The translations under genes were made by a program, and so were the position numbers. Under the pieces are notes generated by a model, which saw only the letters and a program-made list of their open reading frames with translations, did not search any database and was not told the DNA's origin. This document shows, piece after piece, positions 1 to 32,000 of a stretch of 32,000 nucleotides of DNA. Origin of the DNA: Candidatus Electronema halotolerans (GTDB taxonomy: Bacteria; Desulfobacterota; Desulfobulbia; Desulfobulbales; Desulfobulbaceae); the NCBI GenBank assembly GCA_942493095.1, contig OW818675.1, forward strand, positions 1,890,001 to 1,922,000, in the 5' to 3' direction. Every line of letters starts with the position of its first letter. Position 1 is the first letter of the stretch.

Positions 1-115
1 ATTTTCCCGGCTGTCCCTGTGTCTGCCATGAAGATATTGTCCCGTGGCAGTGCTGGATATCCTATCTGCGGGCAACAGCATGAGCAATTTCACAATCAGG
101 AGGCGCAGGAAACGA

Positions 116-484
116 ATGAGTGATTTTTTGCAGCTCCGGCTGCTGCCGGGCGGTCAGGCGGTTCCGGCCAGCCCGGAAGGCAAGTTGAACTGCTGGGAAT
201 TCAGAAAGTGCGGTCGCGAGCCGGGCGGCGCAAACGCCTCTCATGCCGGAACCTGTCCGGCGGCAGTTGAAGCGCGGGCGGACGGCATTCACAGCGGCAT
301 GAACGGCGGACGCTGCTGCTGGGCTGTGACCGCCGCCCTGCGGCAGCAGGGTATCTGTTTGGACCAGTGTGGCGGCGACTGTGATGGCTGTGATTTTTAT
401 CGCTTGGTCAGGAACGAGGAGGAGCAGCGGCTGGTGCTCAGGCATATCCGGCCTGCCGCCCTGCTCAGAAGCAAGATGTTCTGA
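116..484 (+). CDS. Small Cys-rich protein with a two-CW-type domain (122 aa from this start)
   Basis: Lies in ORF 44..484. The ATG at 116 is preceded by AGGAGG (98-103) and AGGAA (107-111); position 44 is a GTG and the ATG at 80 has no SD. The protein carries NCWEFRKCGRE, then TCPA, NGGRCCW and C-x3-C-x2-C-x2-C-DFY, 9 Cys in total. As I recall it, this matches the two-CW domain pattern (CWEFxxCGRE ... GGxxCW ... CxxCxFY). There is no signal peptide and no attached sensor or kinase domain. Confidence 0.6.
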   Translation: MSDFLQLRLLPGGQAVPASPEGKLNCWEFRKCGREPGGANASHAGTCPAAVEARADGIHSGMNGGRCCWAVTAALRQQGICLDQCGGDCDGCDFYRLVRNEEEQRLVLRHIRPAALLRSKMF

Positions 485-512
485 GGCAAGTCAGCAGAAG
501 GCCGGACCGCTC

Positions 513-1583
513 TCAGAGCTTCAGCACCAGCACGTCCGCCAGCCAGCCTGCGTAGCTGCTCCTGATCATCTCGGTCAGGGCGGCATGGTTGTTGACCGTG
601 ATGTTCAGGCTGCTGACAGCGGAACCGGCAAAGCCGGGCAGGGTGTATTCTCCGTCAGCAGTTGCGGTGACGACATCGCCTGCCGCGCCGTCCTCCTGCA
701 TATCCAGCAGACCGAGGCGCAGGCGGCTGTCCGCCGGATCCAGCCCCGCCTGAACACGCAAGGTCTCATCCGCAGTCAAGCTGCCGCCGGTGACAGTCAC
801 ATAAGGGGCGGTCGCGTTGTTGGTCAGGATGCCGACCTCCATATTCGGATGGTCAAAACCGGTCACAGTCAGGGGCGAGCGCAGCTTGCGGCGGCAAGTG
901 CCGGTGCGGAGTGTGCCATGCGCGGTGTAGCGGGTGCTGAGGGAAAGGATGTATTCATTGTTCCACGGCGCATCTTGGGCCGGGATGTGCGGCACCAGCA
1001 AGACTTCACTGTTGCTGACAGAGGCGAACTGGCTCTGCACCGCCCTGCCGCTGCGGGTCCCTTCGATCACGCAGCCGCAGTCCGGGGCAGTCCGATCAAA
1101 GTCGAGATTGCTGCCGGTCAGCCGGAGCACGCCGTCCGGGTTGAGAACATTGTTCAGCTTGAGCACCGTGTCTTCCGCCGAACTGATCACGGGCAGTTTT
1201 TCTTCGGCAGACACACGTTCTATGTGAACTTGCCGCCCAACCTCTTTGACAAGGGTGCGCGAAGCCGAGACCTTGACCCGCAGCATGTCCTCAACCGGCG
1301 GCAGCGGGTCGTCCGGCTCGTCCAGACGGACATTGAAGGAAAGGCTGTAGCTGAAGGCATTTTTCAGCGTGACCTTATTGCCGTTGACAAGCTGCTTCAT
1401 GATCATCTTGTCCCGCGCCATCAGCACTGCTTTGATCATTTCCTCGTCCCAGAGCGGATTGTCCCGCGCCATTTCCGCAGCCAGTTCATCATAGCCGAGG
1501 ACATTCCGCGCTATGAAGCGCAAGTTGTAGGACGGAGGCACGGTCATGGCGTTCGGTTCGGGCCGGCATAGGATAGTGTTCAT
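513..1583 (-). CDS. HU-like DNA-binding domain protein with DUF4469-like Ig-fold region (356 aa)
   Basis: Lies in ORF 513..1670. I prefer the ATG at 1583 because GGAGA sits 7 nt upstream, and the longer start would fall inside the predicted promoter. The N-terminus (YNLRFIARNVLGYDELAAEMA...MIKAVLMA...LVNGNKVTLKNAFSYSLSF) has the layout of bacterial HU/CCDC81-type domains. The middle part (PVISSAEDTVLKLNNVLNPDGVLRLTGSNLDFDRTAPDCGCVI...SNSEVLLVPHIP...YILSLSTRY) resembles DUF4469. The assignment is from memory of the family patterns, not from a search. Confidence 0.6.
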   Translation of the reverse strand: MNTILCRPEPNAMTVPPSYNLRFIARNVLGYDELAAEMARDNPLWDEEMIKAVLMARDKMIMKQLVNGNKVTLKNAFSYSLSFNVRLDEPDDPLPPVEDMLRVKVSASRTLVKEVGRQVHIERVSAEEKLPVISSAEDTVLKLNNVLNPDGVLRLTGSNLDFDRTAPDCGCVIEGTRSGRAVQSQFASVSNSEVLLVPHIPAQDAPWNNEYILSLSTRYTAHGTLRTGTCRRKLRSPLTVTGFDHPNMEVGILTNNATAPYVTVTGGSLTADETLRVQAGLDPADSRLRLGLLDMQEDGAAGDVVTATADGEYTLPGFAGSAVSSLNITVNNHAALTEMIRSSYAGWLADVLVLKL

Positions 1584-1641
1584 AGCGATTCTCCAATTGA
1601 ATTCAACTGCTTGATACTTCCGACAATATTCCTGACTCAGC

Positions 1642-1670
1642 AGCTTACGGAGGCGGCGGGGTTTTGTCAA
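1642..1670 (-). promoter_or_regulatory. Candidate sigma70 promoter of the HU-like gene (TTGACA-17-TAAGCT on the minus strand)
   Basis: On the minus strand the sequence reads TTGACA (1670..1665), a 17-nt spacer, then TAAGCT (1647..1642). It lies about 55 nt upstream of the ATG at 1583. Confidence 0.4.
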
Positions 1671-1700
1671 GCCTATTTTTTTCCGTCCTGGCAGCCAGTG

Positions 1701-1861
1701 TCTTGTCAGACAAGTCCCAAGGCAGTTGTCAAGAAACTCCTTTGGGAGTTATCAGAGAACTGACTAAGGAGTTGTGAAGAAACTGCCAAGGGACTTGTCA
1801 GACAACTTGCCGGGCAGTTGCCAAGCAACTCGCTGGTGAGTTCCGCAGCAGAATCCTTGCT
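1701..1861. repeat. Seven head-to-tail 23-bp units, each with a 15-bp imperfect dyad (consensus about AGTTGTC-N-GACAACT plus an 8-bp spacer)
   Basis: Units read off the sequence at exact 23-bp phasing: 1701 TCTTGTCAGACAAGTCCCAAGGC; 1724 AGTTGTCAAGAAACTCCTTTGGG; 1747 AGTTATCAGAGAACTGACTAAGG; 1770 AGTTGTGAAGAAACTGCCAAGGG; 1793 ACTTGTCAGACAACTTGCCGGGC; 1816 AGTTGCCAAGCAACTCGCTGGTG; 1839 AGTTCCGCAGCAGAATCCTTGCT. The last unit is the most degenerate. The array is non-coding and lies between divergent genes. Confidence 0.85.
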
Positions 1862-1999
1862 GTGTCCGCGTCTTTCAGCCAGCTATAAACACAGGAACTC
1901 TCTTCCCAGAAAAAGCGTAAAAAAGCGTTGATCTTTCCGCCTGTCAGTGCTTGTCTTATCGCAGGAGCTTGTATTTTCATCAACAAATGGAGGAGAACC

Positions 2000-2482
2000 A
2001 TGAAAACGCTTTTTGGGATGACTGCTGCCATGCTGCTGGTTGTGACGATGCTTTTTGTGGCCTTGCCGGGGAGGGCGGTGGCTGAAGAACCTGTTGCAGG
2101 GGACGCTTGCAATCCTCAAATTGATAGACCTGTTATAAAAAGATTCCCTATCTCAACGCTATGCTGTATTAACAGTACAACAATTGGCCTATGTAACCAA
2201 ATAAGATTGATATGCAGACGAGTGTCTTTAGTGTCAAATATTGGACAATGGGTACAAGTTGGAAATCAAACACCTGATACAGGAACAAGAGAATGCAAAG
2301 ATGGAGAGATATGTCAAAATGGACACTGCGTCTGTCCGCCAGCAGGCAAGATGCTGCAAGTAATGTCAGGTGCTCAAAAAGCCTGTGGATGCACGGCCTG
2401 TAATGAGTGTGAAAGATGTGTTAATAAAAGCTGTGTGCCTATTAAGAACGTCAGTCCATCCAGCCCACAATGTATCGAATGA
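2000..2482 (+). CDS. Secreted Cys-rich protein (160 aa, 16 Cys in the mature part), function unknown
   Basis: Lies in ORF 1928..2482. The ATG at 2000 is preceded by GGAGGAG (1989-1995). The signal peptide is MKTLFGMTAAMLLVVTMLFVALPGRAVA. The mature part has 16 Cys, including an EGF/knottin-like run CKDGEICQNGHCVCP and CGCTACNECERCVNKSC. GC is low: one 60-nt line I counted at 2161-2220 was 35%. Confidence 0.7.
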   Translation: MKTLFGMTAAMLLVVTMLFVALPGRAVAEEPVAGDACNPQIDRPVIKRFPISTLCCINSTTIGLCNQIRLICRRVSLVSNIGQWVQVGNQTPDTGTRECKDGEICQNGHCVCPPAGKMLQVMSGAQKACGCTACNECERCVNKSCVPIKNVSPSSPQCIE

Positions 2483-2496
2483 GACATTTGAACCTC

Positions 2497-2520
2497 GTTC
2501 CCACGCTCCAGCGTGGGAAC
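2497..2520 (+). terminator. Perfect 10-bp stem / 4-nt loop hairpin after the Cys-rich gene (REP-like element or weak terminator)
   Basis: GTTCCCACGC-TCCA-GCGTGGGAAC begins 15 nt after the stop codon. No T-run follows, so it may be a palindromic repeat element rather than a classical intrinsic terminator. Confidence 0.4.
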
Positions 2521-2653
2521 GCAAGGTACCCAGACTCTTTTCACCTGTTTTTCATGTCAGCCTAACACGTTTCTAATATTTGCCAAGTACGCTTGGACAG
2601 CAAAGAATATGCAGGTTCCCTGCGCGGCAAGGCAACCAGCGCACAGCCCCGCG

Positions 2654-2682
2654 TTGTGCTGCGCAGGGAAACCTGATATAAT
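2654..2682 (+). promoter_or_regulatory. Candidate extended -10 sigma70 promoter for porin 1
   Basis: TTGTGC (2654-2659), a 17-nt spacer with TG at 2674-2675, then TATAAT (2677-2682), 74 nt upstream of the ATG at 2756. The spacer overlaps the right arm of a long-range inverted repeat, GGTTCCCTGCGC 2614-2625 with GCGCAGGGAAACC 2661-2673. Confidence 0.45.
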
Positions 2683-2755
2683 TTGTTATAAGAAACGGCG
2701 TAGAGGAACCGCCGGGTTGCGAAGAACTTTTTAAAAATGAAAAGGAGAGGAAGAG

Positions 2756-3910
2756 ATGAAGGGAATACAGGTGAAAGGCACGATCAGTGTCTTGGCCGCA
2801 GCCATGCTGCTTGGCACCGCAGTCAATGCTTCGGCATTGGATATTCAGTCCGGCAGCGACAAAGTGGAACTGAAGCTGAAAGGGCATCTCAACCGGGCGG
2901 TCATGTTTGCTGATGACGGCAAGGACAGCAAAGTGTTTCACGTTGACAACACCAACTCGGAAAGTCGGGTCGGGCTGTTCGGCAAAGTCAAGGCTTCCGA
3001 GAAGTTGACCATTGGCGGCAATTTTGAGCTGCAATGGCAGTCCAATCCTTCGGACAAGGTCTCAATGGAAGAGGAGAGCGTTGCCGGAGAATTCATTGAC
3101 CGAGCAATGGAAGTGTATTTTGATGTGAAACAGTTCGGCAAGTTGTCCTTGGGCAAGGGCAAAATGGCCTCAGATGAGAGTGTCGAGGTTGATCTGTCCG
3201 GCACAGATTTGGCTGGCAATGTCGGCGTGGCTGATGTGGGCGGCAACCTCAAATTCAATGGCCCGGCCTCGCTTGATCCGACAGTTGATGCGGACGGCAA
3301 TGTTGTGGATAAACGGCTCTCTGTCGGCAATGTCTTTGATCAGATGGACGGGTTGAGCAAGAAAAACCGGGTGCGCTATGACTCGCCCGCGTTTGCTGGC
3401 TTCAGTTTGAGTGCGTCCGCAGGGGAAAAGGACATGGCCGATGCCACCCTGAGATATTCCGGCGAGTTCAGCGGCGCCAAACTGCAAGGCGCGCTGGCTT
3501 TTGTCAATCCTGGCAGCGGCAAGGAGTACAGCCAGATTGACGGCTCGCTGTCCGCGCTGTTCGATTTTGGCCTCAACCTCACCGTTGCCTCTGGCAGCCG
3601 CAGCATGGACAATCTGCCCGCAGGCGGCGATGATCCGGTGTACAGCTACGGCAAGATCGGCTGGAAATGCGACAAGCTGCTGCCCTACGGCTCCACTGCG
3701 GTGTCTGTCGATTACGGGGTCTATGAGAACGTCAAGCATCAGGACAAGGGCGAGGAAGGCACTGCCTACGGTGTTCAGCTCGTGCAGAAGCTGTCTGACT
3801 GGAACACCGAGCTGTTTGCCGCCTATCGCAATTTTGCGCTTGATGACGACAGCGGCGCATCCTACGATGACATTTCGCTGGTCATGACTGGTGCCCGGCT
3901 CAAGTTCTGA
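2756..3910 (+). CDS. Outer-membrane porin (paralog 1, 384 aa)
   Basis: SD GGAGAGGAAGAG lies upstream. The signal peptide ends in ASA-LD. The sequence shows an alternating beta-strand pattern and ends in a C-terminal Phe (ARLKF), as expected for a beta-barrel outer-membrane protein. It aligns along its full length with the next gene. Confidence 0.8.
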   Translation: MKGIQVKGTISVLAAAMLLGTAVNASALDIQSGSDKVELKLKGHLNRAVMFADDGKDSKVFHVDNTNSESRVGLFGKVKASEKLTIGGNFELQWQSNPSDKVSMEEESVAGEFIDRAMEVYFDVKQFGKLSLGKGKMASDESVEVDLSGTDLAGNVGVADVGGNLKFNGPASLDPTVDADGNVVDKRLSVGNVFDQMDGLSKKNRVRYDSPAFAGFSLSASAGEKDMADATLRYSGEFSGAKLQGALAFVNPGSGKEYSQIDGSLSALFDFGLNLTVASGSRSMDNLPAGGDDPVYSYGKIGWKCDKLLPYGSTAVSVDYGVYENVKHQDKGEEGTAYGVQLVQKLSDWNTELFAAYRNFALDDDSGASYDDISLVMTGARLKF

Positions 3911-4011
3911 GACGCGCCCGCTCCTTGTTTCTTGTAGAAAAAAAGCCTGTGCTGAAGTATAATTACAAGGGAATTGCTTGAGCACAACCAATTTTTCACA
4001 AGAGGAAAGAG

Positions 4012-5166
4012 ATGAAAAACAGACAATTGCCAGCTGCCACCATCAGTTTGGCCACTGCCGCGCTGCTTGTCGCGGCAGCCAGCGTTTCAGCTTTGGAAAT
4101 CAAATCCGGCAGCGACAAGGTTGACTTGCAGCTGAAAGGTCATATCAACCGTGCCCTGATGTATGCGGATGACGGCGATGAGAGCAAGGTCTTCCATGTT
4201 GACAACACCAATTCTGAAAGCAGAATCGGTCTGTACGGCAAGGTCAAGGCCTCGGACAACATAGCCGTGGGCGGCACTTTTGAGGTGCAGTGGCAGGCCA
4301 ATCCCTCGGACAAGGTCTCTATGGAGGAGGAAACCATCTCCGGCGAATTCAAAGAGCGGATCATGGAGGTCTGGTTCGCTCCCAAGGGATTGGGGAAATT
4401 CTCTTTGGGACGCGGCAATATGGCCTCGAATGACAGCTCGGAAGTTGACCTGTCCGGCACGGATTTAGCAGGCAATGTCGGTGTGGCTGATGTTGGCGGC
4501 GGCATTAAATTTCACGATCCAGCGGCGGCAGCTCCGGCCTTGGATGAGAACGGGGAGCCTGTCGATGACCGTCTCGCCGTGAGCAATGTGTTTGATCAGA
4601 TGGACGGCCTGAGCCGGAGAAACCGGGTCCGCTATGACACACCGGATTTTGCCGGTTTCAGCTTGGGAGTCTCGGCAGGTGAGCAGGAGATGGTCGATGC
4701 GACCTTGCTCTATTCTCAGGACTTTGGCTTGGCAAAATTGAAGGCGGCCTTGGCATGGTCCAATCCCGGCGATGACAAAGACTACAGCCAGATCAACGGC
4801 TCGGCTTCACTGCTGTTCAACTGCGGCTTCAACCTGACTGCCGCAGGCGGGACCCGCGACTTGGACGACATGCCTGCGGGCGGTGATGATCCGACCTTCA
4901 TGTACGGCAAGGCTGGCTATATTTTTGGCCAGCTCGTGCCGGTCGGCTCCACAGCGGTTTCTGTTGACTACGGCGTGTATGAGAACGTCAAAAAACAGGA
5001 CATTGGCCAGAAAGGCACGGCAGCCGGGGTGCAGCTTGTCCAGAAGCTCTCTGACTGGAACACTGAGCTGTTCACAGCCTACCGGGCATATCAACTGGAA
5101 GATGACACCACGGCGGATTATGACGACATCAATCTCGTCTTAGGCGGTGCCCGCTTCAAGTTCTGA
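4012..5166 (+). CDS. Outer-membrane porin (paralog 2, 384 aa)
   Basis: It has the same length and block structure as 2756..3910, for example SGSDKV-L-LKGH-NRA-M-ADDG, FHVDNTNSESR-GL-GKVKAS and QLVQKLSDWNTELF-AYR. It has a signal peptide and ends in ARFKF. A TATAAT at 3958-3963 lies 49 nt upstream, but I found no good -35. Confidence 0.8.
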   Translation: MKNRQLPAATISLATAALLVAAASVSALEIKSGSDKVDLQLKGHINRALMYADDGDESKVFHVDNTNSESRIGLYGKVKASDNIAVGGTFEVQWQANPSDKVSMEEETISGEFKERIMEVWFAPKGLGKFSLGRGNMASNDSSEVDLSGTDLAGNVGVADVGGGIKFHDPAAAAPALDENGEPVDDRLAVSNVFDQMDGLSRRNRVRYDTPDFAGFSLGVSAGEQEMVDATLLYSQDFGLAKLKAALAWSNPGDDKDYSQINGSASLLFNCGFNLTAAGGTRDLDDMPAGGDDPTFMYGKAGYIFGQLVPVGSTAVSVDYGVYENVKKQDIGQKGTAAGVQLVQKLSDWNTELFTAYRAYQLEDDTTADYDDINLVLGGARFKF

Positions 5167-5180
5167 GTTCTCCTGCCTCT

Positions 5181-5208
5181 GCTGAAGATGCTGCCCGGCA
5201 TCTTCAGC
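5181..5208 (+). terminator. Hairpin after porin 2 (11-bp stem)
   Basis: GCTGAAGATGC-TGCCCG-GCATCTTCAGC begins 15 nt after the stop codon. The downstream sequence becomes T-rich only after about 10 nt. Confidence 0.4.
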
Positions 5209-5241
5209 CCTGCCGCTGTTTCCATTCTTTAACCCTGCATC

Positions 5242-5931
5242 ATGGCAAAAGAAAAAATCCTGCTGGTCGAGGATGCCGAGGACATTCTCGAATTGGTCCG
5301 CTACAATCTGAGCAAGGAAGGCTGGCAGGTGCGCTGCGCCATGTCCGGTGAAGATGCGCTGGCCGCCGTGCGTGAGCATGACGTTGACTTGGTCCTGTTG
5401 GACATCATGCTGCCTGGCATGGATGGGTATGAGGTCTGCCGCCGCCTGCGCCGCGATCCGTCTGCCGCGCATCTGCCAGTGATCATGCTGACCGCCAAAA
5501 GCGAGGAGACCGACATGGTGGTCGGCTTGGAGCTGGGCGCGGATGACTACGTGACCAAACCGTTCAGCCCCCGCGTCCTCATTGCCCGCATCAAGGCGGT
5601 GCTGCGCCGAAGGGAGCCGGGCGGGCAGGCAGCGGATGTTCTCAACCTCGGCGAGCTGCGGATTGACCGCTCCCGCCACGAGGTGCGCGTCAAAGGCGAG
5701 CCAGTGCGCCTGACTGCGACCGAGTTCGGCATTCTCCTCTGTCTGGCCCTGCGGCCCGGCTGGGTCTTCAGCCGCTATCAGATTGTCGAGGCTGTGCGGG
5801 GCGGAGATTACAGCGTCACAGACCGGGCCGTGGATGTGCAGATTGTCGGACTGCGGAAAAAGCTGGGTGAACTGGGCAGCTGCATTGAAACCGTGCGCGG
5901 GGTGGGCTACCGCTTCAGCGATCAAGGATGA
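5242..5931 (+). CDS. OmpR/PhoB-family response regulator (receiver plus winged-helix domain)
   Basis: Receiver motifs are ILLVEDAEDI and LVLLDIMLPGMDG. LTAKSEETDMVVGLELGADDYVTKPFSPRVLIARIKAVLRR is very PhoB-like. The C-terminus has LTATEFGIL...VDVQIVGLRKKL...IETVRGVGYRF. No histidine kinase gene is adjacent. Confidence 0.9.
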   Translation: MAKEKILLVEDAEDILELVRYNLSKEGWQVRCAMSGEDALAAVREHDVDLVLLDIMLPGMDGYEVCRRLRRDPSAAHLPVIMLTAKSEETDMVVGLELGADDYVTKPFSPRVLIARIKAVLRRREPGGQAADVLNLGELRIDRSRHEVRVKGEPVRLTATEFGILLCLALRPGWVFSRYQIVEAVRGGDYSVTDRAVDVQIVGLRKKLGELGSCIETVRGVGYRFSDQG

Positions 5932-5946
5932 GCAGGCAAGGCTGCC

Positions 5947-6249
5947 TCACCGCCTGCCCCAGACTGGATCGCCGCCAAAGCGGCCTGTCCACCAGTCCTG
6001 CTCAGAGAGATGCCGTTCCAGCTCCTCCGGGGCAAAGGAATACTTGTACTGGCTGCAATAGCGCAGAATCACAGCGTGAGCGGCATTGATCTTCCGGGTC
6101 ATCTCATTGCATTCCGCCGGATCGCCGCTGCCTTTGTCCGGGTGCCACTGCTTGAGCAGCTCGTGGTAGGCCGCCTTGATCTCGGCCATTGAGGCCCGCT
6201 CCGGCAGACCAAGCACAGCCTGCGCCGCAGCAATTTCCTTGCTGTTCAT
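5947..6249 (-). CDS. J-domain (DnaJ-like) protein, 100 aa
   Basis: The sequence AYHELLKQWHPDKG carries the HPD motif. The start codon overlaps the stop of the upstream methyltransferase gene (ATGA at 6246-6249). Confidence 0.8.
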   Translation of the reverse strand: MNSKEIAAAQAVLGLPERASMAEIKAAYHELLKQWHPDKGSGDPAECNEMTRKINAAHAVILRYCSQYKYSFAPEELERHLSEQDWWTGRFGGDPVWGRR

Positions 6250-6881
6250 GGCTTCCTGCCCCGGATGACCACGAACAGCCCTTGGCCGTGTCCCTCTTGG
6301 ATCAGCTCCTGCGCTGTGACCGCAGCCGCGTCCTGAAAAATGGTCTGGCAGCAGCGGAACTCGGTCAAGCCTGCCTCCCGCAGCAGGTCAAGAACCGCGT
6401 CAGCAGGGTGAAAAGTCGCCTGCCGGTAAAAAAGACTTTCCTTCTTGCGGGCGGCATAGACCTGCCCCAGCGGGCTGCTGCGGTCCAGCATGGCTATCAG
6501 CATCAGGCCGCCCGGCCTGAGCACCCGCGCCGCCTCCTGCACGGCCTGCCGCGCCTCATGGACAAAACAGAGCACTGTCACCATCAGGACAAGGTCGGCG
6601 GCGGCATTGCGGAAAGGCAGGGCCTCGGCTGCGCCGCTGATGATGCTGATGCCCCGCTGCCGGGCCAAGGCCGCCATTGCCGCGCATGGCTCCACGCCGA
6701 CTTGGATGCCGAGCGGCCCGGCAAAGCGGCCTGTGCCTGCGCCGACCTCCACGCCCAAGCCGCAGCCTGTGGCTGGCAGCAGATGACGCACTGCCCGCAG
6801 CTCGGCCTCATAAGCCAAGCGATTTTCGTCAAACCAGCAGTCATAGCGCAGGGCGTGCTCCTGATATGGCCCGATCTTCAT
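6246..6881 (-). CDS. Class I SAM-dependent methyltransferase, 211 aa
   Basis: Motif I is GVEVGAGTGRFA, with a later LRPGGLMLI motif. The start at 6881 abuts the stop of the upstream CGGC gene at 6882. Confidence 0.8.
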   Translation of the reverse strand: MKIGPYQEHALRYDCWFDENRLAYEAELRAVRHLLPATGCGLGVEVGAGTGRFAGPLGIQVGVEPCAAMAALARQRGISIISGAAEALPFRNAAADLVLMVTVLCFVHEARQAVQEAARVLRPGGLMLIAMLDRSSPLGQVYAARKKESLFYRQATFHPADAVLDLLREAGLTEFRCCQTIFQDAAAVTAQELIQEGHGQGLFVVIRGRKP

Positions 6882-7214
6882 TTAGTGGGTGTAGTCAAGG
6901 ATGGGAATGTCCGGCCCCAGCTTTTTGGCCACCGCCGCCCTCATCAGTTCATAGTGCGGACAGACCATGCCGAGCGGCTTGCCCTGACTGATGCAGGAGG
7001 CAAAGGCAATGGCCTCCGCGCCCCGGTCAACCATGACTTTGGCCCGCGCCACAGCCCGTTTGCCCGGACAGCCGCCGCAGCTGACAAAGCCGACAATCTC
7101 TGCCGGGCCAAGCGGCTCAAAGCCCAGCTCGCCCATTGGCGCGACCTTGAAGTCTGTAGTGCCCGGACAGATGTCCTCGGTTTCCTGACAGCGGATGATG
7201 CCAACTTTCTTCAT
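6882..7214 (-). CDS. CGGC-domain protein, 110 aa
   Basis: Lies in ORF 6882..7343. The ATG at 7214 has AGGAGG 6 nt upstream. The protein starts MKKVGIIRCQ and contains VSCGGCPGKRAV and ASCISQG, the CGGC-domain pattern. Confidence 0.7.
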   Translation of the reverse strand: MKKVGIIRCQETEDICPGTTDFKVAPMGELGFEPLGPAEIVGFVSCGGCPGKRAVARAKVMVDRGAEAIAFASCISQGKPLGMVCPHYELMRAAVAKKLGPDIPILDYTH

Positions 7215-7347
7215 AGTTTCCTCCTGTTGCTTGCGCGCTGCATATCTGCTGCGCTGGTTGGATTCTTTCCTGTTAAGCTGCGGGACGCGGTGCTGGTCAC
7301 TTGATGAATTCAGGATTGCCAACCTTTTCGCGTTGGAACACAATGAA

Positions 7348-7848
7348 TCATCTTTGCTTTGAGCGAAGAATGACTGTCAATATACTTTTAGCCTCTTCGC
7401 TGTTAAGCAGCAGTTGTTGTATTTTAGCTTTTGTATAGCTTGTATCTTTCAGCAGACGGTCAAGAATGCCGACCTTGAAGATGGGCAGCAAGTCAGACGA
7501 GAAGAATGGAGGAATGACATTCGATTGACTGATTGGCTCAATAGCGGCCAGCTTTGTATTGTCATCGAAATGAAAATCAATAACAACGTTATTCTCCTCT
7601 CCAACATCGTTTTTCCAGTAAAAAGTATATCTCACTTTGAAACCTGAGTATGTATCATTTGCACTGTTAAATTCGCACCTGATGTACTCAGCAGTTGGAT
7701 AGGCGAAAAGCAAGATCATTTCCTCATTATACTCGATAAGAGACCTTGCTTTGTCTAAAGCAGATATCTTGGAAGCAAAAGCACTGGATGAGCACAACAT
7801 CATTGTGATGACAAGAGCCAACTGCATACTTTTTTTCAATGCAAACAT
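7348..7848 (-). CDS. Secreted hypothetical protein, 166 aa, AT-rich gene
   Basis: AGGAGGAG lies directly upstream of the ATG at 7848. The signal peptide is MFALKKSMQLALVITMMLCSSSAFA-SK. I recognise no family. A 60-nt line I counted at 7561-7620 was 35% GC. Confidence 0.65.
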   Translation of the reverse strand: MFALKKSMQLALVITMMLCSSSAFASKISALDKARSLIEYNEEMILLFAYPTAEYIRCEFNSANDTYSGFKVRYTFYWKNDVGEENNVVIDFHFDDNTKLAAIEPISQSNVIPPFFSSDLLPIFKVGILDRLLKDTSYTKAKIQQLLLNSEEAKSILTVILRSKQR

Positions 7849-8254
7849 TTTTCTCCTCCTTGACGTAATTTTTCTAATGGCCCAATATTGACTGGAGCAT
7901 TCTTCATCTTGTTGCTCTCACAACGTCATATTGATGACTCAGTTTTTTCCGGCACTCCTGAAGGTGGTCAAGGCGATTTCGGAGCCGAAACCGCCGCTTT
8001 TGACTCCGCTCAAGCAGCTCATTATCTTGCAATGCCTGTCAGGTCCATGTTGCAACAGGGGGGCAGCAACATCACAAAGAAGCGTCACCAATCCCAGCCC
8101 AACTTCTTGCCACCTGTTTATAATCAGATTTATCCTTTGAAGCAAGCAGGAATTAAGCCGTCAGCCAGAGCCTGGCAGCTTGGTCGGCCACAAATCGAAG
8201 CCGAATTATCGCCGCTGCGGCGGCTCTGTAGAGCATTGCGCAACGCCTGAGCAG

Positions 8255-8283
8255 TTGCCAAGCAAGGTGAAGTCACCTATAAT
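8255..8283 (+). promoter_or_regulatory. Candidate sigma70 promoter for galU-priA (TTGCCA-17-TATAAT)
   Basis: TTGCCA at 8255-8260, a 17-nt spacer, then TATAAT at 8278-8283. It lies 113 nt upstream of the galU ATG. Confidence 0.5.
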
Positions 8284-8395
8284 GCGACATGATTTTGCTC
8301 TGAGAACAAAATTTGCAAGACTGCCGTCCTCCGGCTCTCCTGTCGGCCCAACAACCTGAAGCTGCTTTTTCACATTCCGTCAAAAGAGAACGATT

Positions 8396-9289
8396 ATGCA
8401 ACAAATCCGCAAAGCTGTCATTCCTGTGGCCGGTCTCGGCACCCGCTTTCTGCCCGCGACCAAGGCCATTCCCAAAGAAATGCTGACCATCATTGACCGG
8501 CCCACGATTCAGTACATTGTTGAAGAGGTGGTGGCCTCCGGCATTGAAGAGGTCATTTTGATCACCTCTGACGGCAAGTCAGCGATTGAAAAGCATTTTG
8601 ACTACGACTACGAGCTGGACAATGTCCTGAAGGAAAAGAACAAGCACCAGCTGCGGGATGAGCTGGCTCATATTTCTGACCTCATTGATGTGGTCTCGGT
8701 GCGGCAGAAAAAGCCGCTCGGCTTGGGCCACGCTATATGGATGGCCCGCAAGGTGGTGGGCAACGAGCCGTTCTTAGTCCTGCTCGGCGATGACCTTGTC
8801 CGCAGCGAAACACCCTGCTGCCGCCAGATGCTCGACCTTTATGAACAAGTCGGCGAATCCATTGTCGCCATTCAGCGGGTGCCAATGGAGCAGACTTGCA
8901 ATTACGGCATTGTTGAAGGCGAGGAAACCGATCTTGACCGGGCCATTAAGATCAATCGGATGCTGGAGAAACCGTCTCCGGGCATGTCGGATTCTGACAA
9001 GGCCATCATAGGCCGTTATCTGCTGATGCCGGAAATTTTTGAGATTCTCAGCAGCACCAAGCCTGGGCACGGCGGCGAAATCCAGCTCACCGATGCCTTG
9101 CAGACCCTTGCCAACCAGCGGGGCATGTATGCCTACGAATTTGAAGGCCGACGCTACGATGCAGGCGACAAGCTCGGCTATCTGAAAGCCATTGTTGATG
9201 TGGCCATGCACCATCCCACCCTTGGCAAATCCTTCAGGGAGTATCTTCAGACTGTCTCTTCCTGCGAATGCCGCGCCATCCACTCTTGA
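8396..9289 (+). CDS. galU: UTP--glucose-1-phosphate uridylyltransferase
   Basis: The N-terminus KAVIPVAGLGTRFLPATKAIPKEMLTIIDRPTIQYIVEE is the GalU signature. At 297 aa the length is right, and further motifs (LGDD, VEKP-like MLEKP, GRY) are present. Confidence 0.92.
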   Translation: MQQIRKAVIPVAGLGTRFLPATKAIPKEMLTIIDRPTIQYIVEEVVASGIEEVILITSDGKSAIEKHFDYDYELDNVLKEKNKHQLRDELAHISDLIDVVSVRQKKPLGLGHAIWMARKVVGNEPFLVLLGDDLVRSETPCCRQMLDLYEQVGESIVAIQRVPMEQTCNYGIVEGEETDLDRAIKINRMLEKPSPGMSDSDKAIIGRYLLMPEIFEILSSTKPGHGGEIQLTDALQTLANQRGMYAYEFEGRRYDAGDKLGYLKAIVDVAMHHPTLGKSFREYLQTVSSCECRAIHS

Positions 9290-9307
9290 GCTGCTGCCGG
9301 AGCAGCC

Positions 9308-11515
9308 ATGAGGCTTTATGAAGTTGCGGTCGCCGCGCCGCTGCCCGGCCCGCTGACCTATTGCCATGCCGAGGCTTTGCCGGTCGGCATCCGGGTGCTG
9401 GCACCGCTCGGCAGCCGCCTTTTGTCCGGGGTGGTGCTGACGGAACTGTCTGAAACAGACGGACAGTTCCTTGGCGAGATCAAGCCAATAGCCAAAGTTC
9501 TTGATCAAGAACCGCTTTTCCCGCCCGCGTTGATTCCCTTTTTCCGCTGGATGGCGGAATATTATCATCATCCCATTGGCGAGGTGCTCCGCACTGCCCT
9601 GCCTGCCACAGCGGCCAAAGCGAAAACCGAGATCGCGGTCCGGCTTTGCTCCCCAAAATCAGAGCAGCCTGCGGCCAAGCTCAAGCCGTCTGAGCTGAAA
9701 ACCTTGGACCTCTTTTATCAGCATAGCGGCGGCAGCCCGGTTCTGCCGCGTCAGGTGCTGACTAAAATTTATAAAGGTGCTGGCCAAGCTCTGCGCGGCT
9801 TGGCTGAGGCAGGCTTGGTCAGCTTGGAGGAGCGGCAGGTCTTGCGTGATCCCTTTGGCGACACACTGCCCTTTTTCGCCCGCCCGGAAACGTTGACCGA
9901 GGAGCAGAAGACAGTTGTGGCTGAACTGTGCCGCGCAGTCGATGCAGACGTATTTCAGCCCTTTCTTCTCCACGGCGTGACAGGCAGCGGCAAGACCGAA
10001 GTCTATCTCCGGGCCACAGAACACTGTCTGGCCCAGAAAAAAAATGTCCTTGTCCTTGTGCCGGAATTAGCCTTGGCTTCCCAGCTTGAGGCTCATTTTT
10101 ACTCCCGTTTTGGCAGCAAATTGGCAGTGCTGCACAGCGGCCTTTCTGAGGGCGAGCGATTTGATCAGTGGCAGCGCGCTCTCCACGGCGCGGCAAGAAT
10201 TGTCGTCGGAGCGCGATCAGCGATTTTTGCCCCCTTTGCCGAGCTGGGCCTGCTGATTGTCGATGAGGAGCATGAACCGGCCTACAAGCAGGACGAACAC
10301 CTGCGCTACAATGGCCGCGACATGGCTGTGCTGCGGGCGCGTTTTGCCGCCTGCCCAGTGCTGCTCGGCTCGGCCACGCCCAGCCTGACCAGCTTTTATC
10401 ATGCCCAGCAGGGCCGGTACAAGCTGCTGACCATGAGCAAGCGGATTGACGGCCAGCTCCTGCCCAAGGTGGAGATTGTTGATCTGAGCAAGGAAAAGCG
10501 GCCTAAGCCGGACTGGTTCTTTTCCGAGCGGCTGACCGCAGCTCTGCGCGACAACTTGGCCCAAGGGCTGCAAAGCCTGCTCTTTGTCAACCGGCGCGGC
10601 TATGCCTCATTCATGCTCTGCCGCGACTGCAAGGCCGTGGTGCGTTGCCGCAATTGCCGCGTCTCCCTGACCTTGCACCGAGGTAGCGGCAGGTTGATCT
10701 GTCATTACTGCGGCTACTCGCTCAAGCCAGTGGCCGCCTGCCCGGAATGCGGTTCCAGCGCAGTGGCTGGGCTGGGGCTTGGCTCGGAACGGGTGGAGGC
10801 GGAAGTGCGGCGGCTTTTTCCTGAAGCGCGAGTGGCCCGTTTAGACAGCGACACAGCTGGCAGCCGCAAGGACTATCTGGCCCTGCTTCAGCAGGTGCGT
10901 GAGCAGCAGATTGATATTCTGGTAGGAACGCAAATGGTGGCCAAGGGGCTGCATTTTCCCAAGATGACCTTGGTCGGCGTGGTCTGGGCGGACAGCGGCC
11001 TTGCCCTGCCTGACTGCAAGGCTGCGGAACGCTCCTTCCAGCTGCTGGCTCAGGTGACAGGCCGGGCGGGCCGGGGCGAGCATCCGGGCCGGGTGATCAT
11101 CCAGACCCATCAGCCCCAGCATTATGTGGTGGAAGCGGCCCGCGACCATGCTTACGAGAGAATGTGCGGCTTGGAGCTGGAGCTGCGGCAGGTGCTTGGC
11201 TATCCGCCTTTTGGCCGCCTGATCAACATTCGCTTCAGCAGCCAGAATGAAGCGCAGGTGGAGCGGACAGCGCAGGCGGCGGCCGAGCTGCTGCAAGCTG
11301 CCTTGGAGGCGAACAAGCTGGAAGTGGAAATTCTCGGCCCGGCCCCGGCTCCGCTTTCCCTGATCAGAAATCGGTTCCGCTGGCAGCTCTTGCTCAAAGG
11401 CGGGCGGCCAGAACAGCTTCATCAGCTTTGTGAGGTGCTGCTGCAAGAGAAAAAGCGGCTCTGCGGCACAACGGTACGGCTGGGAATTGATGTTGACCCG
11501 GAAAATATGATGTGA
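9308..11515 (+). CDS. priA: Primosomal protein N' (replication restart helicase PriA)
   Basis: Contains Walker A (GVTGSGKTEVY), the DEEH box and a Cys-rich zinc module (CRDCKAVVRCRNCRVSLTLH...CHYCGY...CPECGS). The C-terminal RFRWQLLLK...DVDP is also present. Length is 735 aa. Confidence 0.92.
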   Translation: MRLYEVAVAAPLPGPLTYCHAEALPVGIRVLAPLGSRLLSGVVLTELSETDGQFLGEIKPIAKVLDQEPLFPPALIPFFRWMAEYYHHPIGEVLRTALPATAAKAKTEIAVRLCSPKSEQPAAKLKPSELKTLDLFYQHSGGSPVLPRQVLTKIYKGAGQALRGLAEAGLVSLEERQVLRDPFGDTLPFFARPETLTEEQKTVVAELCRAVDADVFQPFLLHGVTGSGKTEVYLRATEHCLAQKKNVLVLVPELALASQLEAHFYSRFGSKLAVLHSGLSEGERFDQWQRALHGAARIVVGARSAIFAPFAELGLLIVDEEHEPAYKQDEHLRYNGRDMAVLRARFAACPVLLGSATPSLTSFYHAQQGRYKLLTMSKRIDGQLLPKVEIVDLSKEKRPKPDWFFSERLTAALRDNLAQGLQSLLFVNRRGYASFMLCRDCKAVVRCRNCRVSLTLHRGSGRLICHYCGYSLKPVAACPECGSSAVAGLGLGSERVEAEVRRLFPEARVARLDSDTAGSRKDYLALLQQVREQQIDILVGTQMVAKGLHFPKMTLVGVVWADSGLALPDCKAAERSFQLLAQVTGRAGRGEHPGRVIIQTHQPQHYVVEAARDHAYERMCGLELELRQVLGYPPFGRLINIRFSSQNEAQVERTAQAAAELLQAALEANKLEVEILGPAPAPLSLIRNRFRWQLLLKGGRPEQLHQLCEVLLQEKKRLCGTTVRLGIDVDPENMM

Positions 11516-11521
11516 GCAAAG

Positions 11522-11552
11522 CGAGGGCAGATACGCAGCGTACCTGCCCTCG
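11522..11552. terminator. Hairpin between convergent priA and the 497-aa gene
   Basis: CGAGGGCAG, a 13-nt loop, then CTGCCCTCG (9-bp stem). It is placed between the two stop codons at 11515 and 11579. Neither side has a strong T-run. Confidence 0.35.
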
Positions 11553-11578
11553 GTGAAAGTTGAAAGAGGGGTGAGAGA

Positions 11579-13072
11579 TTACTTCTCCGGTGTTACGCTG
11601 GCTGCGACCGCTTCAGCCATTTTTGCCCGCATTTCCTCAGCAGGGGGCATTTCCTTTTCCTTGCCCATATCAACCAGACTCATTGCCAGCGCGCCGATTG
11701 CCGCATTTTCATCCCCGGCTTTCCGCGATGATTTGTCTCTGCCGCCCATTGCCATAACATCTTCCATCAGCTCGTTGACTTGGAATGGCATCAGTCTGGA
11801 TTTCAGCACATTTATGATCTGGCTGCCGACCTCAGCGGCAACTCCTGCGCTGCGGTTTTCCGGTGCGGGGATGTTCAGTTCCTCAATCAGCGGAAAAGAC
11901 ATCATCGCTTCGGCAATGCGACCGATTGAAGCGCAGTTACGGCGATCTTGCGGCATCAGCCATTCAGCGAGGTTGCGCCAGTGCTGGCGGAGACGCATCA
12001 TCACCGGTGAATCATCAGCACCATTTCCTCTCAATCCATATCTTGGAGCACCATCACCATCTGGTCGCGGGCGGGCACCTGTTCCGTCAATATTGATGTC
12101 AAGAAAATGGTGCCAAGTCGCATCTGTCACCACTCTGCCAACTCCGGCCCGATGGCCATCATAAGCGGCAATAGCAATAAATTCTCGTGGAATCGGAGTA
12201 GCTTTGGGTATGTCATTAGGATTTCCAGGAACTTCCCCAGGGGCCAAGGGAAAGAAAAGAGGCCCTCCCTCAGACATGGATTTGGCAACAATCTCTGGTG
12301 AAACTGGGGTATTACCACTAATCTCGGGTGGCCATTCTCGTTTTTCCTCTCCGTCAAGATCGAAGAAGGTTTCCAGATTTTCTGGAATTATACACTCTCC
12401 TTCATGCGGATGATCTGGAATATGTACTATTGCCCGGCCATCTTGAGCTTGCATTAACGGATGAGGATTTCCTGCCCCCCCAGCTACAGTATCTCTATTC
12501 AGAAAGAGTCGCTGTGGATGAATATCTGATTCATCTGCAAATTCATACATTACATCGTCACCAGACAGCATAGTGGAAAGGCGATCAGGGCCACTTTGAC
12601 TTGGCACACCTTGGTCGAATGTCCACTTTCGCATACTGCGCACTCGTGGAATATCTTTGGCTGTTCGCGCTCCAAGGTCTTCATGGTCTCCTGTGGCAAA
12701 CACTCCGCCTCCTTCTTCCATGAATTTTTTGATTGCTGTAAGTTCACTGTCTTCAAGGATAGGTACGCCAAATCTCCCACGTGCCTCATCATCAAATGTA
12801 AAAATAAAGCAGACATCGTATCTTGATCTGCTTAACCCATTGCTTACATCATCGAATTTGAAATCCAGCAAGGTTCCAGCAGGTTCGTTATTTGGCCCCA
12901 GAATATTTGCTCGTGTCACCTCCATGCCTGCGCCCAAGAGTGTATCGACAAACTGTGAAAGAGAAAAGCCTTGAAATACTGCATTCTCTTTACTAAACCA
13001 CATATCCGTAACCACAAGCACACGCGGTGTGCAGCCATCGGCAAAAGCATTGATAATGTCTGGGTTAATCAT
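11579..13072 (-). CDS. Hypothetical 497-aa protein with N-terminal ThuA / class I glutamine-amidotransferase-like fold features (cassette gene 5)
   Basis: Lies in ORF 11579..13099. The ATG at 13072 has GGAGA 7 nt upstream. RVLVVTD...YDVCFIFTFDD...LTAIKKFMEEGGGVFATGDHEDLG has the layout of ThuA/DUF4159-type GATase1-like domains, but there is no nucleophile Cys at the elbow. There is no signal peptide. The C-terminal roughly 170 aa are encoded by higher-GC DNA. Confidence 0.6.
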   Translation of the reverse strand: MINPDIINAFADGCTPRVLVVTDMWFSKENAVFQGFSLSQFVDTLLGAGMEVTRANILGPNNEPAGTLLDFKFDDVSNGLSRSRYDVCFIFTFDDEARGRFGVPILEDSELTAIKKFMEEGGGVFATGDHEDLGARTAKDIPRVRSMRKWTFDQGVPSQSGPDRLSTMLSGDDVMYEFADESDIHPQRLFLNRDTVAGGAGNPHPLMQAQDGRAIVHIPDHPHEGECIIPENLETFFDLDGEEKREWPPEISGNTPVSPEIVAKSMSEGGPLFFPLAPGEVPGNPNDIPKATPIPREFIAIAAYDGHRAGVGRVVTDATWHHFLDINIDGTGARPRPDGDGAPRYGLRGNGADDSPVMMRLRQHWRNLAEWLMPQDRRNCASIGRIAEAMMSFPLIEELNIPAPENRSAGVAAEVGSQIINVLKSRLMPFQVNELMEDVMAMGGRDKSSRKAGDENAAIGALAMSLVDMGKEKEMPPAEEMRAKMAEAVAASVTPEK

Positions 13073-13204
13073 GGTGCTATCTCCTTTTTTTAACAGCATT
13101 GGATAGTTCGGCGTTATTTTTCCGTAACGCCGTGTTTAAAGAAGCTGGACAACCTTTGCCCGGCTTTTTCTTCTGATCATGCAACGTGGTTCAGCAACCT
13201 GTTG

Positions 13205-13630
13205 CTAACCAAACCAGATACTTACAATGACTCTTTGGTCATCTGTTATGATGTTCACTCTATTGGGTATGCTGTCCGCAGTAATAGGATCGCCGGTTTT
13301 ATAGACTCGCAAAGGTCGGCCAACCAACTCCTGTATCTGCACAGGCTGAGTATTCGGAATACTCTCTCCGTCACAGGGTTCAAAGCCTTGCCTGCCTCTG
13401 ATGCCGTCATTCAAAAAATGCCACCCATCTTCAGTGATTTCATAAGCATTCATATTGCCAGTCGGCGCGCCGCAGACAGCAGCCACGATATGTGACTGCT
13501 TTTCCATTTGTATGATGTTGCTGTCACCAATCAATTCAGCAAGCTCACGCCGCATTTCCTCCAAGGTGATTTCCCGTGCGGCCTCGCATTGAATCGTTCC
13601 GTCCTGCTTGCATACCCAAATATTGTTCAT
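13205..13630 (-). CDS. Small 141-aa protein with C-terminal peptidase-inhibitor I78/I13-like motif (cassette gene 4)
   Basis: GGAGGA lies 8 nt upstream of the ATG. The C-terminus ELVGRPLRVYKTGDPITADSIPNRVNIITDDQRVIVSIWFG fits the pattern lvG...Rv..pG..vT.D....RvNi..D....I..i..G. I do not recognise the N-terminal half. Confidence 0.6.
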   Translation of the reverse strand: MNNIWVCKQDGTIQCEAAREITLEEMRRELAELIGDSNIIQMEKQSHIVAAVCGAPTGNMNAYEITEDGWHFLNDGIRGRQGFEPCDGESIPNTQPVQIQELVGRPLRVYKTGDPITADSIPNRVNIITDDQRVIVSIWFG

Positions 13631-13653
13631 AGAGTTATTCCTCCTTGTTTTTC

Positions 13654-13691
13654 AAAAAAAGCTCTCCTGCGATCAGATGTTGCAGGAGAGC
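13654..13691 (-). terminator. Rho-independent terminator inside the cassette (after gene 3)
   Basis: On the minus strand: GCTCTCCTGC-AACATCTGATC-GCAGGAGAGC (10-bp stem, 13691..13661) followed at once by TTTTTTT (13660..13654). It starts 25 nt after the stop at 13717 and ends about 24 nt before the next ATG at 13630. Confidence 0.7.
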
Positions 13692-13716
13692 GGAGAGATA
13701 TAGTCAGGTTATTGCA

Positions 13717-14736
13717 TCAAACCTTCTCAAGTGTGTTGATGCTGATATGCGGCCAGCGGACAAGCCCTGGATGGCCGTCTTCACGCGGCATGAAGTCAAG
13801 GATGACAATCTGCAAGTATTGCAGGATCATTTTGTCAACTCCATGATCATCAATCCGCATGATCCAGAAGGTTGATTTCATCGAAGCGGCATTGGCCTGT
13901 TTGACGATAAAGGGGATATTGTTGATTCCTCCTGTCTCCACTGTGCTGTCCACTTTCAGAACGGCTGTTGTTTCGAGAATATTGATGCCAGCTACATCCC
14001 ACTGATCCCTTACTTTTTGCAGGAGCCTTTGCGGGTTGATCGGATCAAATCCATGAAAATGGCAGTCCGCAAAGTGTTTGTACGGTGCCAAGTAAGGATC
14101 ATTCAGGTCACGGGTATCTCCAACAGGCAGCCCACTCTTTAACAGCTTCGGTATTTCAACATCATCAGGAACGAACCCGCTTCTTCCCAAAGCCAGCACA
14201 GCATCCCCATGAGGAATTGTGGCCAGCCGGGCGAGGTCGATTTCGTTTAACCTTTCATCAACCATGTGCAGCCAGAGTCCCGGTTCACGATGAATGACCT
14301 TGCCATCAAAATCACCTGCATTTTCATCTTTTGGGAAATCTTCAGCAGAAATCTGGGTTATCATCTGCTGATAGTCAAGGGCAACCACCCTCTGGTCAAA
14401 ATCTGGGCCTGCTGCTGCGATGCCGATGTTGTCCAGATGTTTTCCTCGATTTGGCACCCCCTTGTCCACCAAATCAAATTTAAGCTCTTCGTTATACTGA
14501 TTCACAAGCAGCCGATAGTCAATCTGCTCTCCATCTGACATTTCAATCTGCTTTCCATCTGACATTGCATCTTGAAAAGGGAGAGCAATCATATTGAACC
14601 CTTGTCCTTCAAAGTTTGGTGTGTTGCACCAAACACCAGGCAAGTCTTTCAACGGGCCGAGATCAGAATCACCTGATACAGCTCTGGAAAGAGTTCTGCC
14701 GTTCGCTTTCAGCGTGTGAAACAATTCATTAGCCAT
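13717..14736 (-). CDS. Nitrobindin/lipocalin-like beta-barrel protein, 339 aa (cassette gene 3, paralog of gene 2)
   Basis: LGPLKDLPGVWCN...GFNMIALPF...YRLLVNQYNEELKF...HREPGLWLHM...ATIPHGDAVLALG follows the nitrobindin/THAP4-type heme-binding barrel pattern (L..L.G.W.G.G ... Y.E...F ... H.E.G). The C-terminal block FIVKQANAASMKSTFWI...RWPHISINTLEKV is shared with the paralog. No signal peptide. Confidence 0.6.
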   Translation of the reverse strand: MANELFHTLKANGRTLSRAVSGDSDLGPLKDLPGVWCNTPNFEGQGFNMIALPFQDAMSDGKQIEMSDGEQIDYRLLVNQYNEELKFDLVDKGVPNRGKHLDNIGIAAAGPDFDQRVVALDYQQMITQISAEDFPKDENAGDFDGKVIHREPGLWLHMVDERLNEIDLARLATIPHGDAVLALGRSGFVPDDVEIPKLLKSGLPVGDTRDLNDPYLAPYKHFADCHFHGFDPINPQRLLQKVRDQWDVAGINILETTAVLKVDSTVETGGINNIPFIVKQANAASMKSTFWIMRIDDHGVDKMILQYLQIVILDFMPREDGHPGLVRWPHISINTLEKV

Positions 14737-14814
14737 TGTTCATTTCCTTTTTTCAGGTTATTATGAATGAATTTAAAGCAATAGAATGAGAGTGGTTGCG
14801 ATAAAACAAGTCAA

Positions 14815-14839
14815 CATGAGCGCAATTTCTGCGCTCATG
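14815..14839 (-). terminator. Hairpin after cassette gene 2 (9-bp stem)
   Basis: CATGAGCGC-AATTTCT-GCGCTCATG. On the minus strand it is followed by TTGACTTGTTTTAT, which is T-rich but interrupted. Confidence 0.4.
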
Positions 14840-14862
14840 ATTTGCAAGGGAACCCGTAGAGA

Positions 14863-15861
14863 TCAGCTATCGACCTTCTCCAGCGTATTGATGCTCACAT
14901 GCGGCCAGCGGATAATGCCAGGCAGTCCGTCCTCACGGGCAAGGAAGTCAAGCAGGACAACTTGCGCATATTGCAGACGGAATCTGATTGAACCATCTGT
15001 CTCTTGAATTTCCTGAATCCAAAAGGTTGACTTCATCGAAGCAGCATTTGCCTGCTTCACAATAAAGGGAAGATTGACAATGCCTCCGGTTTCCGCAGTG
15101 CTGTCAACCTCCAGCACGGTTGTCCTGATAATATTTACATCTTTATTTGCTTCCTTCAGCAGCTTATGCGGATTGACCGGATCGAAACGTCCCTGAAATG
15201 GATTCTCGTGAAAATGCCTGTATGGCTCCATGTAGGAATCAGTGAGCGGCATCGGATATCCGATCGGCAGGCCATTAATCGCCTCGATCCTCGGCGGGCC
15301 GCTATGCACAGCACTTTTTCCCACAGCCAGCACAGAATCACCGTGGGGAATAGTGGCCAGTCTGGCAATATCGAAACTGTTTGTCCGTTCGTTCAACATA
15401 TGCAGCAAAAGTCCTGGCTCATGATGAATCGCAAGGCCGGGGCCGCCTGCCTTTCCGCTCTGTGGAAAATCATCTGCCGCAATTTGATGGATGACCTGCT
15501 CATAATCAATCGTCACAACAAATTGATCTGAATCCTCGAACGTATCTTCATGATGCGGGAATATCTGCGGATCAGGCACATTCTGCTGTGTCCGCTTTAT
15601 GCCCCGGTTAGGCACTCCTTTGTCCACCAAGGTGAACTTCAGCGTTTCGTTGTACCGATTTATCAGCAGCCGATAGTTCAGTCGTGCAAAGGCGAACGGG
15701 AGGGCGATCATGTTCCAGCCGTGTCCTTCAAGATTCGGCTCGTTTTTCCATGTGCCGGGCAGATGTTGCAACGGACCAAGAAGTTCCTGATCTCCTGCTG
15801 TTGCGGTGCTGATTTTCCGTCCTTCAGTCTGAATTCTTGCAAGTTGCTCTTGGATTGACAT
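14863..15861 (-). CDS. Nitrobindin/lipocalin-like beta-barrel protein, 332 aa (cassette gene 2)
   Basis: AGGAGG lies 5 nt upstream of the ATG. LGPLQHLPGTWKN...GWNMIALPF...YRLLINRYNETLKF...HHEPGLLLHM...ATIPHGDSVLAVG. By eye it is roughly half identical to the 339-aa paralog. No signal peptide. Confidence 0.6.
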   Translation of the reverse strand: MSIQEQLARIQTEGRKISTATAGDQELLGPLQHLPGTWKNEPNLEGHGWNMIALPFAFARLNYRLLINRYNETLKFTLVDKGVPNRGIKRTQQNVPDPQIFPHHEDTFEDSDQFVVTIDYEQVIHQIAADDFPQSGKAGGPGLAIHHEPGLLLHMLNERTNSFDIARLATIPHGDSVLAVGKSAVHSGPPRIEAINGLPIGYPMPLTDSYMEPYRHFHENPFQGRFDPVNPHKLLKEANKDVNIIRTTVLEVDSTAETGGIVNLPFIVKQANAASMKSTFWIQEIQETDGSIRFRLQYAQVVLLDFLAREDGLPGIIRWPHVSINTLEKVDS

Positions 15862-15959
15862 CTATTCCTCCTTTGGAAATGTTTAAGACAGCTCGCTTGC
15901 GAGCAGATTGGAAAATTTCCTTGATCAAGCGGTGAGCGATCAAGGAGAGAGAAATCCAT

Positions 15960-16952
15960 TCAGATATCAATATAAAACCACGTTGGAATGACTCCAGCCT
16001 GCCAGCATGCCCGTGCGTAACGGGCTGCGTCCCTCATGGTGTCGATTGCTGTTCTCCACAAACTCTCTGGTGAAATAGGGCTGCCTGGATTCAAAGTCCA
16101 AAGCGGATTGAGCGATCCCATCATTGCCATGAATTTGCCTTGCAAGGCATCATTGGCCGGATACTTCGGATTGCGTTGGCCTGTGTACACATCAGGAAAA
16201 CCTGTCTGCTGGATATGGAGAAGACGGCCAAAATGGGAATATTGTTTTAACATCACCTCTTGGTAAGGTGCGCTATGCGCTCCAGCAGGCGCACGGTTGT
16301 CCATCTGATATTGCGATTCAACTGGAAAGTCTGAAGGTTTGTAGGGCTTCTGAATGGGTGAGGTCATACGACGGCCCTCGCCCTGCTCTTCAATGGCTGT
16401 AACAGCTTCTTTTGCGTCACCAATGTTGCAGATGATCTGCGGATATTCCTGCTGAATCCACCGCGCCTGCTGATTTCTGCTGGTCCAGCTAAACTGACTT
16501 GCCCCGACGCTTTGAATGCCGCAGATCAGAGCATGGTACATTTCACCGATGGAGCTGTAAGGAAAAGTCGGCGTGTTGTTGCCGTCTGGTGTTGGATCAT
16601 TTGGCCCCAATGTGTGCTCTGGGGTCTCAATAGCCAGCATTGTATTGAGTGTCTCAGCATTGAGCGGCCCCATTTTAGCATTGAGAACTGTTCCTGGCTT
16701 TAAGTACGGTATGTTTGTTCCATAAGCAGGAAACTGAAAGTTTGGAGTCGTATCAAGCGCAAGACAAAGGTTGGCTGCCAGTTGCAGGTGCATCATTTCC
16801 TCAATGAGGATTCCGTGCAAAATTTTGTACGCGTCACAATTCTCATCCTTGATGGAGGTCATTACGGTAGTGTAGAACGGAATAGTGTACAGTTCAATCG
16901 CCGCTGCCACCTGTGCATGTTTCTGAACCAGTTCCTTTGTCCAAGCTGTCAT
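15960..16952 (-). CDS. Ferritin-like domain protein (candidate diiron enzyme), 330 aa (cassette gene 1)
   Basis: AGGAGA lies 5 nt upstream of the ATG. AAIELYTIPFYTTVMTSI ... ILIEEMMHLQLAANLCLAL is the E...Y / EExxH helix pair typical of the uncharacterised 'Ferritin-like' family, the one also found in VioB-type proteins. No signal peptide. Confidence 0.65.
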   Translation of the reverse strand: MTAWTKELVQKHAQVAAAIELYTIPFYTTVMTSIKDENCDAYKILHGILIEEMMHLQLAANLCLALDTTPNFQFPAYGTNIPYLKPGTVLNAKMGPLNAETLNTMLAIETPEHTLGPNDPTPDGNNTPTFPYSSIGEMYHALICGIQSVGASQFSWTSRNQQARWIQQEYPQIICNIGDAKEAVTAIEEQGEGRRMTSPIQKPYKPSDFPVESQYQMDNRAPAGAHSAPYQEVMLKQYSHFGRLLHIQQTGFPDVYTGQRNPKYPANDALQGKFMAMMGSLNPLWTLNPGSPISPESLWRTAIDTMRDAARYARACWQAGVIPTWFYIDI

Positions 16953-16976
16953 CGCAATCTCCTTTTCTTACAGAAT

Positions 16977-16992
16977 GTATAAATATTTATAC
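16977..16992. promoter_or_regulatory. Perfect 16-bp AT-rich palindrome GTATAAATATTTATAC in the cassette promoter region
   Basis: It lies 25-40 nt upstream of the gene-1 ATG (16952) and overlaps the only -10-like hexamers on the minus strand (TATAAA, TATACA). The surrounding 16953-17148 region is AT-rich. I could not find a convincing -35. Confidence 0.45.
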
Positions 16993-17148
16993 TAACTTTG
17001 ACATCCCTCTGGAAAAATATGCCATAGTTAATTTGTAAGTGAAGAAGCATGAAAAGTCAAATTATTTTTTACCACGCTGTGGTTTTTCTTGCAACTTTTC
17101 GGGATGATAAGAAAACTATTTTCAGACCGAACGTCAGCCAGTTCTGAA

Positions 17149-17188
17149 ACAAAAAAAGCGGTGCTTCCCGTATTAGGAAAACACCGCT
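17149..17188 (-). terminator. Rho-independent terminator of the AMIN-domain gene
   Basis: On the minus strand: AGCGGTG(TT)TTCC-TAATACG-GGAAGCACCGCT followed by TTTTTTTGTTT (A-run 17151-17157 on the plus strand). Confidence 0.65.
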
Positions 17189-17235
17189 TTCTCAAGCACT
17201 TGGTTCGGCTCGGTTATTTTTTGTCCGCCTTGTAA

Positions 17236-17295
17236 GCAAACAAGCTGGAGGTGGAAATTCTTTGTCCGGCTCCGCTCTCCCTGATCAGAAACCGG
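17236..17295 (+). pseudogene. 60-bp fragment homologous to the 3' part of priA (11309-11374)
   Basis: GCAAACAAGCTGGAGGTGGAAATTCTTTGTCCGGCTCCGCTCTCCCTGATCAGAAACCGG aligns with priA GCGAACAAGCTGGAAGTGGAAATTCTCGGCCCGGCCCCGGCTCCGCTTTCCCTGATCAGAAATCGG. The identical runs are 11, 11, 11 and 14 nt, with one 6-nt gap. The fragment translates in frame as NKLEVEILCPAPLSLIRNR, against PriA NKLEVEILGPAPAPLSLIRNR. Confidence 0.75.
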
Positions 17296-17313
17296 CAGAA
17301 TCTGTTCAACTAC

Positions 17314-18258
17314 TCAGTTCAAGTGCTTGGCAGCACTGCCCAGCGTGTTGATGATCAGGACAAAAAGATTATCATTTTTGAAAAAAACCTGCTGAAGATC
17401 ATAGCTTTTATTCGGCATTAAATCGAGCACCACCCGAATTTTCTGTTCCGCCGGATTGTTGTTGATGCGGATGCTGCGGACAAATTTGCCGTCTGCCGGA
17501 ACTGTCTCAGCCAGCCGCTCGCCAGCAACAGTGTCCTGAAAATCGCAGACCACTCTTGGCTTGTTCTCCTCCAAGCCAAAGACCACCGGCGGATGAAATT
17601 TGTTCAGCCTGAACATGACCATTTCCCCCCGGTTGGAATTTTTGTCAAACAGCACCGTGGTAAGCACTGTGGAGCTGCCATTGAATGAGGTGGCGGGCCT
17701 GCTGCTCTGCACTGTCTTCTCCTGCGGCGGCGCAGAGACGGCAGGAGGAGGCACTGTTTTCACTGCTGGCTGCCTGACAGGCGGCTGAACCTGCTTTTTT
17801 GGCGGCTTGCTGCTGCTGACCACAGGCGGAGCAGGCCGGGGCAATGGTTTGATGCCTGCATCATGGACAATGACGGTCAGGAGATGATGCTCCTGGTCAG
17901 GCTCCTGAATGGTCTGCACATGTCGGCCTTCCACCAAATCAAGCACCACCCGCGTCTTGCTTTCGTGAAGTCCCACCCGGACCCGTTCAACCAGCTTGCC
18001 GTTGATATCAACACTGTTTCTGATTCGTTTGCTGACCCCGGTGTCGCTGAAATCAAAAACCAAACGGGGCTTGCCCTCTCTGATCGGGAAAAATTTCGGC
18101 ATCTCAGAACCGGTCAGACGAAAAATGATCCGCTCTTCGTTCGGGGAGATGCTCTCAAAACGGATATCTTGCAAAAGCTGGGCTGCTGCAGCTGCGGGCA
18201 GGCTGTGCAAAAAAGTGAACAGGAGCGCGAGTGCTGCCGCTGAAATAATTCTCAACAT
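17314..18258 (-). CDS. Secreted protein with two AMIN domains joined by a Pro-rich linker, 314 aa
   Basis: The signal peptide is MLRIISAAALALLFTFLHSLPAAAA. There are two copies of the AMIN-like pattern: RIIFRLTG...PRLVFDF...VERVRVGLHESKTRVVLDL, and EMVMFRLNK...PRVVCDF...VRSIRINNNPAEQKIRVVLDL. The linker is PLPRPAPPVVSSSKPPKKQVQPPVRQPAVKTVPPPAVSAPP. Confidence 0.75.
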   Translation of the reverse strand: MLRIISAAALALLFTFLHSLPAAAAAQLLQDIRFESISPNEERIIFRLTGSEMPKFFPIREGKPRLVFDFSDTGVSKRIRNSVDINGKLVERVRVGLHESKTRVVLDLVEGRHVQTIQEPDQEHHLLTVIVHDAGIKPLPRPAPPVVSSSKPPKKQVQPPVRQPAVKTVPPPAVSAPPQEKTVQSSRPATSFNGSSTVLTTVLFDKNSNRGEMVMFRLNKFHPPVVFGLEENKPRVVCDFQDTVAGERLAETVPADGKFVRSIRINNNPAEQKIRVVLDLMPNKSYDLQQVFFKNDNLFVLIINTLGSAAKHLN

Positions 18259-18300
18259 TGATCCTCTGTTGTCGCCGCTGAAGGAAACAGGAAATACTTT

Positions 18301-18329
18301 TTGACATTGGCATCTTCTTTGAATATAAC
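18301..18329 (+). promoter_or_regulatory. Strong sigma70-type promoter TTGACA-17-TATAAC facing the glycan cluster
   Basis: TTGACA at 18301-18306, a 17-nt spacer, then TATAAC at 18324-18329. It would produce a leader of about 480 nt before fcl (18812). The same stretch also reads TGGCAT-N5-TTGA (18308-18322), a sigma54-like motif with a defective -12 element. Confidence 0.45.
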
Positions 18330-18811
18330 CGCCCGCGTTCCAGTGTCAACTGATTTCGGCCCTGAACCGCCGCCCAGCTTGCAGAACTTGGCGCGGCAGC
18401 CGGTTTCAACGCAGAAATCCTGCTCCATCCGCACCGGGTTCTTTTGCCGCAGAGCAAACGCGACTGCCGAGCTTGTCCTTCTGGACAAATACAGCTGAGG
18501 CAGTAAAATGCAACCCAAGTTGTGACCTGTAAAAACATCTGAATTTTCCCCCTGCATGTGTTATGTTTTGCTGTCTGAAAAACACACAACCGCATGCAGG
18601 AAACAATAATTGGTCTCGAAATTACAACAAGTTACTGTCAGCGTGCTGACTTTCTGGCTGCCGTCGGCCATCGGGATGATCCTCAGTGCCAAATGAATAC
18701 GGCGGCGGCTTCCTTCAACGGGAAGGATGAGAGAAGCCACAGTTTTCTTAAAGAATATCGACATCTTCCTGTCTGCCGGAATATCCGCATGAAAGAACTG
18801 CCGCATTTATT

Positions 18812-19759
18812 ATGACATCCTTACTTGCCTCTTCCATCTACATAGCTGGACATCGCGGCTTGGTCGGCAGCGCAATCTGCCGTGCGCTGGCGCAGGCTGG
18901 CTGCGCCAATCTGCTGACCCGAACCCACGCTGAACTGGATTTGACCGATCAGGCGGCGGTGCGCCGCTTTTTTGCTGAAGAACAGCCGGAATACGTCTTT
19001 CTTGCTGCGGCTAAAGTCGGCGGCATTCATGCCAACAACAGCAGTCCGGCGGATTTCATCCGTGACAACCTGCTGATTCAGACCAATATCATTGACGCGG
19101 CTTGGCGGCACGGCACGAAAAAGCTGCTTTTTCTTGGCTCATCCTGCATTTATCCCAAGCTCGCGCCTCAGCCGATGCAGGAGGAGCATCTCCTCACCGG
19201 CCCGCTGGAGCCGACCAACGAATGGTACGCTGTCGCCAAAATCGCAGGCATCAAGACCTGTCAAGCCTATCGCCAGCAATACGGTTTTGACGCGATCAGC
19301 CTGATGCCGACCAATCTCTACGGGCCGGGTGACAACTTTGACCTGCAAAGCTCGCATGTCCTGCCCGCCTTGATCAGAAAATTTCACGAAGCCAAGATCA
19401 ACGGTCTGCCGGAAGTGGAAATCTGGGGCACTGGTACCCCGAAGCGGGAATTTCTCCACGTTGATGACCTTGCTTCGGCCAGCCTTTTTCTGATGGAGCG
19501 GTACAGCGAGGCGGAAATCATCAACATTGGTTCCGGGCAGGAGGTCACAATTGCTGATTTAGCCGCTTTGGTCAGCCGAACAGTTGGCTTTCCGGGCGCA
19601 GTCCGCTATAATCCAGCCATGCCTGACGGCACGCCGCGCAAGCTGCTGGACGTGTCCAAACTTACGACCTTGGGCTGGCAGAGCCGAATCACTCTTGAAG
19701 AAGGCATTGCTTCAACGTATGCTTGGTTTCTTGAACACGGGCAGCAGGCCCGCCTATAA
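18812..19759 (+). CDS. fcl: GDP-L-fucose synthase (GDP-4-keto-6-deoxy-D-mannose 3,5-epimerase/4-reductase)
   Basis: [14 protein letters not shown] (Rossmann motif), [28 protein letters not shown] (YxxxK), [11 protein letters not shown] and [10 protein letters not shown] are all typical of Fcl/WcaG. Length is 315 aa. Confidence 0.9.
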
Positions 19760-20566
19760 ATGAATCTGACTGCTTTTGCCGCCTTTCTCCGCCTGCTCTA
19801 CAATCGGCGCAGGCTGATCACAGCTATGGCGGCGCGGGAGTTGCGTTCCCAGTATGTGGCCTCGTCGCTCGGCCTGCTCTGGACGCTGATTCATCCGATT
19901 GTGATGATCACGGTCTTCTGGTTTGTCTTCAGCGTCGGCTTCAAGGCCAGACCGCTCAATGACGTGCCGTTCGTGGTCTGGCTTACAGCGGGCATGGCTC
20001 CGTGGTATATTTTTTCCGAGATAGTCAGCGGCTCGACCGGCATTGTCATCGCCCATGCCCACTTGGTCAAGAAAACTCTTTTTTCCTCGCAAATACTGCC
20101 TCTTGTCAAAATCGCCTCAGCCTTGGTCACGCACGGAATTTTCCTGCTGGTCCTGCTGACCTTGCTCCTCTTTCAGCAGATGCCAGTCAGTCTGTATTAT
20201 GTGCAGGCCCTGTATTATCTTTTCTGCCTGCTCATGCTTTCGCTCGGCATTGCCTGGGGCTTGGCCGCGCTCAATGTGTTCATGCGCGATGTGGCCCAGC
20301 TCGTGGCCGTGCTCCTCCAGATCGGCTTCTGGGTCACGCCGATTTTCTGGGACATCAGCATGATGAGTCCAAAAATTCAGCATCTGCTCAAGCTCAATCC
20401 GATCTATTATGTGGTGCAGGGCTACCGGGATTCCTTTATCACTTTTCAGCCGGTCTGGTCGCATCTTGCCTACACAGCCTACTACTGGGTTGTCACTGCC
20501 GCTGTGCTGGCCAGCGGCGCATACATTTTTCGGAAGCTGCGACCCCAGTTTCCTGACGTGCTGTAA
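19760..20566 (+). CDS. wzm: ABC-2 type polysaccharide export permease (Wzm-like)
   Basis: The ATG directly follows the fcl stop codon. RELRSQYVASSLGLLWTLIHP is the usual ABC-2 N-terminal motif, followed by about 6 hydrophobic segments. Length is 268 aa. Confidence 0.85.
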   Translation: MNLTAFAAFLRLLYNRRRLITAMAARELRSQYVASSLGLLWTLIHPIVMITVFWFVFSVGFKARPLNDVPFVVWLTAGMAPWYIFSEIVSGSTGIVIAHAHLVKKTLFSSQILPLVKIASALVTHGIFLLVLLTLLLFQQMPVSLYYVQALYYLFCLLMLSLGIAWGLAALNVFMRDVAQLVAVLLQIGFWVTPIFWDISMMSPKIQHLLKLNPIYYVVQGYRDSFITFQPVWSHLAYTAYYWVVTAAVLASGAYIFRKLRPQFPDVL

Positions 20567-20568
20567 TC

Positions 20569-21879
20569 ATGTCTGAGCCGGTCATTTCTGTCCGCAACGC
20601 AAGCAAAGTTTATGCGCTCTACCGCAAGCCGATTCACCGGCTGCTGGAGATTTTTCATCCTCGCGGGAGAAAATATCACACACCCTTCCGGGCCTTGGAC
20701 AATATCAGCTTTGAGCTGGGCCGGGGCCAAGCCTTGGGCATTATTGGCCGCAACGGCAGCGGCAAGTCCTCCCTGCTCCAGCTCATCACCGGCATTCAGC
20801 AGCCGAGCAGCGGCACGGTGCAGGTCAAGGGCCGCATTTCCGCCCTGCTGGAGCTGGGCGCAGGCTTCAACCCGGAGTTCACAGGCCGGGAAAATGTCTA
20901 TCTCAACACCGCCATTCAGGGCTTTTCTGAAGAGGACACAGATGCCCGTTTTCAGCGCATCGCGGAATTTGCCGACATCGGCGAGTTCATCGACCGGCCT
21001 GTTAAGACCTATTCCAGCGGCATGTACATCCGCTTGGCCTTTGCCGCCGCAATCAGTGTCCAGCCAGAAATCCTGATTATCGATGAAGCCCTGTCTGTAG
21101 GCGATATTTTCTTTCAGCAGAAGTGCATGACTCAGATGCAGAAGATGATGGCAGGCTGCACCATTGTCTTGGTCAGTCATGACACGCATTCGATAGTCAA
21201 TCTCTGCGACCGAGTCCTCCTGCTGGAGAATGGGCGGGTCATGTTTGACGGCGATCCGGTGGATGGCGTGGCTGAATACACCAAAATTCTCCATGACGAG
21301 CATTTCAGCGGCGGGAAGAAGAAAGAACGGCTGAAGACTGCATCATTGCCCTCGCCGCCGGTCAGCACGCCGGGCCTGCTGGAAGATTTCTCCCAGTGGA
21401 TCAAGGTGCCGCACGAGAAACGCTCCGGGGTGGAGGAGGCGGCAATTGAGTATCTAAGCGTGATCAGCAACGGCAAGCCGGTTAATGTAGTGCAGAAGGG
21501 CGATTTGATCACCATTCGTCTGCTGGTTCATGCTGCGACTACTTTAGACGAGCTGATTTTCGGCTACACCGTCAAAGACCGGATCGGCAATGCAGTTTTT
21601 GGTGAAAACAGTCTTTGTCTGAATATGCCAGCTCCGCGTTTGCAGGCCGGACGCAGCATTGTTGAGTATTCCTTCCGCTGGCCAGAGGTTTATCCTTACA
21701 AATACACGATCACGGTCGGCATTGGCCAGGGCGAGGCCGCGCTGGGCCATGTGGTCCAGTGCTGGGCGCATGACATTGTTTCCCTGACCGCCGTGACTCC
21801 AAACCGCTCCATTCATGGAATGTTCAATAATGATTTGGAGTCGTTGACGGTGCGGGCAGTGGAATCTGCTGAAGAATAA
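20569..21879 (+). CDS. wzt: Polysaccharide ABC transporter ATP-binding protein with C-terminal Wzt-type glycan-binding domain
   Basis: Contains Walker A (GRNGSGKSSLL), the signature YSSGMYIRLAF, Walker B (ILIIDEALSVGD) and an H-loop (VSHD). An extra C-terminal region of about 170 aa (IEYLSVISNGKPVNVVQKGDLITIRL...YTITVGIGQG) resembles the Wzt C-terminal beta-sandwich. Confidence 0.85.
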   Translation: MSEPVISVRNASKVYALYRKPIHRLLEIFHPRGRKYHTPFRALDNISFELGRGQALGIIGRNGSGKSSLLQLITGIQQPSSGTVQVKGRISALLELGAGFNPEFTGRENVYLNTAIQGFSEEDTDARFQRIAEFADIGEFIDRPVKTYSSGMYIRLAFAAAISVQPEILIIDEALSVGDIFFQQKCMTQMQKMMAGCTIVLVSHDTHSIVNLCDRVLLLENGRVMFDGDPVDGVAEYTKILHDEHFSGGKKKERLKTASLPSPPVSTPGLLEDFSQWIKVPHEKRSGVEEAAIEYLSVISNGKPVNVVQKGDLITIRLLVHAATTLDELIFGYTVKDRIGNAVFGENSLCLNMPAPRLQAGRSIVEYSFRWPEVYPYKYTITVGIGQGEAALGHVVQCWAHDIVSLTAVTPNRSIHGMFNNDLESLTVRAVESAEE

Positions 21880-21896
21880 CGAAAATTTTATTGCAA

Positions 21897-23000
21897 ATGA
21901 TCTACCCAAAAGACATAGTTGAATTTGTCAGCAATGACCCTGCGCTGAAGGAACGATTCAGCCACGTTGCCGCCATTGCCTCGGTCAACACAAGCACCAC
22001 GCCAGTTCCTCAGCAGGACTTCGCCTTTGAAGAGTATATGCTGAGAGAAGGCTTTGAAAAAAGCCGGGCAATTAGGAAATATTTGCATTTCATCGCTTCA
22101 ACCTACAGCATCTTCAACGATATATTTCACTATTTCCCCAAGAGAAATCTCAACAGCACCCACAAGGATGATGTCAGTGCTATTGGCACTGCGCCGGGAG
22201 AGCTGATCTATCACGCCATTTATCTGTATTGCTTGGATAGCTGGGGCGTGCCGGGCGATGTGATGGAATGCGGCACCTACAAGGGCTTTTCCGCCTGCTG
22301 CCTGAGCTGGGTCTGCAATTACCTTGGCCGACGGCTGATTGTCGCTGATTCCTTTGCTGGGCTGCCAGAGAACAGCACAGACCCTTATTACAAAAAAGGC
22401 GATTTTTGCGGCCAAATCGACGAAGTGCGGGCTAATCTGGAGGACTTTGGCAGGATTGCGCAGGTGGATTTCATCCAAGGCTTTTACGAGACCTCCCTGC
22501 GCGGCTTTGACCGCCCGCTCTGCCTGCTCTGGATGGACGTGGATTTGTACGAATCGGCAATGGATATTCTCAACAATGTCTTTCCTTTTCTCTCGTCCGG
22601 CGGAGTGATGATTTCGCATGAATTGTTTGCCGAGCGGGATTTTGACAACGGCCTGCTCAAGCCCACCATCGGCCCGTCCAAAGCTCTGAATGCCTTTTTC
22701 AGCGAACGCGGCCTCAGCTATCAGGCCATGCCGCTGGAAAACGGCTCCGGCTTGGTAGTGCCCTGCCAGCCGGGCGAAAAGTTGCTGCTTTCTTGCGCGC
22801 ATGTTCAGTTCCTCCGCGACCGCTGCCGCAATTCTGACACCGTGCTGGCCCGGCAGCAGGCGCAGGCCGAGCATGACATCCGCCATTGGCAGCACGAAGT
22901 GGATAAGCTGATGCAGATTTACCGCGCCACTGCTGATTTCAAGCTCAAGCAGGCGGTCAAAGGCATTCTTGCCGCCCTCGGCCTGTACAAGAAAAGCTGA
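21897..23000 (+). CDS. TylF/MycF-like O-methyltransferase with C-terminal coiled-coil tail
   Basis: The ORF opens at TTG 21891 and the first ATG is at 21897. GDVMECGTYKGFSACCLS...LIVADSFAGLPE...LWMDVDLYES...GGVMISHE matches the TylF-family pattern. The tail ARQQAQAEHDIRHWQHEVDKLMQIY looks like a coiled coil. Confidence 0.75.
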   Translation: MIYPKDIVEFVSNDPALKERFSHVAAIASVNTSTTPVPQQDFAFEEYMLREGFEKSRAIRKYLHFIASTYSIFNDIFHYFPKRNLNSTHKDDVSAIGTAPGELIYHAIYLYCLDSWGVPGDVMECGTYKGFSACCLSWVCNYLGRRLIVADSFAGLPENSTDPYYKKGDFCGQIDEVRANLEDFGRIAQVDFIQGFYETSLRGFDRPLCLLWMDVDLYESAMDILNNVFPFLSSGGVMISHELFAERDFDNGLLKPTIGPSKALNAFFSERGLSYQAMPLENGSGLVVPCQPGEKLLLSCAHVQFLRDRCRNSDTVLARQQAQAEHDIRHWQHEVDKLMQIYRATADFKLKQAVKGILAALGLYKKS

Positions 23001-24145
23001 TGTACGAACAATATCTTGTCACAGACAGCGGCAAGCTGCGGCAGATCGAGGATGCCCTTCTAAGCAGCTATTTCAAGAATTACGATCAGGATTTTCTCCA
23101 GACTGAAACCGGCAAGGAGGACATCAAGGCCAATGTTTATCGGCGATATGACAGGGCCTTGCTGCATGCCGTGCCTTGGGTGGCCCGGCAGATTGACCTG
23201 CGCGGCAAGACTGTGGTCGAAATCGGCAGCGGCACTGGTTCCAGCACGGCGGCCTTTGCCCATTTTGTTGAAAAAATAGACGGCTATGACATTGACGCGC
23301 AGGCTTTGGCCGGGGCGCGGGCGCGGCTGGAGGTGATGGGATTGCGCAACGTTGTCCTGCATCACGTTGTGCCGGAAAATTTAGTCAGCACCCTGCGGGA
23401 CAATCATGCCGACGGCGTGGACATTGTCCTCCTTTTTGCCGTGCTGGAACATCAGACCATCCGTGAGCGGCAGGAAACTCTGAAGCTCTGCTGGGAAATG
23501 CTTAAGCCGGACGGTCTGCTGGTGGTCACGGAAACGCCCAATCTGCTGCAATACTCGGACTTGCACACATCCCTGCTGCCCTTTCTCCATCTGCTGCCGA
23601 CCGAACTCTATGCCCGTTATGCAGACCGTTCACCCAGAGAAGGCTTTGGCGGCTGCTTTGCCAACGCTGATTCCATGTCCTTGCGGGACTTGGACACCTC
23701 GATCATGCGCTGGGGTCGGGGCGTAAGCTATCATGATTTTGAACTGGCTCTGGGCAAGGATCATGGCAAACACCTTGTTGCGCATGGTTTTGAGGAAGAA
23801 ATTTTGAGCTGGGTGGAAGTGCATTTTGAAGAGGAACTGCTGCGCCATTATTTTTTGGTCAAAAAGCTCGATGTGCCGCTGGCTTTCTCCCGGATCGTGC
23901 TCAATTTGATTTACAAAAAAAGCGAAGCTCCTGCGCCGGAACTTGCGCCGCCGCCGGAGAACATTTTTATTGCGGAAAAACAGCTGCTCCGTGAGAAGGA
24001 ATTTGTCATCAGTAGTTTAAACAAACGGCTGGCCGCTGCGGAGCAGCAGCTCAATGAAGTGCTGTCTTCTAAACGTTGGCTTTTGGGCACTCTTCTTGCC
24101 GCACCGTATCGAAAACTGAAGGAGCTGCTCGCCAGCCAGAAATAG
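23000..24145 (+). CDS. Class I SAM-dependent methyltransferase with C-terminal coiled-coil tail
   Basis: The start overlaps the previous stop (TGATG). Motif I is VVEIGSGTGSSTAAFA, with DIVLLFAVLEH and LKPDGLLVV downstream. The tail AEKQLLREKEFVISSLNKRLAAAEQQLNEVLSSKRW looks like a coiled coil. Confidence 0.8.
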   Translation: MYEQYLVTDSGKLRQIEDALLSSYFKNYDQDFLQTETGKEDIKANVYRRYDRALLHAVPWVARQIDLRGKTVVEIGSGTGSSTAAFAHFVEKIDGYDIDAQALAGARARLEVMGLRNVVLHHVVPENLVSTLRDNHADGVDIVLLFAVLEHQTIRERQETLKLCWEMLKPDGLLVVTETPNLLQYSDLHTSLLPFLHLLPTELYARYADRSPREGFGGCFANADSMSLRDLDTSIMRWGRGVSYHDFELALGKDHGKHLVAHGFEEEILSWVEVHFEEELLRHYFLVKKLDVPLAFSRIVLNLIYKKSEAPAPELAPPPENIFIAEKQLLREKEFVISSLNKRLAAAEQQLNEVLSSKRWLLGTLLAAPYRKLKELLASQK

Positions 24146-24156
24146 CAAGACTGAGA

Positions 24157-25635
24157 ATGCCGCGTGTTTCTGTCATCATCCCATGTTTTAATCAGGGGAA
24201 GTTTATTGATGAAGCCATACATTCTGTCCTTGTTCAGACGTGGCAGGATTTCGAGATCATTGTTGTCAACGACGGCTCAACTGATCCTTTCACGGCCAAG
24301 CATCTGCGAGCACTGCATTTTTCAAAAACACGGGTGCTGCATACGACCAATAAAGGTCTGCCTGCCGCCCGGAACAACGGCATCCGTGAGGCGCAGGGCG
24401 AGTACATTTTGCCCTTGGATGCGGATGACCGTATCGGCCCGACCTATTTAGAACAGGCGGTCTGCCTGCTGGACAACGACCCGGAGCTGGGCATTGTTTA
24501 CTGCAAGGGCGAGTATTTCGGTGACCGGACCGGCGAATGGCTCTTACCAGACTACAGTTTGGATGAGATGCTGCTCAACAATGTCATCTTCTGCACCGCC
24601 TTGTTCCGCAAAGCTGACTGGGAGGAGACAGGCGGCTTTGACCCGGCAATGGTTCACGGCTGGGAAGATTATGATTTCTGGCTTTCCCTGATTGAACGAG
24701 GCCGGAAGGTCAAAAGAATCTCTGAGATTCTTTTTTATTACCGCATCCGCTCCGACTCCATGCTGCGCAGCCGAGAGAAAAGGCAGAAGGTTGAAATTCT
24801 GGTCAGAATTTTTCACAAACATGAGGCCCTGTACAAGCAGCACATTGATGTTCTCTTTGATCGGCTGGTGGATATCAAAGGTGTGTACCTTGAAGCAGCT
24901 CTTTTTTGCCGCGAGCAGAACAGCGAGGAGCGGTGGCTGCTCGGCAGCAGAAAGGTGGATATTCAGACCAACTGCTTGGTCTTTGAGCAGATTGCGCTGG
25001 ATGGCGATGCGGTGCTGGAGCTTTGTTTGGTTAATGAGCAGGCAATTATCAGCATCAAATCTGTGCAGATGCGGAGCAGTGATGCAGTCAAGGAAGTGTC
25101 TTTCCAGAGCAACGCTGTCTTGGTTGACGGCAGTCTTCATTATTTTAACAGCAAAAAGCCATTGCTAACCATCTGCCCGGAGCGGTCGGGACAGGACAAG
25201 ATACGCCTGACAGTTGAGCTGGATTATTTGATTATTGGCGAAGCAGTGCCGGAGCATCTCATAAAAAAACTCAACCAAGAGCTTGCGACGGCTCGGCCCG
25301 CGCTTGCCGGGTTGCAAGAATACATCAGCAGAAAAACGGCAGCACAGTCTTTTTCTCTCAAAACGATTGTGGAAAAGCTGCTGCTCTTCTGCACCAGCAG
25401 AGCTTATCGGGTTATTCTTCGTTCCGGTCTTTTTGACAGGGAATTTTATCTGAATCAATACACAGATGTTTTTTTTAAAGAAATTGATCCGCTGATTCAC
25501 TATTGCAAAACAGGCTGGCAAGAGAACCGCAAACCAAATGCCTCATTTGAGCCAGAAGCGTACAGGAAGACTTGCGAGATGCCCTCTCGAACGAATCCTC
25601 TGTTGCATTATCTTGAAACAGGCGGCAGATCATGA
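24157..25635 (+). CDS. Family 2 glycosyltransferase with long C-terminal extension (492 aa)
   Basis: Lies in ORF 24076..25635. The ATG at 24157 gives MPRVSVIIPCFNQGKFIDEAIHSVLVQT, with IIVVNDGSTD and LPLDADD (DxD). The C-terminus carries FDREFYLNQYTD...DPLIHYCKTGWQENRKPN, a motif recurrent in glycan-synthesis enzymes. Confidence 0.85.
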   Translation: MPRVSVIIPCFNQGKFIDEAIHSVLVQTWQDFEIIVVNDGSTDPFTAKHLRALHFSKTRVLHTTNKGLPAARNNGIREAQGEYILPLDADDRIGPTYLEQAVCLLDNDPELGIVYCKGEYFGDRTGEWLLPDYSLDEMLLNNVIFCTALFRKADWEETGGFDPAMVHGWEDYDFWLSLIERGRKVKRISEILFYYRIRSDSMLRSREKRQKVEILVRIFHKHEALYKQHIDVLFDRLVDIKGVYLEAALFCREQNSEERWLLGSRKVDIQTNCLVFEQIALDGDAVLELCLVNEQAIISIKSVQMRSSDAVKEVSFQSNAVLVDGSLHYFNSKKPLLTICPERSGQDKIRLTVELDYLIIGEAVPEHLIKKLNQELATARPALAGLQEYISRKTAAQSFSLKTIVEKLLLFCTSRAYRVILRSGLFDREFYLNQYTDVFFKEIDPLIHYCKTGWQENRKPNASFEPEAYRKTCEMPSRTNPLLHYLETGGRS

Positions 25636-26513
25636 AACGCACCAGTATCATCATTCTTAACTGGAACGCTGCTGAAGACACGATGAGCTGTGTCCGCCAG
25701 CTTCAGGCCTTTCTCGTGGATGAAGCGACCATCTATGTTGTGGACAATAACTCAGCTCCAGCGGATCAGGAAAATCTCCGGCAAGGCTGTCAACATGTTA
25801 TTTTTATTTGGAATGACAAGAATCTCGGCTATGCTGGCGGCAACAATGTCGGCATCCGCAGTGCTGTCAGCGAAGTACACGAGTTTGTCCTGCTGATGAA
25901 CAACGATGCCCGGATTGAGGAAAAGGATTTTCGGCTCTTAGTGCAGGCAATGGATGCAGAACCAAACTTAGGTGTTGTCGGGCCGATCATCCGTGACCGG
26001 CCTAGCGGCGCAATCCTGAACGCGGGCGGCAGGGACATAGGCCGTCATTATATTTCCCATTTTAAAGAACCATTGCAGCAGGATGCGCTCTACAATGCAG
26101 ATTATGTCTCCGGCACTGTCTGTCTCATCCGTGCCTGCTTGTTTGATATGATCGGCCTGCTGGATGAGAGCTATTTTTTCAGCGGCGAAATTGCTGATTT
26201 CTGCACAAGGGTACAAAAAAAACATTTTCGCACAGCAGTGCAGCCGTTGGCCGAAGCGGTGCATGACCTCGCCGCCTCACACGGCAACCGGGGTGGAATT
26301 TACACCTATTATACCGTCCGCAATCGCTTTCTCTACATCCGCAAGCACCTTCGTTCCTCCATTCCGGTACTCTTTCCCTATTGGACAGCCCTCCACCTTC
26401 GCCATGCCTTCCGCTGTTTGCGGGAGAAAAAACAGACCGAACTGCGGATGGTGCTGAAAGGACTTGCCCACGGTTTGCGCGGAAAATTCGGCCCGCTGAC
26501 ACCACGCAGCTAA
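25632..26513 (+). CDS. Family 2 glycosyltransferase (rhamnosyltransferase-like, 293 aa)
   Basis: ATGA overlap with the previous gene. Motifs are TSIIILNWNAAEDTMSCV, IYVVDNNS, NLGYAGGNNVGIR and LLMNNDA. Confidence 0.85.
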   Translation: MKRTSIIILNWNAAEDTMSCVRQLQAFLVDEATIYVVDNNSAPADQENLRQGCQHVIFIWNDKNLGYAGGNNVGIRSAVSEVHEFVLLMNNDARIEEKDFRLLVQAMDAEPNLGVVGPIIRDRPSGAILNAGGRDIGRHYISHFKEPLQQDALYNADYVSGTVCLIRACLFDMIGLLDESYFFSGEIADFCTRVQKKHFRTAVQPLAEAVHDLAASHGNRGGIYTYYTVRNRFLYIRKHLRSSIPVLFPYWTALHLRHAFRCLREKKQTELRMVLKGLAHGLRGKFGPLTPRS

Positions 26514-26525
26514 TCAGGAAGCAAC

Positions 26526-28799
26526 ATGGACATAAGTTTTGTACGACATATTTTAAAAAATGCTCAGGACACTTCTGTCAATTCCCCAGAGCTGGCAAGA
26601 AGCTGGGTCAACGGAACAACAGAGTATCATCTGAATCCTGACCGGGCCAATATTCTGCGACCCTTGCATCTTGGGCAGGAGCTGAATGTGCTGGAGATCG
26701 GCTGCTCCGGCGGCATTCTGTCCCGATACCTCGGCGAACAGGGGCACCGCGTCACCGGCATCAAGACCTGTCAAGAATGTCTTGATGCTGCCCGGCTGCG
26801 CTGTGCAGACATGGCCAATGTCAGCTTTGCCGCAAATGAGGAGCAAATTGCCGCTGCATTCGCGCAGAGTTATGACCTCATCCTGCTGGTGCCGCCGCTG
26901 CCGGAGTTGCTGGCTCCGGTTCTGAACAATGAAGACAGCAGCGCACCTCAAGAGCTGACCGCATGCCTGCGAATTCTTCAAGACCGTCTTGCAAATAACG
27001 GCCTGCTGGTCATCGGGGCTGGCAATCGGCTTGGACTGAAATACTGGCTGGGCGCAACGGAAGAGCACTACGGCAAAGCATATATCGGACTGTGGAACTA
27101 CGGCTCGGCTGCCCAGAGTCCCCGACTCTTTTCCCGCAACGAGTGGCTTGATATCCTTCACCAAGCAGAGCTGCCGCAATATCGTTTTTTTTATCCGTTC
27201 CCAGATCATCAGTTTGCCGACCTGATTTTGTCAGATGATTTCATCGCCACGAATCCAAATGCGCATTCACTGCTCTACCGGCTGCGGTCCAGAGATTTAT
27301 TCGCACCGAAATGGCTGCCGGATCAGGATGAGTTTCTCTACTGGAAATCACTGCATCAATCTGGTTATTTGCAGAATTTTGCCAATTCCTTTCTGATCGT
27401 CGCTGCAAAAGAACGAGATACTCTGGAACACGTTTTTCCTTATGATTTTATCCGGCTCTCAAAGAGTCAACAGCGGAAAAATTATCACACTGTCACTTAC
27501 AAAGAACGGCATCAGCCAGTTGTCATCAAAAAGCAGGTTGACAACAGCAGTTCAAATGTTCAGGAAGATGCAGCAACGATCACGCATACCCCTTCATCAG
27601 TCCCGTATATTCAGGGGCCGTTGCTTGCGGAGTTGTGGATTGATGCCTTAGTTCTTGGCGGCAGAACAGGTGATTTTAAAAAATTGCTGCATGGATATTA
27701 TCATTTTCTATTCAACAAAATTGAGCAGTCTTCCCGGCCTGGAGAATATCTTGATCTGCTGCCATTCAACATCATCCTTGACAAGGAAGGAAACTATCAG
27801 GAATTCGATCAGGAATGGGTCATTGATTGTGCTGAGATCAGCGCGGAATTCATTCTCTTCCGTGCTCTGCTCTGGTTCGGCTTTGCTCATGACATTCACA
27901 TAAGCTGCCGCATGGCAGAAGAAAATTTGACCACGCTGGCTGAATTCATTGAGTTTGGCTTTCGGCTGCTTTCACTGGATTATCCAAAGAGCCTACCCAT
28001 CTTTATTGAGCTGGAGGGACAGGTGCAGCGCAGCATTGATCCGAGTCAAGGCGCAGATCAGGTGCGGGCGGTTCTGTATCAGCCTTTTCAACAGGCAGCA
28101 AGGACATATCAGAGCAAGCTGTTCAAAACCGAGCTGTTCTGGGTAACAGAGACTGCGCCACTCTCTGCTGAGAACAGCATGAGAGTTCAAGCGTGTATCG
28201 GCTCGGAGCGGCAGACGCTTTTTTTTGCCCTGCCTGACAAGATCGAAGACCTGAAGATTCTTCGCTTTGATCCAGGAGAGCAGTCCGGTTTTCTGCATCT
28301 GCATCGGCTGACGCTTCGCCAAAGCGCAGGCAATAGCGAAGAAGGGCAAGTTCTCTGGGAAGCGGTCGGCAGCTGCAGGATTGCAGAAACAGTTATTTTA
28401 GAAAATTTGCATTACTGCCCTTCGGCCATCGGCGATGTCTTGCTGTCTGTTGGAGACGACCCCCAGATTATCATTGAACTGCCTGAATCCATCACCAAGC
28501 AAAGCGGCAAGGGCAGCCTGCAATTTGAGGCAGTGATGGACTGGCCGCATTCGTCCGATTATCTTGCTGCTCTTGATGAGATGCGGACTCAGCGACGGCT
28601 AATGACGCAGATGAAAGAAGAACATTTTTTTGTTTGTCGGCAATTGGAAGAAGAACAAAGGAAACTGGAAGAAGAACTGAGACACGCAGCGGTCATGCGT
28701 GAGCGAATTATTGCTTTAGAACATAAATTGGATGTGATACGAAGAACATGGGCTGGCAGAATTATGAAAAAAATGAAGTTGATTCCATGCCAGTTTTAA
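26526..28799 (+). CDS. WbdD-like multidomain protein: SAM methyltransferase, kinase-like domain, beta-rich module and terminal coiled coil (757 aa)
   Basis: AGGAAG lies 4 nt upstream of the ATG. Methyltransferase motif I is VLEIGCSGGILSRYL. A kinase-like catalytic-loop pattern, LDLLPFNIILDKEGNYQEFDQEW, sits at 27750-27818. A module with LKILRFDPGEQSGFLHLHRLTL follows. The C-terminus EEEQRKLEEELRHAAVMRERIIALEHKLDVIRR looks like a coiled coil. Confidence 0.7.
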   Translation: MDISFVRHILKNAQDTSVNSPELARSWVNGTTEYHLNPDRANILRPLHLGQELNVLEIGCSGGILSRYLGEQGHRVTGIKTCQECLDAARLRCADMANVSFAANEEQIAAAFAQSYDLILLVPPLPELLAPVLNNEDSSAPQELTACLRILQDRLANNGLLVIGAGNRLGLKYWLGATEEHYGKAYIGLWNYGSAAQSPRLFSRNEWLDILHQAELPQYRFFYPFPDHQFADLILSDDFIATNPNAHSLLYRLRSRDLFAPKWLPDQDEFLYWKSLHQSGYLQNFANSFLIVAAKERDTLEHVFPYDFIRLSKSQQRKNYHTVTYKERHQPVVIKKQVDNSSSNVQEDAATITHTPSSVPYIQGPLLAELWIDALVLGGRTGDFKKLLHGYYHFLFNKIEQSSRPGEYLDLLPFNIILDKEGNYQEFDQEWVIDCAEISAEFILFRALLWFGFAHDIHISCRMAEENLTTLAEFIEFGFRLLSLDYPKSLPIFIELEGQVQRSIDPSQGADQVRAVLYQPFQQAARTYQSKLFKTELFWVTETAPLSAENSMRVQACIGSERQTLFFALPDKIEDLKILRFDPGEQSGFLHLHRLTLRQSAGNSEEGQVLWEAVGSCRIAETVILENLHYCPSAIGDVLLSVGDDPQIIIELPESITKQSGKGSLQFEAVMDWPHSSDYLAALDEMRTQRRLMTQMKEEHFFVCRQLEEEQRKLEEELRHAAVMRERIIALEHKLDVIRRTWAGRIMKKMKLIPCQF

Positions 28800-28848
28800 A
28801 GAAGAGCAAATTTTGCAGCAGCATTGTTCAAACAGAAAAAAAATCAAA

Positions 28849-31002
28849 ATGAAGATAGGGTTCTTACTCGGCTCGCCAAGAATTAACGGCGGCACGTACG
28901 TCATTTATGAACACGCCTCTAGGCTGAAGCGCAAAGGGCACAGGGTTGTTCTTATCACCAAACAGGAAGTTGCAACAGCAGAACATGCGTGGCATTCCTC
29001 TGCCAGCGAGCTGGAATGGCTGATATTGGAGCAGGCCAAGAATGAATCCTTTGACATGTTGCTGGCTACATGGTGGCAGAGTCCTTTTTTGCTCCACCAG
29101 CTTGAGGCGGTGCATTACGCCTACTTTATCCAGTCTATTGAGACCCGCTTTTTTGAGCCGCCCGGCCCGGCAGACTTCAGCACCGCAGATAACCCCCTGT
29201 GGCAGAACCTTTGTGAAAAAACGTATTCCTACAAGCTGCCCATGATCACCGAGGCGTGCTGGATACAGGAATATCTCTACAAAAATTGGAACAGCTGGCC
29301 GCACTTAGTGCGTAACGGCATCCGCAAGGACATCTATACTGCTGAGGGCAAGACTGTTGCACCCCGCAGTCAAGGCCATTTCCGGGTGCTGGTGGAGGGG
29401 CCGGTTCATGTCAGCTATAAGAATGTGCCTGCAGCCTTGCGGTTAGCCAGGCAGGCCGGAGCTGATGAAATTTGGCTGCTGACTTCCTCGGACATGCAGG
29501 AACATCCAGATGCTGATCATGTCTTTTCACAAGTGCCTATTCACGAGACCCCGGCAATTTACCGATCCTGCGATCTGCTCCTGAAACTCAGTTATGTTGA
29601 AGGCATGTTCGGACCGCCGTTAGAGATTTTTCACTGCGGCGGCACGGCCTTGGTTTATGATGTCACTGGTCATGACGAATATATTGTTCACGATCAGAAC
29701 GCCTATGTGGTGCCCAAGGATGACGAGGAGCAGGTTGTCTGCCTGCTTCGGCATCTGAAGAGCAATCCGGCAGAATTAGATCGGCTTAAAAAAGGCGCAG
29801 CAGCAACAGCAGCAGCTTGGCCGGACTGGGATGTCTGTTCTGAACAGTTTGAGCAGGCCCTGCTGGCAATAGCAGCAGAACGACCGACCAGCCGGGATTA
29901 TCTTCGGCAGCATACAGAAGCACTGCACAGTCTGCTCGATCCTCTGAGCAAGGCCAAAGCGCAGGCACTCTTTGCAGAACGAGAGAAAGCGGCGCAGGCA
30001 GGCGCAGTAACTTGTCGGGATAATTTTGTTCAACTGTATTGGGATGGCGCGGGAGAATTCACCGTCAAAAAATCAAAATGGCGGCATTATCGCACTGAGG
30101 AGTCGGCCACGGTCTCCTTTGAGATACGAGCAGAAGAGACCCCGCTCTGGCTGCGGCTTGATCCCAGTGTTCAGCTTGGAATCATTGCTGTCGAATGGAT
30201 CAGAGTGCGCAATAAGACCCGTGATAGAAAAATTATGGCCTTCCGAAAAGCAGATGAATTCAGCCAGCTTTTTCTGACCGGTGATCTGACTTGGCTGTTC
30301 AGGGACAGAAAAAATATTTTCCTCTCCTGCGGGCCTGATCCAATGTTTGTTCTTCCGCAACTGAGCAGAGATTGCCTCAGTATAGGAGATTATCTTGAAA
30401 TTGCAATCAAATTAAAAGAAAGTGGGGTCCAGCAATTTTTTGCCGAACAGCAAAGCCAAGGCAACTGTCAAGAGAAAAACAGCAGCGACAATGTTCTGCG
30501 GTTGTATTGGGACAGCAGCGGCAAGTTCACTGCCGAGCAATCGCAGCAGCATCTATATCCGCCAGGAGAAAGCACCACTGTCTCTTTCACTCTGCCGGTC
30601 AAGGAGATGCCGCTCTGGCTCCGGCTTGATCCCAGCCGCCGGACCGGCATCATTGAACTCCATCACCTCACGGTGCGCAATGTGACGCGGAATCAGAAAA
30701 TTATGACATTCCGGCAGCCGGATGACTTTAAAACGCTGTTTTTGACTGGTGATCTGACGTGGCCTGCTCCTGCCCGGAGAAATATTCTCTTGGCGGGCGG
30801 GGCAAATTCGATCTGCATCCTGCCGCAACTGCAAGAAAACGACGCTGCGCCGGGTGATTTGCTGGAAGTCACGGTCTGCCTGAAGGAAAGCAGTCTGCCG
30901 CAGTTTCTGGCCGGGCATCAGATCAGCCTTGCCGACCGGACCTCCTCCCGCTGGCAACGCCTGTTTCAGTGTCTCAGAGGACAGCTTTGCTCGCCGCAAT
31001 GA
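28849..31002 (+). CDS. GT4-type (GT-B) glycosyltransferase fused to two tandem 156-aa repeat modules (717 aa)
   Basis: The ORF opens at TTG 28813 and the first ATG at 28849 gives MKIGFLLGSPRINGGTYVIYEHASRLKRKGHRVVLI, a typical GT4 N-terminus. The later motif SYVEGMFGPPLEIFHCGGTALV is EX7E-like. No SD is visible; the start is preceded by an A-rich tract. Confidence 0.75.
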   Translation: MKIGFLLGSPRINGGTYVIYEHASRLKRKGHRVVLITKQEVATAEHAWHSSASELEWLILEQAKNESFDMLLATWWQSPFLLHQLEAVHYAYFIQSIETRFFEPPGPADFSTADNPLWQNLCEKTYSYKLPMITEACWIQEYLYKNWNSWPHLVRNGIRKDIYTAEGKTVAPRSQGHFRVLVEGPVHVSYKNVPAALRLARQAGADEIWLLTSSDMQEHPDADHVFSQVPIHETPAIYRSCDLLLKLSYVEGMFGPPLEIFHCGGTALVYDVTGHDEYIVHDQNAYVVPKDDEEQVVCLLRHLKSNPAELDRLKKGAAATAAAWPDWDVCSEQFEQALLAIAAERPTSRDYLRQHTEALHSLLDPLSKAKAQALFAEREKAAQAGAVTCRDNFVQLYWDGAGEFTVKKSKWRHYRTEESATVSFEIRAEETPLWLRLDPSVQLGIIAVEWIRVRNKTRDRKIMAFRKADEFSQLFLTGDLTWLFRDRKNIFLSCGPDPMFVLPQLSRDCLSIGDYLEIAIKLKESGVQQFFAEQQSQGNCQEKNSSDNVLRLYWDSSGKFTAEQSQQHLYPPGESTTVSFTLPVKEMPLWLRLDPSRRTGIIELHHLTVRNVTRNQKIMTFRQPDDFKTLFLTGDLTWPAPARRNILLAGGANSICILPQLQENDAAPGDLLEVTVCLKESSLPQFLAGHQISLADRTSSRWQRLFQCLRGQLCSPQ
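30019..30912 (+). repeat. Intragenic tandem duplication, 2 x about 426 nt with a 468-nt period
   Basis: Repeat 1 (30019-30444) reads DNFVQLYWDGAGEFT...TVSFEI...PLWLRLDPSVQLGIIAVEWIRVRN.T...KIMAFR..DEF..LFLTGDLTW. Repeat 2 (30487-30912) reads DNVLRLYWDSSGKFT...TVSFTL...PLWLRLDPSRRTGIIELHHLTVRNVT...KIMTFR..DDF..LFLTGDLTW. At DNA level, CCGCTCTGGCTGCGGCTTGATCCCAG matches CCGCTCTGGCTCCGGCTTGATCCCAG at 25 of 26 positions. Confidence 0.85.
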
Positions 31003-32000
31003 GCCGCTCAAGAGCAGCCAAGCGATATTGCCTTCAGTTCTTCTGCACTGTCTTTTTTCTCTTCAGCATCTTGCTGGGCTATGGCTTCATTTTTGATCCG
31101 TGGCAGCTTTTTCACCAGCCGTGGTTCAGATCACAGGCGTTCATCAGCAATGCCCGCTTTCAGAATGCAGGTTTGATCAACAGCTACGACTTTGATGCAG
31201 CGATTCTCGGCAACAGCATGGCGGAAAATTTTTCCGCGCACGAGGCATCGCAGGTGCTGGGCGGCACCTTTATCAATCTCTCCATGGCTGGTTCCTTGTT
31301 CAGCGAGCGGCAGATAGTGCTTGAGCATCTTTTTCGCAAAAAAAAAATTAAACAGCTCATCATCTCGCTCGATCATATGCCGAATATTCAGCCTGGACAG
31401 TACAATCAGGACCTGCCGCCGGAAAAATACGCCTTTCTCTATAATTGGAATCCATTGGACGACTTTCGTCTCTACTTTGATGTCAAGCTGTTCCGCTGCT
31501 GGAACTTCATGGAGAAGAACTCCTGCTGGCAGGAAATTCCCGGCGCGGCCAGAGTAAAATCTCTGGAGGAGCTGTATAAATGGTTTCCCTATTATGTCAA
31601 TGCCTTTGGCGGGGCTGATGCGTGGTGCGGCTGGAGCAGGCAGTCTCAGGCCTTCAAAGTTTTTCTGAAAGAAATCATCCGGGTTGCAGCTGAAATACAA
31701 CAGGGCAACAAAGACCACTGGACCGATGAACTCACTGCCGAATGCCGACATAACAGTCGTGCCGCTTTTGAACAGCATATTCTGCCGTTGATCAAAGCGC
31801 ATCCAGAGACAAAGTTTCTCCTCTTTTTTCCGCCCTATTCAAGACTGTGGTATGCCATGCAGGAGCAGTATTATGTCGGCTATTACCAAAGCTATATTCT
31901 TTTCCTGGAAGATATGGTCAACACAGTTGAAAAACTTCCCAACGTCCAGCTCTTTGGTTTTGACAATCAGCCATTCACTGCCGATATTGCCAATTACAAA
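30999..32000 (+). CDS. Membrane-anchored hypothetical protein, 5' partial at the window end (334 codons, no stop); possibly SGNH/DltD/AlgJ-like
   Basis: This ORF is not in the supplied track because it runs off the window. The ATG at 30999 overlaps the upstream stop (ATGA). I translated all 334 codons by hand and found no stop. The N-terminal TM segment is YCLQFFCTVFFLFSILLGYGFIF, followed by FDAAILGNSMAENF, which resembles SGNH block I with N in place of D. The family call is weak. Confidence 0.6.
   Translation, partial: MSRSRAAKRYCLQFFCTVFFLFSILLGYGFIFDPWQLFHQPWFRSQAFISNARFQNAGLINSYDFDAAILGNSMAENFSAHEASQVLGGTFINLSMAGSLFSERQIVLEHLFRKKKIKQLIISLDHMPNIQPGQYNQDLPPEKYAFLYNWNPLDDFRLYFDVKLFRCWNFMEKNSCWQEIPGAARVKSLEELYKWFPYYVNAFGGADAWCGWSRQSQAFKVFLKEIIRVAAEIQQGNKDHWTDELTAECRHNSRAAFEQHILPLIKAHPETKFLLFFPPYSRLWYAMQEQYYVGYYQSYILFLEDMVNTVEKLPNVQLFGFDNQPFTADIANYK

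Follow-up and report, generated by a model that had tools for sequence, protein, structure and literature searches.

An array of 23-bp dyad units phase-locked to the promoter of an HU-like/DUF4469 gene in Candidatus Electronema halotolerans and its relatives

We analyzed a 32,000-nt stretch of the Candidatus Electronema halotolerans genome (contig OW818675.1, referred to here as the window) and observed that the intergenic region between an HU-like/DUF4469 gene and a Cys-rich gene carries a tandem array of 23-bp dyad units, which is phase-locked to the conserved promoter of the HU-like gene. Arrays of the same format lie upstream of most relatives of this gene, and the site sequence is private: it is unlike between paralogs and kept in orthologs, and where it changes, the two half-sites sometimes do so symmetrically. 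An earlier note on this DNA, made from the letters alone, had connected the array with the neighboring HU-like gene; our findings support this connection and a reading of the units as phased sites of the dimer-binding type, functionally tied to that gene.

The tandem array and the geometry of its sites

A lag scan placed the strongest tandem periodicity of the whole window in this intergenic region, as a lag-23 segment at 1703-1850 with a score of 33, and the runner-up periodicity in the 32 kb was lag 46. When we shuffled the intergenic region with dinucleotide composition preserved and allowed any lag from 8 to 60, the score was reached in none of 1000 shuffles (shuffle maximum 15). Tandem Repeats Finder reported period 23 at 1703-1807 and period 46 at 1702-1831, and a repeat search returned five copies in register, each spaced 23 bp from the next. 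The sequence AGTTGTCNGACAACT (at most 3 mismatches) occurs five times in the window, always within the array, against a chance expectation of 1, and at least five occurrences were seen in none of 100 shuffles; no array unit was found outside the array in the 32-kb window. The lattice and its individual sites, none of which is assigned a strand, are located as follows.

1688-1850, no strand: complete 23-bp lattice of seven positions with a 46-bp superperiod, from repeat detection and lag scan
1688-1705, no strand: degenerate lattice position nearest the promoter, center 1696.5 (1719.5 minus 23), CAC-CA-GTG-like core retained
1711-1728, no strand: core site 1, CAAGTCCC-AA-GGCAGTTG, center 1719.5
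1734-1751, no strand: core site 2, AAACTCCT-TT-GGGAGTTA, center 1742.5
1757-1774, no strand: core site 3, GAACTGAC-TA-AGGAGTTG, center 1765.5, the weakest dyad
1780-1797, no strand: core site 4, AAACTGCC-AA-GGGACTTG, center 1788.5
1803-1820, no strand: core site 5, CAACTTGC-CG-GGCAGTTG, center 1811.5
1826-1843, no strand: core site 6 (distal), CAACTCGC-TG-GTGAGTTC, center 1834.5

In the shared geometry, an 18-bp dyad (8+2+8) and a 5-bp linker make up each unit, and at the six core sites of the window the dyad reads CAACTSCC-NN-GGSAGTTG. An even-length dyad of this build (8-bp arms, 2-bp center, 5-bp linker) was found in 24 of 31 family arrays, and in the family footprint positions 2-9 from the center are conserved and symmetric, while the 2-bp center and the 5-bp linker are neither. 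The earlier note had described seven 23-bp units, each with a palindrome of about AGTTGTC-N-GACAACT. The units do lie where it placed them, but the seventh (1839-1861) retains just its first ~6 bases, and the periodic signal fades out near 1845-1850. Likewise, the array of dyads is real and of the dimer type, but the palindrome singled out there spans the linker as a secondary symmetry and lies 11.5 bp (half a period) off the site center. The same note was right to set the array apart from CRISPR, as the units are contiguous with 5-bp linkers and a Cas domain is absent from the Pfam-scanned proteins.

Both ends of the lattice resemble more distant orthologs: the CAC-CA-GTG-like core at 1688-1705 is of their type, and core site 6 keeps the CAC/GTG-type inner triplet that they have. 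The orthologs at loci L076-L078 retain CACTGG/GCACTGGTGC at the lattice position corresponding to 1688-1705. At L076 an exact 23-bp gap indicates that one unit was lost at about core site 3, its placement within the repeat being ambiguous. Edge units are less homogenized than interior ones.

Promoter register and arrays across the gene family

On the minus strand, the array is followed by an A-tract, a promoter and the HU-like gene.

1671-1684, minus strand: A-tract GGAAAAAAATAGGC, UP-element-like, between the -35 hexamer and the lattice, with an A/T-rich consensus there across loci
1665-1670, minus strand: -35 hexamer TTGACA, near-invariant among paralogs and ~86-89 bp upstream of the ATG
1642-1647, minus strand: -10 hexamer TAAGCT, a TAnnnT 17 bp after TTGACA
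513-1583, minus strand: open reading frame of the 356-aa protein (HU fold, Ig-like DUF4469 and C-terminal beta-domain), the presumed array ligand

We found the TTGACA-N17-TAnnnT promoter conserved at 60 of 63 family loci. In the window, the -10 hexamer matches TATAAT at 3 of 6 positions and was hence not flagged by a consensus promoter scan. The distance of about 31 bp between array and -35 hexamer given earlier is about right: the minus-strand TTGACA (1670-1665) and position 1701 are 30 bp apart. The A-tract between them may be an UP element. Measured from the -35 hexamer, a dyad center lies 25.5+23n (±1) bp upstream in 21 of 25 arrays, and phase with the promoter is kept in 10 of 13 independent lineages (binomial p = 4e-6). 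The lattice is thus phase-locked to the conserved promoter. Relative to the predicted transcription start, the dyad centers would fall at about -61.5, -84.5 and so on, with the degenerate position 1688-1705 at about -61.5.

The array format extends through the gene family. In 47 of the 63 regions upstream of relatives of the 356-aa gene (Desulfobulbaceae and cable bacteria) tandem periodicity is strongest at a lag of exactly 23 or 46 bp, and a pattern-limited scan gave about 2-14 family loci per genome. Across 514 kb of loci, 46 of 54 lag-23 segments lie at -450 to -60 relative to the start of a family gene, and a few arrays are orphans. Roughly 8-10 of the 63 family genes have an intact promoter without a clear proximal array, which indicates that the array is dispensable in cis for expression. 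Among relatives of 25-30% identity, three short upstream regions also showed a best lag of 23 or 46, which was weak, and arrays were absent from two longer phage- or mobile-element-like contigs bearing remote homologs, whose C-termini are adhesin-like.

The consensus 23-mers are dyad-symmetric, yet mutually unrelated between paralogs. Array similarity is at chance level (10.6±1.1 of 23) below 70% N-domain identity and amounts to 15-21 of 23 at 70% or above; among paralogs the N-domain identity is 30-50%. Within one genome all arrays are distinct apart from one identical pair, which does not differ statistically from the between-genome background. Absence of the motif next to orthologs had been set beforehand as a refutation of the tie to the gene; the orthologs of the window locus retain it. 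In the ortholog pair L020/L037 the unit identity is 0.91 compared to 0.68 at four-fold sites and 0.48-0.52 in the flanks, and in the pair L033/L045 it is 0.91 compared to 0.63. Where the site does change, both arms can change together: orthologs of 71-75% identity carry AACT-CAC-CA-GTG-AGTT and the window group AACT-SCC-NN-GGS-AGTT, and between L006 and L016 ACATAC..GTATGT is replaced by ACATCC..GGATGT. We also considered that units might be templated from the gene's own coding sequence, and rejected this, since matches outside the arrays did not exceed those in shuffled controls except for array extensions and the L063 duplicate.

The 356-aa protein and its locus

In Pfam searches the 356-aa protein gave weak, sub-threshold matches to DUF4469 (20.4 bits, cut-off 22.6) and HU-DNA_bdg (17.3 bits). 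Among its relatives, P0139 (35.7 bits), P0163 (28.7 bits) and P0157 (24.5 bits) pass the DUF4469 cut-off, and P0163 and P0211 pass that of PF18291. An AF2 model of the protein (pLDDT 88.7) found its best Foldseek match in the PDB in 4FMR, a Bacteroides HU+Ig protein (E 2e-12), with an alignment of ~250 columns that covers HU plus Ig; HU/IHF chains came next, many of them matching the model at a TM-score of 0.6-0.8 on target, and sequence-specific HU-family structures occur among the matches. The family profile matches HU 5EKA (E 0.047), and matches in BFVD were exclusively HU-like proteins. Both flanking proteins were without a database record in an exact-sequence look-up, whereas 892 homologs of the 356-aa protein were found, and those with names are from cable bacteria.

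An N-terminal HU/IHF fold with an Ig-like DUF4469 domain directly behind it is the arrangement of the Ig-fused subclade of the HU-HIG clade (PF18291 + DUF4469 PF14734; structure 4FMR, BVU_2165; Burroughs et al. 2017, PMC5499826). The likeness includes 4FMR as the closest solved structure, the many fast-diverging paralogs per genome and the lack of conserved operon partners. Unlike that subclade, the family described here belongs to Desulfobulbaceae/cable bacteria and not to Bacteroidetes, and has an extra C-terminal beta-domain of ~130 aa. For 4FMR the Ig domain was argued to fill the canonical DNA cleft, and HU-HIG proteins were argued to be unlikely as sequence-specific factors (Burroughs et al. 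2017, PMC5499826). The published description of the clade includes no cis-element, whereas here each paralog has a private promoter-phased 23-bp array.

The net charge ranges from -5 to -22 in nearly all scanned family members, one being 0. The HU core (31-125) averages -4.3 and has an acidic PDDPLPP arm, and the basic stretch is confined to residues 1-30. We observed that divergence is faster in the N-domain than in the C-terminal part and that array-type-specific residues concentrate at 37-64 and 100-113. In two clean specificity switches, fixed differences were enriched in the first 30 residues, the basic stretch (6 of 60 compared to 9 of 652 residue positions; Fisher p = 8e-4, post hoc). 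Such group-specific residues could alternatively prevent the mixing of paralog dimers. Co-divergence of gene and array is equally expected from simple linkage.

The surroundings are those of an ordinary chromosome (porins, PriA, Wzm/Wzt), with a GC content of 0.54 over 1001-2000. The 356-aa gene is monocistronic and its next gene, which encodes a two-CW-domain protein, is convergent; the upstream neighbor and its orientation differ between loci, and there is no conserved operon partner. The Cys-rich gene is not a partner of the array, because it is missing from a 98%-identical ortholog locus. It resides in a ~670-bp cassette that is present or absent between loci, with a breakpoint at most 5 bp from the distal array edge. 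At five loci, 1.2-3.9 kb of unrelated genes lie between the array and a family gene without a proximal array (at L044 these include toxin-antitoxin-like genes, judged from the translations), at L063 array and promoter are duplicated, and many family loci are found at contig ends. We found no Rep, ParA/ParM/TubZ, integrase, transposase or recombinase domain in the flanking proteins (Pfam and NCBIfam) or in 20 further window proteins (Pfam). Nothing was obtained by tblastn of the window protein against a phage collection and of its relative P0170 against a plasmid collection; the family profile had no match in IMG/VR, PADLOC called no defense system, and in PHROGs a remote relative gave merely a generic DNA-binding match.

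A candidate operator lattice and its alternatives

The reading that we favor, and hold to be somewhat better than an even bet, is that the array works in cis as an operator (nucleation) lattice to which the product of the neighboring gene binds. Each 23-bp unit would be one site for a dimer of this HU-HIG-type protein (gene at 513-1583), and six to nine neighboring dimers would form a cooperative nucleoprotein filament. As the 23-bp pitch corresponds to ~2.2 helical turns, successive dimers would spiral round the DNA. The filament would be phase-locked to the sigma-70-type promoter, with its proximal site near -61.5, directly upstream of the A-tract and the -35 hexamer, and from such a position its occupancy would feed back, positively or negatively, on the transcription of the gene itself. 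With each duplication, protein and array would drift jointly to a new specificity, leaving one private site per paralog. We infer the adjacent protein as the binder because private sites need a paralog-specific reader, for which it is the sole candidate in evidence; its overall acidity counts against this. The dimeric mode, the cooperativity, the start position and the regulatory outcome are likewise predictions from sequence and models.

Several alternatives have to be weighed against this operator lattice. The array could be a structural DNA element (cruciform-prone or bent DNA, or an insulator) for a general factor or for none, so that only symmetry and spacing matter. Such an element would fit with a sequence that varies freely between paralogs while symmetry and 23-bp period persist, with the strong single-stranded folding of both strands (z = -6.1 and -5.7), with the acidic adjacent protein and with the preference of HU-family proteins for distorted DNA. 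However, with arms of just 8 bp that are frequently imperfect (in single units, only 71% of the positions paired in the consensus are Watson-Crick), cruciform extrusion is poorly favored, and the tie to one gene family is left unexplained. Moreover, the units are better conserved between orthologs than four-fold sites and flanks, and their changes are concerted and symmetric, which points to sequence-specific reading; we regard a purely structural role as unlikely. That each unit is able to form a hairpin and that both strands of the region fold far more stably than shuffles might also be explained by a transcribed array acting as RNA, that is, as a string of small hairpins (small RNA, decoy or UTR element). 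But the folding is strand-symmetric, as DNA palindromes would give, and transcription from the conserved promoter, which is located downstream of the array, would lead away from the array. Arm mismatches amounted to 65 of G:T and 83 of A:C (p = 0.16), with no G:U-type bias on either strand and most of them not wobble-type, and an Rfam 15 scan returned chance-level miRNA/snoRNA matches only (E >= 0.3, far under the gathering scores). Together with an upstream neighbor that varies by locus in identity and orientation, this makes a function as RNA very improbable. A non-functional minisatellite, sustained by slippage and concerted evolution alone, would be even harder to defend: it would readily give the exact 23-bp copy-number change seen between 98%-identical loci and the less homogenized edge units, but the format is kept among paralogs of 30-50% N-domain identity, the dyad symmetry survives sequence turnover, and the promoter phase is kept in 10 of 13 lineages though the spacers share no sequence.

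The rearrangements around the array raise the question of whether the array marks a hot spot for recombination or insertion, such as an attachment site or a site for an accessory factor of mobile DNA, where the HU-like protein would be an IHF-like architectural cofactor. HU/IHF proteins do act as recombination cofactors, and the cassette breakpoint at the array edge, the five loci with inserts, the L063 duplication and the many loci at contig ends are in line with this idea. It does not account for the register of lattice and promoter, and indels are tolerated in intergenic DNA anyway; recombinase-type domains were lacking in the scanned window proteins, as stated above, and terminal inverted repeats or target duplications were not noted. 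We consider it improbable. The labels "iteron-like" and "centromere-like" of the earlier note imply a replicon element, either origin iterons or a partition centromere, and in-phase repeats of about two helical turns beside the gene of a putative binder, with a repeat sequence that differs by system, would suit one. These labels had to be dropped. There is no Rep or ParA/ParM/TubZ partner among the scanned window proteins, the gene is monocistronic with a convergent neighbor, and the units are dyads rather than asymmetric direct repeats. The DnaA-box match closest to the array is at 3304, 1.4 kb off, each chromosome has several modules (2-14), and the plasmid, phage and IMG/VR searches returned no relatives. 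The replicon reading is largely refuted, and we give it next to no credence.

Several known systems resemble the array in part. Iterons (R6K, pSC101, RK2, P1) consist of direct, asymmetric repeats to which Rep monomers bind, near an AT-rich unwinding element and DnaA boxes; they resemble the array in their ~22-bp period, their place beside the gene of the binder and a sequence that differs between replicons, whereas the array is without asymmetric repeats, a Rep gene, nearby DnaA boxes or an AT-rich unwinding element. In Type II and Ib centromere-operators, cooperative filament-like binding doubles as autoregulation and the repeat sequence is system-specific; R1 parC consists of 10 x 11 bp, and pSK41 parC of 20-bp tandem repeats that are bound by ParR into a superhelical filament. 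The array has in common with them contiguous in-phase repeats directly upstream of the promoter of the putative binder. It differs in that there is no ParM/ParA motor gene, that the putative binder has an HU fold and not a ribbon-helix-helix, and that it lies on the chromosome, where a genome has many orthogonal copies, built of 23-bp dyad units. F plasmid sopC is likewise a tandem array with one dyad site per unit, made of 12 x 43-bp repeats in which a SopB dimer binds the short inverted repeat of each, but its period is 43 bp and not 23, its binder is of the ParB family, and it lies downstream of its operon and serves partition with SopA. IHF, Borrelia Hbb and phage SPO1 TF1 demonstrate that sequence preference can arise in an HU fold, but they use basic beta-arms on single asymmetric sites of ~30-35 bp; here the arms are short and acidic and the sites are tandem 18-bp palindromes. 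As for dispersed repeats of the REP/MITE type, each locus here has its own unit, with none elsewhere in the 32 kb, and a few orphan arrays occur.

Private arrays beside nearly every family gene suggest DNA-binding proteins that each recognize their own site. A search of the literature on DUF4469, cable-bacterial gene families and 23-bp repeats gave nothing relevant, and the pairing of HU-HIG genes with 23-bp arrays appears to be undescribed. For annotation, the 23-bp lattice can be used as a flag for family promoters; in addition, 160 bp of near-identical tandem units are hard for short-read assembly, and family loci are often located at draft contig ends. More speculatively, cable bacteria and their relatives may possess a library of mutually orthogonal HU-fold DNA-binders, whose phase-locked filaments would serve, along with the orphan arrays, as chromosomal address tags; we put this forward tentatively, as a possibility that we doubt more than we believe. 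Specificity would be re-programmed with each duplication, possibly via the basic N-terminal beta-hairpin, orphan arrays of matching type would occur in the same genome, and the landmarks would be linked by the conserved C-terminal domains. The role would then be in chromosome organization or in self/non-self DNA sensing and not in ordinary gene regulation, and the published view of HU-HIG proteins as non-sequence-specific would be wrong.

HU-HIG is a large, fast-evolving branch of the HU superfamily whose sole published analysis argued against sequence specificity, and a promoter-phased operator lattice beside nearly every paralog would be the first concrete handle on its function. If the pairing of protein and array holds, the family shows repeated rewriting of DNA-binding specificity, traceable as symmetric half-site changes between orthologs, and would offer dozens of orthogonal protein/operator pairs of identical geometry.

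Tandem dyad units in the window

Tandem Repeats Finder detected a period of 23 at 1703-1807 and of 46 at 1702-1831 in the intergenic region between the HU-like gene (513-1583, minus strand) and the Cys-rich gene (2000-2482, plus strand), where 23-bp units lie head-to-tail. A repeat search returned five in-register copies (spacings 23, 23, 23 and 23) and several long inverted pairs, which are expected because every unit is itself palindromic. When the entire window was scanned by lag, the lag-23 segment 1703-1850 ranked first (score 33), followed by lag 46; across lags of 8 to 60, 1000 shuffled versions of the intergenic region (dinucleotides preserved) never scored above 15. The phased 23-bp dyad units described in the earlier note are thereby confirmed. 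Seven units had been counted; the array is real, but the seventh is merely partial and there is an extra degenerate position at the promoter end. Likewise, the symmetry of the proposed AGTTGTC-N-GACAACT exists, with five copies in 32 kb that all fall within the array, but this motif spans the linker rather than the core.

Features of the window (plain coordinates)
44-484, plus strand: gene convergent with the HU-like one, its product a two-CW domain protein (NCBIfam NF045718, E 1e-22)
513-1583, minus strand: HU-like gene, product of 356 aa
1594-1609: near-palindrome CAGTTGAATTCAATTG in the 5'UTR of the HU-like gene (minus strand), immediately ahead of the ribosome-binding site; kept in the ortholog loci L076-L079 and including AGTTG/CAAyT, the outer portions of the half-sites in the array
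1688-1705: degenerate unit at the -61.5 lattice position (relative to the inferred start site), CACTGG core, ancestral type
1719.5 to 1834.5: dyad centres of the array, 18-bp core plus 5-bp linker
1862-2530: presence/absence cassette of about 670 bp with the Cys-rich gene, its upstream region and a hairpin
2000-2482, plus strand: gene for a secreted, Cys-rich protein without family assignment
2497-2520 (approximate): the cassette hairpin GTTCCCACGC-TCCA-GCGTGGGAAC, perfect 10-bp stem
3304: closest DnaA-box match to the array
13717-14736 and 14863-15861, minus strand: tandem paralogs of 339 and 332 aa, 52% identical, no Pfam match
14519-14566: 24-bp tandem repeat (two copies) inside the gene at 13717-14736

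The Cys-rich gene was rejected as the partner of the array, since the whole segment (about 1862-2530) is absent from the 98%-identical ortholog locus L076, with the breakpoint at most 5 bp from the distal array edge. The remainder of the window is ordinary chromosome (porins, an OmpR-type regulator, PriA, Wzm/Wzt and methyltransferases), and rep, par and integrase domains were not found in the window proteins scanned, in line with the earlier statement that no rep or par gene is visible.

The 356-aa product of the HU-like gene shows sub-threshold Pfam matches to HU-DNA_bdg and DUF4469. Its AlphaFold2 model (pLDDT 88.7) matches best the Bacteroides HU+Ig structure 4FMR (E 2e-12), followed by many HU/IHF chains, and in more distant relatives the HU-HIG and DUF4469 matches exceed the Pfam thresholds. 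These matches identify the protein as an Ig-subclade HU-HIG-type protein with an additional C-terminal beta-domain.

A shared geometry in phase with the promoter

We found 892 homologs of the 356-aa protein, and those named come from cable bacteria (Electronema, Electrothrix); a genome scan for the family gave 69 loci, about 2-14 per genome found. The link between the array and the adjacent HU-like gene extends to these relatives: the best tandem lag (range 8-59) was exactly 23 or 46 in 47 of 63 regions upstream of family genes, and 22, 24, 45 or 47 in another 8. Of the 54 lag-23 segments in the 514 kb of DNA that was fetched, 46 fall between -450 and -60 relative to a family gene start. Roughly 2-9 units can be detected per array, typically 4-7. 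Among remote relatives (25-30% identity), three short upstream regions gave a weak 23/46 signal, and two phage- or mobile-element-like contigs gave none. In such contigs the genes stand in tandem (L085, 5404-10164; L086, 5830-9044), in the company of many small unassigned ORFs, a thymidylate synthase and an IstB-like ATPase; some of these members carry long, adhesin-like C-termini (Lcl_C, PPC, DUF6242-like), which look more like adhesin or receptor-binding modules than DNA-binding proteins.

We centred each of 31 arrays on its own dyad before comparing them. The dyad centre falls between two bases in 24 of the 31. Positions 2-9 from the centre combine symmetry (0.7-0.9) with conservation from unit to unit (about 0.82-0.86), whereas the central pair and positions 10-11 show neither (symmetry 0.54 and 0.29); the site is therefore an 18-bp core plus a 5-bp linker. 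Of 63 loci, 60 share a conserved TTGACA-N17-TAnnnT promoter, located some 87 bp ahead of the ATG and preceded by an A/T-rich tract; a generic consensus promoter scan made no call on it because the -10 is weak. The gap from the last recognisable unit to the -35 is variable. Measured from the first T of the -35, dyad centres lie 25.5+23n bp (±1) away in 21 of the 25 arrays (Rayleigh p = 5e-7), and 10 of 13 independent lineages are in phase with the promoter (binomial p = 4e-6). Assuming a start site 7 nt after the -10, the lattice centres would lie at -61.5, -84.5, -107.5 and so on. Taken together, the array is very probably a functional element tied to the adjacent gene and promoter.

Unit sequences and the candidate binder

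The consensus units have dyad symmetry, and their sequences are unrelated between paralogs.

Examples of consensus units
ACATAC-CA-GTATGT
CCTCG-CC-CGAGG
CGAGAAGG-CG-CCTTCTCG
AATCCTA-TGAGCT-TAGGATT
CTTGGTG-TACC-CACCAAG

Array similarity is at random level (10.6±1.1 of 23) when the N-terminal domains are less than 70% identical and reaches 15-21 of 23 at 70% or more. Among orthologs, unit conservation often exceeds that of four-fold sites and flanks (0.91 versus 0.68 versus about 0.5 for L020/L037); the units are under constraint. Among the window's own orthologs, the 77-98% group retains ACAACT-SCC-NN-GGS-AGTT; the 71-75% group has AACT-CAC-CA-GTG-AGTT, a change mirrored on both half-sites. Both edge units of the window array are still of the CAC/GTG type, as expected if unequal exchange homogenises the interior units. 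Copy number varies by exact units (L076 has one 23-bp unit fewer), and within an array the non-palindromic 2-bp centre can point either way, as should be the case if the reader is two-fold symmetric.

An RNA element is disfavoured: the promoter lies downstream of the array and is directed away from it, arm mismatches show no bias (65 G:T versus 83 A:C, p = 0.16) and are in the majority not of the wobble type, the array region folds equally well on both strands, and it has no Rfam match. A double-stranded DNA site is the economical reading. Type II/Ib partition centromere-operators and other tandem operator arrays likewise place in-phase repeats directly upstream of their binder's promoter. A partition centromere was nevertheless rejected, as no motor gene was found among the window proteins scanned and many such arrays occur per chromosome; plasmid iterons were rejected because the units are dyads, with no Rep among the proteins scanned and no origin features. 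The iteron-like or centromere-like label of the earlier note therefore does not hold.

Sites private to each paralog need a reader private to each paralog, and the adjacent HU-like protein is the sole such factor in evidence; we lean slightly towards it as the binder. In its favour, divergence is faster in the N-terminal domain than in the remainder of the protein, and residues constant within an array type but differing between types cluster at 37-64 and 100-113. At two clean specificity switches (positions 6, 15, 21 and 12, 18, 29), the basic first 30 residues, a beta-hairpin in the predicted model, are enriched for fixed differences (Fisher p = 8e-4, post hoc and with small numbers). The group-specific residues in helices 1-2 could equally prevent paralog dimers from mixing. 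Against the adjacent protein as binder, nearly all family members scanned are acidic overall, with an acidic PDDPLPP arm on the HU core, and, on the basis of 4FMR, Burroughs et al. (PMC5499826) argued for a canonical cleft blocked by the Ig domain and considered the HU-HIG clade unlikely to comprise sequence-specific factors.

Orphan, alternating and duplicated arrays

We observed seven orphan arrays of the same 23-bp dyad format away from any family gene.

Orphan arrays (locus, coordinates)
L015, 1785-1908
L018, 827-990
L021, 4490-4596
L044, 1402-1491
L046, 1105-1199
L054, 60-180
L062, 2739-2874

Five of them lie 1.2-3.9 kb upstream of a family gene, with unrelated genes intervening, and these downstream genes have a promoter or start and no proximal array. 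The L018 orphan shares its unit type with the array at paralog L038, which belongs to the same genome (S01.Bin068). Arrays can therefore part from their promoter or be duplicated elsewhere, which may point to functions that go further than simple autoregulation, or to edges prone to insertion. In L007, L026 and L067 the array, located between -350 and -90 upstream of the gene, has a true 46-bp period in which two different dyad subunits of 23 bp alternate; in L007 these are the distinct dyads GGGAT..ATCCC and AATTC-N10-GAATT. Two binders, or else a dimer of dimers, could account for this pattern. L063, which adjoins the apparent 3' end of dnaA (read from translation), has two copies of a module made up of the array, the promoter and the family gene's first codons; they lie 2.6 kb apart (1130-1430 and 3700-4010), and the upstream one is fused to unrelated sequence. 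A C-rich tract (e.g. CCCCACCTCCCCCAAA) flanks the distal array side in one subfamily (L006, L016, L032, L047, L074, L075). In L007, L011 and L059, whose proximal array is weak or atypical, the tract lies immediately against the promoter, next to the -35, as if the array had been cleanly deleted.

The most likely mechanism is that the adjacent HU-HIG-type dimer would bind its own promoter-phased lattice cooperatively, and that this cognate binding would autoregulate the adjacent gene, positively or negatively. In full-text literature on DUF4469, HU-HIG, cable-bacteria gene families and 23-bp repeats we found no description of such arrays, and no cis-element has been reported for the HU-HIG clade, to which the window protein belongs. 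The array is a real, selected cis-element of a type new for the HU-HIG-type protein family.

What the first reader, a model, noticed from the sequence alone, without database searches (positions are those of the whole stretch)
11309..17295. Imperfect 60-bp direct repeat of the priA 3' region brackets the cassette (insertion scar or att-like duplication)
A segment inside priA (11309-11374, encoding NKLEVEILGPAPAPLSLIRNR) recurs at 17236-17295 in the same orientation.

- The copies share four identical runs of 11 to 14 nt with one in-frame 6-nt gap. The second copy still translates as NKLEVEILCPAPLSLIRNR, but similarity stops at both of its ends.
- The repeats enclose about 5.9 kb. This holds the last 140 nt of priA, the whole low-GC five-gene cassette and its AT-rich promoter region.
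- This is the geometry expected when an element integrates into the 3' end of a gene and supplies a replacement end.
- No integrase, transposase or terminal inverted repeats are present.

The element would therefore be decayed, mobilised in trans, or acquired by homology-facilitated recombination.
Basis: seen in the sequence. Interest (0 to 1): 0.7.

Follow-up and report, generated by a model that had tools for sequence, protein, structure and literature searches.

The report
Decayed priA-fragment scar beside inserted cassette
A 69-base, decaying copy of part of the priA gene lies on the far side of a five-gene cassette in a cable bacterium; it is most likely a leftover of the event that placed the cassette next to priA, not a recombinase attachment site, and a sister species carries an independent scar of the same kind around a restriction-modification gene.

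Summary
The repeat is real. Window 11300-11374 (inside priA) recurs at 17227-17295 in the same orientation, with 60 of 69 bases identical and one 6-nt gap, far above shuffled controls. Similarity stops sharply at both ends.

The window is Candidatus Electronema halotolerans. Copy 2 is non-coding. It derives from this lineage's own priA, has lost two codons, and sits between the AMIN gene's stop codon and its terminator.

- **Against an att site.** There is no recombinase, no displaced remainder of priA after copy 2, and no foreign replacement end.
- **For an insertion scar.** Ca. Electronema sp. KV independently has a 56-nt fragment of the priA 3' end duplicated 3.3 kb downstream. It brackets an MmeI-family restriction-modification gene and is cut off beside an IS4 remnant. 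Among 147 priA loci, only these two show such a fragment. Ten other cable-bacterium loci keep priA followed by parE.
- **Conservation is not evidence of function.** Copy 2 is identical in a relative 23-34% diverged at four-fold sites, but it lies in a ~540-nt recombination tract.

Best reading: an old duplication of the priA 3' end linked to insertion ("long target duplication" type), since decayed and truncated. This is a modestly interesting member of a known kind.

The parts
9308..11515 (+). priA (replication-restart helicase, 735 aa), intact
   Evidence: Pfam PriA_3primeBD, DEAD, Zn_ribbon_PriA and PriA_C, and TIGR00595. It is 100% identical to PriA of Ca. Electronema halotolerans.
11300..11374 (+). 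Copy 1: the parental segment inside priA, 141-216 nt before the end of the gene. It encodes ALEANKLEVEILGPAPAPLSLIRNR.
11522..11552 (.). Hairpin just after the priA stop codon. L161 has the whole hairpin. L160 keeps only the left arm, so a synteny break lies in the loop.
11579..13099 (-). Cassette gene 5: a 506-aa protein with no family match
13205..13630 (-). Cassette gene 4: a 141-aa protein with a weak match to Inhibitor_I78, below the Pfam cut-off
13717..14736 (-). Cassette gene 3: FMP-type heme-binding protein (NF040572), a paralog of gene 2
14863..15861 (-). Cassette gene 2: FMP-type heme-binding protein (NF040572)
15960..16952 (-). Cassette gene 1: ferritin-like protein (PF12902)
16953..17137 (-). 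The cassette's own AT-rich upstream region. It travels with the cassette in a relative where the cassette sits elsewhere (L156).
17138..17226 (-). Junction-specific segment of unknown source. It contains a strong minus-strand intrinsic terminator (stem 17155-17190, U-tract about 17147-17157) that would end the AMIN transcript.
   Evidence: It is absent from L156 and from L158, L162, L089 and L090.
17227..17295 (+). Copy 2: a decayed, non-coding fragment of priA. It lies between the AMIN stop codon and the AMIN terminator, so it is antisense to priA in the inferred AMIN 3'UTR.
17296..17313 (-). Native 3' flank of the AMIN gene. Homology with AMIN loci of relatives ends at 17298-17300.
17314..18258 (-). 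AMIN-domain protein gene (314 aa)

Best explanation
Copy 2 is a non-functional, decaying relic of a duplicated priA 3' end.

**Proposed history**
1. In an ancestor of Ca. Electronema halotolerans and its closest relatives, the ferritin-like/FMP cassette was placed immediately downstream of priA.
2. The event used no site-specific recombinase and duplicated the target: the last 216 nt or more of priA. The pattern matches 'insertion with long target duplication'. One-sided homologous plus illegitimate joining would give the same result.
3. The copy attached to priA stayed functional.
4. The displaced copy at the far end of the insert decayed. It acquired four private substitutions and lost two codons.
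5. The displaced copy was later cut off 141 nt before the position of the stop codon, where it now meets the AMIN gene's 3' flank.

**Shown:** the repeat itself; its origin in this lineage's own priA; its non-coding state; its position at a junction; the absence of recombinases; and an independent parallel case in Ca. Electronema sp. KV.

**Inferred:** that cassette insertion and duplication were a single event; the original length of the duplication; and the later truncation.
For: **Origin of copy 2**
- It carries NKLEVEIL...IRNR, which is specific to this subclade's PriA.
- It differs from priA of the window, L161 and L160 at 9, 9 and 10 of 69 positions, but from KV priA at 18 (alignment; my count from it).
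- It keeps the outgroup base at two sites where window and L161 priA share a derived base. These are positions 9 and 57 of the repeat, window 11308 and 11356.
- This dates the duplication to about the time that the priA-cassette adjacency, shared by the window and L161, arose.
- All PriA relatives read GPAPAPL, so the 6-nt gap is a deletion in copy 2.

**Independent second case (L001, Ca. Electronema sp. KV)**
- priA 5685-5740 recurs at 8963-9018, with 49 of 56 bases identical, in direct orientation, z = 19.3.
- The repeats bracket the last 28 nt of priA and an MmeI-family restriction-modification gene.
- The KV copy carries KV-specific bases, so it arose separately.
- Its right edge abuts a 31-nt motif that recurs in another KV contig, followed by an IS4-family transposase remnant (NF033591, E = 1.3e-14). 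An IS insertion would explain why it is cut off.

**Specificity**
- Only these two of 147 priA loci have a priA fragment of 50 nt or more elsewhere in the locus.
- No other gene fragment lies in the window's intergenic regions.

**Ancestral state**
- galU-priA-spacer-parE is conserved in ten other cable-bacterium loci. It is broken only in the halotolerans/KV subclade.

**Known precedent**
- Restriction-modification genes flanked by direct target duplications of 46-423 bp, with no mobility genes, some overlapping the 3' end of a gene (PMC2853133, read).
Against: - No true empty site was found (priA with a single copy of the segment, followed by the sequence that now lies to the right of copy 2).
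- A simple insertion with target duplication predicts that copy 2 is followed by the remaining 141 nt of priA. It is not, so a later truncation has to be assumed.
- The insert's left limit cannot be fixed. L160 breaks inside the priA hairpin, and L161 already has the cassette.
- The source of 17138-17226 is unknown.
- The cassette is not a classical mobile cargo. A close relative carries it elsewhere without any priA fragment.
- L161 (priA-cassette) and L162 (AMIN next to der) come from one sample, but they may not be one genome.
Confidence: 0.5

Rival explanations
1. Rearrangement scar without insertion. Either a tandem duplication of about 11300-17226 was followed by deletion of nearly all of the second copy, or a short templated 'filler' patch was copied from nearby priA when the AMIN block was joined to the cassette's upstream flank.
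For: - Copy 2 sits exactly between two blocks whose homology to relatives ends at 17137 and at 17298-17300.
- Similarity stops at both ends, as expected for an isolated fragment.
- AMIN has a different neighbour in every other lineage sampled.
- An IS remnant at the KV junction shows that these regions do get rearranged.
Against: The duplication endpoints would have to fall within the last 216 nt of priA independently in two lineages with different downstream genes. That follows automatically if the duplication abuts an insertion point, but it is a coincidence for random tandem duplications.
Confidence: 0.3
2. Decayed att sites of an integrative element. The element would have entered the priA 3' end by site-specific recombination and supplied a replacement end, like phage 21 or e14 in icd.
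For: - Direct repeats bracket a block of lower GC.
- Two related genomes carry cargo at the same gene end.
Against: - There is no integrase or other recombinase in or beside the bracketed region in either genome, apart from an unrelated IS4 remnant outside it in KV.
- The two genomes duplicate different, non-overlapping parts of priA (141-216 nt and 28-84 nt before the stop), so there is no common core site.
- The priA 3' end shows no divergence step.
- The displaced copy does not run on to the old stop codon.
- No close homologs occur in the phage or plasmid collections, and the viral pattern hits were chance matches.
Confidence: 0.05
3. Domesticated regulatory element. Copy 2, transcribed within the AMIN 3'UTR, acts as an antisense RNA against priA mRNA.
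For: - It lies between the AMIN stop codon and a strong intrinsic terminator, on the strand antisense to priA.
- The predicted duplex with priA mRNA is much stronger than for shuffles.
- It is 69/69 identical in a relative whose four-fold sites differ by 23-34%.
Against: - The identity extends over about 540 nt, including synonymous sites of the first 60 ferritin-like codons (1 of 25 four-fold sites differ, against 45 of 110 in the rest). This is a recombination tract, not selection on copy 2.
- The same upstream region is only 67-70% identical in another relative.
- Substitutions in priA copy 1 are not matched in copy 2.
- There is no Rfam match.
Confidence: 0.05
4. Chance similarity or an assembly artefact.
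For: None beyond the short length of the repeat.
Against: - The score is far outside the shuffle distributions.
- The same structure appears in independent assemblies and in a related population.
Confidence: 0.01

Closest known systems
Insertion with long target duplication, described for restriction-modification genes (Nobusato et al. 2000, cited from my own knowledge; Furuta et al. 2010, PMC2853133, read)
   Same: - Cargo of a few kb is flanked by direct repeats longer than 30 bp that derive from the target.
- There are no mobility genes.
- Some of the repeats overlap the 3' end of a gene.
- The KV case has a restriction-modification gene as cargo, which is the textbook situation.
   Different: - The window's cargo is not a restriction-modification system.
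- The repeats are old (87% identical) and the distal copy is truncated.
- No empty site with a single copy was found, so the defining comparison is missing.
Homology-facilitated illegitimate recombination during natural transformation (definition from the abstract of PMC3240628, listed; original work by de Vries and Wackernagel 2002, cited from my own knowledge)
   Same: It needs one homologous anchor (here priA) and one illegitimate joint, and no recombinase. It can place foreign DNA next to a conserved gene.
   Different: - Published cases usually delete recipient DNA at the joint rather than duplicate it.
- Competence of cable bacteria is unknown.
- No donor could be identified.
Phage 21 / e14 integration into the 3' end of icd with a substitute gene end (cited from my own knowledge)
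   Same: The target gene stays intact, and a displaced fragment of its 3' end lies at the far side of the inserted DNA.
   Different: Those elements encode an integrase, use a fixed core site, bring a diverged replacement end, and leave a displaced fragment that runs to the old stop codon. None of these four features holds here.
3'UTR-derived or antisense small RNAs (general knowledge)
   Same: The position between a stop codon and an intrinsic terminator, and long complementarity to another mRNA.
   Different: There is no evidence of expression, processing or selection. The complementarity is decaying.

Membership tests
Integrase-type genomic island with att repeats in a gene's 3' end | A site-specific recombinase gene in or next to the element | tested here: not met
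   Pfam, NCBIfam and PADLOC scans of all five cassette proteins and AMIN gave no recombinase. In KV the only cargo is an MmeI-family gene.
Integrase-type genomic island with att repeats in a gene's 3' end | The repeats coincide with the limits of the inserted DNA, and the displaced copy continues to the old gene end | tested here: not met
   Homology to relatives ends at about 11537 and at 17137, not at the repeats. There is no priA similarity after 17295.
Integrase-type genomic island with att repeats in a gene's 3' end | The same core site is used in independent insertions | tested here: not met
   The window duplicates nt 141-216 before the stop and KV duplicates nt 28-84. The two segments do not overlap.
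Integrase-type genomic island with att repeats in a gene's 3' end | A replacement gene end of foreign origin | tested here: not met
   The identity of priA to L160, L161 and L001 shows no step change across copy 1 and the last 141 nt.
Transposon or IS with target-site duplication | A transposase, terminal inverted repeats and a short fixed-length target duplication | tested here: not met
   There is no transposase or terminal inverted repeat at the cassette ends. Repeats of 69-75 nt are far longer than transposase target duplications (general knowledge).
Insertion with long target duplication | Direct repeats longer than 30 bp flanking an insert shorter than 20 kb, with no mobility genes | tested here: met
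   Repeats of 69-75 nt bracket 5.9 kb in the window, and repeats of 56 nt bracket 3.3 kb in KV. The criteria are those of PMC2853133.
Insertion with long target duplication | The repeated sequence is present once at an empty site in a related genome, with both flanks matching | tested here: inconclusive
   Relatives without the cassette have a single copy inside priA, but none has the window's right flank (AMIN) after priA.
Insertion with long target duplication | The cargo includes restriction and modification genes (a criterion of the published screen) | tested here: not met
   The window cargo is ferritin-like, FMP heme-binding and unknown genes. The criterion is met only in the KV parallel, where the cargo is MmeI-family.
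Pseudogene fragment or scar at a rearrangement junction | Derived from a nearby intact gene of the same lineage, non-coding and decaying, located at a synteny break, and absent where the junction is absent | tested here: met
Antisense or 3'UTR regulatory RNA | Expression as RNA, and conservation or co-variation beyond the neutral expectation | tested here: inconclusive
   Expression cannot be tested with these tools. The conservation is explained by a 540-nt recombination tract, and changes in copy 1 are not tracked by copy 2.

The most novel reading that the evidence does not exclude
The scar has been put to use. Because it lies between the AMIN stop codon and the AMIN terminator, every AMIN transcript would carry 69 nt antisense to the priA coding region. 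This would couple expression of a cable-bacterium envelope protein to down-regulation of the replication-restart helicase. It would be an example of a regulatory 3'UTR born from an insertion scar.
Probability: 0.05. Interest if true: 0.6.

Novelty: new member of a known kind. Interest (0 to 1): 0.3.

Why it matters
The finding shows that in one subclade of cable bacteria the 3' end of priA is a recurrent landing or breakage point. There, several kb of DNA (a heme/ferritin-like cassette in one species, a restriction-modification gene in another) have been placed without any recombinase, each time leaving a duplicated piece of priA.

How such 'long target duplications' arise is still unknown. 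Natural replicates at one locus, with different duplicated segments, give a way to constrain the mechanism once complete genomes of the relatives are compared.

For annotation, the practical point is that copy 2 is a pseudogene fragment. It is not an att site, and its perfect conservation in a relative reflects recombination rather than function.

Tried and rejected
- **Extended homology.** I looked for further priA similarity to the left and right of copy 2, and for a remnant of the missing 141 nt in the AMIN 3' end. Scores were no better than shuffles.
- **Other priA fragments.** Weak blastx hits in the cassette's intergenic regions looked colinear with priA but were not significant at the DNA level.
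- **Source of 17138-17226.** There was no match in any fetched locus. A weak match to the AMIN 3' flank of L089 (z = 3.9 among 16 tests) is not convincing.
- **MITE or terminal-inverted-repeat structure around copy 2.** Only 10-15-nt matches were found, at chance level.
- **Known RNA families and tRNA targets.** None were found in the window.
- **Defence-system, phage or plasmid origin of the cassette.** There were no PADLOC hits, no phage hits, and only distant plasmid hits below 32% identity. Three viral-contig pattern hits covered only the 20-nt pattern itself.
- **Metagenome scan with PriA.** It returned nothing closer than 70% identity.
- **The 488-aa helicase beside AMIN in L089.** It is not PriA-like.
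- **An earlier impression I had to correct.** I first thought the region downstream of priA differs in every genome. An all-against-all comparison showed a conserved priA-parE arrangement in the other cable bacteria.
- **The 506-aa cassette protein.** No family or solved-structure relative was found.
Full report
**1. The observation**

The segment 11300-11374 lies inside priA (9308-11515, + strand) and recurs at 17227-17295 in the same orientation.

- Sixty of 69 aligned bases are identical and there is one 6-nt gap. The exact runs are 11, 11, 11 and 14 nt.
- The local score is 78. Shuffles of the intergenic query against the whole window, both strands, give 26.3 +/- 3.0 with a maximum of 36.
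- Sequence to the left of 17227 and to the right of 17295 is no more similar to priA than shuffled sequence is.
- Copy 2 still reads NKLEVEILCPAPLSLIRNR, but a stop codon lies directly upstream, so it is not in an ORF.

**2. What surrounds it**

- The window is from Candidatus Electronema halotolerans. Its AMIN and PriA proteins are 100% identical to that species' proteins, on a 3.2-Mb contig. The genome paper is PMC10030654.
- priA is followed by a hairpin at 11522-11552.
- Five minus-strand genes follow: a 506-aa protein with no family match, a 141-aa protein, two paralogous FMP-type heme-binding proteins (NF040572) and a ferritin-like protein (PF12902).
- The AMIN-domain gene is at 17314-18258 on the minus strand.
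- Copy 2 lies between the AMIN stop codon (17314) and a strong minus-strand intrinsic terminator (stem 17155-17190, then a U-tract). By inference it is therefore inside the AMIN 3'UTR and antisense to priA.
- The cassette has GC3 of 0.42-0.53, against 0.62-0.77 for most neighbouring genes. Several other genes in the window are equally low.
- The window has no recombinase between the repeats, no tRNA and no Rfam family.

**3. Where copy 2 came from**

- All PriA relatives read GPAPAPL at this point, so the 6-nt gap is a two-codon deletion in copy 2.
- NKLEVEIL...IRNR is specific to the window's subclade.
- Copy 2 differs from priA of the window, L161 and L160 at 9, 9 and 10 of 69 positions, and from priA of Ca. 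Electronema sp. KV at 18 (alignment; my count).
- Of the nine differences from copy 1, four are private to copy 2 and one is private to the window's priA. Two are sites where window and L161 priA share a derived base while copy 2 keeps the outgroup base. Two are ambiguous.
- So copy 2 was copied from this lineage's own priA after the split from KV, at or before the split between the window and L161. It has since drifted.

**4. Tests of the att and replacement-end idea**

*Identity across priA.* The identity of priA to L160, L161 and L001 shows no step change across copy 1 and the last 141 nt. The figures below are identities for the parts of priA upstream of copy 1, within copy 1, and in the last 141 nt.

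| Relative | Upstream of copy 1 | Copy 1 | Last 141 nt |
|---|---|---|---|
| L160 | 0.86 | 0.87 | 0.91 |
| L161 | 0.86 | 0.92 | 0.95 |
| L001 | 0.81 | 0.80 | 0.81 |

The end attached to priA is therefore native.

*Where relatives stop matching the window.*

| Locus | What it is | Where homology to the window ends |
|---|---|---|
| L160 | PriA 90%, followed by a Pyr_excise gene | about 11537, 22 nt past the stop, in the hairpin loop |
| L161 | PriA 89% | runs on into the 3' end of the 506-aa gene (contig end) |
| L156, L157 | cassette (ferritin-like 87%) behind a periplasmic-binding-protein gene | 17137, with no priA fragment |
| L158, L159 | AMIN followed by a Band_7 gene | 17298 |
| L162, L163 | AMIN followed by der | 17300 |
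| L089 | AMIN followed by a DEAD-box helicase gene | 17313 (just before the stop codon) |
| L090 | AMIN followed by mnmE | 17314 (the AMIN stop codon) |

- The stretch 17138-17297 (terminator plus copy 2) is therefore specific to the AMIN-cassette junction.
- That junction occurs only in the window, in two Logan assemblies of the same strain, and in one JGI population (L084-L088).
- No relative shows priA followed directly by AMIN.

**5. The perfect conservation of copy 2 is not evidence of function**

- Between the window and the JGI population, four-fold degenerate sites differ by 23% in AMIN and 34% in the ferritin-like gene. The 361-nt intergenic region differs by only 2.5%, and copy 2 is 69/69 identical.
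- The low-divergence tract (about 17317-16778) also covers the first 60 ferritin-like codons. There 1 of 25 four-fold sites differ, against 45 of 110 in the rest of the gene.
- This pattern indicates a recent homologous-recombination tract.
- In L156 the cassette's upstream region is only 67-70% identical, which is less than the coding sequence.
- The five JGI contigs are a single population, 99.4-100% identical to one another, so they count as one comparison.

**6. An independent parallel case**

I scanned each of 147 priA loci for fragments of its own priA elsewhere in the locus. Only two had a fragment of 50 nt or more: the window and L001, which is Ca. Electronema sp. KV with PriA 85% identical.

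- In L001, priA 5685-5740 (28-84 nt before the stop) recurs at 8963-9018. Forty-nine of 56 bases are identical, the orientation is direct, and z = 19.3.
- The repeats bracket the last 28 nt of priA and one 982-aa minus-strand gene. That gene has all four MmeI domains, so it is a type IIG/IIL restriction-modification enzyme.
- The KV copy carries KV-specific bases, so this is a separate event.
- Its right edge is followed immediately by a 31-nt motif that recurs (28 of 31) in another KV contig. An IS4-family transposase remnant lies after that (NF033591, E = 1.3e-14; Y-2-R-3-E-6-K motif).
- An IS insertion into the displaced copy would explain the truncation. The contig ends inside the IS remnant, so this cannot be confirmed.

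**7. The ancestral context**

- Ten other cable-bacterium loci (L002-L007, L014, L092, L093 and L122, from Electronema aureum-group and Electrothrix genomes and related metagenome contigs) share galU-priA, a spacer of 0.8-1 kb, and a parE/gyrB-like gene.
- This corrects my earlier impression that the region downstream of priA differs everywhere.
- The linkage is broken only in the halotolerans/KV subclade (window, L001, L160). The 32-kb window contains no parE.

**8. Interpretation**

The data exclude chance, an assembly artefact and an integrase att site. They fit a duplication of the priA 3' end that arose together with the placement of DNA directly after priA.

- In both genomes the duplicated segment lies within about 200 nt of the gene end.
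- The distal copy lies exactly at the far edge of the new DNA.
- Neither genome has a mobility gene inside the bracketed region.
- In KV the cargo is a restriction-modification gene.

This is the pattern described as 'insertion with long target duplication' (PMC2853133). One-sided homologous plus illegitimate recombination would give the same picture.

The model needs one extra step in each genome to explain why the distal copy is not followed by the rest of priA. In KV that step is an IS insertion, which has visible support. In the window it is a deletion or rearrangement at the AMIN junction, which is assumed.

The main rival is a tandem duplication trimmed by deletion, or a templated filler patch. 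It explains the isolated fragment directly, but it makes the clustering of both endpoints in the last 216 nt of priA a coincidence.

My confidence is about 0.5 for the insertion-linked duplication, 0.3 for the rearrangement-only reading, 0.05 for decayed att sites and 0.05 for a functional antisense element.

**9. Novelty and interest**

This is a new example of a known kind of scar, in an uncultured lineage, and it recurs at one gene end. It is useful for annotation and as a natural replicate for studying long target duplications. It is not surprising enough to rank high.

Noticed in passing
L001:5685-9440 (Ca. Electronema sp. KV, JAPEVH010000008.1): An MmeI-family restriction-modification gene (5801-8749, minus strand) is bracketed by 56-nt direct repeats of the priA 3' end. 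The distal repeat abuts a 31-nt motif also found in L090:304-334, followed by an IS4-family transposase remnant (about 9221-9440, minus strand).
   Followed up: yes
L002-L007, L014, L092, L093, L122, downstream of priA: The arrangement galU-priA, a spacer of 0.8-1 kb, then a parE/gyrB-like gene is conserved across Electronema aureum-group and Electrothrix genomes. It is broken in the halotolerans/KV subclade, and the 32-kb window has no parE.
   Followed up: partly
window 16778-17317: A tract of about 540 nt (the AMIN-cassette intergenic region plus the first 60 codons of the ferritin-like gene) is about 98% identical to a JGI population. That population's flanking genes differ by 23-34% at four-fold sites, so this looks like a recent recombination tract.
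   Followed up: yes
window 11579-16952: The five-gene cassette holds a ferritin-like protein (PF12902), two paralogous FMP-type heme-binding proteins (NF040572), a small I78-like protein and a 506-aa protein with no family or solved-structure relative. Homologs of the ferritin-like protein were found almost only in cable bacteria and cyanobacteria. The function is unknown.
   Followed up: partly
window 1697-1842; L003:1744-1927 and L003:16805-16943: Arrays of 5-6 tandem repeats with a 23-nt period lie in intergenic DNA. In the window the array is upstream of two paralogous Porin_4 genes (2756-3910 and 4012-5166). Arrays with the same 23-nt period occur in a related genome.
   Followed up: no
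L003:12240-12554: Three copies of a 63-nt hairpin-forming element (68-98% identical) lie immediately downstream of priA in a Desulfobulbaceae MAG. They look like REP or MITE-type elements, or terminators.
   Followed up: no
window 17216-17230 and 17257-17271: The patch in copy 2 that differs most from priA (ATTCTTTGTCCGG, around the 6-nt deletion) resembles the 15 nt that straddle the left edge of copy 2 (ATTTTTTGTCCGC), with 13 of 15 bases matching. This could be a trace of template switching or a chance match.
   Followed up: no
window 17193-17202 and 17320-17329: A perfect 10-nt inverted repeat (CAAGCACTTG / CAAGTGCTTG) flanks copy 2 symmetrically, with 24 nt on each side. One arm is in the last codons of AMIN. 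About 0.1 such matches are expected by chance in a region of this size (my own estimate).
   Followed up: no
L004-L008, L014 (Electrothrix priA): Electrothrix PriA proteins are about 820-870 aa, against 735 aa here. The tblastn matches split between residues 99 and 125, which indicates an insertion of about 100 aa after the 3'-DNA-binding domain.
   Followed up: no
L089:1-142: A perfect 71-nt inverted repeat with no spacer lies at the very start of the contig. It is most likely an assembly artefact.
   Followed up: no

Follow-up and report, generated by a model that had tools for sequence, protein, structure and literature searches.

The five co-oriented open reading frames on the minus strand of positions 11579-16952 lie between priA and a gene for an AMIN-domain protein in the window, the whole 32,000-nucleotide stretch of Candidatus Electronema halotolerans DNA that was analysed. 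We tentatively propose that they form a modular, horizontally acquired cytoplasmic redox module consuming hydrogen peroxide. In related loci the barrel genes of this cassette (Table 1) are swapped for vanadium bromoperoxidase (VBPO) genes, which points to an undescribed H2O2-handling module rather than to a known pathway. Literature and database searches found no described pathway or system with such a gene combination, in agreement with the original prediction. That prediction was made from the window alone, where the most informative fact, the existence of sister loci in which a VBPO replaces or stands beside the barrels, is invisible.

Table 1. Features of the cassette and its borders (window coordinates)
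Feature	Position	Strand	Details
GC-rich hairpin between convergent priA and 497-aa genes	11523..11551	.	gagggcag...ctgccctc
497-aa orphan protein	11579..13072	-	ORF extends to 13099 (506 aa)
141-aa two-domain protein	13205..13630	-	Cys-containing N-terminal domain and C-terminal I78 / potato-inhibitor-I-like domain
BarB, 339 aa, BarA paralogue	13717..14736	-	260 bits on NF040572 (cut-off 150)
BarA, 332 aa, NF040572 beta-barrel	14863..15861	-	297 bits on NF040572 (cut-off 150)
Fer, 330 aa, PF12902 ferritin-like, first operon gene	15960..16952	-	CAK8718936.1, GCAAIG_08395
Upstream region of operon	16953..17150	-	promoter-like hexamers and Fer Shine-Dalgarno site
Intrinsic-terminator-like hairpin and T-run, ends upstream AMIN gene	17151..17189	-	aagcggtg...caccgcttttttt, by eye
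priA 3'-end remnant copy	17227..17295	+	direct repeats D5, D7, 83-93% identical; original 11300-11374

The gene arrangement is as first described. A Shine-Dalgarno site (AGGA/GGAG-type) precedes each of the five genes, intergenic gaps measure 86-132 nt, and none of the five proteins has a signal peptide, their N-termini being hydrophilic when read directly. The length given for the last protein also holds: translation almost certainly begins at the ATG at 13072, because AAAGGAG lies 7 nt upstream and homologues begin with MINPxIIN. AAGGAG lies 7 nt 5' of the Fer ATG, and the hexamers TTGACT (17060-17055) and TATAAA (16991-16986) were read by eye before Fer on the minus strand; a consensus promoter scan did not call them. 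With the terminator-like hairpin of the AMIN gene, these promoter-like hexamers make the cassette look like a separate transcription unit.

The cassette has 48.3% GC, versus 52.8% for the window and 60.5% for priA, and its GC3 is 0.42-0.53 versus 0.62-0.70 in priA, galU, the AMIN gene and fcl. The distinct composition that had been claimed thus exists, though in a milder form than the single lines of sequence first quoted suggest, and GC dips to 46-48% elsewhere in the window, outside the cassette, as well. Because the 3' fragment of priA has a second copy (Table 1), the cassette is bracketed, as had been noticed, and the remnant delimits the inserted block on its far side; the related locus L036 also carries this remnant. 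We take the cassette to be horizontally acquired.

Fer, originally picked out as a ferritin-like EExxH protein, matches PF12902 at 5e-32 (112 bits, cut-off 22.3) and the structural-genomics entry PDB 3hl1 at 1e-21. Its residues E20, E52, H55, E109, E192 and H240 are invariant in 38 homologues, down to 24% identity, and are predicted to be dimetal-type ligands. Full-length relatives form a rare subfamily of 17 representative clusters (E<=1e-30). We take PF12902 to be a domain of VioB and RebD as well, and RebD partners the H2O2-producing oxidase RebO, a pairing that we counted in favour of the hydrogen peroxide reading. Fer would share with the VioB/RebD/StaD chromopyrrolic-acid synthases this ferritin-like domain and, through its neighbours, an association with predicted haem proteins and H2O2-linked enzymes, but it is a stand-alone protein and the cassette lacks a FAD oxidase of the VioA/RebO type. 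It also recalls the rubrerythrin-type peroxide defence operons found in anaerobes, since its lineage is oxygen-stressed and derived from anaerobes (PMC7875522) and Fer itself is a predicted four-helix-bundle protein of the cytoplasm with a dimetal-carboxylate site, yet it has no rubredoxin domain, belongs to another Pfam family and has unrelated partners. In fungi, PF12902 genes adjoin H2O2-producing LodA-type amino-acid oxidases (PMC4417212), which we likewise counted for that reading.

BarA and BarB are tandem paralogues, as predicted, with 52% identity, and are firm members by profile score of NCBIfam NF040572, "heme-binding protein" (Table 1). BarB contains a 24-nt tandem duplication (14519-14566). 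The AlphaFold model of BarA (pLDDT 88) is mostly beta, and its top PDB match by Foldseek is the FABP-like M. tuberculosis protein Rv0813c (2fwv; probability 0.97, E 0.011), with a query-normalised TM score of 0.30 and a target-normalised one of 0.47. H146, H173 and H321 are invariant, the last lying 11 residues from the C-terminus at the location of the nitrobindin proximal His. Nitrobindins are beta-barrel haem proteins with this His near the C-terminus, and scavenge peroxynitrite (PMC6275384). Of the lipocalin/nitrobindin-like identity first given to the barrels, the distant resemblance stands (mostly-beta barrel, His position, Rv0813c fold, weak PF08768 matches in 9/53 family members) but closer membership of the nitrobindin/THAP4 family (PF08768; M. 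tuberculosis Rv2717c) does not: neither BarA nor BarB matches PF08768 at E<=1, and they span ~330 aa versus ~165 aa.

The C-terminal third (~100 residues) of both barrels aligns to the end of NF040571, "peroxidase, FMP-type", including a WPH motif, whereas the N-terminal two-thirds are unlike it; the barrels are not members, since their scores (94 and 83 bits) fall far under the cut-off of 300. This shortfall was counted against the hydrogen peroxide reading, while NF040572, the partial NF040571 match, the PF08768 matches and the Rv0813c fold were counted for it as a haem and peroxide theme. So was a Sphingomonas barrel gene found directly 3' of a gene for an H2O2-producing flavin amine oxidase. 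The GenBank label of the barrels, DUF2169, is unsupported, being matched by 0/53 family members. Overall, the barrels look like putative haem proteins in their own right.

The cassette recurs in relatives, though not as an invariant unit of five genes. Fer lies next to the 497-aa gene, or almost so, in the window, L022, L027, L028/L029 and L033, where the flanking genes differ, and the barrels accompany them in the window and L027. A BarA-BarB pair is conserved in L031, in the order BarA-BarB-I78-497, and in L040/L041, as Fer-BarA-BarB. The I78 gene adjoins the 497-aa gene in the window, L031 and L033, while L022, L027 and L028 keep Fer and the 497-aa gene without it. The barrels are missing from L022, L028 and L033, and therefore Fer does not require them. 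Going by these gene orders, Fer and the 497-aa gene form the core that recurs, with the barrel and I78 genes as interchangeable accessories. L028 also has a hemerythrin, which was added to the haem and peroxide theme. The linked loci number about eight, perhaps all from one bacterial family, and distant homologues occur alone for the barrels (21 loci), the 497-aa protein (L023, L025, L030, L035) and the I78 protein (L032, L034); both the small number of linked loci and the stand-alone homologues were counted against the hydrogen peroxide reading.

Genuine VBPO genes adjoin Fer in five loci (L022, L027, L028, L033 and L036). Those of a first type encode a 615-aa neighbour in L027, L028 and L033; the L027 protein matches the Acaryochloris VBPO (5lpc) at 7e-208, with HPSYGAGHA and RDWAGVH as active-site motifs. 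Those of a second type, in L022 and L036, match the Corallina VBPO at 5e-68. What follows Fer varies among orthologues with 86-90% identity: it is BarA-BarB in the window and L040, but a second-type VBPO in L036. The latter locus shares the AMIN junction of the window and has a Fer orthologue with 90% identity, but its homology to the window stops at the Fer stop codon, with a VBPO following instead of barrels. This swap indicates that VBPO and barrels fill the same slot. Two further observations were counted against the hydrogen peroxide reading: no haloperoxidase was found in the window, and annotated plasmid-borne vanadium haloperoxidase (VHPO) genes have no Fer neighbour. The marine bromoform (mbb) locus of Asparagopsis, with VHPOs and an NAD(P)H oxidase, is an example of a VHPO locus with its own H2O2 supplier. 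The five VBPO loci resemble it in clustering a peroxide-using catalyst with accessory redox proteins; the window cassette differs in having no VHPO, and the partners are a PF12902 protein and the 497-aa orphan, not an NADPH oxidase.

Natural-product pathways are the setting in which bacterial vanadium haloperoxidases are most familiar, and it is conceivable, though unlikely, that the genes serve to build or tailor a small metabolite, possibly one that is halogenated or oxidatively coupled. Fer would then be an O2-activating oxygenase with oxidative chemistry like that of VioB or RebD, the barrels or VBPO oxidant-using enzymes, and the 497-aa protein a further tailoring or hydrolytic enzyme. 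The adjacency of VBPO and Fer in five loci and the natural-product setting of such enzymes fit this alternative, as do the presumed VioB/RebD domain, the strong, enzyme-like conservation of the barrels across phyla (mean identity 58%) and the Sphingomonas order of amine oxidase then barrel, like that of VioA then VioB. Neither the cassette nor the related loci, however, encode anything that would form a scaffold (PKS, NRPS, terpene/prenyl enzyme or RiPP precursor), nor a transporter or regulator; a halogenase is also missing from the window, and Fer is 330 aa long versus ~1000 aa for a VioB-type protein.

The 497-aa protein has no sequence match in Pfam, NCBIfam, PADLOC or PDB, and its family comprises at least 988 homologues. 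Its AlphaFold model (pLDDT 89.8, pTM 0.92) consists of an N-terminal alpha/beta domain, a large insert and a C-terminal helical bundle, with the GIFT domain of IFT52 as best fold match (E 0.018, TM to target 0.54). The N-terminal domain may thus be weakly GATase1/GIFT-like, which is what remains of the ThuA/GATase1-like assignment first made. ThuA identity was rejected, PF06283 being matched by 0/62 family members, and no PfpI/DJ-1 signal was found in the same 62. Beyond that weak likeness, the family differs from GATase1-like/GIFT domains (IFT52, GldG), ThuA and DJ-1/PfpI in giving no ThuA, DJ-1/PfpI or GATase HMM match and in its insert and helical bundle; its nucleophile-elbow position is D-H, not C-H. 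One member marginally matches ABC_transp_aux. The motifs GDHEDLG, PDHPHEGEC and TDATWHHF are invariant, and we would guess that this His/Asp/Glu/Cys-rich site is a candidate metal site; to our knowledge, such His/Asp/Cys motifs are not features of the GATase1-like, GIFT or ThuA families. The N-terminal domain is strain-variable, with a sharp mosaic breakpoint in the gene.

The I78-like C-terminus proposed for the 141-aa protein is upheld at the family level: the protein itself scores 22.7 bits on PF11720, just below the cut-off of 23.6, while 31 of 32 family members match and a search with the family profile recovers AFUEI (3w0d), the type inhibitor, at 1.8e-5. The likeness to this Aspergillus elastase inhibitor and to the potato inhibitor I family covers the last 40 residues, which match the core and loop region of the inhibitor; the P1-equivalent position, the residue after T117, is hypervariable. 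Unlike AFUEI, the protein has no signal peptide, and 90 additional residues at its N-terminus form a Cys-containing domain; the match extends over just the C-terminal half of the I78 model, and no target protease is evident. C53 is invariant and C7 and C15 are so or nearly so, C7 missing in a few members.

The mechanism originally put forward, in which the barrels carry a hydrophobic or tetrapyrrole cargo for oxidation by the diiron protein while the 497-aa "hydrolase" is paired separately with the I78-like protein as inhibitor, now appears distinctly unlikely. A calycin/nitrobindin-like barrel could hold tetrapyrroles, and an inhibitor-enzyme pair would suit the side-by-side I78 and 497-aa genes in three loci, the profile match to a real protease inhibitor, its hypervariable P1-equivalent residue and the strain-variable 497-aa N-terminus. 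A peptidase or ThuA/PfpI signature, however, occurs in 0/62 members of the 497-aa family, whose elbow lacks the Cys, Fer and the 497-aa gene persist without I78 in three loci, and Fer is still there in the three loci without barrels. The invariant His residues suit haem as a cofactor rather than cargo; a barrel-held ligand as diiron-enzyme substrate gained no specific support.

Chance juxtaposition of genomic-island passengers without common function is very unlikely. It would account for a low-GC3 insertion bracketed by a priA fragment repeat, for gene content differing among relatives and for stand-alone distant homologues of every family, but not for co-oriented, closely spaced genes, each with a Shine-Dalgarno site, behind a single promoter/terminator boundary, nor for the repeated co-occurrence of these families, 50-70% identical at the protein level, with reshuffled gene order in four or more genomic contexts. 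An anti-phage or inter-bacterial conflict system, suggested by the variable island, inhibitor domain and hypervariable strain-level segment and in keeping with horizontal acquisition, modular swapping, the mosaic breakpoint and DUF2169 as a T6SS-associated family name, is barely credible, as PADLOC matches 0/5 proteins, the DUF2169 label is irreproducible, the cassette lacks any nuclease, NTPase, toxin or secretion component, and its proteins resemble metalloenzymes.

Returning to the hydrogen peroxide module, the operon structure, the family memberships, the ligand-like residues that are conserved, the repeated linkage and the swap of modules are observed, and the haem and metal binding, reactions and physiological role that we infer would fit together as follows. 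The conserved core would comprise Fer, as a PF12902 dimetal-carboxylate protein, and the novel 497-aa protein with its invariant site on a GATase1/GIFT-like fold. An exchangeable H2O2-using catalyst would join this core, namely a VBPO in sister loci and here BarA plus BarB, possibly a heterodimer, with haem bound through the C-terminal His321; the I78-type inhibitor-domain gene adjoining the 497-aa gene would be optional. The module would act on H2O2 or oxidants related to it. A heavy ROS load is reported for the oxygen-reducing cells of cable bacteria, as is high expression of catalase, superoxide reductase and rubrerythrin (PMC7875522). In such O2-exposed cells, the module may consume or exploit cytoplasmic H2O2 through peroxidase- or haloperoxidase-type chemistry.

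The five minus-strand open reading frames of the cassette were located where the original prediction had placed them, each preceded by a Shine-Dalgarno site (AGGA/GGAG) and none with an apparent signal peptide at its N-terminus, as had also been claimed. They encode Fer, a 330-aa PF12902 protein, the barrel paralogues BarA (332 aa) and BarB (339 aa), a 141-aa I78-like protein and a 497-aa protein of an orphan family, and are separated by gaps of 86-132 nt. Four of the five proteins were identified by exact-sequence look-up as the products of GenBank loci GCAAIG_08380 to GCAAIG_08395. The last open reading frame extends to 506 aa, a translation without exact match in the protein collection, which fits a start annotated to give a shorter protein. 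A Shine-Dalgarno site at an internal ATG and the MINPxIIN N-terminus of its homologues suggest that this ATG is most likely the start, in keeping with the length first reported.

Coordinates of the cassette genes and other features in the window and in related loci (L numbers)
Locus	Feature	Position	Strand	Remark
Window	Fer	15960-16952	minus	ORF
Window	BarA	14863-15861	minus	ORF
Window	BarB	13717-14736	minus	ORF
Window	24-nt tandem duplication in BarB	14519-14566		96% identity
Window	I78-like gene	13205-13630	minus	ORF
Window	A118 of I78-like protein	13277-13279
Window	497-aa gene	11579-13099	minus	ORF; likely start ATG at 13072
Window	Low-identity segment versus L031	12610-13020		497-aa codons ~27-163
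Window	priA 3' end, 75-nt piece	11300-11374
Window	priA 3' piece, repeat	17227-17295
L036	priA remnant	8441-8509		80% identity
Window	Porin_4 genes	2756-3910; 4012-5166		384 aa each
Window	Response regulator	5242-5931
Window	Glycan cluster	18812-31002	plus
L036	VBPO adjoining Fer	10000-10596
L022	VBPO adjoining Fer	13355-15217
L027	VBPO adjoining Fer	605-2452
L028	VBPO adjoining Fer	1933-3777
L033	VBPO adjoining Fer	5018-6865
L023	Region with lone 497-aa homologue	9300-11578
L025	Region with lone 497-aa homologue	8668-11644
L006	Sphingomonas amine oxidase	8027-9940		637 aa

The composition of the block is distinct, in agreement with the earlier reading: GC content rises from 48.3% in the block to 52.8% in the window as a whole and 60.5% in priA, and GC3, the more telling measure, is 0.42-0.53 in the cassette versus 0.62-0.70 in the flanking genes. 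A duplicated priA fragment was indeed found on both sides of the block. A remnant of priA also lies in L036, between the AMIN gene and Fer, which places the insertion junction before the divergence of these strains. Inside the block there is neither an integrase nor a transposase gene. By eye, the upstream AMIN gene ends in a terminator hairpin and promoter-like hexamers lie 5' of Fer. Together with the priA repeat and the composition, these features identify the cassette as a real, separately acquired block, probably a single transcription unit. Its wider genomic context is ordinary: galU and priA, together with two porin genes and a response regulator gene, lie on one flank, and the AMIN gene and a glycan cluster of O-antigen type on the other. 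No RNA genes were revealed when the window was scanned with Rfam and for tRNAs. The porins are tandem Porin_4 paralogues upstream of the response regulator. The downstream glycan cluster encodes a GDP-fucose-synthase-like epimerase, a Wzm/Wzt ABC transporter, methyltransferases (one TylF-like) and several glycosyltransferases.

The families of the cassette recur together in closer relatives, although not as a constant five-gene set, and their distant homologues are solitary. The barrel-seeded genome search yielded 21 loci in Actinomycetota, Sphingomonas, Pseudoalteromonas and Polyangiales; in all 21 the barrel gene stood without any of the other four families, which gives no support to a universal five-gene unit. 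A seemingly conserved 500-aa neighbour of the actinobacterial barrels was rejected as a wrong-frame ORF in high-GC DNA. Solitary homologues were likewise found for the 497-aa protein (41-48% identity) and the I78-like protein (52-56%). In metagenomes, a scan for the 497-aa family yielded a single, unlinked locus, and the plasmid collection contained no homologue of the 497-aa protein and no VHPO (vanadium haloperoxidase) gene with a Fer neighbour. The linked loci are small in number, lie mostly on short contigs from metagenomes and could all belong to one family; in them the recurring core consists of Fer and the 497-aa gene, the remaining cassette genes being accessories (see the gene orders below). 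The flanks of these loci vary, including glycolysis genes (L022), a malic enzyme gene (L033) and a periplasmic binding protein gene (L040), and the linkage has thus been kept across contexts and rearrangements.

Gene orders in the window and at linked loci
Locus	Gene order
Window	Fer-BarA-BarB-I78-497
L031	BarA-BarB-I78-497
L040/L041	Fer-BarA-BarB
L033	VBPO-Fer-I78-497
L027	VBPO-Fer-(160-aa membrane protein)-Bar-497
L028/L029	VBPO-Fer-497-hemerythrin
L022	Fer-497; 700 nt further on, Fer-VBPO
L036	AMIN-(priA remnant)-Fer-VBPO

One type of Fer neighbour, of 615 aa, matches the vanadium bromoperoxidase (VBPO) of Acaryochloris (5lpc) at 7e-208 with its vanadate-site motifs intact, and is a genuine vanadium-dependent bromoperoxidase. 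A second, more divergent VBPO type (5e-68) occurs in L022 and L036. No VHPO gene was detected by tblastn in the 32-kb window, and no paper on haloperoxidases in cable bacteria was found in the literature. Fer orthologues that are 86-90% identical are followed by BarA-BarB in the window and L040 and by the second-type VBPO in L036, and beyond the Fer stop codon the DNA of L036 and that of the window are no longer homologous. VBPO and the barrel pair therefore occupy the same slot, which makes equivalent roles possible; both may act as H2O2-using catalysts.

The ferritin-like identity proposed for the first gene was borne out by a match of Fer to PF12902 (112 bits against a gathering threshold of 22.3, E 5e-32, profile positions 2-203 of 221) and to the PDB entry 3hl1, "ferritin like protein" (1e-21). 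In 38 homologues, the most distant of them 24% identical, E20, E52, H55, E109, E192 and H240 never vary, a pattern that suggests a putative enzyme-type dimetal site rather than iron storage. The set includes E52-x-x-H55, and its second half departs from the canonical ExxH. Full-length relatives make up a rare subfamily, 17 representative clusters at E<=1e-30 out of 910 PF12902-like hits. A chromopyrrolic acid synthase of the VioB/RebD/StaD type was considered and rejected: such enzymes are ~1000-aa multidomain haem proteins whose gene adjoins that of an FAD L-Trp oxidase, whereas Fer has 330 aa and neither the cassette nor the window carries an amine or amino-acid oxidase gene.

BarA and BarB, which share 52% identity, are best assigned from their profile scores to NCBIfam NF040572 (heme_bind_FMP), with 296.9 and 259.5 bits (cut-off 150) over the entire model (positions 1-273 of 273); their relatives carry the NCBI name "heme-binding protein". 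Two other assignments were rejected. For NF040571 ("peroxidase, FMP-type"), the barrels score 93.9 and 83 bits against a cut-off of 300, in an alignment confined to the C-terminal third (~100 residues). DUF2169 (PF09937), the GenBank label of CAK8718926.1 and CAK8718931.1, has no match at E<=1 in BarA or BarB and none at E<=0.1 in any of 53 family members. The NF040572-type family is large, with 1921 hits, and unusually conserved, its mean identity across phyla being ~58%; H146, H173 and H321 are invariant. No Pfam model matched the barrels, nor was a solved relative found in the PDB by sequence or profile search. The AlphaFold model of BarA (pLDDT 88) is mostly beta, and the best PDB fold match by Foldseek is a weak one to the FABP-like/nitrobindin-type Rv0813c (E 0.011). 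PF08768 (THAP4_heme-bd/nitrobindin) does not match BarA or BarB at E<=1 and weakly matches 9 of 53 homologues (best 0.0049). H321 is found 11 residues before the C-terminal end, a position like that of the nitrobindin proximal His (PMC6275384). On these grounds "nitrobindin-like", as the barrels were originally described, is reasonable as a distant analogy, but they are probably not nitrobindin family members and are twice the size of nitrobindin, a 10-stranded barrel of ~165 aa. BarB also contains a 24-nt tandem duplication, giving a repeated EMSDG(K/E)QI octapeptide in a loop, which is missing from the otherwise identical L031 copy.

The 497-aa protein has at least 988 homologues and matched nothing in Pfam, NCBIfam, PADLOC or the PDB, either singly or as a 62-sequence profile. 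Its AlphaFold model (pLDDT 89.8, pTM 0.92) consists of an alpha/beta domain (residues 1-340) followed by a C-terminal helical bundle. Foldseek found no PDB match to this model at E<=0.001, and a search of the BFVD structure library returned nothing; the best PDB fold match, a weak one, is the GATase1-like N-terminal GIFT domain of IFT52 (E 0.018, prob 0.94, TM to target 0.54). Of the "ThuA/GATase1-like" N-terminus reported earlier, and of its connection to PfpI, this fold resemblance is what remains. ThuA (PF06283) was rejected, with no match at E<=1 in the protein and none at E<=0.1 in 62 family members, and so were DJ-1/PfpI and class I glutamine amidotransferases: there is no HMM match and the nucleophile-elbow Cys is missing, the segment after strand 132-136 reading T-G-D-H-E-D. 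The motifs GDHEDLG, PDHPHEGEC and TDATWHHF are invariant in the family and suggest a metal or active site. L031, a Logan contig, is ~100% identical in DNA to the window over BarA, BarB, I78 and the first 497-aa codons; identity then falls abruptly to 54-69%, climbs back to 73-88% and stands at 93-95% by the 3' end. This is a sharp recombination mosaic limited to the N-terminal alpha/beta domain, with the catalytic-looking motifs intact. The lone distant homologues in L023 and L025 lie downstream of an HxlR-type regulator gene, near copper-uptake genes (DUF2946, TonB receptor, YcnI/DUF1775), or adjoin a gene of the FGE-sulfatase family, neighbours that hint at a possible metal- or oxidant-related role.

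The I78-like protein has two domains, and the inhibitor-like C-terminus first noticed by eye was upheld at the family level. The I78 match lies in its last 40 residues: with 22.7 bits against PF11720, the window protein stays just below the gathering threshold of 23.6 (E 1e-4, profile positions 29-62 of 65 only), 31 of 32 family members match at E<=0.01 (best 5e-8), and the family profile matches the Aspergillus elastase inhibitor AFUEI (3w0d) at 1.8e-5. The reactive-site P1 of potato-inhibitor-I/I78 inhibitors corresponds in the alignment to A118, the residue after T117, which is invariant. This position is hypervariable in the family (A, K, R, M, L, F, D, Q, T), as would be expected of a canonical protease inhibitor, and D119 is invariant. 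The N-terminal domain has three conserved Cys, of which C53 is invariant, C15 nearly so and C7 lost in a few members. Protease inhibition is known from characterised, secreted I78 members; this protein has no signal peptide, and no protease gene adjoins its own.

We tentatively favour the view that the cassette is a redox module of the cytoplasm, centred on peroxide. In it, Fer would act as a dimetal oxidase or a peroxidase-like component, the barrel pair BarA and BarB as a haem catalyst in place of VBPO, the 497-aa protein as the constant partner of Fer, with a probably metal-dependent activity, and the I78-like protein as an optional modulator. What the analysis shows directly are the family memberships, the conservation of residues, the layout of the operon, the linkage and the exchange of modules; the chemistry is all inferred. 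Supporting hints come from several sources. A hemerythrin gene is present in L028, and RebD, a PF12902 protein, acts alongside RebO, an H2O2-producing oxidase. In Sphingomonas, a single lineage, the NF040572 barrel gene is directly downstream of, and co-oriented with, a gene for an H2O2-producing PF01593 flavin amine oxidase (L006, with equivalents in L007, L012, L014 and L016), an arrangement resembling VioA/VioB or RebO/RebD. In fungi, PF12902 genes adjoin H2O2-producing LodA-type oxidases (PMC4417212), and in cable bacteria the O2-reducing cells experience strong ROS stress (PMC7875522).

A pathway that tailors or halogenates a small molecule, which could also employ a VBPO, is unlikely, a scaffold enzyme, a transporter and a regulator all being missing. 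The original model, in which the barrels carry a cargo and an inhibitor/hydrolase pair forms a second module, appears quite unlikely: the I78 match is there on the inhibitor side, and the hydrolase families proposed did not match. That the five genes were juxtaposed by chance is very unlikely; the solitary distant homologues would suit it, and the linkage kept in closer relatives speaks against it. A conflict or defence system is hardly credible, with none of the five proteins matching PADLOC-DB at E<=1. As a bolder version of the peroxide module, Fer and the 497-aa protein could constitute an obligate partner unit for VHPO or for a new double-size nitrobindin-like haem peroxidase; the partner unit might produce or channel H2O2, or trap hypohalite or another oxidised intermediate. 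This would be a new modular system used in the cytoplasm of O2-reducing cable cells, with the 497-aa protein as a new metalloenzyme fold family and the I78-domain protein as its regulator; we consider it unlikely.

As originally claimed, the literature and libraries searched contain no account of this combination. No description of the cassette was found in work on FMP-type/haem peroxidases, PF12902, VHPO with ferritin-like proteins, or cable bacteria with haloperoxidases, nor are its genes mentioned in the genome paper on Electronema halotolerans. The closest analogies are VHPO loci with an H2O2 source, nitrobindins, VioB/RebD-type PF12902 proteins, rubrerythrin-type defences and I78 inhibitors, each resembling one part of the cassette and none the whole. 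Most of the probability lies with uncharacterised families performing chemistry of a familiar general type, that of peroxide or of haloperoxidases; a genuinely new modular system is the less expected outcome, with a small share of the probability.

With its confident predicted structure and no close solved relative, the 497-aa protein is a candidate new enzyme family. Four families of hundreds to thousands of members lack a characterised representative, namely the stand-alone PF12902 proteins, the NF040572 barrels, the 497-aa orphan and the intracellular I78-domain proteins. This neighbourhood ties them together and to VBPO, and provides a first testable functional hypothesis for all. It also indicates that L036, from a close relative of Ca. 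Electronema halotolerans, encodes a VHPO, and that cable bacteria exchange such modules by horizontal transfer. Should H2O2 be what the module handles, the cassette would bear on how the few O2-reducing cells of a filament survive under oxidant load.
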